A DNA stretch of 64,000 nt from Nitrospinaceae bacterium. GTDB taxonomy: Bacteria; Nitrospinota; Nitrospinia; Nitrospinales; Nitrospinaceae. Under the pieces are notes generated by a model. It had not been told where the DNA came from. It ran no database searches and saw only the letters and a program-made list of their open reading frames with translations. Numbering within the stretch: the first letter of the stretch is position 1; each line of letters begins with the position of its first letter. A program made the position numbers and the translations under genes. Location of the stretch: contig OZ245011.1 of the NCBI GenBank assembly GCA_965223665.1, positions 1,056,001 through 1,120,000 on the forward strand, in the 5' to 3' direction. Positions 1 to 64,000 of the stretch are shown piece after piece.

Positions 1-537
1 GCTCAACAAGTACGGTTTGGATTTGAAGGTGTAGCTGTTACCAAAGACGGTGATACAGAAGTAATATACGTAGCTTTTCAACGTGAATGGAAAGATGATC
101 CTGCAGGATTTGTCCGAATTGGTGAATACAGGACTGACGCGAAAAATTGGAGATTCTTTCACTATCCTTTAGATGCTCCTCCGACCGATGCCTGGGTCGG
201 GTTGTCAGAAATCGTTGCAAAAAATAACAACACCTTTTGGGTCATTGAGCGTGATAATCAACAAGGACACAAAGCAGTTGCTAAAAAGGTTTATGAATTT
301 TCCATAAATGGCATTACCCCCGCCGAACAGGGCAACTCTTTTCCGGTTTTATCTAAAACCCTGGTAGAAGATTTGCTTCCCCATTTAAAGAAACCCAAAG
401 GTTGGGTGCTGGATAAAGTAGAAGGCCTCACAATTGCCAAAGATGGACAGGTCTATTTAGTGACAGATAATGATGGATTAGATGATGCTCTTGGAGAAAC
501 ACAGTTCTTTTCACTGGGAAACGTTAATAAACCATAA
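1..537 (+). CDS. Esterase-like activity of phytase family protein (5' partial, runs off window)
   Basis: Frame 1 is open from base 1: RFGFEGVAVT...YVAFQREWKDDP...FHYPLD...WVGLSEI...VIERDNQ...DKVEGL...VTDNDG, typical motifs of this family. Confidence 0.85.
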   Translation, partial: AQQVRFGFEGVAVTKDGDTEVIYVAFQREWKDDPAGFVRIGEYRTDAKNWRFFHYPLDAPPTDAWVGLSEIVAKNNNTFWVIERDNQQGHKAVAKKVYEFSINGITPAEQGNSFPVLSKTLVEDLLPHLKKPKGWVLDKVEGLTIAKDGQVYLVTDNDGLDDALGETQFFSLGNVNKP

Positions 538-548
538 CTCTTGTCTAC

Positions 549-592
549 AAAAGTTATCCTAACGATCTACCAGAGACGTTAGGATAACTTTT
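549..592 (+). terminator. Intrinsic terminator-like hairpin
   Basis: Perfect 16-bp inverted repeat AAAAGTTATCCTAACG / CGTTAGGATAACTTTT just after the stop codon. Confidence 0.8.
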
Positions 593-621
593 AATTTTAA
601 CCTCAGCGAGACCTCTTTGGA

Positions 622-1260
622 ATGTTAAATAAATTATTAAAGTTAAAAATTAAAAAAAATTCACTTTTAAATTTAATTACAGTCTTTATTTTTTTATTCA
701 GCATTAATGAAACTTATTTTTACTCCATTGCAGAAAGCCAGGAGTATATAAATATTCAACGTAACGAAAACCTGATAAGCGCTAAAATTGAAGAAGCCTC
801 TCTTAGGGAAGTCTTATGGAAGTTATCAGAAATCTTTCCATTAGAAATTAATTTTAAGGGATCTCCACCTCAAAAAATTATTAGCTTAAATTTTTATAAT
901 CTTCAGATTCAAGAAGGAATTGAACAAATTCTCGAAGGAGAATCTTATGTAATCTTAAAGTTTGATTATTATAAAGAATATCCATTAAAAATTGTGATTC
1001 ACCCTTCCGCCTCCACCTCAAATTGCACTCCCGAGGAAGATCTATTTAAAAGGGACTCAGACCCACCCTTAAACAAAATCAAATGTTATATTCTTAGGGG
1101 AATTAATCCACAGTTAAGATTTTCTGCTTTAGAAGCACTGTTGGATCGAGGAGAAGAAAAAGAAATACGTGAAATCCTGGCACAAATGACTGTTGACCCT
1201 AACCTTCAGATCAAAGAATTTGCCTACCGATTGCTGGTTGAGACAGAAGAATTTAACTAA
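622..1260 (+). CDS. Hypothetical exported protein with secretin/TonB N-terminal-like domain and C-terminal HEAT-like repeat
   Basis: N-terminal hydrophobic segment; ISAKIEEASLREVLWKLS...ISLNFYNLQIQEGIEQIL; C-terminal PQLRFSALEAL...DPNLQIKEFA. Confidence 0.6.
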   Translation: MLNKLLKLKIKKNSLLNLITVFIFLFSINETYFYSIAESQEYINIQRNENLISAKIEEASLREVLWKLSEIFPLEINFKGSPPQKIISLNFYNLQIQEGIEQILEGESYVILKFDYYKEYPLKIVIHPSASTSNCTPEEDLFKRDSDPPLNKIKCYILRGINPQLRFSALEALLDRGEEKEIREILAQMTVDPNLQIKEFAYRLLVETEEFN

Positions 1261-1571
1261 TTAAGTAAAAACTTTTTAAAATATTCACCCTATTATAAAA
1301 TAAATTTGTCCCTGAATGGCTTTCATCTTACCTCTATTTTTATAATTTATATTTTAAATAAAATAGATTTCTTCTTTAATTATTTTTGTTTTCCTACAAA
1401 ACAACCCTATTTTTCTAACAAAAGTTTTGAGTAATTTTCGCCTTTTCCTAACATTTCAAAAAAAAACTTTAAAATTTACAAATTTTCTACTAGGTTTTTA
1501 TTGGGGTTAGCTTAGATTATTAATATAATTAATATTATACTTTTTCTAATCTCAAAGAATGGAGGTATTCA

Positions 1572-1742
1572 ATGGAAAAAGGATTAAGAATTGAAATATT
1601 TTGTTTTTTATTGGCCTTCTTGATTTTTTCTGGTTGTAGCGCGTTAACCCCTGGTCCAGATAAAGCACAAAGTGCTAATCAGAATAATGATTCTGTTTTA
1701 GCTATGGATTATGATGAGGAAGAGGATGACAATTTTGATTAA
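1572..1742 (+). CDS. Small (56 aa) lipoprotein with acidic tail, absent from the ORF track
   Basis: GGAGGT RBS at 1561-1566; MEKGLRIEIFCFLLAFLIFSGCSALTPGPDKAQSANQNNDSVLAMDYDEEEDDNFD*; lipobox FSG-C. Confidence 0.75.
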   Translation: MEKGLRIEIFCFLLAFLIFSGCSALTPGPDKAQSANQNNDSVLAMDYDEEEDDNFD

Positions 1743-1813
1743 ATCAAAATTCCACTTCTTACTTTCTTAGCATCCCGAAATTATGAGGAAAATTTTCAAG
1801 AGTTTTTATTCGC

Positions 1814-1859
1814 ATCCCTTGGTCCTAGGTAAATTTTGACTCACCTAGGATCAAGGGAT
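1814..1859. terminator. Long hairpin downstream of the small lipoprotein gene
   Basis: ATCCCTTGGTCCTAGGT / ACCTAGGATCAAGGGAT, 17-bp stem with one G-U pair; no strong U tract. Confidence 0.5.
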
Positions 1860-2201
1860 CCGGAAAGAAACCCATCCCTAGTTTCTTACCAAATATTTAA
1901 AAAGTATTATTTGCCTGTCTGTTCCCTCTTATTTCATTTAAACCAATTTTACTTTCAATCCGTCTCCATAAAATTTATCTCAACGAATTTAAAGCCTCAA
2001 TAAAATATTGTTTTTCGAACTTATTTTATTATTTTAGAGGAAAAATATCGGATTTCTTATAGATATTATCTTTTTAAATTTTATCAAACCAAAGTTTAAT
2101 ACCCTCCTAACATAAATCAAACACAGCTTTATTATTTATATAAACCTAGTTTTTTAACTATTTAAGAGTCCCTTGAAAATCAAACAACTCTATTAAAAAT
2201 T

Positions 2202-2543
2202 ATGAATAATAAATTTTTCTTAATATTTCTAGTCACATTATTTATCATCCTGGCCCAATTTAATTTGGTCTCCGCCAAAATAATCCCTCTTGACTTGGAT
2301 AACAGGAATCACATTGAGTTCGTTACCAGTGAACCCGTCGATCCAATGGTCCTTAGCTATACCCCTTCTCAATTAGTTAATCCAAGTAAAACTCAGTCCT
2401 TCAAACCTGGGAAATTAAATCGCAAAAAAAGTAACAAAGAAATTCGAAAAAAAATTAAACAATTCTTAAAAAAAAGAAAAAGAAGAAAAAGAGATACTTT
2501 CGTAAATAATTTCAATCTTGATTCTATCCCCTTTTGTCGGTGA
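2202..2543 (+). CDS. Hypothetical secreted protein with Lys/Arg-rich C-terminus
   Basis: Signal peptide ending VSA; basic tail. The 3' end may run into the adjacent pseudogene. Confidence 0.45.
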   Translation: MNNKFFLIFLVTLFIILAQFNLVSAKIIPLDLDNRNHIEFVTSEPVDPMVLSYTPSQLVNPSKTQSFKPGKLNRKKSNKEIRKKIKQFLKKRKRRKRDTFVNNFNLDSIPFCR

Positions 2544-2553
2544 CGTACCAATA

Positions 2554-2880
2554 CAAATTCGAGGACATTTGGTTATTCATTCCGAATTTGAAAAGAGTAA
2601 AACAGATCAGTTCCCAAAACAAGGGTAGTGGTGTGACGGTTCCCAATTTGTCCAAGAAGACCTGGTAAGGGAAAAGCCATTTTCCATTCGTTTTCACCGG
2701 AACTTTATCATCAGTTCGACAGCGGAACCCAGTTTTATTTCATTCCTTATTTTCGACTGGAAAGCGCCGATTCCAAACGAACCCATTTTGATTTGCGCAA
2801 GCTGGACATTTTTTATTTGATAGAGCGATGACAGTTTCTATCGGCGTACGCAAAGTGTTTTGGGGAATCACTTTGGACCT
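2554..2880 (+). pseudogene. Decayed fragment of a conserved outer-membrane protein gene
   Basis: Broken frames read FSPELYHQFDSGTQFYFIPYFRLESADSKRTHFDLRKLDIFY...ER*(TGA) then frameshift to IGVRKVFWGIT, resembling the RTHFDIREL...KVFWGVTES motifs of a widespread uncharacterised beta-barrel family. Confidence 0.6.
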
Positions 2881-3409
2881 GGTGCTTTTTTATTTTGTCA
2901 GAATCAGTCGCGACCCAATATTAAATTTTTGATTCAAAAATGGTAAGTTGGTATTGATCCCGTTTTATGAACAGATACGACAAATCAGCATCGGTACCCT
3001 TTACGTATAAGCGTTGGATCTTCGAAAAAGATCGTGGTTTGCCAGCATCCCACCCTTGCTCATTTTTTAAAAATAAGATCCAAGCTAGCTTTAATTTTTC
3101 TAAATCTGGGATTTGATTGGCAGCCATTTCCATCGCTTTGCGGTCTTTGTCCAAAATAAACAAATCAGTTTTAGTGAAGGTCCATAATCAATGCTTAATG
3201 AATATTTAAAGGCGCGCGCAACCTGTTTGCAACTTGTTATTTGACTAATAATTAAGGCCTAATTTCAGGTTCATCATTTTAAATATTTTTTAAGAGAAGC
3301 TTATTATTGAAAATAAGTAGTTTAAAAAAATAGGGTGATCGTTCAAATTGCTATTTGCCATTTTAGCTGCTACGGTTTGCTCTACGGAATTTGTCGATTA
3401 AGAAGAATT

Positions 3410-4219
3410 TCATTTAGCGCATCTAAAGCCAATATGAAAATTCTTATTTTCTGGAAGAAGTCTAAACCGGAAACTTGTTCTTAAAGTACTCGGTTCTCCC
3501 GACCAGGAACCCCCTCTAAGAATCTTTTCAGTTCCTTTTTTTGGACCAGGAGGATTATTTATGGAAGCGCTCTCATAATATTTTGAATCATACCAATCAG
3601 AAACCCACTCCCAAACATTTCCTGACATATCATACAAACCATATGCATTAGGCGGAAAACTGCCCACAGGCGAGGTTGTTGTATTTTCATCATCAAATTG
3701 ACTCAACTTCCAGTTATGCTTGCAGTTTTCATCACAAAAATTTCCTTTTAATGACTCAAATTTCATTCCCCAGGAAAATTTCAAGCCCTTCCCTCCCTTC
3801 GCCGCCTTTTCCCACTCCGCCTCGGTGGGTAATCGCTTTCCTACCCTTTGGCAAAATGAATTAGCTTCACTCCAAGTTATCGACTCAATAGGTAATTTTT
3901 CCCCTTTAAAATAGGAGGGGTTGTATTTCATTACTTTTTCAAAGTCCTCTTGCGAAACTTCAAATTGATCCATAAAAAATTCATCTATATGAACCTTGTG
4001 CCGAGGGTTTTCGTCAGCATACCAATCCCGACGACATATTTTGTAATACTTTTTACATTCTTTATAACCTTCATCATCAGGAGCTCCCATAAAAAACTCA
4101 CCCGATGGAATCAATACCATTCCAGAAGTCGGCTTCTCTTTATTTGCGAACGAAATCAATGGAGTCAAAAACACAGTTACTATCAAAATATATTCTAGGA
4201 GTATTAAATTTCGTTTCAT
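3410..4219 (-). CDS. Secreted FGE-sulfatase (SUMF1/formylglycine-generating-enzyme fold) domain protein, copy 1
   Basis: Signal peptide; FFMG, RLPTEAEWEKAAKGG, PNAYGLYDMSGNVWEWVSDWY, RGGSW, IGFRCAK; lacks the catalytic Cys pair of true FGE. Confidence 0.92.
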   Translation of the reverse strand: MKRNLILLEYILIVTVFLTPLISFANKEKPTSGMVLIPSGEFFMGAPDDEGYKECKKYYKICRRDWYADENPRHKVHIDEFFMDQFEVSQEDFEKVMKYNPSYFKGEKLPIESITWSEANSFCQRVGKRLPTEAEWEKAAKGGKGLKFSWGMKFESLKGNFCDENCKHNWKLSQFDDENTTTSPVGSFPPNAYGLYDMSGNVWEWVSDWYDSKYYESASINNPPGPKKGTEKILRGGSWSGEPSTLRTSFRFRLLPENKNFHIGFRCAK

Positions 4220-4243
4220 ATAGAACTACTCTTAAATTACCGT

Positions 4244-4792
4244 TTAATTTGTTTTAATAATCTTAGCGAGCTTTAAAACCTTTGAGCTTATATAAATGTT
4301 TTCTTCTCGTGATCGTTTATAATTTATTTCAAAGTGTACTTTATTGTATTCGACATAAAAATTAACAATCCCTCCAGCCATTGCAAAATTGGGAGTATCA
4401 CTCACTGTCAAAACATTTGAACCTTGCAACCTTTTAATAATTTTTTGAAAGCTTCGTTCTTTTTCAGAACTTAGAAATAACATTTGACAGCACTTTATTT
4501 CCTTTAAGTTTTTTATTTTTCTGACTTCTAACCACCGGCTGTTATATTTTTTCTTGGGAAGTGATTTCAGTGCCCTCAATACAGGACTCTCCCCATAAAC
4601 AGCGATTCGAGTTACTTCTTTACTATTGGAAAACCGGGAATCCGGCCACTCCATGAAGGAAAAAAATTTAACCATAAAAGCCGCTTTAATTTGGTAAGCC
4701 AATGGACTTGTTCTTACAGGGCTATTGGCTTCGGAAACTCCTAGAAATAGAAGAACCACAACTATAATTAATTTTGAAATATTCTTATTCAT
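4244..4792 (-). CDS. YfiR family periplasmic protein, copy 1
   Basis: Signal peptide; YQIKAAFMVKFFSFMEWP, CQMLFLS, VLTVSD, GGIVNF, KVHFEIN, ISSKVLKLA. Confidence 0.92.
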   Translation of the reverse strand: MNKNISKLIIVVVLLFLGVSEANSPVRTSPLAYQIKAAFMVKFFSFMEWPDSRFSNSKEVTRIAVYGESPVLRALKSLPKKKYNSRWLEVRKIKNLKEIKCCQMLFLSSEKERSFQKIIKRLQGSNVLTVSDTPNFAMAGGIVNFYVEYNKVHFEINYKRSREENIYISSKVLKLAKIIKTN

Positions 4793-4878
4793 TTAAACTT
4801 TTCAATTCCAAAGGTAAATCGCGCAAAACTCTTTCATTTAGCAGTTATTTTCATTAATTTAATATTAAGTAAATTAAA

Positions 4879-7800
4879 TCAATTATTGGGGCCATACTCT
4901 TGCGAACAAATTCTATCCCCCTTACTTGTGCCTGCGGAAACCACCATGCATTCCATCTCTATTTCCTCAGATTCATTTTCATAAACCAGATATCTTCTAA
5001 AATAATTCTCAGATTTTTTAATTTTTTTTCTTTGCAATTGGTCCAGACGCATGCTCACTAAGGAATCCATCCAGTTAGGCAATATATCCTCAGTCACTAT
5101 TTTTCCGGATTCTAAAAACTCAAAAAGCTTAGCATTTAAAATAGGGCTGCCAATTTCAGTATCTAGAAGCTCCTCCAAACTTAGCTCGGTGAGTTGTTCC
5201 ATGATCAGGGTTTCGTTCATTTGGGCCAAATTGTAATTGACATTGATTATTTCTGAATTTACCGTGCTGGTTTCTTCAGGTTGGTTTTTAATATTTTCTA
5301 AAAGGTTATTGGTTCGATCATCAGGATCCACCGGTAAGTTAGAAGGAGGACCTGAAGAAATAATGGCGAAATTATCTCCAAAATAGATAAGATTATAATT
5401 GGCTCCGCCGTTACCATCATTGATAGCGAGAGTCCCTTGCGAAATGGGATAACTACCTATAGTTTCACCCAATGCACGAACTTGACTACCCAAAAAACTG
5501 TCCCCTCCGGCCAATGAACCGGCCGTAACACTAAAGGTCAGCGCAGGGTCGGGGTCTCCAACTATTTTACTCTGCCCGGAATTTGCGGTAATCGTAATTC
5601 CTCGTGGTGTGATGGTGAAATTGTCTCCAACGTAAGTGATGCTATAGTTCGCACCGCCATTACCATCACTCACCGTCAACGTGCCCTGATTGATTGCATA
5701 CGTTCCAACATTCTCTCCCGCCGCTCTGGCCTGACTGCCGGTTAACGTATCGCCACCCACTAACGTTCCTGCAGTAATCGTCTGTGTCAACGCAGGGTCA
5801 CTGTTGCCATATACTTTGGTTTGACCCGCATCTGCTGTAATCGTAATACCCCGTTGAGAAATGGTAAAATTATCACCGACATAAGTGATGCTATAGTTCG
5901 CTCCGCCATTGCCATCACTCACCGACAACGTTCCCTGATTGATGGCGTATGTTCCGACATCTTCACCTGCCGCTCTCGCTTGACTACCGGTCAACGTATC
6001 TCCACCCACTAAACTTCCTGCCGTAATGGTTTGTGTCAAGGCCGGATCACTGTTGCCATAGACTTTCGCCTGTCCCGCATCAGCGGTAATGGTAATGCCG
6101 CGTGGTGTGATCGTAAAGTTATCTCCGACATAAGTAATAGAATAGTTCGCACCCCCATTGCCATCGCTTACAGTAAGAGTTCCCTGATTGATCGCATACG
6201 TTCCAACATTCTCGCCTGCCGCTCTGGCCTGACTACCGGTCAACGTATCGCCACCGGCCAAACTTCCTGCAGTGATCGTTTGCGTCAACGCCGGATCACT
6301 GTTGCCGTAAACTTTCGTTTGACCCGCATCCGCTGTAATCGTGATACCTCTTGGCGTGATTGAAAAATTGTCTCCAACGTAAGTAATGCTATAGTTCGCA
6401 CCGCCATTACCATCACTTACAGTCAAAGTTCCCTGATTGATCGCATACGTTCCAACATTCTCACCAGCGGCTCTGGCCTGAGAACCGGTCAACGTATCTC
6501 CACCCACTAACGTTCCTGACGTGATCGTTTGCGTCAACGCAGGATCACTGTTGCCATACACTTTAGTTTGTCCTGCATCGGCTGTAATGGTGATTCCTCT
6601 CGGAGAAATCGTAAAGTTATCGCCGACATAAGTGATTGTATAGTTCGCACCTCCGTTACCATCATCTACTGTCAATGTTCCTTGATTAATTGCATAGGCC
6701 CCTGTATCTTCTCCAGCGGCTCTGGATAAAGATCCTGTTAACGTATCCCCACCCACTAAACTACCTGAAGTAATTGTCTGTGTCAGTGCAGGATCACTGT
6801 TGCCATAGACCTTACCTTGTCCGGCATCTGCTGTAATGGTGATTCCATTTGGCGTGATCGTAAAATTTTCTCCCACGTAGGTAATGGAGTAATTCGCACC
6901 GCCATTGCCATCACTCACTGTCAACGTTCCCTGATTAATCGCATACGTCCCCACATCTTCACCCGCGGCCCGTGCCTGAGAACCGGTCAACGTATCGCCA
7001 CCGGCTAAACTCCCTGACGTGATGGTTTGTGTCAATGCTGGATCACTACTACCAAAAACTTTACTTTGTCCCGCATCGGCGGTAATCGTAATGCCACGGG
7101 GTGTGATCGTAAAGTTATCTCCGACATAAGTAATGGAATAGTTCGCACCCCCATTGCCATCCGATACTGTCAACGTGCCCTGGTTGATGGCGTACGTTCC
7201 TACATTCTCACCCGCGGCCCGTGCCTGGGATCCGGTCAACGTGTCCCCACCGGCTAAACTTCCTGAGGTGATCGTTTGCGTCAACGCCGGATCACTGTTG
7301 CCATACACTTTGGTTTGACCCGTATCCGCGGTAATCGTAATACCACGTGTCGTGATCGTAAAATTATCTCCGACATAAGTAATGGAATAGTTCGCTCCAC
7401 CATTACCATCACTCACCGTCAACGTTCCCTGATTAATCGCGTATGTTCCAACATTCTCGCCTGCGGCCCGTGACTGTGATCCGGTTAACGTATCGCCGCC
7501 GGCCAAACTTCCTGCAGTGATCGTTTGCGTCAACGTCGGATCACTGTTGCCATAGACTTTTGTTTGACCGGCATCTGCCGTGATTGTTATTCCACGTGTC
7601 GTGATCGTAAAGTTATCTCCCACATAAGTAATGGAATAGTTCGCTCCACCATTACCATCACTCACCGTCAACGTTCCCTGATTGATGGCGTACGTTCCAA
7701 CATTCTCTCCCGCCGCTCTGGCCTGACTGCCGGTTAACGTATCGCCACCCACTAACGTTCCTGCAGTAATCGTCTGTGTCAACGCAGGGTCACTGTTGCC

Positions 7801-10800
7801 ATATACTTTGGTTTGACCCGCATCTGCTGTAATCGTAATCCCCCGTTGAGAAATGGTAAAATTATCACCGACATAAGTGATGCTATAGTTCGCTCCGCCA
7901 TTGCCATCGCTTACAGTCAACGTTCCCTGGTTGATCGCATACGTTCCGACATCTTCACCCGCGGCCCGTGCCTGGGATCCGGTTAATGTATCACCACCCG
8001 CTAAACTTCCTGACGTGATCGTTTGCGTTAATGCAGGATCACTGTTGCCATACACTTTCGTCTGTCCCGCATCGGCGGTAATCGTAATTCCACGGGGTGT
8101 GATCGTGAAGTTATCGCCAACGTAAGTAATCGAATAGTTCGCACCGCCATTGCCATCGCTTACAGTCAAAGTTCCCTGGTTGATCGCATACGTTCCGACA
8201 TCTTCACCTGCGGCTCTCCCTTGACTGCCAGTTAAGGTATCTCCACCGGCTAACGTTCCTGCAGTGATCGTTTGGGTCAATGCAGGATCACTGTTGCCAT
8301 AGACTTTTGTTTGACCGGCATCTGCCGTGATTGTTATTCCACGTGTCGTGATCGTAAAATTATCTCCCACATAAGTGATGGAATAGTTTGCTCCGCCATT
8401 GCCATCACTTACAGTAAGAGTTCCCTGGTTGATCGCATACGTTCCGACATCTTCACCCGCGGCTCTTGCCTGACTACCGGTCAACGTATCACCGCCGGCC
8501 AAACTTCCTGACGTGATCGTTTGCGTTAATGCAGGATCACTGTTGCCATACACTTTGGTTTGACCTGCATCGGCGGTAATCGTAATGCCTCTTGGTGTGA
8601 TGGTGAAGTTATCGCCAACGTAAGTAATCGAATAGTTCGCACCGCCATTGCCATCACTTACAGTAAGAGTTCCCTGATTGATGGCGTACGTTCCTACATT
8701 CTCACCAGCCGCTCTGGCCTGACTACCGGTTAAACTATCGCTACCCGCTAAACTTCCTGACGTGATGGTTTGCGTTAACGCAGGATCACTGTTGCCATAC
8801 ACTTTTGTCTGCCCGGCATCGGCGGTAAGAGTGATCGGGCGTGTATTCACCGTTAAGGTGCCATTGGTGAAACTGATGCTATACCCTAATAAATCCGCCA
8901 GCGTTCCCTGCGTTATAGGATACGCACCGACATTACTGGTAGACGTGGCTGTGGTTGTTAGACCTCCAGTAAGTGCCGTACCTGCTGTGTCTCCATCGAT
9001 ATATCCGGAAGAAGCAAAAGTTAGTGCAGGATTACTGTCTCCATAGGTTCTGGCTTTGTCATCGGCGGTAATGGTTAAGGTCGGAGCGATATTGTAAAGC
9101 ACTCCATTATCGGTTGCTAAAAAGTTGCCCGGAATGGTGGGATACGTCGTATTGTATCTTTTTTTATCAGGAACCAAACCGCCTAAGGTCGTGGTTGCAG
9201 GGTCTGATGAATAAATCAACCACCGACCGGAAGCGGCTGATAACGCCCCGGCCCCGGCATTATTGATAAAATCTCCATTATTGGTCGTGGCGATCGTTAA
9301 ACTGTTTCCCGATCCACTGGCCGTTAACACGGTTCCACTGTCCAGTGTGATATCGCTATCTGCCGTCAATAAAATACTGGTTGCATTCACTGCCCCACCA
9401 TTGACCGTCAACGTGGAACCCCCTCCTGTGGCATCTACGGTTAATGCATTGCCCACAGTCGATGCAGCCAATGTGGTTGAAGTATTGTTGGTTAAACTGG
9501 CATCCCCGGTACCTGAAGTTGTAAAACTCACTGCACCTGAAAGTGCATTCGTTGCCGTATCCAGGGTGATCGATTGGTTCGCCAGGTCTGTAGTGAAACT
9601 CGAAGTCCCGCCTACCGTCAAAGCCCCGCTGTCAGTAATGGCGCCACCGGTTGTGATTGTCAGATTCTGACCCACACTCGACGTTGCCAGATCCACTGCT
9701 GTGGTGCCGTTATCCAAAGTCACTCCACCGGTTCCGGATGTGTTAAAAGTCACAGCACCGGTCAAAGCATTGGTCGGGGTGTCCAGGATAATCGATTGAT
9801 TCGCCAGGTCGGTGGTGAAACTCGAAGTCCCACCTACCGTCAAAGCCCCGCTATCCGTAATGGCGCCACCGGTTGTGATTGTCAGATTCTGACCCACACT
9901 CGACGTTGCCAGATCCACTGCTGTGGTGCCGTTATCCAGAGTCACTCCACCGGTTCCGGATGTGTTAAAAGTCACAGCACCGGTCAAAGCATTGGTCGGG
10001 GTGTCCAAAGTAATCGATTGATTGGCCACAGTGGTACTGAAACTGGAGTTGCCCGTTATCGCCAAGGCTCCACTATCCGTAATGGTACCTGCCGAGTTAA
10101 CCGTTAACGTTCCACCCAATGTTGAAGCGGCTAGTATGGTGTTGGTTGAGTCTGTTATAGATACTGCTCCGGTTCCGGAATTGAGAGTTATTGCCCCGGT
10201 AAAATCATTTCCACCATTAGTTAACGTGATCGTATCGCTTCCTGTCACCGTCAAATTGGAAGTTCCGTTGACATCGAAGTTATTTCCAAATCCTCCCACC
10301 TGAGCAATGTCTCCACCGGCAGTAATCACAAGGTTGCCTAAATTGGAAATGGAAGCCACTGTTACATCCGCCGCTGTATTGGTTCCCGAGTTTAAAGTTA
10401 AATGATTAGTAAATCCGGTCACCGCACCAATGTTTATAATACTGGCCGCTCCATTACCGGAATCGAAGGTGGTATTTCCTGTCAGTGACAACGCCCCAAT
10501 ATCTATTTGGGTATTGGTGGTATTAATCGTCCCGGCAGAAGAAGTGACACCGGCTGTCGTGTCCAGTCCCCCGGTGAAAGTAAGCGTTTTGGCATCATCG
10601 TCCAGTAACTCCACTCCCCCTGTATTGAGAAAAGTGGTGTCACTGGTCACTGTGCTGTCATCATAGAAACCGACAAAATAAGGTTGGGCCGTAGTCACCA
10701 GACTGGTAAGCGTCGTCGGTCCCATGAAGCTGATCGCACCGGTGGTATCGGTAACACTCACTGTGGTGGCCGTGGTGGTTCCTGAAAAAAATGTATCGCC

Positions 10801-13800
10801 ACTGTCTCTGATCGTCAGCGTCCCCACATTAGAGACCGAAGCAATGTTGATATCCGAAGCATTATCAGGCCCCGAATCCAGAGTTAAATTATTACCCGCT
10901 CCGGTGATGGCTCCAATGTTCATGTCACTTGTGGATGCCGTGCCCGAATCCAGAGTCGTTACACCCGCCAGAGTTAAGGCCCCGATATCCATTTGGGTAT
11001 CCGTGGTGTTCACTGTTCCACGGGCCGTGGTGGTTCCCGCTGTCGTATCCAGTCCTCCGGTAAACGTTATGATATCTCCGTCGGTATCTCCAAACGTCAC
11101 TCCTCCCGTATTCAGAAAGGTCGTGTCATTGGTAATGGTTCCACCATTGTTAAACAGCACGGAATACCCTTGAGCCGCTGTACTTAAGGTAGTGGCCGTC
11201 ACCGCATCGGTAAACGTGATCGCGTTATCTGTATCGGTGAGTGTGATCGTAGTTGCATTGACGGTACTGTTAAAGGTAGTCGCGTCGCTTTGTGTAATGG
11301 TGAGGCCGGTTAACCCGGTTAGCGCCTGGTTGAAGAAAATGTCACTTCCAGCTGTGGGTCCGCTGTTTTCAACAGTTAAGGTACCACTTGAGGTAATAGT
11401 TTCTAAAGTAATGTCGCCGCCGGCAGTATTGGTTTTGCCGGCACCATCCGCAATGGTGATATTGATATCCCCCGTTCCTGCATCCAGAGTGGTTCCTACG
11501 GCCATGGTGATTTCTGCATTGCCTGCATCGCGCTCAGCATCCACCACACCGTTGGCTAAAGTTTCATTGGCGGTCAGGTTCAGGTTTCCATTATCGGTCG
11601 TGATATTTTGATTGATTAAAATACTGCGGCCTGCCTGCATCGTCAGGTTGCCACCATCCCCTGCTCCATTATCGACAGTGATGGCACTATCGACTGTAAT
11701 ATCATTATTCGCCTGCAGCGTTACATTCTGCGGAGTGCTTAAAAGTGTGGCTAAGGTAGAAGAGGATAAGGTCAAGTCTTCGCTCGCTCGCGTGGCAAAA
11801 ACTGCATCTCCCACCGTATCAGGACCCATATTAAAATTTAAATCACTGAATTGGTAAAGATACACTGCTCCTGAGTTGGAAACACCATTTCCAAATCCAT
11901 CATCCAAATTCGCCCCCACTGCCAAACGGGTGCCATCCAAAGAGATGGACCTTCCAAAGGTGTCGCTTGAGTCTAGTGTTAGGTTAATGTCCTTAGGGCG
12001 GGTATTGTAACCATCGCCCATAATACCCTGCAAAGCACCCGTTCCATCAGTTGCCGATCCGTTATTACTGAAGGTGGAATCTGTAAATTGATATAGATAG
12101 ACGGCTCCACAAGCGGGACAGTCATTGGCTTGTCCATAATCGCTATTTGCCCCTACCGCTAAATTGTTCCCATTTAATGAAAGGGATCTACCAAAAAAAT
12201 CACCCAGGCCCGCATTATTATCAAGCAGAGTGCTGGCATCAATGTTTTTACCTCCGGTTTTACCTTCACCAATAACTGCCTGCTGTGTGATACCAGTAAA
12301 ATCGCCCGTAAAGGTAAACAAATAAACGGCTCCCTCGTTGGTGCCTGCATTGGTGCCAGGACTGGCCAAACCATCATCTCCGGAAGCACCAATGGCCAGA
12401 CGAGTTCCATCCAAACCAATGGAACGCCCAAAACCATCGACTGGATCCAAATTAATATTAAAGTTATTACCCCCCGTATAACCTTCGCCAATAATGGCGG
12501 ACAGAGAGCCACCACTAAAGACGGAATCTGTAAAGGTAAATGCATATGCGGCTCCGACTGATTCAAGATTGGCAAACCCATCATCATTTAAGGATCCAAC
12601 CGCAAGGTGAGTCCCGTCCAGGGATACACTGGTTCCAAATGAATCACCGGTATCCAATTGAGAGGATATATCTATATCCTTGGTACGGGTGTTATAACCC
12701 TCCCCTACTATCCCCTGAAGCGCTCCCGTCCCATCCGTAGCAGACCCATTATTGGAAAATAAACTGTCGGTAAATGTATAGAAATAAACCGCCCCGCTAC
12801 CACTAGCCGAATTTCCCTGACCGTCGTCCGAAGGAGCGCCTACCGCCAAACTTGTGCCATCTAAGGATAAAGCGGAACCAAAATTGTCATTTGTGTCTAA
12901 ACTTAAATTGATATTTTTTCCACCGGTATAGCCCTCACCGATTATGGCCTCCAAGGTACTGCCGGAAAAAGCAGTATCTAAAAATGAATATAAATACACT
13001 GCCCCGGATCCGGATTCCACGTTACCGGAACCATCATCTGTAGGAGCCCCCACTGCAAGCTGAGTATTATCCAAAGAAACTGCAAGACCAAATTCATCTG
13101 AAGATTCTAAACTTTGATCAACATTTTTTCCTATTGAATAGCCTGAACCTAAAGTTCCTTGTTGTATTCCCCCTGAAAAGGAGGAGTCAGTAAAAGTAAA
13201 TAAGTGAACAGCACCAGACTCTGAGACAGCATTACCAAAACCATCGTCACCGAGGGAACTCACTGCCAACCGGTTTCCATCTAAAGAAACACCAAAACCA
13301 AGTTCATCATTAGTTTCCAAAGCCTGGTTTATATTTTTTCCCCCTGTATATCCACTACCAATAGTTGCCTCTAACGTACCCCCCGAAAATGTCGAGTCGG
13401 TGAAACTGTATAAATAAACAGCACCATAATCATTCGAACCACTCAGACCAAAACCATCATCTTCGTAGCTGCCTACCGCTAACCGATTCCCATCTAGAGA
13501 AAGATCCGAAGCATAAAAATCTGAGGTGTCTAAAGATTGGTTGATATTTTTTCCACCGGTATAACCACTACCTAAAGTAGCTTCTAACGTACCCCCCGAA
13601 AATGTCGAGTCGGTGAAACTGTATAAATAAACAGCACCATAATCATTCGAACCACTCAGACCAAAACCATCATCGCTTTCAGCCCCAATGGCAAGACGGT
13701 TTCCATTTAAAGAAACCGATGTACCCAACTCATCGCCGATATCCAACGATTGATCAATGTTTTTGCCGCCAGTATAGCCATCGCCAATCATGGCCTCCAA

Positions 13801-16227
13801 GGTACCGCCGGAAAAGGTGGAATCGGTAAAACTGTATAAGTACACTTCTCCAGAACCATCAACCGTATTCCCAGAACCATCACCGTCATCGGCTCCGACA
13901 GCTAAACTATTGCCATCCAGGGATACTGAAAAACCAAAGCTATCGAGTGTATCTAAATTTTGATTTATATTTTTTCCCCCGGTGTAACCATCTCCAATAA
14001 TGGCTTCCAGATTACCTCCCGAAAAAGAGGAGTCTGTAAAGCTATATAAATAAACCGCTCCAGCATCAGTCTCTATATTCCCAAATCCATCATCATTTTC
14101 AGCTCCAACTACCAAACGGTTTCCATCCAATGAAACCCGGCTTCCAAATTCGTCATTGGCCTCCAAAGATTGATTAATGTTTTTACCACCGGTGTAACCA
14201 CTGCCAATAATCGCTTCTAATGCACCACCAGAAAAAGAATGGTCAGTAAATTCATATAAATAAACTGCCCCTGAATCTGCAACAGAATTTCCGGACCCAT
14301 CATCCCACTGAGATCCAACCGCTACTCGGGTTCCATCCAGTGAAACCGAATAACCAAAGTTATCGCTAGAATCTAAACTTTGACTTCCAATATTCAATGA
14401 ATCGTATCCATTACCAATGATGATGACGCTTTGGTCAAAACTGGTGGTATCCGCAATGGTGATGTTTTTGGGATCGAGGAGGAAGGTTCCTAATCGGTCT
14501 CCACGACCGGTTAAAGCCGTGCCGCCAAAAGTTAATGTATTACCCGAAGAAACTTCAATAAAACCACCAAATCCACTAAGAAACCCGGGTTGAGCTAAAT
14601 ATTGTCCCAATACGGGTCCCCCTTGATCTGACCACGTAATGATCGTTCCACCGTCGCCATGGTCACCCAACGCACTTGCCTTCACTTGCGTCGCATCCGT
14701 CATCGAAAGAATTTGCGCATTCGGCAATTCATCTATTTCCAGATTCTTTCCGCCCTGGTATTCCCCTCCTAAGCGAATCGTTCCTCCACCGGTTTCACCC
14801 GATGCATCCATTTCACCGGAAAGAAACTTTAAGGCAGGTGCCGTTACATCAATTTGCCCACCCTCTCCTTTTGTTCCAATTGCCTTGTATTTGGCGGAAG
14901 TCGTAATCTGCTGCTCTGCCATATGAGAAATCGACCCCCCTTCAGCTCCCGATACATCGATAGAAGCACTGCTGTTCTCCCAGGATTTAGCTTTTGTATT
15001 GAGAACAACCTCTCCACCTTTTCCGGAAAAACCTAATGCTTTGATTGAAGAAGCAATCGATAACCCTCCAGATTCAACAGAAACTATTCCACCAGAATCC
15101 CCACTCGCATCCACCTCTCCACCCACACTCACCCAATGGGTTCCTTCAATGTCGATAGCTCCTCCATCTGAATCTTGACTTGTAGCAAGCAAATTTCCTT
15201 GGTCTATAGTTACCGCAGATCCAGAAACTGAAATGCTGCCTCCAGATTCTCCTGCCTGATCTCCCGAGGCATCTAATACCCCGGCAATATGAACGGCCCC
15301 TTCTCCACCCTCCAGAATAATTTCCCCATTGACTACCGATGCCGTTTTCGCTTCCACTACCCCTGAACTGTTAATCACATGGTCCACTACATTTTTGGCG
15401 GCATTCACCTCCATCACAATCTGCCCACCCTCGGCACTTATGGTTCCACTGTTACTGACTAATGAAATAAGAGGACTGCCATCGAGACCTATCACTTGCT
15501 CTAATACCTGCCCCTCCACACTGAGATTGATCAGTTTGTCTCCATAAAAATCCAGGGTAAACTCCGTCCCCGAGGCAAGATTTACTTTTCCCAGTCGTGC
15601 GGTGATTATTCCTGAGTTTTCCACCCCCGGAGCTACAAAGGCTGCCAATCCCCCTTCAGAAACTGTAATCTGTCCCTGATTAATCACGTAACCCAGGTGG
15701 GATGAGGCCCCTTTAAAAAAATAATTACCTGACATGAAATCTTTGTTGTCGATATCCAGAGTCGTCGCCACCAGACCATTCACATCGATCCGGGATCCCT
15801 TTCCAAACAGGATTCCATTGGGATTGATCAGCATCAGGTTTCCATTGGAAGAGAGCTTTCCAAAAATATTGGATCGTTCAGAACCGGTCACTCGATTAAG
15901 AGTGATTCCATTAGAGGAGGGTAATTGAAAATCCACATGCTCGTTACTATTGATGCTAAAGCTGCGCCAGTCGATAATAGCTTTATTCGTCGATTGCTGT
16001 ATCAACAGCTTCTCTTCATGAGGATGAGAGATAGAGGCGGAACCGGCTTGAACTATACCTTCTTTAGGGAGAGCAACTGCGAGGGAGGAAAAATTACCGA
16101 TTAAGGATATAAGTATAGTAAAAAAACCAATTAGCTTAGAAATTAGTTTCTTAAAGTTTAATTTACTTTTTTTTGAATAAGGTTTTACTTTCAACAAGGA
16201 GCAAAAATAAATAAATGTTTGTACCAA
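4879..16227 (-). CDS. Giant filamentous-haemagglutinin-like (TpsA) exoprotein: TPS domain, beta-helix, 12 FG-GAP repeats, 15 MBG-type repeats, C-terminal Cys pair
   Basis: Extended signal peptide; ALPKEGIVQAGSASI, AIIDWRSFSI, TLNRVTG, INPNGILFG (TPS domain); repeat modules visible in the translation. Confidence 0.93.
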   Translation of the reverse strand: MVQTFIYFCSLLKVKPYSKKSKLNFKKLISKLIGFFTILISLIGNFSSLAVALPKEGIVQAGSASISHPHEEKLLIQQSTNKAIIDWRSFSINSNEHVDFQLPSSNGITLNRVTGSERSNIFGKLSSNGNLMLINPNGILFGKGSRIDVNGLVATTLDIDNKDFMSGNYFFKGASSHLGYVINQGQITVSEGGLAAFVAPGVENSGIITARLGKVNLASGTEFTLDFYGDKLINLSVEGQVLEQVIGLDGSPLISLVSNSGTISAEGGQIVMEVNAAKNVVDHVINSSGVVEAKTASVVNGEIILEGGEGAVHIAGVLDASGDQAGESGGSISVSGSAVTIDQGNLLATSQDSDGGAIDIEGTHWVSVGGEVDASGDSGGIVSVESGGLSIASSIKALGFSGKGGEVVLNTKAKSWENSSASIDVSGAEGGSISHMAEQQITTSAKYKAIGTKGEGGQIDVTAPALKFLSGEMDASGETGGGTIRLGGEYQGGKNLEIDELPNAQILSMTDATQVKASALGDHGDGGTIITWSDQGGPVLGQYLAQPGFLSGFGGFIEVSSGNTLTFGGTALTGRGDRLGTFLLDPKNITIADTTSFDQSVIIIGNGYDSLNIGSQSLDSSDNFGYSVSLDGTRVAVGSQWDDGSGNSVADSGAVYLYEFTDHSFSGGALEAIIGSGYTGGKNINQSLEANDEFGSRVSLDGNRLVVGAENDDGFGNIETDAGAVYLYSFTDSSFSGGNLEAIIGDGYTGGKNINQNLDTLDSFGFSVSLDGNSLAVGADDGDGSGNTVDGSGEVYLYSFTDSTFSGGTLEAMIGDGYTGGKNIDQSLDIGDELGTSVSLNGNRLAIGAESDDGFGLSGSNDYGAVYLYSFTDSTFSGGTLEATLGSGYTGGKNINQSLDTSDFYASDLSLDGNRLAVGSYEDDGFGLSGSNDYGAVYLYSFTDSTFSGGTLEATIGSGYTGGKNINQALETNDELGFGVSLDGNRLAVSSLGDDGFGNAVSESGAVHLFTFTDSSFSGGIQQGTLGSGYSIGKNVDQSLESSDEFGLAVSLDNTQLAVGAPTDDGSGNVESGSGAVYLYSFLDTAFSGSTLEAIIGEGYTGGKNINLSLDTNDNFGSALSLDGTSLAVGAPSDDGQGNSASGSGAVYFYTFTDSLFSNNGSATDGTGALQGIVGEGYNTRTKDIDISSQLDTGDSFGTSVSLDGTHLAVGSLNDDGFANLESVGAAYAFTFTDSVFSGGSLSAIIGEGYTGGNNFNINLDPVDGFGRSIGLDGTRLAIGASGDDGLASPGTNAGTNEGAVYLFTFTGDFTGITQQAVIGEGKTGGKNIDASTLLDNNAGLGDFFGRSLSLNGNNLAVGANSDYGQANDCPACGAVYLYQFTDSTFSNNGSATDGTGALQGIMGDGYNTRPKDINLTLDSSDTFGRSISLDGTRLAVGANLDDGFGNGVSNSGAVYLYQFSDLNFNMGPDTVGDAVFATRASEDLTLSSSTLATLLSTPQNVTLQANNDITVDSAITVDNGAGDGGNLTMQAGRSILINQNITTDNGNLNLTANETLANGVVDAERDAGNAEITMAVGTTLDAGTGDINITIADGAGKTNTAGGDITLETITSSGTLTVENSGPTAGSDIFFNQALTGLTGLTITQSDATTFNSTVNATTITLTDTDNAITFTDAVTATTLSTAAQGYSVLFNNGGTITNDTTFLNTGGVTFGDTDGDIITFTGGLDTTAGTTTARGTVNTTDTQMDIGALTLAGVTTLDSGTASTSDMNIGAITGAGNNLTLDSGPDNASDINIASVSNVGTLTIRDSGDTFFSGTTTATTVSVTDTTGAISFMGPTTLTSLVTTAQPYFVGFYDDSTVTSDTTFLNTGGVELLDDDAKTLTFTGGLDTTAGVTSSAGTINTTNTQIDIGALSLTGNTTFDSGNGAASIINIGAVTGFTNHLTLNSGTNTAADVTVASISNLGNLVITAGGDIAQVGGFGNNFDVNGTSNLTVTGSDTITLTNGGNDFTGAITLNSGTGAVSITDSTNTILAASTLGGTLTVNSAGTITDSGALAITGNSSFSTTVANQSITLDTPTNALTGAVTFNTSGTGGVTLDNGTTAVDLATSSVGQNLTITTGGAITDSGALTVGGTSSFTTDLANQSIILDTPTNALTGAVTFNTSGTGGVTLDNGTTAVDLATSSVGQNLTITTGGAITDSGALTVGGTSSFTTDLANQSITLDTATNALSGAVSFTTSGTGDASLTNNTSTTLAASTVGNALTVDATGGGSTLTVNGGAVNATSILLTADSDITLDSGTVLTASGSGNSLTIATTNNGDFINNAGAGALSAASGRWLIYSSDPATTTLGGLVPDKKRYNTTYPTIPGNFLATDNGVLYNIAPTLTITADDKARTYGDSNPALTFASSGYIDGDTAGTALTGGLTTTATSTSNVGAYPITQGTLADLLGYSISFTNGTLTVNTRPITLTADAGQTKVYGNSDPALTQTITSGSLAGSDSLTGSQARAAGENVGTYAINQGTLTVSDGNGGANYSITYVGDNFTITPRGITITADAGQTKVYGNSDPALTQTITSGSLAGGDTLTGSQARAAGEDVGTYAINQGTLTVSDGNGGANYSITYVGDNFTITTRGITITADAGQTKVYGNSDPALTQTITAGTLAGGDTLTGSQGRAAGEDVGTYAINQGTLTVSDGNGGANYSITYVGDNFTITPRGITITADAGQTKVYGNSDPALTQTITSGSLAGGDTLTGSQARAAGEDVGTYAINQGTLTVSDGNGGANYSITYVGDNFTISQRGITITADAGQTKVYGNSDPALTQTITAGTLVGGDTLTGSQARAAGENVGTYAINQGTLTVSDGNGGANYSITYVGDNFTITTRGITITADAGQTKVYGNSDPTLTQTITAGSLAGGDTLTGSQSRAAGENVGTYAINQGTLTVSDGNGGANYSITYVGDNFTITTRGITITADTGQTKVYGNSDPALTQTITSGSLAGGDTLTGSQARAAGENVGTYAINQGTLTVSDGNGGANYSITYVGDNFTITPRGITITADAGQSKVFGSSDPALTQTITSGSLAGGDTLTGSQARAAGEDVGTYAINQGTLTVSDGNGGANYSITYVGENFTITPNGITITADAGQGKVYGNSDPALTQTITSGSLVGGDTLTGSLSRAAGEDTGAYAINQGTLTVDDGNGGANYTITYVGDNFTISPRGITITADAGQTKVYGNSDPALTQTITSGTLVGGDTLTGSQARAAGENVGTYAINQGTLTVSDGNGGANYSITYVGDNFSITPRGITITADAGQTKVYGNSDPALTQTITAGSLAGGDTLTGSQARAAGENVGTYAINQGTLTVSDGNGGANYSITYVGDNFTITPRGITITADAGQAKVYGNSDPALTQTITAGSLVGGDTLTGSQARAAGEDVGTYAINQGTLSVSDGNGGANYSITYVGDNFTISQRGITITADAGQTKVYGNSDPALTQTITAGTLVGGDTLTGSQARAAGENVGTYAINQGTLTVSDGNGGANYSITYVGDNFTITPRGITITANSGQSKIVGDPDPALTFSVTAGSLAGGDSFLGSQVRALGETIGSYPISQGTLAINDGNGGANYNLIYFGDNFAIISSGPPSNLPVDPDDRTNNLLENIKNQPEETSTVNSEIINVNYNLAQMNETLIMEQLTELSLEELLDTEIGSPILNAKLFEFLESGKIVTEDILPNWMDSLVSMRLDQLQRKKIKKSENYFRRYLVYENESEEIEMECMVVSAGTSKGDRICSQEYGPNN
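5355..8840 (-). repeat. 14 tandem 249-nt (83-aa) MBG-type repeats inside the adhesin
   Basis: Unit ITITADAGQTKVYGNSDPALTQTIT...GTYAINQGTLTVSDGNGGANYSITYVGDNFTI counted 14 times; one further divergent unit at about 8850-9085. Confidence 0.9.
9575..10022 (-). repeat. Near-identical 222-nt (74-aa) tandem duplication in the beta-helical region
   Basis: cagattctgacccacactcgacgttgcc occurs at 9661 and 9883. Confidence 0.85.
11840..14370 (-). repeat. 12 FG-GAP (integrin-alpha-like propeller) repeats
   Basis: DxFGxSVSLDGxxLAVGAxxDDG...GAVYLY counted 12 times. Confidence 0.85.
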
Positions 16228-17003
16228 TAAGTTTTAAGGCAATACTTGGTTTAATTAATAAATCCAAAAACTAAATTACAACTTAGGAAATTATTTGAAA
16301 CTTATATTTATGGAGCTTATGAATAGGTTAATTACCCGAATAACCCAAGTCAACTAATCCATTGATTTTAAAGGCTATTTTGGCATTTCTTCTAATCGAA
16401 ACCCACCATTTTTGAGGTGCTAAAATGAGGGATTTGGAAAGGCTTTAATCAAAAAAAAATTTTTAAGTAATTATACAAAACTACTTTTTTGGGGTGCATT
16501 CTTTATTAGGGAGATGAACTATTTAACTTGGAAATTAAGAATTTTGGCGAGAATGGTACATATACAATCTGAATATTGAGAATAACTTTTCCGATAAAAT
16601 TCCAATTTAAGTATTCAAAAAACTTATATTGAAAAAAGCAGGCCTTAGAAAAAATATTACTAAAGAGATATATAGTAAACAAATTTTTTAAATGTTATTC
16701 CTTAATATTTTATTCTTATTTATTTGATTTTTTTAATATTTTTAATATCCTAACTGATAAAAGGATTAAATAACTTGCCAATTTTTAAATATACAGAAAG
16801 CTAATGAGTAATATTAAAATGGATCCTTTTTCCCTAGAAAGTTGAAGATTGTCGTTTTGAATTTCTTATAAGTTGCCCCATGAATTTAAATAAAGAATAA
16901 AGAGAAAGAATATAGAAGAAAAGCAGATAAATAGCCAACCTGTAAAAAAAATAAACTAAATTACTTATAATAAATACACAGTAGTTATTCGAAAATTCCA
17001 GGT

Positions 17004-18516
17004 TTAAGGAGCAACAGGAGACAGTCTACTTTTATCAAATTTTGGAATTTTTATTTTTATTGTATAAATCGTTCCTATACCTTCACTGGATTCGATATTT
17101 AAACTTCCATCTATTAACTCTAATTGTTTAACGGCAATGGCCATACCTAAATTTGCCTCACCATTACCTATTTCAGATTGATTTTGAGTGAAAGGATTAA
17201 AAATACCATTAATATGGTCGCTAGAAAGGTTTTCACTAGAATCCTGGACAGTGAATTTAAAATAATCATCTTCCTGAATAACTTTAAATGATATTTCGCC
17301 AGAATCGGTATATTTCAAACTATTTTCGAGAATGTTGGTTAGAATTTTCCTTATTTTTTCTTCATCACCAATACTCACAACCGGAATATTTTTTGGAAAA
17401 TCAGATTTCCAATTTAATTTTTTTTGATCGCATAAAGATTTAAATTTAAGAGAAATTTCATTTAATAGTTCATTTAAAGAAAACTTTTCACTATTGACCT
17501 TAATACTCCCGGTTTCCAAATTACAAATGTCGATTATGTTATTAAAAAAGTTTAAAAGTTTTTTTCCACTATCTAAAATATAGTTTAAATTAGATCTTAA
17601 TTTTTCGTCTAAATTCGGAGATAAATTTGACAAATCTGCAAAGCCAATAATTCCATTTAATGGAGTCCGAATTTCGTGACTCATGCTTGCTAAAAATAAA
17701 CTTTTAGAATGATTGGCTGATTCAGCTTCCTTTTGAGCCCTAATTAACTTTTTTGTCCTTTCATCAACTTTTCTCTCCAAATTAATGTTTGAATTTTTTA
17801 AATCAATATTAATTTTTTGAATTTTATCTATCATTGAATTAAATTGATCGAAAAGAACACCAATTTCGTCTGTTTGTTTTTTGTTTGCGCGGATGGAATA
17901 ATCTGCACTTTTCGAAACGGATTTCATTGTAGAGGCAAGTTCCATAATAGGTTGTGCTACCAATTTTTTAAGACTTTGAGAGTGTCGAAAGGCTATTAAC
18001 AACGAAAACAAAATTACAAAAGTTACGATCAAAGAATAATATTTCAAGCGTTCGTATACAGGGTCTAAGTCTGAAACTAACATCAAAGTCCCCAGACGCT
18101 CTGAGTTTAATTTAATTGGTAAAAACAAAATAAATTTACCATTCTCGAAGTACCCCCCATCCTCCCATGGTTCACTTGGAAGAGTTATTTTTTCTTCATT
18201 GGGATTATACTTGGCAAATATCTTCTTGGATTTATCATAAATAGTGGCCACTTTAACAGTGGGTTCAATTTGTAAAGTCTGTAATATTTCATTTGCACTT
18301 CCTTTGTCGAAAAACTCCAGAGAAGCAATGCTGTTAATACCGGTTAGATTTCCAATACTGGTCATTTGTTCATAAATTTTTTCACGAAAATTATAAAGTT
18401 CGTAAAAAGAAAAGCAAAAACATGTCACCAGAATCAAAACTCCATTTGAAACAATAATGGATTTGTTAATTTTGTTTTTTTAGTGAATTCTGATTTTCTA
18501 TTTTTAAAATTTTCAA
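17004..18516 (-). CDS. CHASE8-HAMP sensor histidine kinase (YfiN-like sensor); 5' end frameshifted, ATP-binding boxes degenerate
   Basis: ASLEFFDKGSANEILQTL...VATIYDK sensor; HAMP DEIGVLFDQFNSMI; H-box FLASMSHEIRTPLNG. The N-terminus from TTG 18516 joins the 17004-18437 ORF only if one base of the T7 run at 18475-18481 is removed. Confidence 0.8.
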
Positions 18517-19088
18517 TTTTCAGGAGAAAAAATGAGCAATCTAAATATTATTATAAAATTTACCTATATTTTTAATGTAATTTTATATTTAAATAAAATA
18601 TTTTTTCTTCCTTCCTGGGCCAAAGTCCTAGTTTCTCATTTAAAGCCCAATTTAAATTGCGGTATTTCACAAGACTCTATTTATCTCCTGAAATAACAAT
18701 GGTTTTCCGATTAGAGACAATGGATTTTTTAAATACAATAATTCTTAGTCAACCAATAACCCTATTACCCACTTAGTTTTGCAAAGCCTTATTTTTTTAA
18801 TGGAAATTATGATTTTATCAGGAGGATTTGCCAATTGACTCATGTTCAATATGCAAGGGCGCAATTTACAATTCTTTTGGCCTTTAAATTGGGTCTAAAA
18901 ATAATCTGCTAAATTTTGATTTCCTTAAAAATAGAACTTTTATTGGGCTTGCAATTCAAAAATTAAGCAACATCTTCAAATTAATATGATGGAGGATTTA
19001 AAGATTATTAAACAAAAACCCATATTCCTTATAAAATAGGAAACTTTATAAATAAATTTTTTAAATAATTTGATTCAGTAAAATATTC

Positions 19089-19889
19089 GTGTCAATTAAG
19101 TTTAATCCTATCTCCAATAAATGGCTCCCTTCAAGGGATCCATGGTCCACCCCCTTTGCGCAAGCATTATTGCATTATCTGGATCTTTTTGAAGGTGCTT
19201 CTGTATTAGATATTGCTGCGGGTGGAGGCATACCTTCATTTTATATAGCTGATCAAGTGGGATCCAAAGGGCAGGTCCTGGGTATCGATATCCACGAACG
19301 ACAAGTTTTACGAGCACGAACCCTAAAAGGGAACCAGTTTCCCTGGCTCAACTTTGAAGTCGGAGACATGCGATTTTTACCTCCTTCCCTACCCCAGTTT
19401 GACAGAATAACAGGAAACCTTTCTTTTATGTTTTTCCGTCCCAATCGAAAAGAGGCCTTAAAAAATTTAATTCATTTTTTAAAACCCAATGGCCAAATAG
19501 TATTGACTTTTCCTTCATTAGGAACGTTTGATACTTTATGGAATCGAGTCCGAGAAGAAATGGAAAAGCAATTTCTATCCAATGAAAGAGCCAAATTGGA
19601 GGAGTACATTGAAGAACGTCCTTCCGCTTCTCAAGTAAAAATATGGTTGAATGAACTTGGCCTGGAAAAGATAGTCGTAAAAGACTGGCCCTTAGAGGTA
19701 ATCACTGGACCGGGCCGTGAATTTTTAGAGCATCCATTACTGCGTGGTGGATTTCTTGATGATGTTTATGAGTGCTTTGAGGATCAAAACCTCGCTGAAG
19801 AATTCATGACACTCATATCCAATGATGTAAACAGTTTCATTCCCCTTGTGGCACAAAGGTGTGTTATGTCTGGCTGGCTGCCTGCTTAA
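19089..19889 (+). CDS. Class I SAM-dependent methyltransferase
   Basis: VLDIAAGGG, VLGIDI, FEVGDM, LKPNGQIV. Confidence 0.9.
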   Translation: MSIKFNPISNKWLPSRDPWSTPFAQALLHYLDLFEGASVLDIAAGGGIPSFYIADQVGSKGQVLGIDIHERQVLRARTLKGNQFPWLNFEVGDMRFLPPSLPQFDRITGNLSFMFFRPNRKEALKNLIHFLKPNGQIVLTFPSLGTFDTLWNRVREEMEKQFLSNERAKLEEYIEERPSASQVKIWLNELGLEKIVVKDWPLEVITGPGREFLEHPLLRGGFLDDVYECFEDQNLAEEFMTLISNDVNSFIPLVAQRCVMSGWLPA

Positions 19890-19929
19890 AAGAATTGTAT
19901 AAAATAAAATATGTCTATAAAAAATCCTT

Positions 19930-20448
19930 TTACAACATACTATTTAAAAAATCTTCATCTTCCATATCATCACTTAAATATTCCGGAAGTTTTGTACTTT
20001 TGTCAATTATAGCCATTTGAATCTGCATAAGACTTAAGCCTGAAGCATCCGAAAGATTTGCGCCTTTTAAATTAGTTTTCACAAACATAACATCTTCATT
20101 AAACTGGGAACCTTGCACATCTGCATTTTCCAGATTCGCGTTATCCAAGCTGGATTCCATCAAATTACAATTTTTCAGGTTAGCATTGTTTAATTGAGCC
20201 CCATTCAAATTAGCCTCTTGTAAACGTGCTTTTTCTAAGTCAGCCCCATCCATCAAAGCACCACTGAGATTAGAAAACTGGAGTTTGGCATTCTGCAGAT
20301 TAGCGCCTTTTAAGTTTACTTTTATTAACTTAATTCCCCGAAGGTCTGCTTCGGAAAGATCTATACTTTCGTCAGGATTATTTTCTCTCCAAGTATTCCA
20401 TTCCTCAGAGTTATTTTTCAATAAATCTAATTGTTCCGAATTTGCCAT
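19930..20448 (-). CDS. Pentapeptide repeat protein
   Basis: MANSEQLDLLK...WNTWR followed by A(D/N)LxxAxL repeats; start moved to ATG 20448 behind AAGGGG. Confidence 0.92.
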   Translation of the reverse strand: MANSEQLDLLKNNSEEWNTWRENNPDESIDLSEADLRGIKLIKVNLKGANLQNAKLQFSNLSGALMDGADLEKARLQEANLNGAQLNNANLKNCNLMESSLDNANLENADVQGSQFNEDVMFVKTNLKGANLSDASGLSLMQIQMAIIDKSTKLPEYLSDDMEDEDFLNSML

Positions 20449-20623
20449 GGAAATTTCCCCTTTCAGCAATCTAAAAAAATGGACTTTCAGGCCATTGAAT
20501 TTAATGAGGGTATATATTAACAAATTTTATTTATTCTCCATGAAGTTTTTTAACCACAAATATAAAAACCTGGGTCCCTTTTTTTCATCTAATAGCTAAT
20601 TGATAATATTTTAGGAGTGCGCA

Positions 20624-20938
20624 ATGTCCCCAGTGAGTCAAATAGATGTAAACAAGGCTAAAGAATTGTTGGATAGCGGGTCCGCCAATATAGTTGATAT
20701 TAGAGATTCAGCCTCATATTCTATGGCCCATATTCCAAATGCAATCAATCTAAATCAAGACAATGCGGAGAATTTCATTAGTTCCGCCGATAAAAATAAA
20801 ACTTTAGTCGTTTGTTGTTACCATGGAATTTCAAGTCAAGGGGCTGCCCAATATTTTATGGAGAGCGGATTTAAGGATGTCCACAGTTTAATCGGGGGTT
20901 TCGAAGCCTGGCAGCAAAATTTTCCTTCAGAAAGTTAA
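20624..20938 (+). CDS. glpE: Thiosulfate sulfurtransferase GlpE (single-domain rhodanese)
   Basis: IVDIRD, HIPNA, CYHGISSQGAA, SLIGGFEAW; AGGAG RBS. Confidence 0.9.
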   Translation: MSPVSQIDVNKAKELLDSGSANIVDIRDSASYSMAHIPNAINLNQDNAENFISSADKNKTLVVCCYHGISSQGAAQYFMESGFKDVHSLIGGFEAWQQNFPSES

Positions 20939-20960
20939 TTTAAACCTTTTCCCTTAAATA

Positions 20961-21515
20961 ATGTTCAATATTCTGGTCGCAATCCCCAACAACCAATTTA
21001 ATGAAGACCAATTATTCCCTTTACTTAAGTTACTCGAATCAAGAAATTGTAAAATAGTTGTTCTTTCTAAAAGTGGCAAAGAAAGTAAAGGAATGTCAAA
21101 AACTTCCTATTCTCCCCATGGAATGATCATTGATTGGAATAAACAGGCTGGGGTTCATGGAAAATATAATGGCATTGTAGTTTTGGGAGGAAAAGGTGCG
21201 CCCAAATCTCTTTGGAAAGATGAAATCTTACCACAAATATTAACAGACCACTTCAGAGCAGGAAGTATTTTAGGTGGTGTCGGAATGGGAGTTATAGTTC
21301 TGGTTAAAGCCGGATTAATTTCTGGAGTTTGTGCTGCTCCTGAAAATGAATTGGTCATTAAAGAATTAAAGGAAATGGCAGTTCAACCTCTAGATGAATC
21401 GATTTATTTTTCCGACAATGTCTTAACAGCAAGAAATGGAAATCAAATTCAGGAGTTTGTTGAAATCTTTTTGGAAAAATTAAATCACGCCAATTGTGAT
21501 ATGGAATCGGACTGA
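20961..21515 (+). CDS. DJ-1/PfpI family protein lacking the catalytic Cys
   Basis: YNGIVVLGGKGA, LVKAGLI, NVLTARNG; nucleophile elbow reads GGVGMG. Confidence 0.8.
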   Translation: MFNILVAIPNNQFNEDQLFPLLKLLESRNCKIVVLSKSGKESKGMSKTSYSPHGMIIDWNKQAGVHGKYNGIVVLGGKGAPKSLWKDEILPQILTDHFRAGSILGGVGMGVIVLVKAGLISGVCAAPENELVIKELKEMAVQPLDESIYFSDNVLTARNGNQIQEFVEIFLEKLNHANCDMESD

Positions 21516-21534
21516 ACAAAACCCCATTAAGCTT

Positions 21535-22809
21535 TTATCCGAAGAATAAATAACAAACCAAAACCGAAACAATTATTCCCGCAAAATCTGCCACTAGACC
21601 ACAAAATAAAGCATGTCTTGAGTAACGAATTCCCACTGAACCAAAATATAAAGCCAATACATAAAATGTAGTTTCAGTACTTCCCTGAAATATTGATGCT
21701 AAGCGTCCCGCAAAGGAGTCTGCTCCGAAGTTTTGCATAGTTTCAATCATCAATCCCCTGGAACCGCTTCCACTTAATGGTTTCATGAGAGCAGTCGGTA
21801 CTGCATCGACAAAACGTATATCCATCCCTAAACTTGAAACAGTGGTTCGGACGATTTCCAAAATAAAGTCCAAGGCACCGCTGGTTCTAAAAACTCCAAT
21901 AGCAACCAACATTGCAATTAAGTAAGGTACAATTTTTATAGCGACCCATAAACCCTGCTTAGCTCCCTTTATAAAAGAGTTATAAACATCAATTCTCCTC
22001 CATAACGCAATAGAAATTAAACTGATAATGGCCAGAAATAAAAAGAAATTACTCAATTGGCTGGAAATTTCTTGAACCTCTGCCTGATTTTTTCGAGAGA
22101 GAAAAAAAATGACACTGACTATAAAAACTAAGAATCCTCCTAAATAAACTAAAACGACTCGGTCCCACAAATTAATTTTTTGAAAAAAACTTATTGTTAA
22201 CAAACCAACAAGTGTTGAAGAACTGGTAGCTAATAAAATGGGAAGAAAAACATCCGTGGGGTTTATGGCTCCCAGTTGTGCCCGATAGGCAAAGATTGTG
22301 ACTGGGAAAAAAGTCAGAGAAGAAGTATTTAAAACTAAAAATAGTATTTGCGAATTACTTGCTTCATCCTTTCGTGGATTAATAGACTGTAGTTCTTGCA
22401 TCGCTTTTAAACCTAGAGGAGTCGCCGCATTATCTAATCCCAAAAAGTTAGCAGCCATATTCATGATAACAGCTGCAAAAGCGGGGTGATCCTTGGGAAC
22501 ATCTGGAAATATTTTATTTAATAGAGGTCTAAAGGCCTTTTGAATTAAAAGAAGAACTCCTCCTCTTTCGCCAATCTTGAAGATTCCCATCCAAAACGCC
22601 ATGATTCCAACGAGGCCCAAAGAAATATCGAAGGAAACTTTTGACATTTTGAATATAGAATCAATGATTTGTGAAAAAATATCATCTTGCCCATAAAAGA
22701 AATAGTTCAAACAAGCAAAAATAAAACCCAGAATAAAAAATAAAAACCAAATTACATTCAACAATGGCAGGTCCTTTGACAGATTGATTTGGCAGGCATT
22801 TTCAATCAA
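21535..22809 (-). CDS. SpmA/SpmB fusion (nucleoside-recognition gate) membrane protein
   Basis: NMAANFLGLDNAATPLGLKAM, MKPLSGSGSRG, QGSTETTFYVLALYFG. Confidence 0.92.
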   Translation of the reverse strand: MIENACQINLSKDLPLLNVIWFLFFILGFIFACLNYFFYGQDDIFSQIIDSIFKMSKVSFDISLGLVGIMAFWMGIFKIGERGGVLLLIQKAFRPLLNKIFPDVPKDHPAFAAVIMNMAANFLGLDNAATPLGLKAMQELQSINPRKDEASNSQILFLVLNTSSLTFFPVTIFAYRAQLGAINPTDVFLPILLATSSSTLVGLLTISFFQKINLWDRVVLVYLGGFLVFIVSVIFFLSRKNQAEVQEISSQLSNFFLFLAIISLISIALWRRIDVYNSFIKGAKQGLWVAIKIVPYLIAMLVAIGVFRTSGALDFILEIVRTTVSSLGMDIRFVDAVPTALMKPLSGSGSRGLMIETMQNFGADSFAGRLASIFQGSTETTFYVLALYFGSVGIRYSRHALFCGLVADFAGIIVSVLVCYLFFG

Positions 22810-22888
22810 ATAAAAACTAAAAATGCTTTAAATTGATTAAAATTAAGTATTATTATAACCTTTTCAAAATTTTTAAGAGATATCCATT

Positions 22889-23740
22889 TTGAAAGATTTT
22901 CACTTTCCTAAAATTGCAATAATTTCTGGTCCTGATTTAAGGCACCAATACTTTATAAGTCAGTTAAATTTCCATATTCAACTTTCTGCTATTTTTATTG
23001 AGAATACGTTTTATCCTGAACCTCCGCAATTAACATTTAAAGAAAAAGTTGTCTGGGAATGGTTTTTTAGACGGCGGGCAAACTTTGAAAAGAAATGGTT
23101 TACTCCTAATGCAACAATTATCCCCAAAAACGATCCAGAAAAATTTTTAATTCCCTGTGGACAAATTAATTCAGATCAAATTTTTAAACAATTTGAGAAA
23201 ATCAACCCAGATGTAATTGCAATTTTTGGAAGTAGTCTAATCGGTCCAAATTTGTTAGAAAAGTACTCGGATAAAATCATTAATTTGCATGTTGGACTGC
23301 CACAGTATTACAGAGGTTCTTCTTGTAACTTCTGGCCAATACATGATAAGCGATTGGACTGTTTGGGTGCAACCATTCACCTTGTAAATAAAAAAATAGA
23401 CGGCGGGAAAATTTTAAGTCAAAAAAAAATTACGCTTGAAAAACAAGATGATGAGCAAACACTGATGGGAAAAACAATATTATTAGGAACTAAATTGATG
23501 ATCAATATTTTAAATCATTGGGAAGAAAAACGGGATATAGCTGAGATATCTACAGGCAAAGGAAAATTATTCCAAAAAAAAGATTTTACGGCATCAGCAA
23601 TTTTAAAGGTAAAACAATTAGTGGAAAATAACCAACTCGCTGAATTAATTTGGAATGAGATTCAAAAAGAAAATGATATAAAAAATACTAGTGGTTCAAA
23701 ATTTATTTTGCAGAACGCACCAAACGTACGCTCATTGTAG
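22889..23740 (+). CDS. Formyltransferase family protein
   Basis: INLHVGLPQYYRGSS, GATIHLVNKKIDGG. Confidence 0.85.
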   Translation: MKDFHFPKIAIISGPDLRHQYFISQLNFHIQLSAIFIENTFYPEPPQLTFKEKVVWEWFFRRRANFEKKWFTPNATIIPKNDPEKFLIPCGQINSDQIFKQFEKINPDVIAIFGSSLIGPNLLEKYSDKIINLHVGLPQYYRGSSCNFWPIHDKRLDCLGATIHLVNKKIDGGKILSQKKITLEKQDDEQTLMGKTILLGTKLMINILNHWEEKRDIAEISTGKGKLFQKKDFTASAILKVKQLVENNQLAELIWNEIQKENDIKNTSGSKFILQNAPNVRSL

Positions 23741-24839
23741 GGCTATTATAACTCTTCTTCACGGTTTTCTCGTAACCTCCGATAAAGAAAAAATACCGAG
23801 CAGAAGATTCTCCAACCTGTTCGCTTGACCAGAATCCATACCCTCCCCCATCTGCAAAAACTTTTGGGTATCCTACGGGATAATCCTTATTTTTATCAAA
23901 AGCTAACTTTGTCCTATCCGGATCAAAAGTTTGTTGATATTCTTTTATTGTTGGGACTCTCCAGTCATTATACCCAGCAAATCTACTTTTATTAATTTTA
24001 TCAACCCACTTTAAGGCCTCTTCCCAAGATTTGGGATTACGACGTTCAAAATTTCTAAAATCCTTAGTCATCCACATCAAGTCATGTACACTGTCCAAAG
24101 CAGTACCGTCTTCATATAAAACCCAATCACCAAAAACTTTTTTAGTTTCTTCTAATTGAGTCTCATGCGCAAAATTTAAAAAATAAGTAAAACCCACTGA
24201 AACACAAATCACTAGTACCATAATACCAACCAACATCTTAGAAAACTTTTTTTGATTTCCCAGCTTTGCAAAAATAGATTCTTTTTCCTCTTCTAACTTT
24301 TCATATTGAACCTTAGCTTTACTGATATCCCCTTTCAAGTTTTCATTAAGGACATTAAGCTCATATTGCCCAACACTTTGTTGAACAATATCTACGGCTT
24401 GCTTAAAATCAATTGGCTTTTTTAGAAATCGAAAAACTTCAGCTTTATTTACTATATCTTCAATAAGTTGTTTATCATAAAAAGCCGTGGTTAGAATACG
24501 AACTGTATTAGGTGAAAGAAGCTTCACTTTTTCTAGAAGTTCCGTTCCTCTCATTATAGGAAGACGATTATCGGATAAAATCACAGGAATAGGGCCTTGA
24601 TTGGTAATTACCTCTAATGCTTCCTCAGGATGCTCACACATAATTACTTCAAAACCTGCCGAAGTAAAAATTTTTCTTGCAACAATTAAAATTTTCTTCT
24701 CATCATCCACCACGAGGACTTTTGGCCGGGTATTTTCGGTTGGCTTAGTCTTTTTTTCAGAAGACTTTTTATCTACCTTTTCTTTTTTTTCTGGAGTAGA
24801 TTCCTGCTTTTTATTTTCGATTTCCGCAACTTCGTTCAT
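23703..24839 (-). CDS. Membrane-anchored receiver + DUF1566 domain protein
   Basis: VLVVDDE...ILSDNRLP...FLKKP receiver; TM segment; DSVHDLMW...GYNDWRVPTIKEY...FWSS...SVRLVR. Confidence 0.85.
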   Translation of the reverse strand: MNEVAEIENKKQESTPEKKEKVDKKSSEKKTKPTENTRPKVLVVDDEKKILIVARKIFTSAGFEVIMCEHPEEALEVITNQGPIPVILSDNRLPIMRGTELLEKVKLLSPNTVRILTTAFYDKQLIEDIVNKAEVFRFLKKPIDFKQAVDIVQQSVGQYELNVLNENLKGDISKAKVQYEKLEEEKESIFAKLGNQKKFSKMLVGIMVLVICVSVGFTYFLNFAHETQLEETKKVFGDWVLYEDGTALDSVHDLMWMTKDFRNFERRNPKSWEEALKWVDKINKSRFAGYNDWRVPTIKEYQQTFDPDRTKLAFDKNKDYPVGYPKVFADGGGYGFWSSEQVGESSARYFFFIGGYEKTVKKSYNSPTMSVRLVRSAK

Positions 24840-24932
24840 AATAATTCTATTATTCCAATTAATCCTTTATATTATTAAGTGTAAGGGAGTTGTTAATTAT
24901 TTTAAAAATTAATTTTATTTTTTCCCAAGTCA

Positions 24933-25412
24933 ATGACCATGAAATGTTTTCCCCTTTATTTTAAGTGCTTAACTAAGGTTTTCATATTTTGTTTAGCATT
25001 ATTATTTGTACCCTTTGAACTTGAGGGCAAACAAAATGAAGTCCAACAAGACTTAATCCATTTGGGATTTATCTCCTATTCTCCAAACTTCAAATTGACA
25101 AAAGATCGAAAACATATCATTTTCAAAATAAAAAATAATACCAGCAGAACGATAAGTAATATCTATGGTTGGGTTTATCAATATCAGGAAGGAGATCCCA
25201 ACTCATCTACTCTAGTGAACAATCCAAATCAGGGAGGACTGTTAATAGAAGGAGGACCACATAATTCTGGGAAAATTGTAAGTTGGAAATTCAAGCTACT
25301 GCCACTGAGGAAACCCGCTACCCCAAAGGATCGCTATGCCTTAAAAACTAGCAACAAAAGTATTTTTTACTACAAGCATCCCTTACCAAATGCGTCCTCC
25401 AGCAAAAAATAA
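24933..25412 (+). CDS. Hypothetical exported protein
   Basis: 159-aa ORF with N-terminal hydrophobic segment. Confidence 0.6.
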   Translation: MTMKCFPLYFKCLTKVFIFCLALLFVPFELEGKQNEVQQDLIHLGFISYSPNFKLTKDRKHIIFKIKNNTSRTISNIYGWVYQYQEGDPNSSTLVNNPNQGGLLIEGGPHNSGKIVSWKFKLLPLRKPATPKDRYALKTSNKSIFYYKHPLPNASSSKK

Positions 25413-25737
25413 GGCTATAGTTGAATTTTTTTTGAAATTTATCTTGCAACTACTTCCATATCAGGAAGGAGATCCCAACTCATCTACTCTAGTGAACAAT
25501 CCAAATCAGGGAGGACTGTTAATAGAAGGAGGACCACATAATTCTGGGAAAATTGTAAGTTGGAAATTCAAGCTACTGCCACTGAGGAAACCCGCTACCC
25601 CAAAGGATCGCTATGCCTTAAAAACTAGCAACAAAAGTATTTTTTACTACAAGCATCCCTTACCAAATGCGTCCTCCAGCAAAAAATAAGGCTATAGTTG
25701 AATTTTTTTTGAAATTTATCTTGCAACTACTTCCATA
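25181..25737. repeat. Exact 277-bp tandem duplication
   Basis: 25181-25460 matches 25458-25737 by eye; the copies share ATA at the junction. Confidence 0.92.
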
Positions 25738-27992
25738 ACACCATTAACTAATTCATCTCGCGTACAATTACCTTTATAAATAAATCTTTGCACAGAATTT
25801 TTTATTGAATTATATTCTTCACCTGTTATTTCTTTAGCGGTAAAAACTATTAACGGTGTTTTATCCAGACTCTTATTCTTTCTAAGTTTAGTTATAAATT
25901 CCACACCACTCATTTCATCCATTGACATATCTGTCATAATTAAGGATGGCTTTTTCTTTTGAATATAATCTAAAGCTTTTTTCCCATTGGACTTTAGAAC
26001 AACATTCCATCCTTCGTTTTTAAATACTCTATCTAACATTGCCTGATTTATAGGATCTTTTTCTACTAAAAGTATGGGAGACTTTAATTGAACTTTTTTA
26101 AGATTTTTAATTATTTCTTGCATTCTTTTTATATTCAAATTGCCTTTAAGAAATATTACATGTGAAGGGTAACTATTAGTTTTAATAAATTTTGAATCTG
26201 CAAGGATATAAACAGGAACGTCTATTAAATTGGGATGATTTACAAACTCATTTAGATTATCGGACGTATAAGAACCTGTTTTCCTCATATCAAACACAAT
26301 AAAAAATGGTTTAATATTCATCGTTTTTAATAAAGCTTCCTCTGGGTTTAGAGCAAATATGGGATAATATCCTTTTTTAAATAGAAAAGGTTTAATTTCC
26401 GAATAGGATTCAATATTATCTTTTACAAATAGAACAGGTTTGAAGGTTTTCACTTTTGATGTTTCAAGTACTTTTTCATTTTTCCCATCAAAATTTATTT
26501 GCTCCTGACTTCCCATTTTTTCATAGTTAGGCTCAACTCTACTAACTTCATTATTCGGTTGGATTTGTTTTTCTTTATAATTTTCAGCCTTATTGTAATC
26601 CTTTGGTAATGAAATAGTAAAAACTGATCCCTTCCCTAATTCGCTATCTACATTAATATTCCCTCCAAGCAAAACAACCAATTGCCGGCTAATTGAAAGG
26701 CCCAAACCCGTGCCGCCATCTTTTTTATCCTTCGTTTTTCTTCCCTGATAAAATTCGTCAAAAACCCTTTTGGTTAACTTTGGGGACATCCCAATTCCAG
26801 TATCGGAAATAGCTATAATCAACTTTGAATTATTATCTTCTTCTTCCCAGTGAGCATTAATAATTATTTCTCCGTCTTGAGTAAACTTGCATGCATTACC
26901 CACAACATTCAAAAATATTTGCCTAACTCTGGTTATGTCCGAAGAAATTCTTCCCAGTTCATCTTTTCCGTTAAAACGTAATGTATTTCCATTTTTTTGG
27001 GCTATTGGGTTAAGAGTAGAAACGATCTCGTTTATTAAGTTGGAAATGGAAAAAGTTTCAATTTCTAATTTCAATCGTCCCGATTGAAATTTAGCCATGT
27101 CTAAAACATCATTAATTAAACTCAACAAATGTTTTCCAGCTGAGTCAATTGTTTTTAAATCTTGGATCAAATCATTTCGGTTTAATTTTTGAGCTTCCGC
27201 CTGCAACATCTCGCTATATCCCAAAATTGAGTTTAATGGGGTCCTCAGTTCATGTGACATATTGGCGAGAAACTCATTTTTTAACCTTGTGGCTGACTCA
27301 GCAGACTCTTTTGCAAACCAAAGCGATTCTTCAGCAATTTTTCGGTAGGCGACCTCTTCTTCAACTTTTTTCAGACTGATTTCCAGCTCTTTAGTCCGTG
27401 AGTTTATTTTTTTTTCTAAATTTTTGTTCTCCCACTCCAACAATTGATATAGTTCTAAACTCTCTATGGCATTTGCTGTGTTTTGCAGAATAATAGACAA
27501 TGGATATTTAATTCTTTCTTCAATATTATTTTTCTGACTATTAATAATTCCTACAAACATTCCACGAACCCTTCGTTTGGTGGCTAGAACGTGAAACACA
27601 AAATCTTTTTTCCCATTAATGGACTTTGATAAAATTGGCGCATTTTGATTTATTGCCCAAGCAAACTTACCATCTGCAATATGCTGATTGACCAACTTTT
27701 CAATTACTTCTTTTTTAGATTCCGGGAAGACATGAGTTAACACAAATTCTTGAGAATTTTCATTAACTAGATAATATGCAAAGCTTTCAAAATTAATTAT
27801 TTTCTTAATATGGTCACTAGATTTATTTAATATTTTTAGTGGATTTCGTTCAGAGTTTTCATCATGGTATTGCTCTTCCAGAGAAACTAAAATTTCAAAG
27901 CTGTACAAATACCATCGCGCCAAACTCTCTAGGTATTCTATGCGGACATTCTCTTTATTCTTCCAAATAGGTTTAATGACTTTTTCTTTCAT
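25716..27992 (-). CDS. Hybrid sensor histidine kinase (GAF-like, HisKA, HATPase, two receivers)
   Basis: FLANMSHELRTPLNSILG, NVVGNACKFT, DTGIG, GGTGLGL, LIMTDMSM. Confidence 0.92.
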   Translation of the reverse strand: MKEKVIKPIWKNKENVRIEYLESLARWYLYSFEILVSLEEQYHDENSERNPLKILNKSSDHIKKIINFESFAYYLVNENSQEFVLTHVFPESKKEVIEKLVNQHIADGKFAWAINQNAPILSKSINGKKDFVFHVLATKRRVRGMFVGIINSQKNNIEERIKYPLSIILQNTANAIESLELYQLLEWENKNLEKKINSRTKELEISLKKVEEEVAYRKIAEESLWFAKESAESATRLKNEFLANMSHELRTPLNSILGYSEMLQAEAQKLNRNDLIQDLKTIDSAGKHLLSLINDVLDMAKFQSGRLKLEIETFSISNLINEIVSTLNPIAQKNGNTLRFNGKDELGRISSDITRVRQIFLNVVGNACKFTQDGEIIINAHWEEEDNNSKLIIAISDTGIGMSPKLTKRVFDEFYQGRKTKDKKDGGTGLGLSISRQLVVLLGGNINVDSELGKGSVFTISLPKDYNKAENYKEKQIQPNNEVSRVEPNYEKMGSQEQINFDGKNEKVLETSKVKTFKPVLFVKDNIESYSEIKPFLFKKGYYPIFALNPEEALLKTMNIKPFFIVFDMRKTGSYTSDNLNEFVNHPNLIDVPVYILADSKFIKTNSYPSHVIFLKGNLNIKRMQEIIKNLKKVQLKSPILLVEKDPINQAMLDRVFKNEGWNVVLKSNGKKALDYIQKKKPSLIMTDMSMDEMSGVEFITKLRKNKSLDKTPLIVFTAKEITGEEYNSIKNSVQRFIYKGNCTRDELVNGVMEVVAR

Positions 27993-27996
27993 TTCT

Positions 27997-28854
27997 CTAT
28001 CTCAGAAACATTTGCATGGAATCTACAATTTGGATTTCAAGTAAATTGACAATTTTGGGAAGAGAATTTGATGGCAGTCCGATTGTTTCCCAGGCTTTTC
28101 CATCCATAGGAGGGACATGAATTTCGCCGGAAGAACCTACTTCCATTGCATGAACCAAAATATCAGAAAAATGCAAAACGGCAGTTTCAATTTCAAATGA
28201 TACTCCTTTTCTCGGATTATGATAATTTGTTACTGCAACACGAAAAGAGTTTGGGAGTTCCCATGAATGAATTAATTCACCGCCCACATCAGAATGATTA
28301 AAATTTAATATTTCTTCTTCAGCATTATGCAATAAAATTCCTTCCTGTTTTGAGAATCGAAATACTTCATTCATCTCTTTTTCAATGGCAGTAAGCATTA
28401 CCAGCCTTCCCAAATCATGAAGAATTCCTAACACATAAAATCTTTCGGTATTTGGTTGCCTGCATAAGGTTGCAATAATCCGCGCAGCTAATCCACACGC
28501 CAAACTATGGATCCAAAACATTTTCATATTTATTTGGGATTCCGGAAACCCCTTAAATTTTTCTATAATGGTGGTCGCAAGAACCAAATCTCTTAATTGC
28601 GCCGACCCAATTATTGTTATTGCATGTGTAATAGTCTCCACTTGATTTTTAAGTCCGTAAAAGGAACTATTAACTATATTCAATAATCTTCCGGACAAAC
28701 CAGGATCGCCACTTATTATTTTTGCTATAGAAGAAAAAGAGGATTCAGGATTTTCAACCGCATCATTTACTTTTTGGTAAATGGAAGGAAGTGTTGCCAT
28801 ATCTCCTGAAGAACAAATTATTTCTTTAGGACAAGAAAACAACTTATTGGTCAT
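27997..28854 (-). CDS. HDOD domain protein
   Basis: TLPSIY, DPGLSGRLLNIVNSSFY, FWIHS, GILHDLGRL, WELP. Confidence 0.92.
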   Translation of the reverse strand: MTNKLFSCPKEIICSSGDMATLPSIYQKVNDAVENPESSFSSIAKIISGDPGLSGRLLNIVNSSFYGLKNQVETITHAITIIGSAQLRDLVLATTIIEKFKGFPESQINMKMFWIHSLACGLAARIIATLCRQPNTERFYVLGILHDLGRLVMLTAIEKEMNEVFRFSKQEGILLHNAEEEILNFNHSDVGGELIHSWELPNSFRVAVTNYHNPRKGVSFEIETAVLHFSDILVHAMEVGSSGEIHVPPMDGKAWETIGLPSNSLPKIVNLLEIQIVDSMQMFLR

Positions 28855-29188
28855 TTTTCATCATCTTCTCAGTTTTTCTTTCTGTGGACAGGTCAAATAG
28901 TTCTTTAATAGCTGGATGCCTTTTGTCTGTAAACTTATACAATTCTTTCATTTCTTTTTCGACCAACTCAGTTATTCGAGGATCCTTTTTGTCGCAGGAT
29001 TTTTGACTATTCTCTTTTTTAAGGTCTCCTTCAATACAAACCTTACTAATACCCCAGCTTTTAAAAATTTTTATATGCTTATCTTTAATATAATTTCCAG
29101 CGGATAAAATGACTCTTCCCCGAATATCAACCGCATCTTTAGATAAAACCATCCCTTCAATTAACTCGGAAACATTTATGTTTTTCAT
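28844..29188 (-). CDS. Hypothetical protein commonly found with HDOD genes
   Basis: INVSELIEGMVLSKDAVDIRGRVILSAG resembles N-termini of HD-GYP proteins; overlaps the HDOD start. Confidence 0.7.
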   Translation of the reverse strand: MKNINVSELIEGMVLSKDAVDIRGRVILSAGNYIKDKHIKIFKSWGISKVCIEGDLKKENSQKSCDKKDPRITELVEKEMKELYKFTDKRHPAIKELFDLSTERKTEKMMKNDQ

Positions 29189-29203
29189 ATTTTTTTCACT
29201 TAC

Positions 29204-32203
29204 TTAAACCATACATACAGCAGCAACTTGGTTGTAATCACAAAACCCATTAAAAATTTTTAGGATTCCATCTTGTTTCAACGTCGTCATCCCTTCATCC
29301 ATAGCTAATTCTCGAATTTCTTCAACCAGAGATTTTTTCATAATTAGTCGTTTCATCTCAGGCGTCCCCTCCAATAGTTCATGCAATCCGAGACGCCCCG
29401 AATAACCCGTGTTCCCGCATTTAGAACATCCTACCGGTCTCATCAACTTCAAATCAGAGTTATATTCAATTCCAGTTTTAGCAAAATATTTTTCGCCATA
29501 CTGTTCCACTAAAAAGTCATATTCACTTTTTTCAGGATGGTACTCTTCTTTACACTTCGAGCAAAGGGTTCGCACCAAACGTTGGGCAAGAACTACTATT
29601 AAAGCGTCCGCGAAATTTATCGGATCCATTCCCATATCAATCAAACGAACAACAGTTTCCGGAGCAGAGTTCGTATGCAAAGTACTAAATACTAAATGAC
29701 CTGTAAGGGATGCTTCTAATCCGATTGAACAGGTCTCAACATCTCGCATTTCACCAACCATAATCACATCAGGGTCACATCGCAAAAAAGATCTCATCGC
29801 ACGAGCAAAATCCAAACCTATTTTCCCATGAACTTGTACCTGCCTTAAACCTGGTTGGGTAATTTCCACCGGATCTTCGGCAGTTAATATTTTCTTTTTA
29901 GGGGTGTTTATATATCCCAGTGCAGAATGCAGCGTTGTGGTTTTTCCTGATCCAGTAGGACCCACGACTAAAACCAAACCATAGGGTTTAACTATGCAAT
30001 CTTTTAATAATTTCTCATTTCTCTCGGTAAATCTCATTTGATCAAGGGATATTGGTTTGCTGGCAGCTAAGATACGCATTACAACATCTTCATTCCCTCC
30101 AACAGTAGGACAGGTGGCAACCCTTAGCTCAATAGTCTTTGAGCCGTACTTCATTTTAATTTTTCCATCCTGAGGAAGTCTTCTTTCTGCAATATCCAAT
30201 TTTGACATTATTTTCAATCTAGAAATAAAAGCTTGTTTATACACCGAAGGAATTTTCTCAACAACATCACACTCACCTTCTTTACGATATCTAACCAATA
30301 ATTCTGCCTTACCCACACCTGGTTCCACATGTATATCGGAAGCACCTAAATCATAAGCATCAGTGATAATTTTATTCACTAATCGAACAATGGAACTGTC
30401 TTTTTCAGTGATGGAACTTTCTTCTTCATCTTCATCTTCTACAACTCCAACATTATCATCTTCACTCATCAATGACTGCAAGAGAGAAGAAACATTTTCA
30501 TCATCAGTTGGTTCTGGCTCAATATTCTCTTCTATATTTTCACCGGAGGTTCCTAATAAGAAATCCAAAATATCAATTTTAAGTGCTACCCGAAACTGGA
30601 TCTCCTTTTTAGGAAAAATCATTTTAATACTTCGAATTTTATCCATATCGGAAGGGTCATCTACCAAAATCACTACAAAACGGTCTTCATTTTGTATTGG
30701 AACCCAATGGTTTTTAATTAAATGTTTCTTATTTAATCCCGAAAAAACTCTTTTAGGAAGGAGGGTATCAGAATTGTAACCAAAATATGGAATCCCATAA
30801 AAGTACTCAAGGGAACGACCCAAGTCCTCACGATTTAAATTATAGGAGTCAATTAAAATTCGTTCAACATCTACTCTTTCTCTTCTGGCTGTGGATATAG
30901 CTTTTTGTAATTCTTCCGGGGCAATCAAACCATTACTTACTAAAAAACTAAATTTTGTTGGCTTGTTTTTTAAAAATCTAGAATTATTAAAAAAAGCAAT
31001 TGCCAACATTTGCCCGATTGAAATAATATTTTTTTCATGATTATTATCAAATGGTTCAGTTGACTGCCTTCTGGATACTTGAAGAATTCCATAGAGCTTA
31101 TTCTCGTGAATCATTGGACAGCACAGCATAGCCTTTGTTTTTTCTTTTTCATTCTCATCAATCCCACCTTCAAATTTCAAATCTGGATGGAATTGACTTA
31201 GTTCTTCCTGAGAATATGCATCACTGACATTGATCATTCTCTTTTCTAATGCGGACCATCCTGGAATATTATCTGGAGAAATTGGACACCTAAATTCTTT
31301 CAACCCTTCGGGCGAATTAACTTTTGTGACAACCTCATTCTTGTTATTATCTATAGAATAAATAGCCACAAAATCGGCACTAAATAGTTCTTCCAATGGC
31401 TGCTGTGTAGAAAAGAGAATGTCTTCTAGGGTAGTGGCTTTTTGAATTATTAAGCTTAAATTCTGAATTTTTTCTTTCTTTTCTTCTAACTCCAGTTTTC
31501 CCAAAGAAGTACCAAGATGCATCGAAAACTCTTTAGCTAACTTTACAAATTGGTCTGAAAAGAGGGCTCCATCAATTTTATTAATAATTTCCAAAACCCC
31601 AATTGCGGAGTTTTCAAAATGAATGGGAACCACAAGAGCAGTTTTGGTCTTGAAACCTAGTCTAGAATCCCACTCGGGATCATGGGAAAGTCCGTGGTAG
31701 CGTTTTAAGTCTTCAGGATCATAAGCATCATTAATTACTAAAGAAATATCATTAAGGAAGGAGTATCCTGGTAAATTAGACTCCATCAATGGAAGTCTTT
31801 TCTCTTCAATTTCTTCGTTAATTAAATTTCTCGAGAACAATTCCTTTCTTTTATTATCAACTGAATAAATAACTAAACTTTCACAGTCAAAAAATTCTTT
31901 TAACTCATCCGACAAATTGAAAAAAGCTTCATTAATACTTTCAGAAGATACAATAGAAACAATTTGAGCTAAAATTGGTTTGATGCGGTCGGATATCCTT
32001 CTCCCACCACTTTTTTTCCTAATTTCATCCGATTTAGATTTACGATCATCTTGCCCTTCTGTACTATCCTCAAAATTAAATTCAATTTCTTTATCATTGC
32101 TTTCATCATTTATGGGGGATGAATGACCCAAACCCGGATTGAGATCTTCTGATTTACACTTATTTTTAGCGTTGTCAGATGATTTTTTTGAAATTAATGG
32201 CAT
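29204..32203 (-). CDS. GspE/PilB family assembly ATPase with two N-terminal GAF domains
   Basis: ASDIHVEP, LDIAERRLPQDG, GPTGSGKTTTL, DPDVIMVGEMRD, TGHLVFSTLHTN, CxxC..CxxC; start placed at ATG 32203 behind AAGGG. Confidence 0.92.
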   Translation of the reverse strand: MPLISKKSSDNAKNKCKSEDLNPGLGHSSPINDESNDKEIEFNFEDSTEGQDDRKSKSDEIRKKSGGRRISDRIKPILAQIVSIVSSESINEAFFNLSDELKEFFDCESLVIYSVDNKRKELFSRNLINEEIEEKRLPLMESNLPGYSFLNDISLVINDAYDPEDLKRYHGLSHDPEWDSRLGFKTKTALVVPIHFENSAIGVLEIINKIDGALFSDQFVKLAKEFSMHLGTSLGKLELEEKKEKIQNLSLIIQKATTLEDILFSTQQPLEELFSADFVAIYSIDNNKNEVVTKVNSPEGLKEFRCPISPDNIPGWSALEKRMINVSDAYSQEELSQFHPDLKFEGGIDENEKEKTKAMLCCPMIHENKLYGILQVSRRQSTEPFDNNHEKNIISIGQMLAIAFFNNSRFLKNKPTKFSFLVSNGLIAPEELQKAISTARRERVDVERILIDSYNLNREDLGRSLEYFYGIPYFGYNSDTLLPKRVFSGLNKKHLIKNHWVPIQNEDRFVVILVDDPSDMDKIRSIKMIFPKKEIQFRVALKIDILDFLLGTSGENIEENIEPEPTDDENVSSLLQSLMSEDDNVGVVEDEDEEESSITEKDSSIVRLVNKIITDAYDLGASDIHVEPGVGKAELLVRYRKEGECDVVEKIPSVYKQAFISRLKIMSKLDIAERRLPQDGKIKMKYGSKTIELRVATCPTVGGNEDVVMRILAASKPISLDQMRFTERNEKLLKDCIVKPYGLVLVVGPTGSGKTTTLHSALGYINTPKKKILTAEDPVEITQPGLRQVQVHGKIGLDFARAMRSFLRCDPDVIMVGEMRDVETCSIGLEASLTGHLVFSTLHTNSAPETVVRLIDMGMDPINFADALIVVLAQRLVRTLCSKCKEEYHPEKSEYDFLVEQYGEKYFAKTGIEYNSDLKLMRPVGCSKCGNTGYSGRLGLHELLEGTPEMKRLIMKKSLVEEIRELAMDEGMTTLKQDGILKIFNGFCDYNQVAAVCMV

Positions 32204-32656
32204 ATTTTCCCTTTTAACAACCTGCCCCAATAATAGGTTAAGGTCTTGATTCAAAAAACTCAACATCCCAATCAATATTGATTAATTCCAAAATCCAAAG
32301 CATTCCTTAATTAATTTTCTAACAATTCTTTTCAATTAAATTTACATTTACACTTTTAATTAAATATTTATGAACTTATTTTCCCCTTAAAACCTTTTTT
32401 CCTTCCTCCAATTCCCCTTGTAACAAGTTGCTTTTAAAGACCTTATCTTCTATACTAATTTCATCTAAACATAATCAAATATTTTGCTCGCAATTATTTT
32501 TTGGCCATAATAGGCTTTTTATTACCGGCTAATAGTAAAGGGAAATTCCTAATTAAAGATCTCATAGGTCTTTTCAAGAATTTCCATTTCGCAAAGATAT
32601 TTATTACACCAATATGCTTTATTGTTAAAAAACAGACATTAAAAAGGAAAATTTGA

Positions 32657-35600
32657 ATGAAAAACAATAAAGACCAGATGTATATCTCTTTAGGTCTCAT
32701 AATACTTATTACGTTTGTTTTATTAACCGTTTGGGAATTTTTTATTGAAGGCTGGCTATTAAATTCAGTATTTAATTACAACTTTTCCAAAACCACAATA
32801 GAGCATTGGAAAGTAATTGCAGTTGGATTAACTGCCGTGGGAATATCCCTTATTTTCCCCTTCAGAAAAATATTAACTAGTTTAAAAGAATTGGGCCAAA
32901 CTCAGGATACACTGAAAAAAGAACAAGATTTTACAAAAGCTATTTTTAGTGCGGACTCCTCCCTTTGTTTAATTGTAGATAATTTTAATAAAATCACTCA
33001 AACAAATGCTAAAACGCTAAAGGATTTGGGCTATACCGAAAGTGATTTAATTGGTAAAAATTGGATTAGAACTCTGATTCCAGAATCATCTCAAGAAACA
33101 ACTTTAAATAATTTCACTAAATTTTCGAATGACAAAACCAAGTTGCTTGATTACTTCCATTGCCCAATTTTAAAAAAAGATTCAGATGAAGTAACCGTGA
33201 AATTCCAAACCTCTACCATTTATGATCAATCTGGAAAAATAAGCTATTCTATTATCTCCGGTCAATTAGTGCCTTCAGAAACTGAAATTCCCCCAACTCC
33301 TATAAGCAATGATAATAACAATGCTAAAATCAAAAAATTAAATGAAGTTTTAAAGCAAAACAAGAAAAAATATCATAAAGAAGTTTTAAAAAATGCTCGA
33401 ACTAAGGCACGATTTAAATTTTGGTTTGAATTGGAAAAAACCCTTATTAGTTTTCCAACCCATTCAAATAAAAATAAAGATGAAATAAACAAAAGAATAA
33501 ATGCAACTTTAAAAACTTTTGGAACCCTAACACGGTCAAACCAAGGTTTTATATTTTTATTTTCAAAAGATAACGCAACCATGTCCAATTCTCACTTGTG
33601 GATTGAAGAGGATCCTGGGCTTTCGGCTAATCCTGAAGAAAAAATTGATCTAGATACATTCCCATGGTTTAAAACTAAATTATTAAACAATGAGATAATA
33701 CATATTCCTAGTCTAAACGATTTCCCTCCCAAGGCTAATGTGGAAAAGGAAGTTCTTAGTAGCCAGGGAATTAAATCATTGATTTCCATTCCTTTAACTC
33801 ACAAGGGAAGACCATTCGGTTATTTAGGATTTGAAAAAACCTCCGAAGAGAAACAATGGGATAATGAGGAAATCGCATTATTAAAAGTTATGTCAAGAGC
33901 CTTAAGTAAAATTCTTATTACTGAAAAGGAATTCAAAGATACTACACCTAAAATTCAAGAAACGTCATCATCCGAATTTAAATTAGTCAAAAAAGAGCTT
34001 GAAGCAGCGCTGGAAGAAAAATCCAAACTGGAAAGCGAATTAGAACTGGAGCGATCCAAGGTTCCACAAAGTGATCAAGAAAACTCTAAAGAACTGGAAA
34101 CATTAAAAAAAGAATTGCATGAGGTACAAGAAAAGAAAGCCAACCTAGAAAAGAAATTAAAAGATACAACAAATGTCGATGGTCGGTTTTCTGATATTCA
34201 ATTTAAATTAAAGACTTCAGAATCAGAACTTCAGAATTCAAAAAACACTATTCAAGAGCTAGAAAATAGCCTGGAAGAATCAAAACTTTCTGTTAAAAAT
34301 CTAACTGAACAAATCAACCATGAGAAATCAGAAAAAGCCAAACTAAATGCCAAATTGACCGATCATGAAAACTTAGTCAATCAAAAGGAGGAAGAATTCA
34401 GCTCTCTGAATGAAACTCAATCAGAGCTAGAGTTAGAAATAAATGAGCTAAGAAAAATAAAAAATTCTTTTGAAGAGTCCCAACGTATTATTGAAGAGCA
34501 AGGAAATCAATTAAAAGAATATAAAATTCAAAACAAAGAACTCCAAAGCTCCAAAGAATTGATTTCAAAAATAAAAAAGGAAAATGAAGAATTAAATAGC
34601 CAGATTCATAATCTGCAGAAACAATTAGGCGACAATAAAGAAAAAATAGATCAAATTATTTCCATAGAAAATGTAAATGAAAAGCTGAATTCGGAAATAA
34701 AAATCAAAGATCAAGCCATTCAGAATTTAAATACTGAAGTTAAAAATAAAAGTCAGATCATTAACAATTTAAACATTGAAAGGGAAAACTTCAGTAAACA
34801 TCAAATTTCTTTAGAGAGAATGGAGGAAGAAAAATTTAGTCTAGAAAATTCTCTAAAAGCCAAAGATGAGGAAGTTGCAAAAATCAAGGATGAGCTAGAT
34901 CAAGTCAGAAAAGAAAAAGAAATTTCTATCCAAAAAAATACCCAAATGGAAGAACAACTTCAGCAGGTTCAGGTCTTAAATGCAAACCTTCATTTAAAGA
35001 CTAACCAATTGAATGAAGCAAATGATTCTTTGAAACTGATTCAACAAGAAAATCAGAATCTAGCCTTCACTACGCAGCAACTAAAACAACAAATAGAAGA
35101 TAAAACACATATTATAGAAGAAAAGTCAGATTATATTGAGGGTCAAAAGAAAACAATTGAAGATAAAGATCGATCATTGAAATCAAAAGATCAAAATATA
35201 TCTCAACTCAAAAAAATCGCAGGTCAATTAGATCAAATTAACTTACCTGTTTTTACCTTAAATTCTATAGGCCAAGTGGTAACCTGGAACCAAGGCGCTG
35301 AAGCTTTAACTGGTTTAACTCCTGAACAGGCAATTGGAAATAACTTTTCTTCTATTCTAAAAGGAAATAGTACTATTCCAACTCCAGATGAATTAAAAGC
35401 TATTTTTGAAAAATGCCCTTCTTTTCATAATGAACTTACTTTTAAAAATTCACTAGGGCAAATGATTTTCGGAAATATTCGCTTAACCGCCATTAAAAAT
35501 TCAGCCGGTCAATTGGATCATATAATAGGTTATATTCATGAAATACCTTCCGAAGCTCAAAACAACCAAATCAAACAATTGAATGAACATTACTTCTCAA

Positions 35601-37843
35601 CATTATCAAAACTGGAATTATGTTATGTAACCCTTTCCGAAAACTATAAGATATTAGATTATAATCCTTACTCACAAACAACATACAATTGGGAAAAAGA
35701 GCATACCCTTCAAAAGGAATTTTTTGAAACTCTTTGCAACAGTTCATCCCTATCGGTTCCACCAGAGACTATAATCCATAGCCTCAAAAATCACTCCACG
35801 GCTGAATTTGAATGTGAATGGAACACGCATGGTTCACAAAAAAGATTTTTTAAGTGGACTCTAATTAAGGGAGTAAGTAGTGATCAATCTGCTACAAGAA
35901 TCTATGCCTTGGGCCAAGATATCACTTCTTTGAACAATAAAATAAAAGACTTAAAAGAAAAAGAATTAACCTTTCAGAGCATAGTCCAAAAAGCAGTGGA
36001 TGGATACATTACTATAGATGAAAATGGGATCATTCAATCTTTTAATGAAGCGGCAGAAACTATATTTGGTTTTTCTTCAAATGACTTAGTTGGGCAAAGT
36101 TTAAGCGCTTTAATGCCTGAACCCTATTCAAAAGAACATAAAAATTATATCAACAACTATCTGTCCACTGGGAAATCCAATTTAGTCAATGGACCCGCTA
36201 AGGAATTTGTGGCTAAACATAAAGATGGGTATTGTTTCCCAGTGGAAATTGCTGTACGAGAAATACATCAAGGGTACCGTCGTTTATTTGTGGGAGTGGT
36301 TCACGATATTAGAAAAAGGAAAGAACTTGAAATTTCTTTATCTGAAACAATGGAAAAGCTCAAATATATGATGGAGGCCGAGTCAGATGCCGTAATGATT
36401 ATGGACGCAACAAAGCAAACCATTTTGGAAGCCAATAATTCTGCATTCCAACTGTTCGGGTTTTCAAAAGAAAACCTGCTTGGTTTGACCATAAATGATA
36501 TTTCAACCGATACCCAAAATTCAGATCCAGCAGAAAATGGAAACACTGCAAACTTTGGTCAAATATTCAAGCAACCTTTAAATTATTATAAGAAAAAAGA
36601 CGGTACTGTATTCCCAGCTCAAACGTCTACTGTTACTTTTCCTGTTCGGGATCAAAAAATTTATTTGAAAATTATAAGGGATATTTCAAATCAAACTCAA
36701 ATGGAAGGCCAAATCCGAGAATCCAACGACCACCTTCAAGATATCTTAAACCACTCCAATGCAATTATTTACCAAAAAGATACTGAAGGAAAATACACTA
36801 TGGTCAATAGTCAATTTGAAGCGTTATTTAAGGTTTCAAATGAGAAGGTAATAGGAAAAACTGAAAATGAGGTCCTTCCCGAAACTTTAGCTAACAAAAT
36901 AAAACAAAATGATCAAAGGGTATTGGAAACTGGATCTGTGGTTCAGTCTGAAGAATCAATACTCCATAATGATGGTATGCATACGTATTCAACCATCCAT
37001 TTCCCAATTCGAAATTCTTCAGGAATTTTATATTCCACTTGTTCTATTTGGACAGATACTACTTTAAAAAACCAGTTAAAAGAAAAAGTGGAACGAGTTC
37101 AAAAAGACATGGAACAATTAATGGAAAAACAGGCTATAGAATTTAAAAACAGCCAATCAAAAATTATTCGCCAAGAAAAATTAGAAGCTGCAAATCAACT
37201 GGCAAACTCGCTTTCAAATCAAATAAATCAGCCTATCCAGGGAATTAAGACTTTGCTCCATCAGGTAATTGAATTGGTTCCAATGGAAGAAATTCATCAG
37301 GGTCTAATTCGCTTGTCAATAAATGAATGTAACAGGATATCTGAGCTAGTAGAAAAAATAAAAGGTTTCCAAAATCTCCCTCAAGATGAAATCAAATCTC
37401 TCAACCTCCATCAAATTTTGGAAAAGTCCATAGAGGAAAAAAATTCGGAAATTAAAAATCAATCAATTGAATTAGAGAAAAAACTTGTTAAAGATTCTCC
37501 TCATGTTCAGGGAGCTTCTTATCAATTGCAACAAGTAATAAGCCACGTATTACAAAATGCCCTTGAAGCAATTTCCAACACAAATGGAAAAATTTTAATT
37601 GCCACAGAGCGTGAGGATTCAAAAATAAAAATTTATATCCAAGACAATGGTTGTGGGATACCTCCTGAAATCAAAAATTCAATTTTTGACCCATTTTTCA
37701 CCACTAAAGGAGCTTTGAAGCAACAAGGATTAGGGTTAACTTTATCTTCAAGAATATTGAAGAGTCATCGAGGAGAAATTGACATAAAAAGCCAGCCCGG
37801 TAAAGGAACAACTGTTACCATTATTTTACCAAGCGTCAATTAA
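32657..37843 (+). CDS. Large membrane-anchored PAS/GAF/coiled-coil histidine-kinase-like protein without phospho-His
   Basis: Two TMs, PAS, GAF, ~400-aa coiled coil, several PAS domains, HATPase (DNGCG, FDPFFTTK, GLGL); H-box reads LSNQINQP. Confidence 0.88.
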   Translation: MKNNKDQMYISLGLIILITFVLLTVWEFFIEGWLLNSVFNYNFSKTTIEHWKVIAVGLTAVGISLIFPFRKILTSLKELGQTQDTLKKEQDFTKAIFSADSSLCLIVDNFNKITQTNAKTLKDLGYTESDLIGKNWIRTLIPESSQETTLNNFTKFSNDKTKLLDYFHCPILKKDSDEVTVKFQTSTIYDQSGKISYSIISGQLVPSETEIPPTPISNDNNNAKIKKLNEVLKQNKKKYHKEVLKNARTKARFKFWFELEKTLISFPTHSNKNKDEINKRINATLKTFGTLTRSNQGFIFLFSKDNATMSNSHLWIEEDPGLSANPEEKIDLDTFPWFKTKLLNNEIIHIPSLNDFPPKANVEKEVLSSQGIKSLISIPLTHKGRPFGYLGFEKTSEEKQWDNEEIALLKVMSRALSKILITEKEFKDTTPKIQETSSSEFKLVKKELEAALEEKSKLESELELERSKVPQSDQENSKELETLKKELHEVQEKKANLEKKLKDTTNVDGRFSDIQFKLKTSESELQNSKNTIQELENSLEESKLSVKNLTEQINHEKSEKAKLNAKLTDHENLVNQKEEEFSSLNETQSELELEINELRKIKNSFEESQRIIEEQGNQLKEYKIQNKELQSSKELISKIKKENEELNSQIHNLQKQLGDNKEKIDQIISIENVNEKLNSEIKIKDQAIQNLNTEVKNKSQIINNLNIERENFSKHQISLERMEEEKFSLENSLKAKDEEVAKIKDELDQVRKEKEISIQKNTQMEEQLQQVQVLNANLHLKTNQLNEANDSLKLIQQENQNLAFTTQQLKQQIEDKTHIIEEKSDYIEGQKKTIEDKDRSLKSKDQNISQLKKIAGQLDQINLPVFTLNSIGQVVTWNQGAEALTGLTPEQAIGNNFSSILKGNSTIPTPDELKAIFEKCPSFHNELTFKNSLGQMIFGNIRLTAIKNSAGQLDHIIGYIHEIPSEAQNNQIKQLNEHYFSTLSKLELCYVTLSENYKILDYNPYSQTTYNWEKEHTLQKEFFETLCNSSSLSVPPETIIHSLKNHSTAEFECEWNTHGSQKRFFKWTLIKGVSSDQSATRIYALGQDITSLNNKIKDLKEKELTFQSIVQKAVDGYITIDENGIIQSFNEAAETIFGFSSNDLVGQSLSALMPEPYSKEHKNYINNYLSTGKSNLVNGPAKEFVAKHKDGYCFPVEIAVREIHQGYRRLFVGVVHDIRKRKELEISLSETMEKLKYMMEAESDAVMIMDATKQTILEANNSAFQLFGFSKENLLGLTINDISTDTQNSDPAENGNTANFGQIFKQPLNYYKKKDGTVFPAQTSTVTFPVRDQKIYLKIIRDISNQTQMEGQIRESNDHLQDILNHSNAIIYQKDTEGKYTMVNSQFEALFKVSNEKVIGKTENEVLPETLANKIKQNDQRVLETGSVVQSEESILHNDGMHTYSTIHFPIRNSSGILYSTCSIWTDTTLKNQLKEKVERVQKDMEQLMEKQAIEFKNSQSKIIRQEKLEAANQLANSLSNQINQPIQGIKTLLHQVIELVPMEEIHQGLIRLSINECNRISELVEKIKGFQNLPQDEIKSLNLHQILEKSIEEKNSEIKNQSIELEKKLVKDSPHVQGASYQLQQVISHVLQNALEAISNTNGKILIATEREDSKIKIYIQDNGCGIPPEIKNSIFDPFFTTKGALKQQGLGLTLSSRILKSHRGEIDIKSQPGKGTTVTIILPSVN

Positions 37844-38625
37844 GACTAATATTACCTACGTGAACTGATGAAGCGGGACAATATTGGGAATTTCATATTA
37901 CCGTCGACTCGATTTATACTTTTAGTATCAAGAAATTATTTTTTGTTGGGCTAATATTTTGCAAGATTAAACTAATCCCAACCTGGATTCCCTATCAGCT
38001 TATTCTCTTTCAATTATAGATAAAATTACTTTCCTTATGTAAATTTCTATATTTTTGAATGGCCTTTAATATTGGTTTTGAAACACAAGGTTTCTTATTA
38101 ATACTCAATCCATCTCGTATACTTAAAGACTGATCTAAGTCTAAAGGATTAGCTAGAATCTTCATGCTTAAATAAATATTTTCGGTTTTAATGAATTCTG
38201 ACACAGTTACCTCAAATTAAATAGTAATGATAAGCATTATCAATATTATCAATTTTTCACTAAAAGTAAAATAATCCACTTAAATTTAAATATTTTCTAC
38301 CCCAAAAGTTGGGCCCACCTATTTTCACTATAACCCCTTAAATTACAATAAGTTATATAAAAACCTCTTAAAGTTTTTGTTTCCCAAAGACATATAAATA
38401 TTTGAGGCGGCTTTACATTATATCTCACTGATCTTATTTACTTTTGAGGAAATATTAAGAAATTTTAATATTACATTAACCCATTTTTAATTCTAATTTC
38501 TTATTATCTTCTTAGACAATGGGTCAACCAGAAGAGGCCTGCTCCAAAATAAATAATTACCAGGACAACAACTCTCAGTTTAAGGAACCCATCCAAATTA
38601 CAAAATGCAATTCAGGGAGGATGAC

Positions 38626-38826
38626 ATGTTCTATCCAGTAAAAATATTTAACCGAAAAGGAAAATTCAGAAAAGAAGTTTCATCTAAGTTGCTAAGCCGA
38701 CAATACTGGGATAAGTTTTATAATTCCGCAAATAAAAATATTCAAATCTCTAATAAAAATGGCAAAAATTTAAAAGCCCAATTTCCAGAATTAGAATATG
38801 ATGATTCCTTTTATTCGGAGGATTAA
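38626..38826 (+). CDS. Small basic hypothetical protein
   Basis: AGGGAGG RBS before ATG 38626; MFYPVKIFNRKGKFRKEVSSKLLSRQYW; followed by a terminator. Confidence 0.7.
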   Translation: MFYPVKIFNRKGKFRKEVSSKLLSRQYWDKFYNSANKNIQISNKNGKNLKAQFPELEYDDSFYSED

Positions 38827-38890
38827 ATCTTAAACTTTGAGTTGTCCCTCAATTAATTTGAAAAAATTTTCCTGCCAAGGACTTTTTCAT

Positions 38891-38922
38891 AACCCTCTTC
38901 CATTTATTGGAAGAGGGTTTTT
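38891..38922 (+). terminator. Intrinsic terminator
   Basis: AACCCTCTTCCA / TGGAAGAGGGTT stem followed by T run. Confidence 0.8.
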
Positions 38923-39149
38923 ATTTAAATTCCCTCAAAAAACTTATCTTTAATTTTCTGAGAAAAAGCAGGAAAACTATTAGCCAGATATTATTTCGAC
39001 AGGTCCCATTTTACTGCCAGAAAAACAAACTTAGAAGTTTCTAAGAACTATAAAATTGGTGGGAGTTTATTAATTGAATTGGCTGGAGGTTTTATTTTTA
39101 ATCGTTATGGCAATTCTTAGCCAATTATCTTGAGCAATAAACAAAGCAA

Positions 39150-39551
39150 CTAATTCTGCAATTTTATTCCAAGCAATACTTCAATTTCTTTTTTTAGGTC
39201 CTTACCCTCAAACGGCTTAACCAAATAATGCTTGATACCATTACTCAAAGCCTGGATCATTTTTTCTCTTTGAGCTTCTCCTGTAATCATTAAAACAGGA
39301 ATACTTTTCAAATTTTCATCATTCTTTAACGTTTTAAAAAAATCTAATCCGTCCATACCTGGCATATGCCAATCCGTAATGATCAGGTCAAATCTGCTTG
39401 CATGCAAGGTCTTCAACGCATCATCGCCGTTTTCAGAATCAGTAATGTCATTAAAACCCATTTGGTTTAAATGATAACGAATGATCCGCAACAGCTTTTC
39501 ATCATCTTCTACAACAAGAATTTTCTTCTTTTCAAAACCTTCATTATTCAT
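39150..39551 (-). CDS. CheY-like single-domain response regulator
   Basis: ILVVEDD, IITDWHMPGMDG, VLMITG, YLVKPF. Confidence 0.92.
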   Translation of the reverse strand: MNNEGFEKKKILVVEDDEKLLRIIRYHLNQMGFNDITDSENGDDALKTLHASRFDLIITDWHMPGMDGLDFFKTLKNDENLKSIPVLMITGEAQREKMIQALSNGIKHYLVKPFEGKDLKKEIEVLLGIKLQN

Positions 39552-39595
39552 AGCTAATATAATAAGTGTAAGGCAAATGTTAAAATTTTTCTAAT

Positions 39596-40378
39596 CTATT
39601 GATGAGGAACTGATCGGGCTATTCGAAAACCCAAGATATAGTGCCGTTTATCTATCTTATCTCTATATCGAGATGCAGAGCGAACGTAGCTTACCAGGTT
39701 GGCCATTGAGCCACCTCGACGGGTTTTAAATTTACTCTTTTTTGGACCTAAGGGATAATTTCGAGGACTCTTCTTATAATAGTGGAAATCATACCAGTCA
39801 CTTACCCATTCCCAAACATTACCTACCATGTCATAAAGACCCCATGCATTGGGTAATTTGGTCCCCACTGGATGCATTGTAAAGTTGGAGGACCCGTAAT
39901 ACCAAACATAGTCATTATTTATTTCATCTCCCCAATAATATCTTGTTTTCGTCCCCGCTCTTGCAGCATATTCCCATTCAGCTTCTGTCGGTAGACGATA
40001 AAGATCAGTCGATTCCAATTTATTTAGATTTTCAATATACTCTACAGCATCCAACCATGAAATTCGATTAACAGGGTTCTTCTCTCCAACAAACTTGGAA
40101 GGATTTTCAGACATTAATTTCAACCATTGCGCTTGCGTCACCTCAAATTTTCCTAAATAAAAATCATGAACACAAACTTCATGCTCCGGTTTTTCATATT
40201 CATAACCCTGATTGTCTCCCATAATATAACAACCACCTGGAATTTTTATAAATTCAATCCCGGTTGAGGGAGATTTCCATTCTGCAAATTTAGATTCCTT
40301 TCCCACAGAATAAGAAAGTCCAAAATGCCAAACTCCAAAGCCAACTATAGAAAAGATTAAATATTTAATTACTTTCAT
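39596..40378 (-). CDS. FGE-sulfatase domain protein
   Basis: YRLPTEAEWEYAARAG, PNAWGLYDMVGNVWEW, RGGS, LGFRIA. Confidence 0.92.
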   Translation of the reverse strand: MKVIKYLIFSIVGFGVWHFGLSYSVGKESKFAEWKSPSTGIEFIKIPGGCYIMGDNQGYEYEKPEHEVCVHDFYLGKFEVTQAQWLKLMSENPSKFVGEKNPVNRISWLDAVEYIENLNKLESTDLYRLPTEAEWEYAARAGTKTRYYWGDEINNDYVWYYGSSNFTMHPVGTKLPNAWGLYDMVGNVWEWVSDWYDFHYYKKSPRNYPLGPKKSKFKTRRGGSMANLVSYVRSASRYRDKIDKRHYILGFRIARSVPHQ

Positions 40379-40482
40379 GTTCCACTAGTAGTATGAAAAA
40401 TAAAACTTTGATACTATTTCAATTAATTTTTTTTAATCATTCTTTTTATTTTGAATAATTTTTTCAAACCTGATTTTATTAC

Positions 40483-40851
40483 TTGCTTATTTTGAGATAC
40501 TTCGTAATTATTTTCATTTTAATATTAATGGGTTGTGAGTCCAGTAATGAACAGCCATTAACCCTTCCGCAAGCCGCCGAACCTTCGGCTAAAATGTATA
40601 ATGATAGAGGAATAGATTTTTATATTAAAGGAGATTTATTTGAGGCGCTGATAAGTTTCAATCAAGCTAAAACCGCTGATCACACGGCGGGTGAAATTCA
40701 TTTTAATTTAGCTTTAGTTCTGCATAACCGAGGAGAAAAAAAACGAGCCTTAAAGCACTTTAAACTAGCCAGGCAATTTGCTCAGGGAAACCCCAAAATA
40801 TTAAATTCTGATTTGTTGAAACAATATTTGAAAACAAAAAATGGTGATTAA
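40483..40851 (+). CDS. TPR-repeat lipoprotein
   Basis: Lipobox LMG-C; YNDRGIDFY...EIHFNLALVL...ALKHF. Confidence 0.8.
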   Translation: MLILRYFVIIFILILMGCESSNEQPLTLPQAAEPSAKMYNDRGIDFYIKGDLFEALISFNQAKTADHTAGEIHFNLALVLHNRGEKKRALKHFKLARQFAQGNPKILNSDLLKQYLKTKNGD

Positions 40852-41714
40852 ACTGTTCTCATCCAATCTACAGCATTTTTAATTATTTTAGAAAAATTGC
40901 CGTCTTTTATTCGACCTCTTCTACCATGCCCCGGAAAAATCCATTGAACTTCTTCCAGATTTTTTAATTTATCTACAGACTTTATTTGAGTTTCCCAAGA
41001 ATACCAACAAGCATCTCGAAAAGAACCAAAATGGTTCAATTGCCGGAGCCAGGCAAAATGATCTCCTGTAAAAAGATATTTATTCTTCCAAAGAAGAACC
41101 TGATGCCCTTTTGAATGACCTGGTGTAAAAATAATTCGCCCATCATCAAACACTCTATCTATTTCACCCTTTACAATTATTTCAGCATCCAATTGTGCAC
41201 CGGAGTCCAGCTCATGAATAATCCGTTTTGCACCAAATTGTTTGGCATAAAAGTTCGCATCTGCCACATCATCTTGATGAGATAAAAAGATATATTTTAA
41301 TCCCCCCATTTCTTCAAATTTTTTTACTAAATGCTTATGGAATCTTGGTGAATCGACCAGCCAGTTTCCCCTTTCAGACTTAATAAAGTAACTGTCTCCA
41401 CCAAAAGAGTCCCTTGCATTAAAACCGTTTAAATAAATGTCATTAATTAATTTTAAAGGGAGCGTTTGTTTTGATTTATTAAAGTCAACCGAATCCATAG
41501 TTCCGATCGAACCTACCGGGCAAGAAATTAAAGCTCTTTTAGCCTCTATCATTTCTATTTCATTTGCGGGTTGCTTTTGAACAAACGCATATTCTCCTGT
41601 ATCTCCAAAAGTTGAAGGAGCAAACCGTCTACAAGCATCACAATCGATGCACGTGGAATCCACGAAAAAGTTTCCACAAATGTTCTCTTTCAATTTTAAT
41701 TTTTGATTGGCCAT
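40848..41714 (-). CDS. Ferredoxin-fused metallo-beta-lactamase-fold hydrolase
   Basis: CIDCDAC...CP; LSHQDDVAD, TPGHSKGH, FTGDH, PGHG; start at MANQK (41714). Confidence 0.9.
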   Translation of the reverse strand: MANQKLKLKENICGNFFVDSTCIDCDACRRFAPSTFGDTGEYAFVQKQPANEIEMIEAKRALISCPVGSIGTMDSVDFNKSKQTLPLKLINDIYLNGFNARDSFGGDSYFIKSERGNWLVDSPRFHKHLVKKFEEMGGLKYIFLSHQDDVADANFYAKQFGAKRIIHELDSGAQLDAEIIVKGEIDRVFDDGRIIFTPGHSKGHQVLLWKNKYLFTGDHFAWLRQLNHFGSFRDACWYSWETQIKSVDKLKNLEEVQWIFPGHGRRGRIKDGNFSKIIKNAVDWMRTV

Positions 41715-41844
41715 AAATTTTTTCTTCAATACATCAACATTATTTTTTATTTGATCACGGCCTTTAACCAAAGTAAAGTCCCTCTTATCAGCTCAAACCT
41801 TATCTAAAACATGACTCCTGACGCTTCTGAAAGGACATAAAATA

Positions 41845-42210
41845 ATGCGCAAAATAAATATAATATTTTTGGTTTTAATATCCCTATTTATAACCTCCAA
41901 TACTGCCTGGGCAGGACAACCATGGAATGGAATGGATATAGTAAGGTTTTGTACTGGGGATACTGTTATATTTGACGAATCTATATGCCGAGCTTATTTA
42001 CAAGGGGTAGCAGACGCTGCAAGACAAATGAAAAAAGATCCTTCTATAAAAGATGAGATTTGTATTCCCGAAAATAAAGAAGATCAAAACCACGGTGAAA
42101 GCCTCTATCCCAAATGGTTGGCAACCTTTAAGGAAAAATGGCATCAAAAACCCATAATTTTAACTTTAGATGGTCTAAAGGCTATTTTCCCTTGTAAAAC
42201 TGACCCATAA
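41845..42210 (+). CDS. Rap1a/Tai-like immunity-family secreted protein
   Basis: Signal peptide AWA; C...CRAYLQGVAD...ICIP...LKAIFPC cysteine pattern. Confidence 0.7.
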   Translation: MRKINIIFLVLISLFITSNTAWAGQPWNGMDIVRFCTGDTVIFDESICRAYLQGVADAARQMKKDPSIKDEICIPENKEDQNHGESLYPKWLATFKEKWHQKPIILTLDGLKAIFPCKTDP

Positions 42211-42789
42211 CCTCTAATCAGATACTTAATTTTAAAACTCCAAATACCTCGAGGTTTCATTTATTGAATTACGATTACATATACCCTGACAAAGTAAATT
42301 AAAAATGTGGAAAAATCCCACACGGAGATTACCATCCAAGTCCAGTTTTTTATTCATAAAAAAACCTTTATTGGAAAACCCCTGTTTTACCAACTATTAC
42401 TGAAACAAACTGAACTTTTTTTAGTACATTCTGGATTTAACCCATATCATTTTTGACGCAAAAAATAGATTGGAAGTAAATCTATTGGGAGAGAGTTCGC
42501 CCTTTCAAAACCATTCATTTTTTTTATTTCTTTTTTGATATTTTTATTAAGTTAAGTGAAATAATTAAATTTTTTTAAAATTAAAATCCTTGTAAAAAAG
42601 AATAGTAAGCAACAAAATTCGATTTCATCTATTTGGCTATTGAACCTTGTCGGGTTAAATGGTAACTTTCCATCTATCCTACCTACAGTATTTTTTTTAT
42701 GCTTCATTATATTGCTCCTATAACATTAACACCGTAAAGCTATGACAGCTTAAGATTTGGCTGCATAGGATTTATGGAGGACAAAACTA

Positions 42790-43008
42790 ATGAATAAAGT
42801 AAATTATGTGTTTTTCATTGGAGCAGTTTTTATAATCGGTTTATTACCTATTGCTAATAAATTTCAATATATAAAAGTGGATAAAGGAATGATTATTAAA
42901 ACAGACCCTGTTACAGGAGAATCTCATAGATGTATGGTGGTCTATGAAGATACTGGGGTTCAATTAGATTGTAGTGACAAAAAAGATAATAAGTCTGAAG
43001 TTTATTGA
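42790..43008 (+). CDS. Small hypothetical membrane-anchored protein
   Basis: GGAGG RBS; N-terminal TM; IIKTDPVTGESHRC. Confidence 0.65.
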   Translation: MNKVNYVFFIGAVFIIGLLPIANKFQYIKVDKGMIIKTDPVTGESHRCMVVYEDTGVQLDCSDKKDNKSEVY

Positions 43009-43568
43009 TCAGAGACTTTATTAATATATAAATTATTTTTTAAAAGGCTAAATCATGTCATCTACTTTTGATTTATTTATTTTAATTTTCTTTTTAGCTG
43101 CACTTTCATTGGGATTGTCGGGGATTATTTAATATTACAAACGTTTGTTTAATGATGGTTTTATAGTAACTTTCTTTTGGCCCTCTTCATCTTAAGTCAG
43201 CCAAAGAGGGCCTTGAGAAACATCCCCTTAAAAGTCTGCCCATATAACTTCTATCGAATATTCAAATTAAAAAAACAAATTATTATTTCTGCATTCCCAA
43301 ATGAAACATTTATCGGTTTGCCTTTTCGGCAAATCTAAAATGATCTTCTCTCATCAAATTTTATCTAAAGATCGAAATTTCAATATCATACTTTGACTTC
43401 ATAGCAAAATTCTTATATAAAAGATTCAAATTGGAACAATTGGTCCAAATTGATGACTATGCTTTATGACACAAGAACCATTTTCACAAGTAATAAAATC
43501 CAACCTTATTGTTTTTTCAATAAAGCTCCAACAATTATATTTATGAAGATTTTTATGAGGGGGAAAAA

Positions 43569-44606
43569 ATGATTATTAACAATCGGTACGCTTTCATCTT
43601 TGTCCTAACATTCTTAATAGGATTGACATGTGGAGTTTCTACGGTCTTTTCCTCAGCTACTGTGGAGGTCACCGTAGCGAATGGAAACAAGCCATTACCT
43701 ATGGAATCTATTTCAATTCACTCAGAAGATGGTCAAGCAGTTGAAGAAAACATCCGCAACCACAAGAATTCTCAATGGACCTGGAAGGGTCTAAAGCCTG
43801 GAAATTATACGGTTCGATCAGGGGATCAGGTTTTAAGAAAAATTCAAGTGAGCCAGATGGATACCATAAAGAAAATCATAGTCAATCCTACATTATCTGC
43901 CAATGGTTCCTCGGGTACCCCTAATTTTTTCAATAATTTTAATAACTATAATGCCCCTATTCCTACCGAAACTATCATCAGAATTGGTTTAAGAGGAAAT
44001 TTCACATTCGACCGACCTTTAGCAGACGTTTATGGTTCTTCATTCTCAAACAATCCGATTATGGGGAATATTGGACAAAATTATTTAGGGGTGGGTTTGG
44101 ATGTAGACGTCCAACCCGAAGATTGGCCTGTTTATTTCCGTTTAGGGTTTGCATGGAATCCTGATGGGACTGACAGTGGGGCTGGAGGTGATAGACATCC
44201 ACCTAATAATCAACCAGATACTTTCCTAGAACTTGAAGATACGTATTATTTCCGTGCACAGGTGGGTGTCCCCGTAGTCCAATATAAATGGGGGGAAATT
44301 GACGTCCTTGCTGGTGTCCAAGCCACTCATTCTGAGCTTAGGTTATACACTGATGAATCGGGTGGTGGTGGAAACGCTGAAGTTTTTGAAGAATGTAAAT
44401 ATCGGGTAGCACCTGTTGTGGGTGTTCAAGCTGGATTTTGGTTTCCGGAATATGAGAATATTTACTACTATGGTGGGTATAATGCTATTTACCAACCTAG
44501 CATCGCTGTTCAGGGACAATCATCATTGAGTTTCAATTATAATGCTCGTGCAGACAGCGGTTGGCAAAATGAGTTTTGGGCAGGAATTCAATACCGGTTT
44601 AATTAA
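43569..44606 (+). CDS. Putative outer-membrane beta-barrel protein with N-terminal beta-sandwich domain
   Basis: GAGGGG RBS; signal peptide; GLKPGNYTV; amphipathic strands; C-terminal AGIQYRFN (BAM-type signal). Confidence 0.7.
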   Translation: MIINNRYAFIFVLTFLIGLTCGVSTVFSSATVEVTVANGNKPLPMESISIHSEDGQAVEENIRNHKNSQWTWKGLKPGNYTVRSGDQVLRKIQVSQMDTIKKIIVNPTLSANGSSGTPNFFNNFNNYNAPIPTETIIRIGLRGNFTFDRPLADVYGSSFSNNPIMGNIGQNYLGVGLDVDVQPEDWPVYFRLGFAWNPDGTDSGAGGDRHPPNNQPDTFLELEDTYYFRAQVGVPVVQYKWGEIDVLAGVQATHSELRLYTDESGGGGNAEVFEECKYRVAPVVGVQAGFWFPEYENIYYYGGYNAIYQPSIAVQGQSSLSFNYNARADSGWQNEFWAGIQYRFN

Positions 44607-44625
44607 TTCTTTATTTCAAATAATA

Positions 44626-45267
44626 ATGTTTTATAAAAATAACTTTTCCCGCCGCTCTGTATCCGGAGCGGCGTTTTTTCTTTTCATTTGTTTTTTTCTT
44701 TTTGGTTGCTATACAAAACCTCTTCCCCTCAATTGGTTGGCTGATTTAGAATCTTCTCCCAAAAGCTTTGAAGTCTGCCACGGGTATGGTTGCCACTATA
44801 AAACAAGAACTTCCTTAGCCCCTACTCAATGGGCTCAAGTTTTAGATAATTTCAATCCCCCAGCAAAGAGTGCCGTAGAAGAAAGAAAGCAAATCGCTAG
44901 AGCTATTGCCATGATGGAAACTATTACCGGTGAATCGGTGGGCACTCAAACAGATGTCGCCGAAGCGGGATTTTACAAGAAGGATGCGTTTCAAATGGAC
45001 TGTATCGATGAAACGGTTAACACTTCTCTTTATCTCCATTTTATGGAAAGAGAAGGAGTATTCCGTTGGCATAAAGTGGGCGATCCTGAAAGGCGGGGAT
45101 ATTTTGTTGATTGGGAATGGCCGCATAATACTGCAGTGGTTGTAGAAAGAGAAACAGGCATAGAATATGCGATAGACTCATGGTTCTTTGCAAATGGTAA
45201 AGAACCATGGATTGTCCCTGTTAAGGATTGGTGGACCGGATTAAGACCTAACTCCCCAAAAAAGTAA
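44626..45267 (+). CDS. Lipoprotein with transglutaminase-like Cys-His-Asp arrangement
   Basis: Lipobox LFG-C; CHGYGC; QMDCIDE, WPHNTAV, YAIDSWF. Confidence 0.7.
   Translation: MFYKNNFSRRSVSGAAFFLFICFFLFGCYTKPLPLNWLADLESSPKSFEVCHGYGCHYKTRTSLAPTQWAQVLDNFNPPAKSAVEERKQIARAIAMMETITGESVGTQTDVAEAGFYKKDAFQMDCIDETVNTSLYLHFMEREGVFRWHKVGDPERRGYFVDWEWPHNTAVVVERETGIEYAIDSWFFANGKEPWIVPVKDWWTGLRPNSPKK
44650..44679 (+). terminator. Terminator-like hairpin after the beta-barrel gene, overlapping the next gene's signal-peptide codons
   Basis: CGCCGCTC-N8-GAGCGGCG-TTTTTT. Confidence 0.5.
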
Positions 45268-45779
45268 TGATGAGGTGAAATGATGCTCTTTTCCCAATAA
45301 ATTGTTCGAATAATCTAACCAAATTTTTCACTCCTTGAAATAAGTTTTACCGATACAAAAAAGATTTTTATAGAATTACTTTTAAAATACTTTGAAAAAT
45401 CCTGAGTTATTTGTGGCTCAATACATTATTAGTAACTACCCACACTCCACTACTATAAAGATTTTCTATTTTTTAACTTTGAAAATATGGCCATACCCTA
45501 CCAACCTTAGAAAAAATTTAATTTTTTTTCTAAATACCCCAAAAGAGCAGCTAATTTTAACCTAGCTAAATACAATATTTTTCGTCCTCTTTTTAAAAGA
45601 TCCGCAAACCTGAATAGAGAAATTAGCCCAGATCAACAAATTTAACCCTTGGATTAATTTTGAAAAGTTGCTATATTTCCTCATCCTTATAGGGTATTTT
45701 TTATCCAAAAGAGGGGCAATAATTTGCTATTAAAAATTTTTGCGGTTTGAGGGCGGTTCTGATCGCGGGACAATCTAAA

Positions 45780-48700
45780 ATGAAAATACAATCCTGGGTA
45801 CCCATATTTTTTATATTATTATTGAGCAATAATGTTTTTGCACAAGCCTTAGATCTTCCCCAATTAGTGGATCGGGGTCCTTATATACAGCACTTAACGC
45901 CAACCAGCGTTTCAATTAAGTGGTGGGTGTTCACTGATGATACAGCAAATAATACCATACACTATGGTACCTCCGCCGGGAGTTTAAACTCTTCCAATAC
46001 TGACACTACTTTTAGAGTTAGAAATGTTTGTGGAAATACAGAATGTGACGATTTTCATGAATATGAGTTAACCATATCAGGGCTAACAGCCAACACCCGC
46101 TATTACTATGCCGTGGGAACCACAACAACACCATCCGCTGAAGAATCTGCAAACGGAACATTTGTAACATTTCCTATTTCAGGGACAGTAAAACCAACCC
46201 GAGTTTGGGCCATAGGTGACTCGGGCACCAAAAGTACTCAAGCGCTATTGGTTTTAGAAGCGATGCAAAACTATACTAAATCCCGCGACCCGGATATATG
46301 GATAATGCTGGGTGATAATGCTTATGTAAATGGTGACAATCGTGATTACGGGGATGCTGTTTTCTTTATGTATCCTGATTTTTTGCGAAATGTTGCCGTT
46401 TGGCCAACTTTTGGGGATCGGGATGGAGTTTTTGCAGATTCTTCCACACAGTCGGGTTGGTACTTTTCCATTTTTAACCTCCCAACAAATGCAGAATTAG
46501 GAGGGGCAGCTTCAGGAACTGAGGCTTACTATTCATATGACTATAGCAACATCCATTTTGTTGTATTAGATACTGCCGAAACAAGTTTATCAGCCGGTAG
46601 CACTATGCTTACCTGGTTACAAAATGATCTCAACACTAATGATAAAGAATGGGTAATCGCTTATTTTCATCATTCTCCATACTCAAAAGGATCCAATGAT
46701 TCTGATCCAAGCATCATAGCAAGTGACGTGCGAGCAAACGCACTTCCCATTTTGGAACAAGCGGGAGTTGACCTAGTTTTGTCGGCACACAGTCATGCTT
46801 ATGAAAGATCTTTTTTAATCGATGGTCATTACGGTAGTTCCGGTACATTTAATCCTGGAGTTAATCAACTAAATGGGGGAAACGGTAAGCCACTACCCCT
46901 TCCAACAGCAACCGGTCCTTACAACAAAGCATTAGTTGGGGGTCAACCTCCTGCGAATAGTGGAACAGTATATGCCGTTGTTGGAAGTTCAGGAATTCTT
47001 CAAACAAATGAAATTCCCTTAGACCGAAGCTTCGAAGAAGCTGCTGGCCCTCTCAATCATCCTGCAATGCAGTTTTCTTTGAATACCATAGGATCAATGG
47101 TTATTGACGTTTATGACAATCGATTGGAAGCTATTTTCCTTGATGGATTTGGAGATATTGCGGATCAATTTACCATTACTCATGGCAGTACCAATGTTTC
47201 TCCGGAAATATTTAATGTAAGTGCTACTCATCCTTTGACTTTGGAAGTCCAATTTTCCGAACCTTTGGAAAAAATAAGTGCGGAAAATATTTCAAATTAT
47301 TCCTTGGATAATGGTGCAACCATCGCGGCAGCAACATTATTGGACGATTATAGAACAGTAAGATTACTTACATCTACATTGAGCAACACCACAACATATA
47401 ATATTACAGTAACCAATGTCCAAGATTATGAAACTAATACACCCATTTCATCCCCAGGCATAGAATACAGTTTTACTCCAAACTTCACTGATCCTCCTGT
47501 TTATTCTGCCAATTTTCAAGACGGTTATTATCCCAACAAAGGCTATGATGGAACGCGCGATACATACATTTTCGAAGGTTTACCAGATACAAATTATGGG
47601 GACAAAAAAGATTTAATTGCCCATGGTCAATTTGAAGATGCTATCGAGGGTGAAGCAATTATATTTGTTTCGTGGGACATCTCATCTATCCCATCCAATG
47701 CGATTATACAATCTGCAATTTTTTATTGGGATCCCTATAACAGAAGTGAAACACCATATTTTCTGCGACAGTTATTAGCCCCTTGGGGTGAAATTTCAGT
47801 TACTTGGAATAGTTATGGTGGTGACTCAAACATAGGAACAGATATTTTGGGAACGATGCCACCCGAAAAATTCGGTGTTAATCCGATAGCCCTGAACCCA
47901 GATGGAATCAATATTGTTCAAGGCTGGGTTAATGGAAGCATTCCGAATTATGGTTTAGCTTTAAGAAATGCAGGTCCAGGATTTATTCCACCAAGCGGAG
48001 AATGGTGGAATGCGGTGCGGGGTCGTCAAAGGCAAACAAATAATCGACCACGATTATCTATTACTTATACTCTACCTACCGGAGGGGATAGTATTTCTCC
48101 TTCAATCATTGCCCCACCAGATGTTGTTGCAGATTCCACGGGAGATCAAACTTCGGTAACTCTAGGGTCCGCAGTTGCAGTTGATAACAACGGATCTCCA
48201 ACGGTCACTAATAATGCACCAGCAGGTGGATTTCCTTTAGGTACCACCATAGTAACTTGGACCGCCACTGACGCTTCCGGAAATTCTGGAATTGACACAC
48301 AAAAAGTTACTATAAAAGTTTCTGAAACCATTTCTCCCAATACCATTAGTTTTCAAAATAATGTAGAACCAAGCACATTTTATATGGGAGCAGAAGATGC
48401 CTTCATTAGACAAACCTCGCCAAACCAAAATAAAGGATCTGATTCAGAACTTTGGTCTGACGGCCTATCACCCGATCCTGAGAACACTCTCTCGGGAGAA
48501 CTACAATCGATTATAAAATGGGATATTTCTGCTATTCCCGAAAATGCAGTGGTAAACTCCGTATCAGTTTCCTTTAACGTTTTTAATGATTCCCCAGTGG
48601 ACAACAATTTATATGAAGTTAAAATTCCCTGGATGGAAGACACTGTAACTTGGAATGTTGGAGCAGAACCCTCTGGCATTGGCACAACCATATTGGGAAC

Positions 48701-51536
48701 CATTCCACCATTTGCATTTAATGAAAACATTGTGACATTAAATCAGGCCGGAATCGATTTAGTGCAAAGTTGGGTGAATGGCAGCAAAATAAATAATGGT
48801 CTTTTGGTTAAGATTGCAGGCAGCACTAATGGGTTAGGCGTTCACTCAAGTGAAGCAACCACTGCCACCAATCGCCCAAAACTCACGATTTCCTATACTA
48901 TTTCAACAAGTGGCGATACCATTCCCCCGGTTGTAACAGCACCACCCGACATTACTACAACCGATACGACACCCGATTTAGGAACTGGTACAGCAATAGA
49001 TAATGTCGATGGTCCCCTAATCCCCACTAATGATGCACCCCCTGTTTTCCCGCTGGGTGTTACTATAGTAACCTGGAGCGCGACTGACAGTTCAGGAAAC
49101 ACTGGGACCGATACTCAATCCGTTACTGTAGAAGAAGCAACTGGAGGTCCAGTAACGGTCAGCTTCCAGAATGGAGTTGCCCCCGATGCTAGTTATAATG
49201 GAACTCAAGACAGCTATTTAAGAGAAACATCTCCCAACCAAAACGAAGGCAATAACACCCAACTATTATCAGATGGAGTTGCATCAGATCCTAGTAATGG
49301 TTTGTTTGGAGAGGTCATGACTGTAGTGGCTTGGGATTTGTCTTCAATTCCCAACGATGCCACTGTTCAATCAGCGAGCATTACTATGGATTTCTTTGAT
49401 GCGAGCTCTGGAGACTATCACTTTTATGAAGCACTTACTCCCTGGACTGAAGGAACGGTAACCTGGAACAATTTTGGTGGAGGAACTGCTAATGTAGGTA
49501 CTAATATTATTGCAACAATACCAGCTTTTTCCTTCAATGAAACCGAGGTCAACTTAACGGCGCAGGGAATCAGTCTGGTTCAGGGTTGGATTGACGGAAG
49601 TATTCCTAATAACGGGTTAGCCTTTAAAACATCCGGCACTAACAACGGCGTAGGAGCTAATTCTAGTGAAGCTTCCACTAATAGACCCAAAATCACTATT
49701 ACGTATACAGTATCTTCAGGCGGTGGTTCAGGAGAAATGAGTTTCCAAAATGGAGTCCTTCCAACTCCTTCCTATTCTGGTACAAACGATAGCTATTTAA
49801 CAGAAACATCTCCGAATCAAAACGAAGGCAATAACATGCAACTTTTATCAGATGGAGTGGCTGCAGATCCTGGAAATGGGTTATTTGGAGAATTGATGAC
49901 TGTTATATCCTGGGATATCTCAAGTATTCCGTCAAATGCGACTGTACAATCCGCAAGTATTACAATGGACTTTTTTGACGCCAGTTCGGGAGACTATCAC
50001 TTTTATGAAGCCCTTACTCCCTGGACTGAAGGAACGGTAACCTGGAACAGTTTTGGGGGTGGGTCTGCGAATGTGGGCACCGATATTATAGCCACGATTC
50101 CTGGATTTTCCTTCGATGAAACCGAGGTCAACTTAACGGCGCAGGGAATCAGTCTGGTTCAGGGTTGGATTGATGGCAGTATTCCTAATAACGGATTGGT
50201 TCTTAAAACTTCAGGCACTAACAACGGCGTTGGAGCAAATTCAAGTGAAGCCGTTACCAACAGACCCAAACTCAAAATTGCCTATTCAACTTCGGGTGGG
50301 TCAGGAGGAGATACGATTCCTCCAGTGGTAACTGCCCCGGCGGATATTACAACCACAGACACAACACCCAACCTGGGAACCGGAACGGCCGTTGATAATG
50401 TGGATGGGACTTTAGTTCCAACGAATAATGCGCCGGCAGTCTTTCCATTAGGGACAACGATTGTAACCTGGAGCGCTACCGACTCTTCTGGAAATACCGG
50501 AACTGATAATCAATCGGTCACCATTACAGATCCGACATCCACGGATACCACACCTCCTGTAGTGACCGCTCCGGCCGATATCACAACAGAAGCCACCGGG
50601 CCGACCACCAGCGTTTCTTTAGGCACCGGCACTGCCAATGATAATGTCGATGGGCCTATAACTCCGACTAATGATGCACCTTCCGGGGGATTCCCTGTGG
50701 GGACCACCATAGTCACCTGGAGTGCTACGGATACCGCTGGTAATACAGGAACGGATACCCAATCCGTCACTATTACAGATACCACTGCACCAACAGTAAC
50801 TGCACCAGCGGATATTACCACTACAGACACAACACCCAATCTGGGAGCCGGAACGGCCAGTGATTTAGTAGATGGATCGATCACGCCAACGAATAATGCT
50901 CCGGGAACATTTCCAATTGGAACGACGATTGTTACATGGAGCGCCACGGATGCCGCCGGCAACACTGGTACAGACACACAAAGTGTTACGGTGCAGTCTG
51001 GAGGTTCGACTACAGTGAACTTAACAAGTTCTAATGATACTTTTATCCGGGAATACCAACCTTTCGATGTTAATGGTTTGATGACAACTCTGGAAGTGGA
51101 TGCAGATCAATTAAACCCGCCCTCTGGTTTCAATGATGAGATCTTCGCAGTGCTTGCCTGGAATGTTTCATCGATCCCGAGCACAGCCAATGTGCAATCA
51201 GTGACGATAACTTTTAATGTGACTAATACCAGTTCAGGAACCTATGAGCTATTCCAAACATTGACTGCCTGGTCAGAGACCACAGCTAATTGGTATACTT
51301 TTTTACCACTTTCCACCTCTCTGGGAAGCAGTGTTCTGGGAACCTTTAATCCTACAGCAGGATCCAATGTGATCACTCTCAATGCTTCCGGAATTAATTT
51401 AGTTCAAGGTTGGATCAATGGTTCAATAACTAATAATGGAATTGCCGTTCGTAGTGGAGGCACAACTGATAATACAATTTTTAATTCAAAAGAAGCGGCT
51501 TCTAACAAACCTCAAATTTCCATTACCTATAACTAG
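45780..51536 (+). CDS. Large secreted purple-acid-phosphatase-like metallophosphoesterase with Ig-like, five DNRLRE-type and five HYR-like domains
   Basis: RGPYIQ, IGDSG, LGDNAY, FHHSPY, AHSHAYER; repeats SFQNG...DSYL...WDISSIP...GWIDG...RPKL and DTxPPVVTAPADIT...FPLGTTIVTWSATD; start at MKIQSW. Confidence 0.88.
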   Translation: MKIQSWVPIFFILLLSNNVFAQALDLPQLVDRGPYIQHLTPTSVSIKWWVFTDDTANNTIHYGTSAGSLNSSNTDTTFRVRNVCGNTECDDFHEYELTISGLTANTRYYYAVGTTTTPSAEESANGTFVTFPISGTVKPTRVWAIGDSGTKSTQALLVLEAMQNYTKSRDPDIWIMLGDNAYVNGDNRDYGDAVFFMYPDFLRNVAVWPTFGDRDGVFADSSTQSGWYFSIFNLPTNAELGGAASGTEAYYSYDYSNIHFVVLDTAETSLSAGSTMLTWLQNDLNTNDKEWVIAYFHHSPYSKGSNDSDPSIIASDVRANALPILEQAGVDLVLSAHSHAYERSFLIDGHYGSSGTFNPGVNQLNGGNGKPLPLPTATGPYNKALVGGQPPANSGTVYAVVGSSGILQTNEIPLDRSFEEAAGPLNHPAMQFSLNTIGSMVIDVYDNRLEAIFLDGFGDIADQFTITHGSTNVSPEIFNVSATHPLTLEVQFSEPLEKISAENISNYSLDNGATIAAATLLDDYRTVRLLTSTLSNTTTYNITVTNVQDYETNTPISSPGIEYSFTPNFTDPPVYSANFQDGYYPNKGYDGTRDTYIFEGLPDTNYGDKKDLIAHGQFEDAIEGEAIIFVSWDISSIPSNAIIQSAIFYWDPYNRSETPYFLRQLLAPWGEISVTWNSYGGDSNIGTDILGTMPPEKFGVNPIALNPDGINIVQGWVNGSIPNYGLALRNAGPGFIPPSGEWWNAVRGRQRQTNNRPRLSITYTLPTGGDSISPSIIAPPDVVADSTGDQTSVTLGSAVAVDNNGSPTVTNNAPAGGFPLGTTIVTWTATDASGNSGIDTQKVTIKVSETISPNTISFQNNVEPSTFYMGAEDAFIRQTSPNQNKGSDSELWSDGLSPDPENTLSGELQSIIKWDISAIPENAVVNSVSVSFNVFNDSPVDNNLYEVKIPWMEDTVTWNVGAEPSGIGTTILGTIPPFAFNENIVTLNQAGIDLVQSWVNGSKINNGLLVKIAGSTNGLGVHSSEATTATNRPKLTISYTISTSGDTIPPVVTAPPDITTTDTTPDLGTGTAIDNVDGPLIPTNDAPPVFPLGVTIVTWSATDSSGNTGTDTQSVTVEEATGGPVTVSFQNGVAPDASYNGTQDSYLRETSPNQNEGNNTQLLSDGVASDPSNGLFGEVMTVVAWDLSSIPNDATVQSASITMDFFDASSGDYHFYEALTPWTEGTVTWNNFGGGTANVGTNIIATIPAFSFNETEVNLTAQGISLVQGWIDGSIPNNGLAFKTSGTNNGVGANSSEASTNRPKITITYTVSSGGGSGEMSFQNGVLPTPSYSGTNDSYLTETSPNQNEGNNMQLLSDGVAADPGNGLFGELMTVISWDISSIPSNATVQSASITMDFFDASSGDYHFYEALTPWTEGTVTWNSFGGGSANVGTDIIATIPGFSFDETEVNLTAQGISLVQGWIDGSIPNNGLVLKTSGTNNGVGANSSEAVTNRPKLKIAYSTSGGSGGDTIPPVVTAPADITTTDTTPNLGTGTAVDNVDGTLVPTNNAPAVFPLGTTIVTWSATDSSGNTGTDNQSVTITDPTSTDTTPPVVTAPADITTEATGPTTSVSLGTGTANDNVDGPITPTNDAPSGGFPVGTTIVTWSATDTAGNTGTDTQSVTITDTTAPTVTAPADITTTDTTPNLGAGTASDLVDGSITPTNNAPGTFPIGTTIVTWSATDAAGNTGTDTQSVTVQSGGSTTVNLTSSNDTFIREYQPFDVNGLMTTLEVDADQLNPPSGFNDEIFAVLAWNVSSIPSTANVQSVTITFNVTNTSSGTYELFQTLTAWSETTANWYTFLPLSTSLGSSVLGTFNPTAGSNVITLNASGINLVQGWINGSITNNGIAVRSGGTTDNTIFNSKEAASNKPQISITYN

Positions 51537-51557
51537 CTGATTTTTATAATAAGTTAT

Positions 51558-53909
51558 TTAAATGTTCAAAGGATGTTTTTCTCTATTTTTATTAACTTCA
51601 ATATGATTTAAAAATTCATCTAGATTTTCAATAAATTCAGGGACATCCAATGGCTTTACAATGTAATTTTCAAAACCCAAGTCCCTCGCCCTTTGAATAT
51701 CCTTTTTCATTGCATTTGCGCTAATAGCCCAAATGGGAATGAATTTCGTCTCTGGTTTACTTTTAAATATTTTAAAGGCAGTGATTCCATCCATTTCTGG
51801 AAGATTAATATCTAACAAGATTAAGTCAGGTTGACGACTCATAGCCAATTCAATTCCCGAGATGGCTTCAGGGGCAGAAATTAATTTAATATTAGGATAA
51901 TTGTGTCCAATTATTTCTTTGACTAGTTTTAAATTTACAGGGTTATCTTCTATATATAAGATTGAAATTTCATCTAGTTCTTTTTCAATTTTTTCTATTG
52001 TTTTTATTTTAGGTTGAGTTAAATTTGATTTTTCCCTCGCCTTTCCCTTTGGCAAATCAATATAAAATGTAGTTCCCTGACCAAGAGTTGTAGAAAAATA
52101 TATCGATCCAGACATAGCTTCAATCAAGTTTTTTGAAATGGTTAATCCAATACCGGTTCCCTCAATTGAAGAATTTTGATTACTTAATCGATTAAAAGGC
52201 TCAAAAATAGCTTTTTTATCCTTATCTGAAATTCCCAATCCCGTATCTTTTACATAAACTTGGATAAACTCTGATTCCAATACCTTATAACCCAAAGAAA
52301 CACTACCATTAGGCTTATTGTATTTAATTGCGTTAGATAAAAGATTTAGCACCACCTGTCTTAACCTAAAGTAATCTGCCACAATAAAGTCTTCACTGGA
52401 TAAATTTATTTCATTATTAATAACGACACCATACTTATCGCCTAGTGGCTTTGCCAAGTCTAAAGTTTCTTCTAAAAAAGGACCGATATTAACATTTTCA
52501 ATTGAAAGTTGAAGTTTTCCTGATTCAATTTTGGAAAGGTCTAAAATTTCATTAATTAACTCTAATAAATGATTTCCTCCTTTAATAATAAAGTCTAAAT
52601 TCTGAGATTGACTTTCATTTAGAGGGTTTCCAGTAGGCATCTTTAATACTTGGGCAAACCCTAATATTGCGTTCAAGGGAGTTCTAAGCTCATGACTCAT
52701 TTTAGCGAGAAAATCAGATTTAGCATTATTTGCTTTTTCCGCATTTTCCTTGGAAAGAATTAAGCTTTCTTGCGTTACCTTTAAATCATTGATCATCTGA
52801 TTAAAGGCCTTAGCAAGGGTCCCAAGCTCATCATCCGACTTTATTTCAATTGCAGGGGGAAGTTGCCCTTTAGAAATATCCTGTGCGGCATTAATTAGTT
52901 TCGATATCGGACTCCGAATTTGAGTGGATATTGCAACAGCCAGAATAATTGTTAAAACCACAACCAAAAAGCCAAACTGGAAAAACTTTTCCCTCAATTC
53001 TATGGTCGGAGCAAAAGCTTTATGAGTCTCTTGCATTACTAACACCGACCAATTAAAGCTGCTCAATATTCCCTTATACGCGGATCCTGCATATCCGATC
53101 AAAAACTCTCTACCTAATGGATCTTTTTCTATCAAAAAACCTCTACTACCATTTTGAGCTTGTTTGGTGGCATTAAAATTTTGTTTGGGAAATTTATAAT
53201 CCCAAATACTTAAGAAATTTTGATTAGTTTTAAATCTAAAAATAAACTCAGGAGCGGCAATAATCTCACCATTTCTATTTATTAAAATGGCGTATTGGGA
53301 TTGATTTTGTTCAACACCACCAATTTTTATTGAATTAATATTATCTATTAGTGCCTTCCAATTACAATGAAGAAAGAGATGACCTAAAACTTTCCGACTA
53401 TCTTCTTCCCAATATATGGGCAATGATAATGTTAATACTAATCCACCCGCCTTCTTAAAAAAATTAAGATCTTGAGCTAGGAAATCCTTTGCTTTAACGC
53501 CAGCTTGATACCATTTTTCTTTTGATACATTAATATTTTTAAGCTTTGAATTTGTTGAAGCCAGGATTTTTCCTCCAGGTTGCATTACAGAAATCACCCA
53601 GTAAGGAGATTCTCTTTTCTTTAATTGTTTCATAAAGTATTGCAAAGATGGGTGGTCACCCTGTAAAGCTATTTTTTGAAGGGTTTTATTGGAAGCCCAA
53701 TTTTCCAAATCGCGTCGGGCTTCCCTTATCATTAAAAACAGGTCTTCCATAGATTGGGTGGCTTTTGTCTGAAATTTAGTACCAATACTTTTTTCCAAAG
53801 CCACTCTGCTGTTTTCATAGGTAAAATAATATAAGGTTCCTAAGGGTAAAAATGAAACAATAATAAAACTTATAATTATTTTAAAGTTCAGCGTTTTAAA
53901 AAATTTCAT
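51558..53909 (-). CDS. Hybrid sensor histidine kinase (Cache-like, HAMP, HisKA, HATPase, receiver)
   Basis: DELGTLAKAFNQMI, FLAKMSHELRTPLNAILG, NLLSNAIKYN, DTGLG, GTGIGL, ILLDINLP. Confidence 0.93.
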   Translation of the reverse strand: MKFFKTLNFKIIISFIIVSFLPLGTLYYFTYENSRVALEKSIGTKFQTKATQSMEDLFLMIREARRDLENWASNKTLQKIALQGDHPSLQYFMKQLKKRESPYWVISVMQPGGKILASTNSKLKNINVSKEKWYQAGVKAKDFLAQDLNFFKKAGGLVLTLSLPIYWEEDSRKVLGHLFLHCNWKALIDNINSIKIGGVEQNQSQYAILINRNGEIIAAPEFIFRFKTNQNFLSIWDYKFPKQNFNATKQAQNGSRGFLIEKDPLGREFLIGYAGSAYKGILSSFNWSVLVMQETHKAFAPTIELREKFFQFGFLVVVLTIILAVAISTQIRSPISKLINAAQDISKGQLPPAIEIKSDDELGTLAKAFNQMINDLKVTQESLILSKENAEKANNAKSDFLAKMSHELRTPLNAILGFAQVLKMPTGNPLNESQSQNLDFIIKGGNHLLELINEILDLSKIESGKLQLSIENVNIGPFLEETLDLAKPLGDKYGVVINNEINLSSEDFIVADYFRLRQVVLNLLSNAIKYNKPNGSVSLGYKVLESEFIQVYVKDTGLGISDKDKKAIFEPFNRLSNQNSSIEGTGIGLTISKNLIEAMSGSIYFSTTLGQGTTFYIDLPKGKAREKSNLTQPKIKTIEKIEKELDEISILYIEDNPVNLKLVKEIIGHNYPNIKLISAPEAISGIELAMSRQPDLILLDINLPEMDGITAFKIFKSKPETKFIPIWAISANAMKKDIQRARDLGFENYIVKPLDVPEFIENLDEFLNHIEVNKNREKHPLNI

Positions 53910-54192
53910 TTAATCTTTGCAAACTGATTTGGTAAAGATACTCAACCAATAAGAAATTGAAGTTTCGCCAACTAAAGGCTTACAATTGCAGCAATTTTAC
54001 ATAACATTTTGCATTTAAATAGACTAAAGTCTTTAATACAAAAGTCAATTTATTTGGATAATCGAAAAAAAGGTAGGACTTGCTAAATATATTCCAACAA
54101 AATTCAAGGGCTTTTAATAAATAAAGACGTAATCAAAAAAAGGGGGAGGAGATTATTACGGTTCATTTCTCACATTTTCTTTACTCGAAGCA

Positions 54193-55386
54193 TCATTGAA
54201 TTTTTTTCCATGAAACTGTTCTAAATGTACTTTTTGTAACACTGTTTAAATTACTGAGAGCAGAACAACTATAATGGATCTCAGCATTATCATCTAGTTG
54301 TAATACAGCTTTATTATTTTTATTACTGGCAATTATTACACCTCCATATACTTGAGGATTTCCATTCTGATTGTGAAGTTTTCCCTGACAATTCGGGCAA
54401 CCTCCAATAATAATAAGACCGTTCCACTGAAAATCATCTTTCATCATAAACTGATTGTTAACCACTAAAATACCATATCCCATTAAATTACCACTTCCCG
54501 TAAAAGCTCCCTCACTATAAAATACTCCCGGGTCATCCTCGGAACCCAAAACCCCTCCATTCATTGAACCCGGCAAAAGCTGAGCATCTGGAACTGACAA
54601 AATCCTTTCTCTAAGTTCCTGCAGCTCTTCTAAGGTGAATGAATCATTTCCTGTAGTAATGCTGTTATTACCTTCCACACCTGTAAAATTTTCTTTTTGA
54701 GAACTATCAACATTTGTTAAATCTAAATCTATTCCAGAAGCACTAGAAACTAAAGCATAAATCGATGGACAATTAGAATCTAGCTCCGGACCTAATGAAC
54801 CTCTTTTGGTTCCATTTCCATTAACCTTAAAACTGGATCCAGGAGTGGAAACGACCGACTGATCACTTACTAAGGTTACCGCACCAGGCAATTGAGGAAG
54901 ATCTAAATTAATTTTTCTCACCCTTGCTTCTAAATGTTCAGATAATCCTTCAGAACTAATTCCAATTGAGTCAATCATTATAACGTTATCAGAGTCTTTC
55001 CAAACATCCCCGTCATCCATATTATCTAAAACTCTAGTATAGTATTTCCCTTCATTAAAGTTGATCCTCGTATAATTTATTCCGCGATAATTCTCGGTAG
55101 TGCCAAAAGAAGGGAATAAGCCATTGTCTGCCATAATTTCTTTATTACCATCCTCGCCAGCGAGAGTTGCATTAAAATCTTTGTCCCTAACTAAGGATTT
55201 TGTATGTTCTAGTCCCGCTTCTGCTATATAGAAAGCTTCTTTATTTTGCTTGTTTACATTAGCCTGACTAATTTCATTCGTTGTTTGCATTACCAGCATA
55301 GGTACCATAATTGAAATGACCAATAAAAGAAGCAATACTACGATAAGAACAGAGCCTTGATTATTTTTCAATCTTCCTATTAGCAT
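54193..55386 (-). CDS. PilX N-terminal domain protein (minor-pilin-like)
   Basis: NNQGSVLIVVLLLLLVISIM...EAFYIAEAGLE. Confidence 0.82.
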   Translation of the reverse strand: MLIGRLKNNQGSVLIVVLLLLLVISIMVPMLVMQTTNEISQANVNKQNKEAFYIAEAGLEHTKSLVRDKDFNATLAGEDGNKEIMADNGLFPSFGTTENYRGINYTRINFNEGKYYTRVLDNMDDGDVWKDSDNVIMIDSIGISSEGLSEHLEARVRKINLDLPQLPGAVTLVSDQSVVSTPGSSFKVNGNGTKRGSLGPELDSNCPSIYALVSSASGIDLDLTNVDSSQKENFTGVEGNNSITTGNDSFTLEELQELRERILSVPDAQLLPGSMNGGVLGSEDDPGVFYSEGAFTGSGNLMGYGILVVNNQFMMKDDFQWNGLIIIGGCPNCQGKLHNQNGNPQVYGGVIIASNKNNKAVLQLDDNAEIHYSCSALSNLNSVTKSTFRTVSWKKIQ

Positions 55387-55988
55387 TAAATTTCGACGAT
55401 TTCCTAATAATTAGACTTATACATTTATGTTTGCTCGTCCAATTACATTTAAAGGTCTATGACTTTATTAATTTCTCTTCCTTACCCAAACAGAATCATT
55501 TTCAATGGTTTTTTTATATTGAAAATAAGGTTAGATAAAATCTTCCAATTTTAAATTCGGCAAATTTTGCTATCAAAAATAATTTATAAGGAAAGCTTCT
55601 TAATTCTTTCCTTTTGAAGTTTCCTGTTAGAAAAAAACGAATTTAATCTGTAATTTCTATCAACTATAGTTTAAGGTCACCGACGATTCATACAAGAGGA
55701 ATTGTTCTTTTAAATATTAATGGCTGATATACCTTTTTTTGTATACAATGCGGCGTTTTACAAAGGTAATATCTGACTGTGACTCTAGCAAAACCTGAGG
55801 AAATTGCTTTTGAAAAAAAAGAGAGAATTAAAGATAATTCTGGCGGAAAGAATTTAGTCTCTTCTGAGAAAAAAACAAAAATACTTAAATGTTTAAGTAA
55901 GTAACCACTTTAATAAACAAGAGTGATTATATATATTAGGAAAAGTCTATCAGCACATAAAGCTGATTTTAAATGTTAGCAAACAAAT

Positions 55989-56062
<74 letters not shown>

Positions 56063-56413
56063 CTATGAAAAACAATAGATCATGTTAAACCTTAGATGCT
56101 AACAGCATCTCAGAAATTTCTTGTGCCTGAGGCCGAACAATTAATTAGAACTGAGATGATTTACAGAAACTAAATTCTAAAGCTGAACTGAAATTCGATG
56201 TTTGGTCAGGAGCGGCTAGTATTTTTTTCTCCGTCTATCATGAATCCAATATCATATGAAATTTAAAATCTTATCAAATAAAATCATCATTGAAGCAATT
56301 GGATATTTCATAATTTCTTCTATCTAAATGACTAGCTCAACTGAGACTTTTCCTAAAGGAATTCCTAAAACCTATGAGTTAATAACAGGTCTCCATTCTC
56401 AAAAAAAATTCTT

Positions 56414-56821
56414 TTACATGTGCGCAAAAAACTCAGGTTCAATGAGGCTTCTTAGAACATCACCTCTAGAAACAATTCCCACCAGCTTATTGTCCTTAAC
56501 AATGGGCAGTCGGATGATATGAAATTCCTCCATAATTTTAATGAATTCATCAACAGTTGCATCTTCCCTTGCAGTCACAACATCTCGGGTCATAATATCC
56601 TTAGCTGTGATTCTAACCAATTCCTTTGCTTCTTTCACGGCCTTTAAAAGATCCAGTTCTGTGATAATTCCTACAAGTTTTCCTTCCTCATTCGTAACAG
56701 GCATTCCGCTATAAAGACCCGTCATTAACTGTAAAGCCACATCCCGAGCGGAAGCGTTTTCTCTGGCTGAAATCACGGGGCTTGTCATTATCTCTGAGGC
56801 TTTCCTGGTTAAGTTAATCAT
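56414..56821 (-). CDS. CBS-pair domain protein
   Basis: ASEIMTSPVIS...MPVTNEEGKLVGIITELD...LPIVKDNKLVGIVSRGD. Confidence 0.92.
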   Translation of the reverse strand: MINLTRKASEIMTSPVISARENASARDVALQLMTGLYSGMPVTNEEGKLVGIITELDLLKAVKEAKELVRITAKDIMTRDVVTAREDATVDEFIKIMEEFHIIRLPIVKDNKLVGIVSRGDVLRSLIEPEFFAHM

Positions 56822-56832
56822 AGTTCACCCCC

Positions 56833-57048
56833 CTATTTTTCATGATAGTATTTGAAAGACAAGTTTACTCTCGCACGATAGGCGACGACCTTTCCGTCTT
56901 CCACCCGCATATCAAGCTTACTTATTTCAGCGATTCTAAGGTCATCCAATGTTTTAGCAGCGGTTTCAATCGCATTTTTAGCCGCCTCCTCCCAAGAAAC
57001 TTCACTAGTCCCAATAAGTTCAATAATTTTATAAACTGTATCACTCAT
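56833..57048 (-). CDS. Dodecin family protein
   Basis: VYKIIELIGTSEVSWEEAAKNAIETAAKTL...YRARVNLSFKY. Confidence 0.92.
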   Translation of the reverse strand: MSDTVYKIIELIGTSEVSWEEAAKNAIETAAKTLDDLRIAEISKLDMRVEDGKVVAYRARVNLSFKYYHEK

Positions 57049-57388
57049 GATATTCCTTTCAGTTAGAGTTTTCTATAAAATATGAAGGTCCTGATTCTTG
57101 TTAAAACATATTCTGATTTCAATTTATTTTTTCCACTCAATGGTACCTTCTAATATTTAAGATGGTTGGACGGAAATAAATATTCCCAGGTTGAGAAGAT
57201 TTTGTGTGAGCGGGATTCAAGTACCGGGAAAAATTATTTTCCGGAGGACTGTCCCTCTTTAGTTATACAAGCAGGAGGAATGAAAAATAGCTTCTTCATA
57301 CAAAGTCTATTTCTGCTAATTCATGTAATTTTTACAAGTTGTTTGCATTTTATCGTAAATATACCTTGATTGAATCCAAAAACATTTG

Positions 57389-58456
57389 CTAAAAGTTTTG
57401 GTCTTCCTCATTATTGGGCCTGCTTCGAGTTTTGACTCGGTCGGCAAAAATTTTATGAATACGGCTATCATCGTCTTCATCAAAAATATTTCCAAGGAAG
57501 GCTTCAATGATGTCTTCCATGGTAACAATTCCTAAACGATCTCCCTTAGCCGAGACCACTAATGCCATGTGAAGATGCTGTTTCTGCAGAAGGCGTAAAA
57601 CAGGCAAAATAGTATCTGTATTTTTTACAATTACTATTGGATGAATAATACCCTTCCAAGTTTTAGCTCCAACTTCTCTCAAGCCAAGAAATTCCTTAGT
57701 ATGCAGCGTCCCTAAAACCTCCTTATTTTTTAAGACCGGAAGACGAGTATGGCCCGAAGCAAATACTATGGTTGCAACTTCTTCAATGGAACTTGATTCT
57801 AGCAAATGAATTACTTCACGCCAGGGAACTAGAATGTCCTGAACTTGCTTACGTTCTATGGAAACTAAATTCACCACTGCCCGCTGATGCGTGGGAGAAA
57901 GGGAACCAATTTGAATAGTAGTTTCTTGGGGAAGGCGGGATGGTCGACTTCTTGGAAAAAAAACTTTAAGTACTTTTTTTGTGGACCACTCCAGCAATGT
58001 CACCGCAGGGGATAGCATCTTGTCCGCAAAAGCGATCCATCGCGAGCCCTTAAGGACCGTGTTTGCCGGGCTCCGTAAAGCCAGAGATTTTGGAGTGAGT
58101 TCTCCTAATACTATATTGAAAAAGGATAAGGGTAAGACAACGAGAAATATGGAAACAATTTCAGCAGCCAATTGTGTCATACCCCATTCAGTGATGAAAA
58201 AAGGCTGAATTTTGGCTGTTGCTTCCATACCTCCTACAGCCGCTGCCAACAGAGCCACCAGGGTGATACCCAATTGGATGACAGAAAGCGTCCGTTCAGG
58301 ATTTGATCGGCGGTCTAACACCCACTGTGCCATTTTGGATCCTTCTTTGGCAATGTTACGAAGTTCACCCGGGGGGAAGCTCACAAATGCCATTTCGAAG
58401 GCGGCTAATAAAGAATTGATCACAAGGCAAAATAAAATTACAAAAATGGATTCCAT
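57389..58456 (-). CDS. CNNM (DUF21) + CBS membrane protein, CorB/HlyC-like, lacking the C-terminal CorC domain
   Basis: LAAFEMAFVS, LSVIQLGIT, IVLGELTPKSLA, GHTRLPV, GIVTMEDIIE. Confidence 0.9.
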   Translation of the reverse strand: MESIFVILFCLVINSLLAAFEMAFVSFPPGELRNIAKEGSKMAQWVLDRRSNPERTLSVIQLGITLVALLAAAVGGMEATAKIQPFFITEWGMTQLAAEIVSIFLVVLPLSFFNIVLGELTPKSLALRSPANTVLKGSRWIAFADKMLSPAVTLLEWSTKKVLKVFFPRSRPSRLPQETTIQIGSLSPTHQRAVVNLVSIERKQVQDILVPWREVIHLLESSSIEEVATIVFASGHTRLPVLKNKEVLGTLHTKEFLGLREVGAKTWKGIIHPIVIVKNTDTILPVLRLLQKQHLHMALVVSAKGDRLGIVTMEDIIEAFLGNIFDEDDDSRIHKIFADRVKTRSRPNNEEDQNF

Positions 58457-58794
58457 AAATTTAAGATGGGTTTGAGTGGAAAAACGGATTACCTGACCAA
58501 CTGGATATTTATACCATAGCTATATCCCTTTTGGTTGAATTGCAACTAGATAAAATATATTGGATATAGAAGCGTATGATTATCAATATCATCCGACTAT
58601 TAATGACCTCCATCGATTAAGGATAGCCAATATATTTTATAATATTAATTTCGCTCCCTGAAACTACCCCCCTTTATATTTTCTTAAAACCAAGACTGAT
58701 CTACCCCTTTTTATTAATCAGTTTTTAGGCAAAAATAAATTTTCATTTGAAATTTAAAAATTTATTATATTATTCAACCGACCTGGGATTCTTC

Positions 58795-61461
58795 TTAATT
58801 TTTTGTAGACCGCCCCCTCAGTTTATCCAGTTCATTAACCAGAATAATCAAAAAAGACACCGAAATAATTACAGGCCAACTGGTTTGGTCTAAAGGTCTT
58901 AAAGAAAGAAGACTCTGAGTTCCTGGAAAATATAGCGCTCCGATATGAATGGCCAGAGAAAAAAGTGTCCCAAAAAAAAGAAATTTATTTTTCATAAGGT
59001 GATTTTTTAAGATTGAGATATTTTCGCTTCGACAATTAAAGACGTGAACAACTTGAAACATCACCAGAAGAGTGAGACATGAGACTTGAGCATAATCTAG
59101 CGACATCTTTCGATAGTAATGTTCCCAATAAAACATAAGAATTGTGCCTACCGCCATAAAGAGACCAATGGAAAGCATCCTCAAAAGGAGATTTCGCCCT
59201 AAGATCCCTTCCTCAAGAGAACGAGGGCCCTTTCTCACTAGGTCTTCAGACTGCGGTTCAAAAGCCAAGGCTACATCTAAAATTCCATTTGTTACCACAT
59301 TAAGCCACAGGATTTGGGTAGGTAAAAGCATTAGTGGCCATCTCAGAGGCAAGGCCGCCGAAAGAGCCAACACTTCGGCCAAAGCGCAGCTTACAAGAAA
59401 AAAGGTTGTCATGCGAATATTTCGAAAAGCTGTTCGCCCTTCTTTAACGGCTTCAAAAATCGTGGCGAAGTTGTCATCTGTAAGGACCATTTCGCTGGCC
59501 TCCTTGGCAACATCGGTACCAGTAATTCCCATGGCCGCACCAAGGTGGGCCAATTTCAAAGCGGGAGCATCATTAACCCCATCCCCTGTGACGGTTACAA
59601 CACAACCTTTCTTTTGAAAAGCTTTCACCAAATCATGTTTTTGGTTAGGACGAACCCGGGCAAAAACATTGGCCTTGGCCATCAGCTTATCGAGTTGCTC
59701 TTCATCGGCCTCATAGAGTTCACTGCCTTCCCCTACCCCTGTTTCTTCTTCGGTCACAATGCCAACCTTGCGAGCAATAGAGAGGGCAGTTTTGCCATAG
59801 TCTCCGGTGCACATAACAACCCGGATACCTGCTTTATGACACTCGCGAACAGCTTCGGAAGCCTCTTTTCGAGGAGGATCCCAAAATCCTATTAAACCAA
59901 GAAGGCGAAAGCAGCCTTTTTCATTTAGGCTTTCAGGCTTATCCTTTAAGATCTCGAAAGTCTCTTGTCCAGTCCCTTCCACAAAGGCTAAAACCCGAAG
60001 TCCTTCTTCCCCCCATCGATCAGAAACCTGTTGGGCTTTTGAGATTACTTCAGACTGAGAACAAAGCTCCAAAAGAATTTCTCCTGCTCCTTTTGCAAGG
60101 ATGACAGGTTCAGCTTCAGAGGGGTGCTTATGAAGAGAAGCGGAAAAGCGCAAATCTGAGTCAAAAGGAATTTCATCAATCTTTTGCCAGGTTGAAAAAG
60201 AATCAACTATCTTTAATTTTTCTACTGCTTGTAAAAGGGCAATATCCATGGCATCTCCAAAGAACTGCCAATTCTCTTGGATATCTTTTTTCTTATGGGC
60301 TTCGTTGTTCAAGTAAGAGCAAAGAAGAAGTCTTTCCAATGGCTTGGATGCTGACGACAGGGACTCTAGAATATACTCTTTTTCTCCATTCCATAATGTT
60401 TTGACTTCCATTTTATTTAATGTGAGCGTTCCGGTCTTGTCTGTGATAATCACATTGGTACTTCCGAGAGTTTCCACCGCCGGCAAGTGTCTAATAATGG
60501 CTCTACGATCGGCCATCCTTTTTATACTAATAGCCAAAGCAATGGTCACTACAACGGGTAGACCTTCGGGCATGGCCGAAACCGCGACAGCAACCGCCAT
60601 AAAAAACATCTCTTCAAGGTCTCGCCCTAAAAAAAGCCCCAGGGAAAAAAGCCCAACTGAAACACCAGAGATGGCAAGGGCGATTCGATTGGCCAGCTTA
60701 TCGAGCCGAGATTGCAAGGGGGCTTTTGCCGCTTTCGAGCTTTTCAGTTTTTCAGCAATCGACCCAATTTCTGTCGCCCCTCCCGTCGCCACAATAATGG
60801 CCTTGGCCTTTCCGGAAGTCACAGAAGTACCCATAAAGAGAATATTATGTTGATCTGAGGGAGATGGATTCTCCTCTAAGCTTTCAAGAGTTTCAGCGTT
60901 CTTTGAAACGGGAACAGATTCTCCCGTCAGCGGGGCTTCACTAACACGTAATGATTGAGAATCTAAAATTCTCATATCTGCCGAAACGAGATCCCCTTCT
61001 CCGACTTCAACAATATCACCCGGAACGAGGAGGCTGCTTTCCACTTGTTTAGTTTTTCCCCCACGGCAGACAATACTCATAGGAGAAACCAAATTTAATA
61101 GAGACTTAATAGCATTTTCGGCCCTAAATTCTTGAACAAAGCCAATTACTGTATTTAAAAGAAGAACAATGGAGATAACCAGAGCATCGGAGTCATGATT
61201 AAGAAAAATACTGATGATGGCCGCGACTAAAAGAACATAAACAAGAGGACTCGCCAGTTGTTTGATCAGAAGCAACCACCAAGGCCTTCTTTTCGATTCG
61301 GCCAACCTGTTTTCACCAAACCTTATTAAACGACGTTCAGCCTCGTCATATGAAAGCCCCTCAGGAGAGGTTTCTAAAAGGTGAAAAACTTCTTGAGGAG
61401 TTTTTTCAAACCATCTCTTTTGGCTTTTCAACTTATTTTCTTCTTTTGTACTCATTCGCAT
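58795..61461 (-). CDS. Cation-transporting P-type ATPase (P2A/Ca2+-type)
   Basis: LTGES, MPEGLP, DKTGTLT, TGD, GDGVNDAPAL, QILWLNVVTNG. Confidence 0.95.
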   Translation of the reverse strand: MRMSTKEENKLKSQKRWFEKTPQEVFHLLETSPEGLSYDEAERRLIRFGENRLAESKRRPWWLLLIKQLASPLVYVLLVAAIISIFLNHDSDALVISIVLLLNTVIGFVQEFRAENAIKSLLNLVSPMSIVCRGGKTKQVESSLLVPGDIVEVGEGDLVSADMRILDSQSLRVSEAPLTGESVPVSKNAETLESLEENPSPSDQHNILFMGTSVTSGKAKAIIVATGGATEIGSIAEKLKSSKAAKAPLQSRLDKLANRIALAISGVSVGLFSLGLFLGRDLEEMFFMAVAVAVSAMPEGLPVVVTIALAISIKRMADRRAIIRHLPAVETLGSTNVIITDKTGTLTLNKMEVKTLWNGEKEYILESLSSASKPLERLLLCSYLNNEAHKKKDIQENWQFFGDAMDIALLQAVEKLKIVDSFSTWQKIDEIPFDSDLRFSASLHKHPSEAEPVILAKGAGEILLELCSQSEVISKAQQVSDRWGEEGLRVLAFVEGTGQETFEILKDKPESLNEKGCFRLLGLIGFWDPPRKEASEAVRECHKAGIRVVMCTGDYGKTALSIARKVGIVTEEETGVGEGSELYEADEEQLDKLMAKANVFARVRPNQKHDLVKAFQKKGCVVTVTGDGVNDAPALKLAHLGAAMGITGTDVAKEASEMVLTDDNFATIFEAVKEGRTAFRNIRMTTFFLVSCALAEVLALSAALPLRWPLMLLPTQILWLNVVTNGILDVALAFEPQSEDLVRKGPRSLEEGILGRNLLLRMLSIGLFMAVGTILMFYWEHYYRKMSLDYAQVSCLTLLVMFQVVHVFNCRSENISILKNHLMKNKFLFFGTLFSLAIHIGALYFPGTQSLLSLRPLDQTSWPVIISVSFLIILVNELDKLRGRSTKN

Positions 61462-61571
61462 CCTTCTGGATATGTAATGGGAAACCTACTTTTTTTTGAA
61501 TGCTTCTTTTTCCGGTAGCATCCCAATTCATGATAGCCCTTGTCGTTATCCACATTTCATCCCTCTTCATT

Positions 61572-61702
61572 GCCCTGGCCGGTACTTAAATGGTTAGGGT
61601 CTCTGACCTACTGGCCTACCGAACAGGTTTGGGTGAAGCTCTTAAGGGAGGAATCTTTTTAGATACCTTCACCTTAATCTCAGGCTCTAAAGGGACCCGA
61701 CC
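61572..61702. ncRNA. Unidentified structured non-coding element upstream of the P-type ATPase
   Basis: Nested helices 61597-61604/61691-61698, 61613-61617/61682-61686, 61625-61638/61667-61680 plus two tip hairpins; GC-rich in an AT-rich intergenic region. Confidence 0.5.
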
Positions 61703-62126
61703 TTTGATATGCAATCTAGATGTTAATCTCATGTATATTTGAAAAGCATATTGATAAAGGGGGAATGTAAAATACGTTAGTTTATTGCAGGGCGAATCAG
61801 ACTAATATAAAATAAAACGGTCTTTCTCATTTATAGCCTCCATTATATCAGTAGCATATCCTGCAAAGAAGGTAATGCCAATTCCCAATATCATGGAAAG
61901 AGTTATTATTGCAGAATGAATCTCTGATGACCCAACCCTTCGATATTTATACCAGATTAAAATTTAATCAGGAATAATCCAGAAGGTTCAAATGGTCCAA
62001 AAATAAGCCTCTTCTCAGTAACAAATGGCAGTTTTCAACAACAAACTGCAATTACTAAATTCTCATATTCCATTGAATTAATTTCTATTATCTATTGTCA
62101 GTTTTTGTAGCTTGCTAATTAGTCCA

Positions 62127-62169
<43 letters not shown>

Positions 62170-62310
62170 TCTTAATAGCAACCTATTCTTTAAGGGAAAT
62201 AAGGAATTATTAAAAAATTAGGAGAGAATATTTCTATCTAGAATAAATTCCATTTTATCTTTAGTTGAATTACATTTTATAAAATGAGATTTCGGGATAA
62301 AAAGTTCTGT

Positions 62311-63120
62311 TTATTTTGCGCAACGGAACCCAATATGGAAATTTTTATTTTCAGGGAGGAGTCTAAATCTGAAACTGGTCCTTAGAGTACTGGGCTCGCC
62401 TAACCATGAACCTCCTCTAAGTATTTTTTCGGTTCCTTTTCTGGGTCCCTTAGGATTATTTCTCGAAGCATTTTTGTAGTAATTGACATCATACCAATCG
62501 GAAACCCACTCCCATACATTTCCTGACATGTCATACAATCCATATGCATTAGGAGGAAAGCTGCCTATAGGAGAGGTATTTTTATTCTCATCATCAAATT
62601 GATTTAACTTCCAATTATTTTTACAGTTGGTATCACAAAAGTTTCCTTTTAATGATTCAAATTCCATTCCCCAGGAAAACTTGAAACCTTTTCCCCCTTT
62701 CGCCGCTTTTTCCCATTCAGCTTCAGTAGGAAGTCGCTTACCAATTTTTCTACAATATTTGTTGGCATCTTCCCAAGTGACGGATTCAACTGGCAAATTC
62801 TTACCGATAAATTGAGAAGGGTTATTCCCCATCACTTTTTGATATTCGCCTTGGGATACTTCATACTTATCAAGGAAAAAAGAATCTATATTCACCATGT
62901 GTTGAGGATTTTCATCGATATACCAATCCTTTCGACATACTTTATAGTATTTCTTACACTCCTTATAACCTTCATTTTTCTCAGATCCCATCATAAATTC
63001 TCCTGAAGGAATTAATTTCATCCCTGGAGGCGCTTCCCCTTCACCGGCAAATACAATAGGATTTGATACCCAGGTAAACAATAAAAAGAAATAGGTAGTA
63101 AAAAATGCCAATGGTTTCAT
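62311..63120 (-). CDS. Secreted FGE-sulfatase domain protein, copy 2 (paralog of 3410-4219)
   Basis: Same motifs, including EGYKECKKYYK.CR.DWY.DENP and GNFCD.NCK; start at MKPLAFF (63120). Confidence 0.92.
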   Translation of the reverse strand: MKPLAFFTTYFFLLFTWVSNPIVFAGEGEAPPGMKLIPSGEFMMGSEKNEGYKECKKYYKVCRKDWYIDENPQHMVNIDSFFLDKYEVSQGEYQKVMGNNPSQFIGKNLPVESVTWEDANKYCRKIGKRLPTEAEWEKAAKGGKGFKFSWGMEFESLKGNFCDTNCKNNWKLNQFDDENKNTSPIGSFPPNAYGLYDMSGNVWEWVSDWYDVNYYKNASRNNPKGPRKGTEKILRGGSWLGEPSTLRTSFRFRLLPENKNFHIGFRCAK

Positions 63121-63145
63121 TTTAATCTTCTCAACATGGACTAAT

Positions 63146-63694
63146 CTATTTTGTTTGAACAATCTTCGCTAGTTTCAAAACTTTTGAACTAATATAAATT
63201 TTTTCTTCTCTTGATTGCTTATAGTTTATTTCAAAGTGGACTTTTTTATCTTCAATATAAAAATTGACGATTCCTCCAGAGGTCCCAAAATTAGGGGTAT
63301 CACTTACCGTAAGCACATTAGAACCCTTCAAGGCTTTAATTATCTTAGGAAATTCTGATTCTTTTTCAGAGCTTAAAAAGAGCATCTGACAACATTTCAT
63401 TTCTTCTAAAGAGTTTATTTTTTTTACAACTAATCTCCGATTATTATATTTTTTTCTGGGAAGAGATTTTAAGGCTTTCAATACAGGGCTTTCCCCATAA
63501 ACCGCAATTTGAGTTACTTCGCTATCTGGAAACCGATCATCGGGCCACTCCATAAAGGAAAAAAACTTTACCATAAAAGCAGCCTTAATTTGATAAGCTA
63601 GTGGACTTCGGCTTAATTGGTTGTTGGCTCCTGCCGTGTTTAGCCAAAGCAAAGCCATTACCACAATAAAACTATGAATTATTTTATTTATCAT
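63146..63694 (-). CDS. YfiR family protein, copy 2 (paralog of 4244-4792)
   Basis: SPLAYQIKAAFMVKFFSFMEWPD identical to copy 1; same length (182 aa). Confidence 0.92.
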   Translation of the reverse strand: MINKIIHSFIVVMALLWLNTAGANNQLSRSPLAYQIKAAFMVKFFSFMEWPDDRFPDSEVTQIAVYGESPVLKALKSLPRKKYNNRRLVVKKINSLEEMKCCQMLFLSSEKESEFPKIIKALKGSNVLTVSDTPNFGTSGGIVNFYIEDKKVHFEINYKQSREEKIYISSKVLKLAKIVQTK

Positions 63695-63804
63695 TAAAAA
63701 TTAATGCTCAATGATGAATCACGAACAAATGTATTTTCAAATAAATACATCCTATTTTAGGTTAACATTATCTTTTTATTTTTCATGCAAAACTTCATAA
63801 CTTT

Positions 63805-64000
63805 TTAATTTTCTCCATATTCTTTGGAACAAATCTTATCCCCCTTACTTGTGCCAGTGGAAACCACCATACATTCCATTTCAATTTCTTCAGACTCATT
63901 TTCATAAACTAAATACCTTCTAAAATAAGATCCAGAATCTCTTATCTGCTTATTAGTTAAATGCTCAATTTTCATATCAACTAATGAACTCATCCAATAA
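63805..64000 (-). CDS. 3' end of a second TpsA-like protein (partial, runs off window)
   Basis: Frame open to the window edge; YFRRYLVYENESEEIEMECMVVS identical to the C-terminus of the 3782-aa adhesin. Confidence 0.85.
   Translation of the reverse strand, partial: YWMSSLVDMKIEHLTNKQIRDSGSYFRRYLVYENESEEIEMECMVVSTGTSKGDKICSKEYGEN

Follow-up and report, generated by a model that had tools for sequence, protein, structure and literature searches.

A TpsA/YfiR-like/FGE-fold gene module in one genus of marine Nitrospinaceae: a possible rewiring of the receptor/YfiR-like/CHASE8 trio

The locus raises the question of whether a giant adhesin, a periplasmic YfiR-like protein and a secreted FGE-fold protein, encoded one after another, could form a signalling path that reports the state of the adhesin, and which kinase would read it. 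The order TpsA > YfiR-like > FGE-fold occurs twice in the 64,000-nt stretch of DNA analysed (the window), both times on the minus strand, and Pfam domains and coordinates agree with this order as given in the initial annotation. That annotation had also placed a CHASE8-HAMP kinase (HK1) upstream of the first copy, and the gene indeed lies in the same orientation as TpsA1, 776 nt upstream of it. The features of the two copies are as follows.

4879..16227, minus strand: TpsA1, giant adhesin-like protein secreted by two-partner secretion (TPS), 3782 aa (Pfam, TIGR01901)
15283..16041, minus strand: TPS secretion domain of TpsA1, aa 63-315 (PF05860, 127.8 bits, cut-off 33.5)
4879..5331, minus strand: C-terminal tail of TpsA1, last 150 aa (alignment of three copies)
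4244..4792, minus strand: YfiR1, periplasmic YfiR-like protein (DUF4154) of the TOL_0243 type (PF13689, E 1.7e-40)
3410..4219, minus strand: FGE1, secreted FGE-fold protein without the catalytic cysteine pair (PF03781, E 3.9e-58)
17004..18437, minus strand: HK1, CHASE8-HAMP-HisKA-HATPase_c protein, probably decayed (domain scan, box alignment)
62311..63162, minus strand: FGE2, 269 aa from the likely start ATG at 63120
63146..63694, minus strand: YfiR2 (PF13689, E 1.3e-41)
63805..64000, minus strand: 3' end (tail) of TpsA2, its last 64 codons inside the window
C1:1119805-1128930, minus strand: entire TpsA2 gene, 3041 aa, extending past the window

In copy 1, gaps of 86 nt (TpsA1 to YfiR1) and 24 nt (YfiR1 to FGE1) separate the genes, and the FGE gene starts 24-25 nt past YfiR in every copy. 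Between the three genes, the minus strand showed no terminator-like pattern, which is a weak test. The scan gave 12 terminator-like sites against 15.8 expected, and promoter-like sites were at chance level (42 observed, 38.3 expected). There were no tRNA genes in positions 1-24000 of the window. No OmpA/YfiB-like open reading frame was identified among the neighbouring frames scanned at the module loci, as the initial annotation had noted. Beyond position 64000, where the initial annotation had proposed to look for a second full TpsA, a TpsB and a CHASE8 protein, a second full-length TpsA was present; neither a TpsB nor a CHASE8 gene adjoins copy 2.

YfiR1 scored 125.6 bits against NF053591 (cut-off 125) and YfiR2 124.9 bits, marginally under the cut-off. 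Both fell well short of the true-YfiR equivalog NF053586 (44.9 and 44.2 bits, cut-off 85), leaving the broad Pfam DUF4154 as the only YfiR criterion on which they score. The similarity to the solved YfiR in the PDB was weak but significant (E 1.4e-4), and the positions of Cys145 and Cys152 of P. aeruginosa YfiR are occupied by other residues. On these family scores, the module YfiR is a member of the TOL_0243 family and not a YfiR of the YfiBNR type. In the tree, the module YfiRs group together in a separate clade (SH-aLRT 100) within the receptor-linked YfiR-like proteins, and the best outside match of YfiR1 was 39% identical in a search of 5.8e9 proteins.

The initial annotation took YfiBNR as its reference system. 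YfiBNR (TpbB/DgcN; P. aeruginosa, E. coli) and HmsCDE (Yersinia) likewise include a periplasmic DUF4154 protein, and their logic (PMC4655355), in which a periplasmic protein represses a CHASE8 sensor until an envelope partner sequesters it, would be shared by the module. [quoted passage not shown] The module differs from YfiBNR in its YfiR, which fails NF053586 and lacks the two cysteine equivalents, in having no YfiB-like gene among the scanned neighbours, and in having an FGE-fold gene downstream of yfiR instead of the CHASE8-HAMP-GGDEF cyclase YfiN; moreover, the CHASE8 proteins here are histidine kinases (HisKA/HATPase_c) and not GGDEF cyclases. A better comparison is the catalogued trio of NF053590 (TonB_dep_TOL0244), NF053591 (YfiR_like_TOL0243) and NF053592 (HK_near_YfiR_like), to whose YfiR-like family the module YfiR belongs. 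No experimental study of this TonB receptor/YfiR-like/kinase trio was found in the literature.

The gene just before the YfiR-like gene encodes a TonB-dependent receptor in 20 of 21 Nitrospinota-type loci; among 80 loci drawn from many phyla it does so in 57, and a receptor occurs somewhere in the flank in 71. A CHASE8 protein is encoded downstream in 73 of these 80 loci, and a CHASE8 gene adjoins 65 of the 103 YfiR-like matches in 58 Nitrospinota genomes. The genome that carries the module also has two canonical trios. Split arrangements occur too: five g5 genomes each contain a single receptor-YfiR pair that lacks a sensor, together with a single lone CHASE8 protein, and receptor-like genes without a YfiR partner are present in G000. 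The module resembles the trio in having an envelope-protein gene immediately before YfiR in the same orientation, and CHASE8 kinases of the matching type (HK1, HK2) in the genome. It differs in that the upstream gene encodes TpsA, a giant TPS exoprotein, instead of a TonB-dependent receptor in all three module copies, in that a secreted FGE-fold gene takes the downstream place of the CHASE8 sensor, and in its kinases, of which HK1 is degenerate and located upstream, and HK2 is 18 kb distant. Since an outer-membrane protein is almost always encoded just upstream of YfiR relatives, the upstream TpsA may by fair analogy be read as the partner on the envelope side.

The initial annotation regarded the adjoining HK1 as the working output of copy 1, sensing the state of the adhesin through YfiR1. 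Its position close to TpsA1 suits this, since chance closeness is unlikely with only five CHASE8 genes in the 4.35-Mb genome; the sensor part reaches 181.9-190.8 bits for NF053592, and the H-box histidine and the N box are retained. However, the NF053592 score stays under the cut-off of 194, and the frame homologous to HK2 is interrupted by a stop. The HK1 open frame extends to 18479 without a canonical start, and its first ATG/GTG/TTG is a TTG in the middle of the first membrane helix. The G1 (DxGxG) and G2 (GxGxG) glycines, which are needed for ATP binding, are lost; they are present in all four aligned relatives of the HK1 type (HK2, the trio-A kinase, L043 and L050). The REC domain found in HK2 and in the trio-A kinase is absent, and the sister species G018 has no HK1 orthologue (best match 49%). 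By its glycine boxes, and by its start codon and first membrane helix, HK1 thus does not come out as a functional kinase, and it looks like a decaying copy. With three signs of decay and no G018 orthologue, a role of HK1 as the output is very improbable.

The genome encodes one further CHASE8 kinase of interest.

C1:1147371-1149287, strand opposite to the module: HK2, lone CHASE8 hybrid kinase

The CHASE8, HisKA, HATPase_c and REC domains of HK2 are intact, and it scored 204.1 bits against NF053592 (cut-off 194). It is located 18 kb from copy 2, with no YfiR gene beside it. A lone CHASE8 counterpart is present in G018, likewise 18 kb from the module copy, and no CHASE8 gene adjoins either copy 2 or the G018 copy. 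Lone CHASE8 genes are frequent (34 of 99) and are also found in genomes without an unpaired YfiR (G022-G025), so that the lone state of HK2 is weak evidence. In the trees, HK2 has its nearest paralogue in the trio-A kinase, but the YfiR of trio A stands very far from those of the module; co-descent of the lone kinase and the module YfiR was considered, and the trees gave it no clean support.

FGE1 comprises a full-length FGE-sulfatase domain (PF03781), a likeness that it shares with SUMF1/FGE, preceded by an N-terminus that appears signal-peptide-like when judged by eye. Among solved structures, its closest relatives are the human and bacterial FGE enzymes (E 1e-33). Of the catalytic cysteines of human FGE (residues 336 and 341), one falls in a 3-residue gap of the alignment and the other is opposite a threonine, and FGE2 has the same C-terminal motif. 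Judged from this alignment, and in contrast to SUMF1/FGE, the module FGE-fold protein is without both catalytic cysteines, and hence a predicted inactive, or dead, FGE. The best NCBIfam and PDB relatives of FGE1 include GldK/PorK and PvdO, and it scored far under the cut-offs of PvdO, GldK, EgtB and SenA. The genome has 34 FGE-domain genes, 28 of which have no neighbour recognised by our home-made models. FGE-domain fusion genes were seen within 5 kb of two further TPS loci; these are convergent, multi-domain and of a different type. The idea that FGE proteins regularly accompany TPS loci was discarded.

The paralogues of copies 1 and 2 are 73% (YfiR, 133/181 aa) and 76% (FGE, 189/248 aa) identical, with pS of 0.66 and pN of 0.15 for YfiR and pS of 0.75 and pN of 0.17 for FGE. 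By these values, the two copies are old paralogues with saturated synonymous sites. The initial description of the copies as close in protein and divergent at synonymous sites holds for YfiR, FGE and the tail, but not for the whole TpsA, in which the copies share DNA-identical blocks. TpsA1 and TpsA2 are 100% identical in DNA over about aa 117-616 and 1454-2650, the limits of these blocks being resolved to 100 codons only.

8278..11868, minus strand: TpsA1 block (about aa 1454-2650), 96-100% and mostly 100% identical in DNA to TpsA2
~14380-15879, minus strand: second near-identical block of TpsA1 (aa 117-616)

G018 carries a single copy of the module, orthologous to copy 2 (YfiR 91%, FGE 86%, common flanking genes), which makes copy 1 an older paralogue. 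Between orthologues, dN/dS (omega) was 0.07 for YfiR, 0.08 for FGE, 0.10 for TpsA and 0.19 for the tail. These ratios indicate that the module is a selected unit, kept by purifying selection, and not a one-off, with three copies in two species. The wider occurrence that was sought is borne out to the extent that the module is not a single-genome feature, but it is confined to one genus. Among 120 Nitrospinota genomes with 150 TPS genes in all, three of these genes belong to the module, and among the 80 multi-phylum YfiR-like loci the arrangement occurs once. A contig search of genomes with the YfiR pair and with the tail returned nothing beyond G018, and a search of metagenome contigs with the three module YfiRs returned one locus of 29% identity, which was a receptor-YfiR-CHASE8 trio and not the module. 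In the collections searched, the arrangement is found only in one genus of marine Nitrospinaceae, in two genomes of an uncultured-type lineage, and its conservation thus amounts to one origin, one duplication and one speciation.

This single origin of all three copies would also fit an adjacency that is historical. A rearrangement would have set TpsA before a YfiR-like gene bereft of its receptor and sensor, the YfiR would serve an unlinked receptor and HK2, the FGE-fold gene would be one of the 34 scattered paralogues, and duplication would have copied the block whole. The split pairs and lone sensors of other genomes, the YfiR-less receptor-like genes in G000, the 28 FGE genes without a recognised neighbour, and the location of copy 1 at a synteny break relative to G018 are consistent with such a history. 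However, the order and the short gaps have outlasted synonymous saturation in three lineages despite rearranged flanks, the omega of YfiR and FGE is 0.07-0.08, and an unrelated FGE gene placed 24-25 nt after YfiR every time is improbable unless co-inherited and retained. We consider a purely historical adjacency quite unlikely.

TpsA1 consists of a signal peptide, TPS domain, beta-helix, FG-GAP, DUF5649 and Thr-rich repeats, MBG_2, a Pro-rich linker and an orphan tail; a Pfam scan of the whole protein gave 15 MBG_2, 12 FG-GAP_2 and four DUF5649 matches. Its N-terminal TPS domain, which places it in the TpsA class, was found by PF05860 (E 9e-37 with the first 400 aa scanned alone) and by TIGR01901 (81.4 bits, cut-off 29.1), and TpsA2 was likewise positive. 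Among the ShlB genes of the genome, no cognate TpsB (POTRA and ShlB barrel) was identified near either module; of the four, three adjoin other TpsAs and the fourth, an orphan, lies at C1:4055375-4057111. The tail follows a Pro-rich stretch in both TpsA1 and TpsA2, and the alignment of the three copies shows almost no variation over the final ~40 residues of the tail. It matches no Pfam or NCBIfam family and has no relatives outside the genus among 5.8e9 proteins, three of which carry it; an HMM search of 1.84e9 representative proteins likewise returned one cluster and no other relative.

Prediction of the tail fold from a three-row alignment gave no usable model (mean pLDDT 45, pTM 0.30), and the best ESM Atlas score with the tail, 0.84, is under lead level. 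The predicted complex of the tail (149 aa), FGE1 (245 aa) and YfiR1 (158 aa) scored 0.63, 0.62 and 0.62. When YfiR was replaced, the controls scored 0.02 and 0.00; the control with FGE replaced and YfiR kept scored 0.65, as high as the real trio, so that the prediction fell short of the mark and weighs neither for nor against binding.

TpsA1 resembles FhaB of the Bordetella FhaB/FhaC system in being a very large, repeat-rich exoprotein with an N-terminal TPS domain. It differs in that the module has no adjoining TpsB, and in that its tail, without similarity outside the genus, is ~130 aa long compared with the ~1200-aa FhaB prodomain. Passages of PMC4542190 place the prodomain in the periplasm and describe, in FhaB, a conserved extreme C terminus that is preceded by a Pro-rich region; TpsA1 and TpsA2 are alike in this layout, with a Pro-rich stretch and then a short, strongly conserved C-terminal end.

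The YfiR-like and FGE-fold proteins might instead be accessories of the adhesin with no kinase involved, acting as a periplasmic chaperone, holdase or anchor for the tail, or modifying or binding the exported protein. The three genes are tightly spaced and jointly conserved, two of the three copies (copy 2 and the G018 copy) have no adjoining CHASE8 gene, and the sole adjoining kinase looks decayed. The tail, YfiR and FGE have diverged per copy where other parts of TpsA were homogenised, and the FGE fold is also found in non-enzymatic envelope proteins (GldK/PorK, PvdO). Set against this are the catalogued contexts of the family, which include a CHASE8 sensor at the 73 of 80 loci and 65 of 103 matches given above; in addition, no DUF4154 chaperone is known, and in the literature searched the one main text that names DUF4154 is the paper on the YfiB-YfiR structure. 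Such an accessory role is possible, but we think it somewhat unlikely.

The explanation that we favour, tentatively and at less than even confidence, is that the genus-restricted TpsA/YfiR-like/FGE-fold operon is a rewired receptor/YfiR-like/CHASE8 trio, in which the YfiR-like protein couples a periplasmic adhesin tail to HK2. TpsA would substitute for the receptor, and the FGE-fold protein would occupy the position of the sensor. All three products would enter the periplasm, where the YfiR-like protein would bind and hold down the CHASE8 domain of an inner-membrane sensor, as in YfiBNR, until the envelope protein of the adjoining gene titrates it away. The titrating part would most likely be the orphan C-terminal tail of TpsA while still periplasmic, by analogy with the FhaB prodomain; the dead FGE-fold protein would serve as a co-factor or second ligand, and the intact, unlinked hybrid kinase HK2 would be the likely output. 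It is unlikely, though worth stating, that the adaptor has specifically been re-aimed from a TonB-dependent receptor to a periplasm-retained TpsA tail, with the CHASE8 hybrid kinase reading whether the adhesin is exported, stalled or pulled; the circuit would then be one of surface sensing or secretion state, with the dead FGE-fold protein as its third component. On this reading, YfiR-type adaptors would be interchangeable plugs that link many kinds of envelope proteins (the lipoprotein YfiB, TonB receptors, TpsA) to CHASE8 sensors.

In the main texts searched, no literature was found that pairs YfiR with filamentous hemagglutinin or two-partner secretion with CHASE8, and this arrangement was not found in the literature on YfiR-like proteins and YfiR homologs, or on YfiR with a TonB-dependent receptor and a histidine kinase. 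The kinase that made the locus seem complete, HK1, is probably dead, and for now the locus is a lead rather than a system, and a lineage-specific rewiring that is well documented. If the proposed coupling is true, this would be the first two-partner-secretion adhesin to feed a YfiR/CHASE8 signalling path, and would mean that a YfiR-like adaptor is able to switch its envelope partner. It would help to explain the workings of the very common receptor/YfiR-like/kinase trios.

The order TpsA (a giant TPS exoprotein), YfiR-like protein and FGE-fold protein, which the initial annotation had reported twice on the same strand, was confirmed by Pfam and by the coordinates at each end of the window. The second full TpsA sought beyond position 64000 was also found. 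The source genome comprises 4.35 Mb at 38% GC, and its nearest public relative is a Nitrospinaceae MAG. The features are as follows, in window positions unless marked C1 (contig OZ245011.1):

3410-4219, minus strand: FGE1, FGE-sulfatase domain (Pfam, E 3.9e-58)
4244-4792, minus strand: YfiR1, DUF4154 domain (Pfam, E 1.7e-40)
4879-16227, minus strand: TpsA1, 3782 aa
8278-11868 and 14380-15879, minus strand: blocks of TpsA1 almost entirely identical in DNA to TpsA2
17004-18437, minus strand: HK1, CHASE8-HAMP-HisKA-HATPase_c kinase (Pfam), 776 nt upstream of TpsA1
62311-63162, minus strand: FGE2, second copy, at the far end of the window
63146-63694, minus strand: YfiR2, second copy
C1:1119805-1128930, minus strand: TpsA2, 3041 aa, with its last 64 codons inside the window
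C1:1147371-1149287, strand opposite TpsA2: HK2, intact CHASE8-HisKA-HATPase_c-REC kinase, 18 kb from TpsA2

TpsA1 and YfiR1 are separated by 86 nt, and YfiR1 and FGE1 by 24 nt; the corresponding gaps in copy 2 are 110 and 25 nt, given an FGE2 start at its ATG.

The N-terminus of TpsA1 contains a TPS domain (Pfam, E 9e-37, with the first 400 aa scanned alone), and the full-length Pfam scan identified 12 FG-GAP_2, 4 DUF5649 and 15 MBG_2 stretches. In the C-terminal tail, a Pro-rich stretch leads into an end that is strongly conserved, and no family in Pfam or NCBIfam matched the last 173 aa. The two TpsAs form a mosaic, in which residues ~117-616 and 1454-2650 are, almost entirely, 100% identical at the DNA level, and synonymous sites are saturated both in the FG-GAP part and in the tail (pS 0.6-0.84). 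The identical blocks look like gene conversion confined to parts of the gene, or else an assembly effect. A TpsB had been sought with the second TpsA; none adjoins TpsA2 or TpsA1. Of the four TpsB genes in the genome, three neighbour other TpsAs, and the fourth, at C1:4055375-4057111, is an orphan. As the first identical block contains most of the TPS domain in both TpsA1 and TpsA2, a single TpsB could serve both.

Two other TPS loci were noted in the source genome (G000). At G000:C1:3885397-3892735 (L076:397-7735), the genes for TpsB, a FecR-domain protein, a short TpsA (776 aa) and a CHASE2 adenylate/guanylate cyclase follow one another on one strand, so that here too a TPS protein has a signalling protein with a periplasmic sensor as its neighbour; a gene for a transglutaminase-TPR-FGE fusion is convergent to the TPS genes. 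At G000:C1:2578583-2587477 (L077), TpsB is followed by TpsA (727 aa) and a 1038-aa WD40 protein, with a caspase-FGE fusion gene convergent to them.

The module YfiR scored 44.9 bits against the NCBIfam model of true YfiR (NF053586; cut-off 85), and the positions of Pseudomonas YfiR Cys145 and Cys152 are not cysteine in the alignment; judged from the sequence, it is not of the YfiBNR type. Scores against NF053591 ('TOL_0243 family YfiR-like periplasmic protein'; cut-off 125) were 125.6 and 124.9 bits. This family belongs to a trio of TonB-dependent receptor, YfiR-like protein and CHASE8 sensor (NF053590-NF053592), within which the module YfiRs form a separate clade of the YfiR-like tree. The source genome has two canonical trios, each with receptor, YfiR and CHASE8 protein in that order on a single strand. 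The comparison set comprised 21 loci, one from a metagenome and the others the 20 best Nitrospinota matches from beyond the genus. A receptor was present just upstream in 20 of them and a CHASE8 protein just downstream in 9, with no TPS or FGE gene in any (0/21). Across phyla, the CHASE8 protein was downstream at 73/80 YfiR-like loci and the receptor upstream at 57/80 (71/80 anywhere in the flank). From these counts, TpsA occupies the slot upstream of YfiR in which the trio has the TonB-dependent receptor, and the FGE-fold protein the downstream slot, in which the trio has the CHASE8 sensor. Elsewhere (G000:C1:3697777-3699857), a YfiR-like frame cut to 86 aa, its family match broken by TAG, directly precedes a CHASE8 protein and has the appearance of a YfiR undergoing decay in what remains of a trio.

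The N-terminus of the FGE-fold protein was judged by eye to be signal-peptide-like, without a lipobox cysteine. On alignment with human FGE, one of the two catalytic cysteines is opposite a gap and the second lies opposite Thr. Formylglycine synthesis is thus unlikely. An alignment consensus of 50 FGE1 relatives has no cysteine at the catalytic positions. The genome has 34 FGE-domain genes, of which only the two in the modules have a YfiR neighbour. The YfiR-like and FGE-fold proteins might form an accessory pair of the adhesin, with no kinase involved, a rival reading that we rate at less than even chances. A third FGE-fold gene in the window (39596-40378) is followed 44 nt on by a gene for a stand-alone response-regulator receiver (39150-39551; both within 39150-40378, minus strand).

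A search for YfiR, FGE and TPS co-occurrence across genomes, as had been proposed, added only G018, a sister-species genome of the same genus (120 Nitrospinota genomes; 80 loci). Of the 150 TPS genes listed from the 120 genomes, 3 had a YfiR-like match within 5 kb, all three being module copies, and 1/80 loci from many phyla, that of G018, had a TPS gene; these counts were obtained with home-made HMMs from this genome's paralogues, and many loci end at contig ends. One-genome-per-species pattern scans for the YfiR pair and the tail returned G018 alone outside the source genome. The tail was present in three proteins of a 5.8-billion set (two from this genome, one from G018), and its HMM matched one cluster in 1.84 billion representatives. 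The sole locus from a metagenome scan, at 29% identity, was a receptor-YfiR-CHASE8 trio and no module. Within the searches covered, the module is confined to one genus. No paper linking YfiR or CHASE8 with two-partner secretion was found, and to that extent the module is a previously unreported arrangement within a known but unstudied trio family.

The description of the paralogues as close in protein but diverged at synonymous sites holds for YfiR (133/181 residues identical; pS 0.66, saturated; pN 0.15) and FGE (189/248; pS 0.75, saturated; pN 0.17), but not for the TpsA blocks with 100% DNA identity. G018 carries one module. Its YfiR shares 91% identity with YfiR2 and 71% with YfiR1, and its FGE shares 86% with FGE2 and 70% with FGE1. 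As this module is closer to copy 2 and shares its flanking genes, copy 1 is the older paralogue. Between orthologues, omega was 0.07 for YfiR (dS 0.58), 0.08 for FGE (dS 0.91), 0.10 for TpsA (dS 0.97) and 0.19 for the tail (dS 0.64). All module parts are under purifying selection, and the alternative of dN/dS near 1 does not agree with this range (0.07-0.19). Copy 1 and HK1 lie at a synteny break, with window 19110-24000 mapping to 1.78 Mb in G018 and window 4-2512 to 0.22 Mb; no G018 counterpart of either was found by synteny mapping and match search. A purely historical adjacency of TpsA, YfiR and FGE is unlikely. Four minus-strand genes (54193-61461; unknown, CBS pair protein, CNNM/CBS protein, P-type ATPase) between FGE2 and a dCache hybrid kinase (51558-53909) are absent there in G018.

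The sensor part of HK1 scored 181.9 bits against NF053592 ('sensor histidine kinase, YfiR-like protein-associated'), under the cut-off of 194. Its HK2-homologous frame is interrupted by TAA at 18480-18482, after which the first ATG, GTG or TTG is a TTG midway through the first membrane helix. In HK1, other residues stand in place of the G1 and G2 glycines, which HK2, the CHASE8 kinase of one trio (trio-A) and two kinases of other genera keep. HK1 also lacks the REC domain that HK2 and the trio-A kinase carry, and no remnant was visible in the 776-nt HK1-TpsA1 spacer. HK1 has probably decayed, leaving the kinase adjoining the module probably dead. The CHASE8-HAMP kinase annotated next to copy 1 is present, but with signs of decay and no G018 counterpart, and HK1 as the working output is very improbable.

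No CHASE8 protein adjoins the second TpsA, where one had been sought; the intact HK2 lies 18 kb away on the other strand, adjoined by neither a YfiR nor a receptor, and has a lone CHASE8 counterpart in G018. Lone CHASE8 kinases and modules number two and two in the source genome and one and one in G018, which is weak evidence because lone CHASE8 genes are common (34/99 in 58 well-assembled Nitrospinota genomes). In each of five genomes of a neighbouring genus (G029, G031, G032, G033 and G036; loci L053-L056 and others), a single receptor-YfiR pair lacks an adjacent sensor, and one lone CHASE8 protein of ~870 aa is encoded away from it, which suggests that these split trios work in trans. In the window, the genes for a GAF-GAF-MshEN-T2SSE ATPase (1023 aa; 29204-32275, minus strand) and a PAS/GAF histidine kinase of 1728 aa (32657-37843, plus strand) are divergent; an HDOD protein is encoded alongside, as is a GAF hybrid kinase.

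In YfiBNR, as described in PMC4655355, YfiN is repressed by YfiR, and YfiB sequesters YfiR, partly by strand pairing with an unfolded segment. By homology, the YfiR-like protein would keep a CHASE8 sensor repressed until an envelope partner titrates it away. Gene position points to TpsA as this partner, the tail would be its most likely reachable part, and the output would be HK2. The whole working model, with the YfiR-like protein between the TpsA tail and HK2, is proposed tentatively, at less than even chances. The evidence for a function is indirect, but the rewiring itself is clear and, should it prove functional, would be informative.
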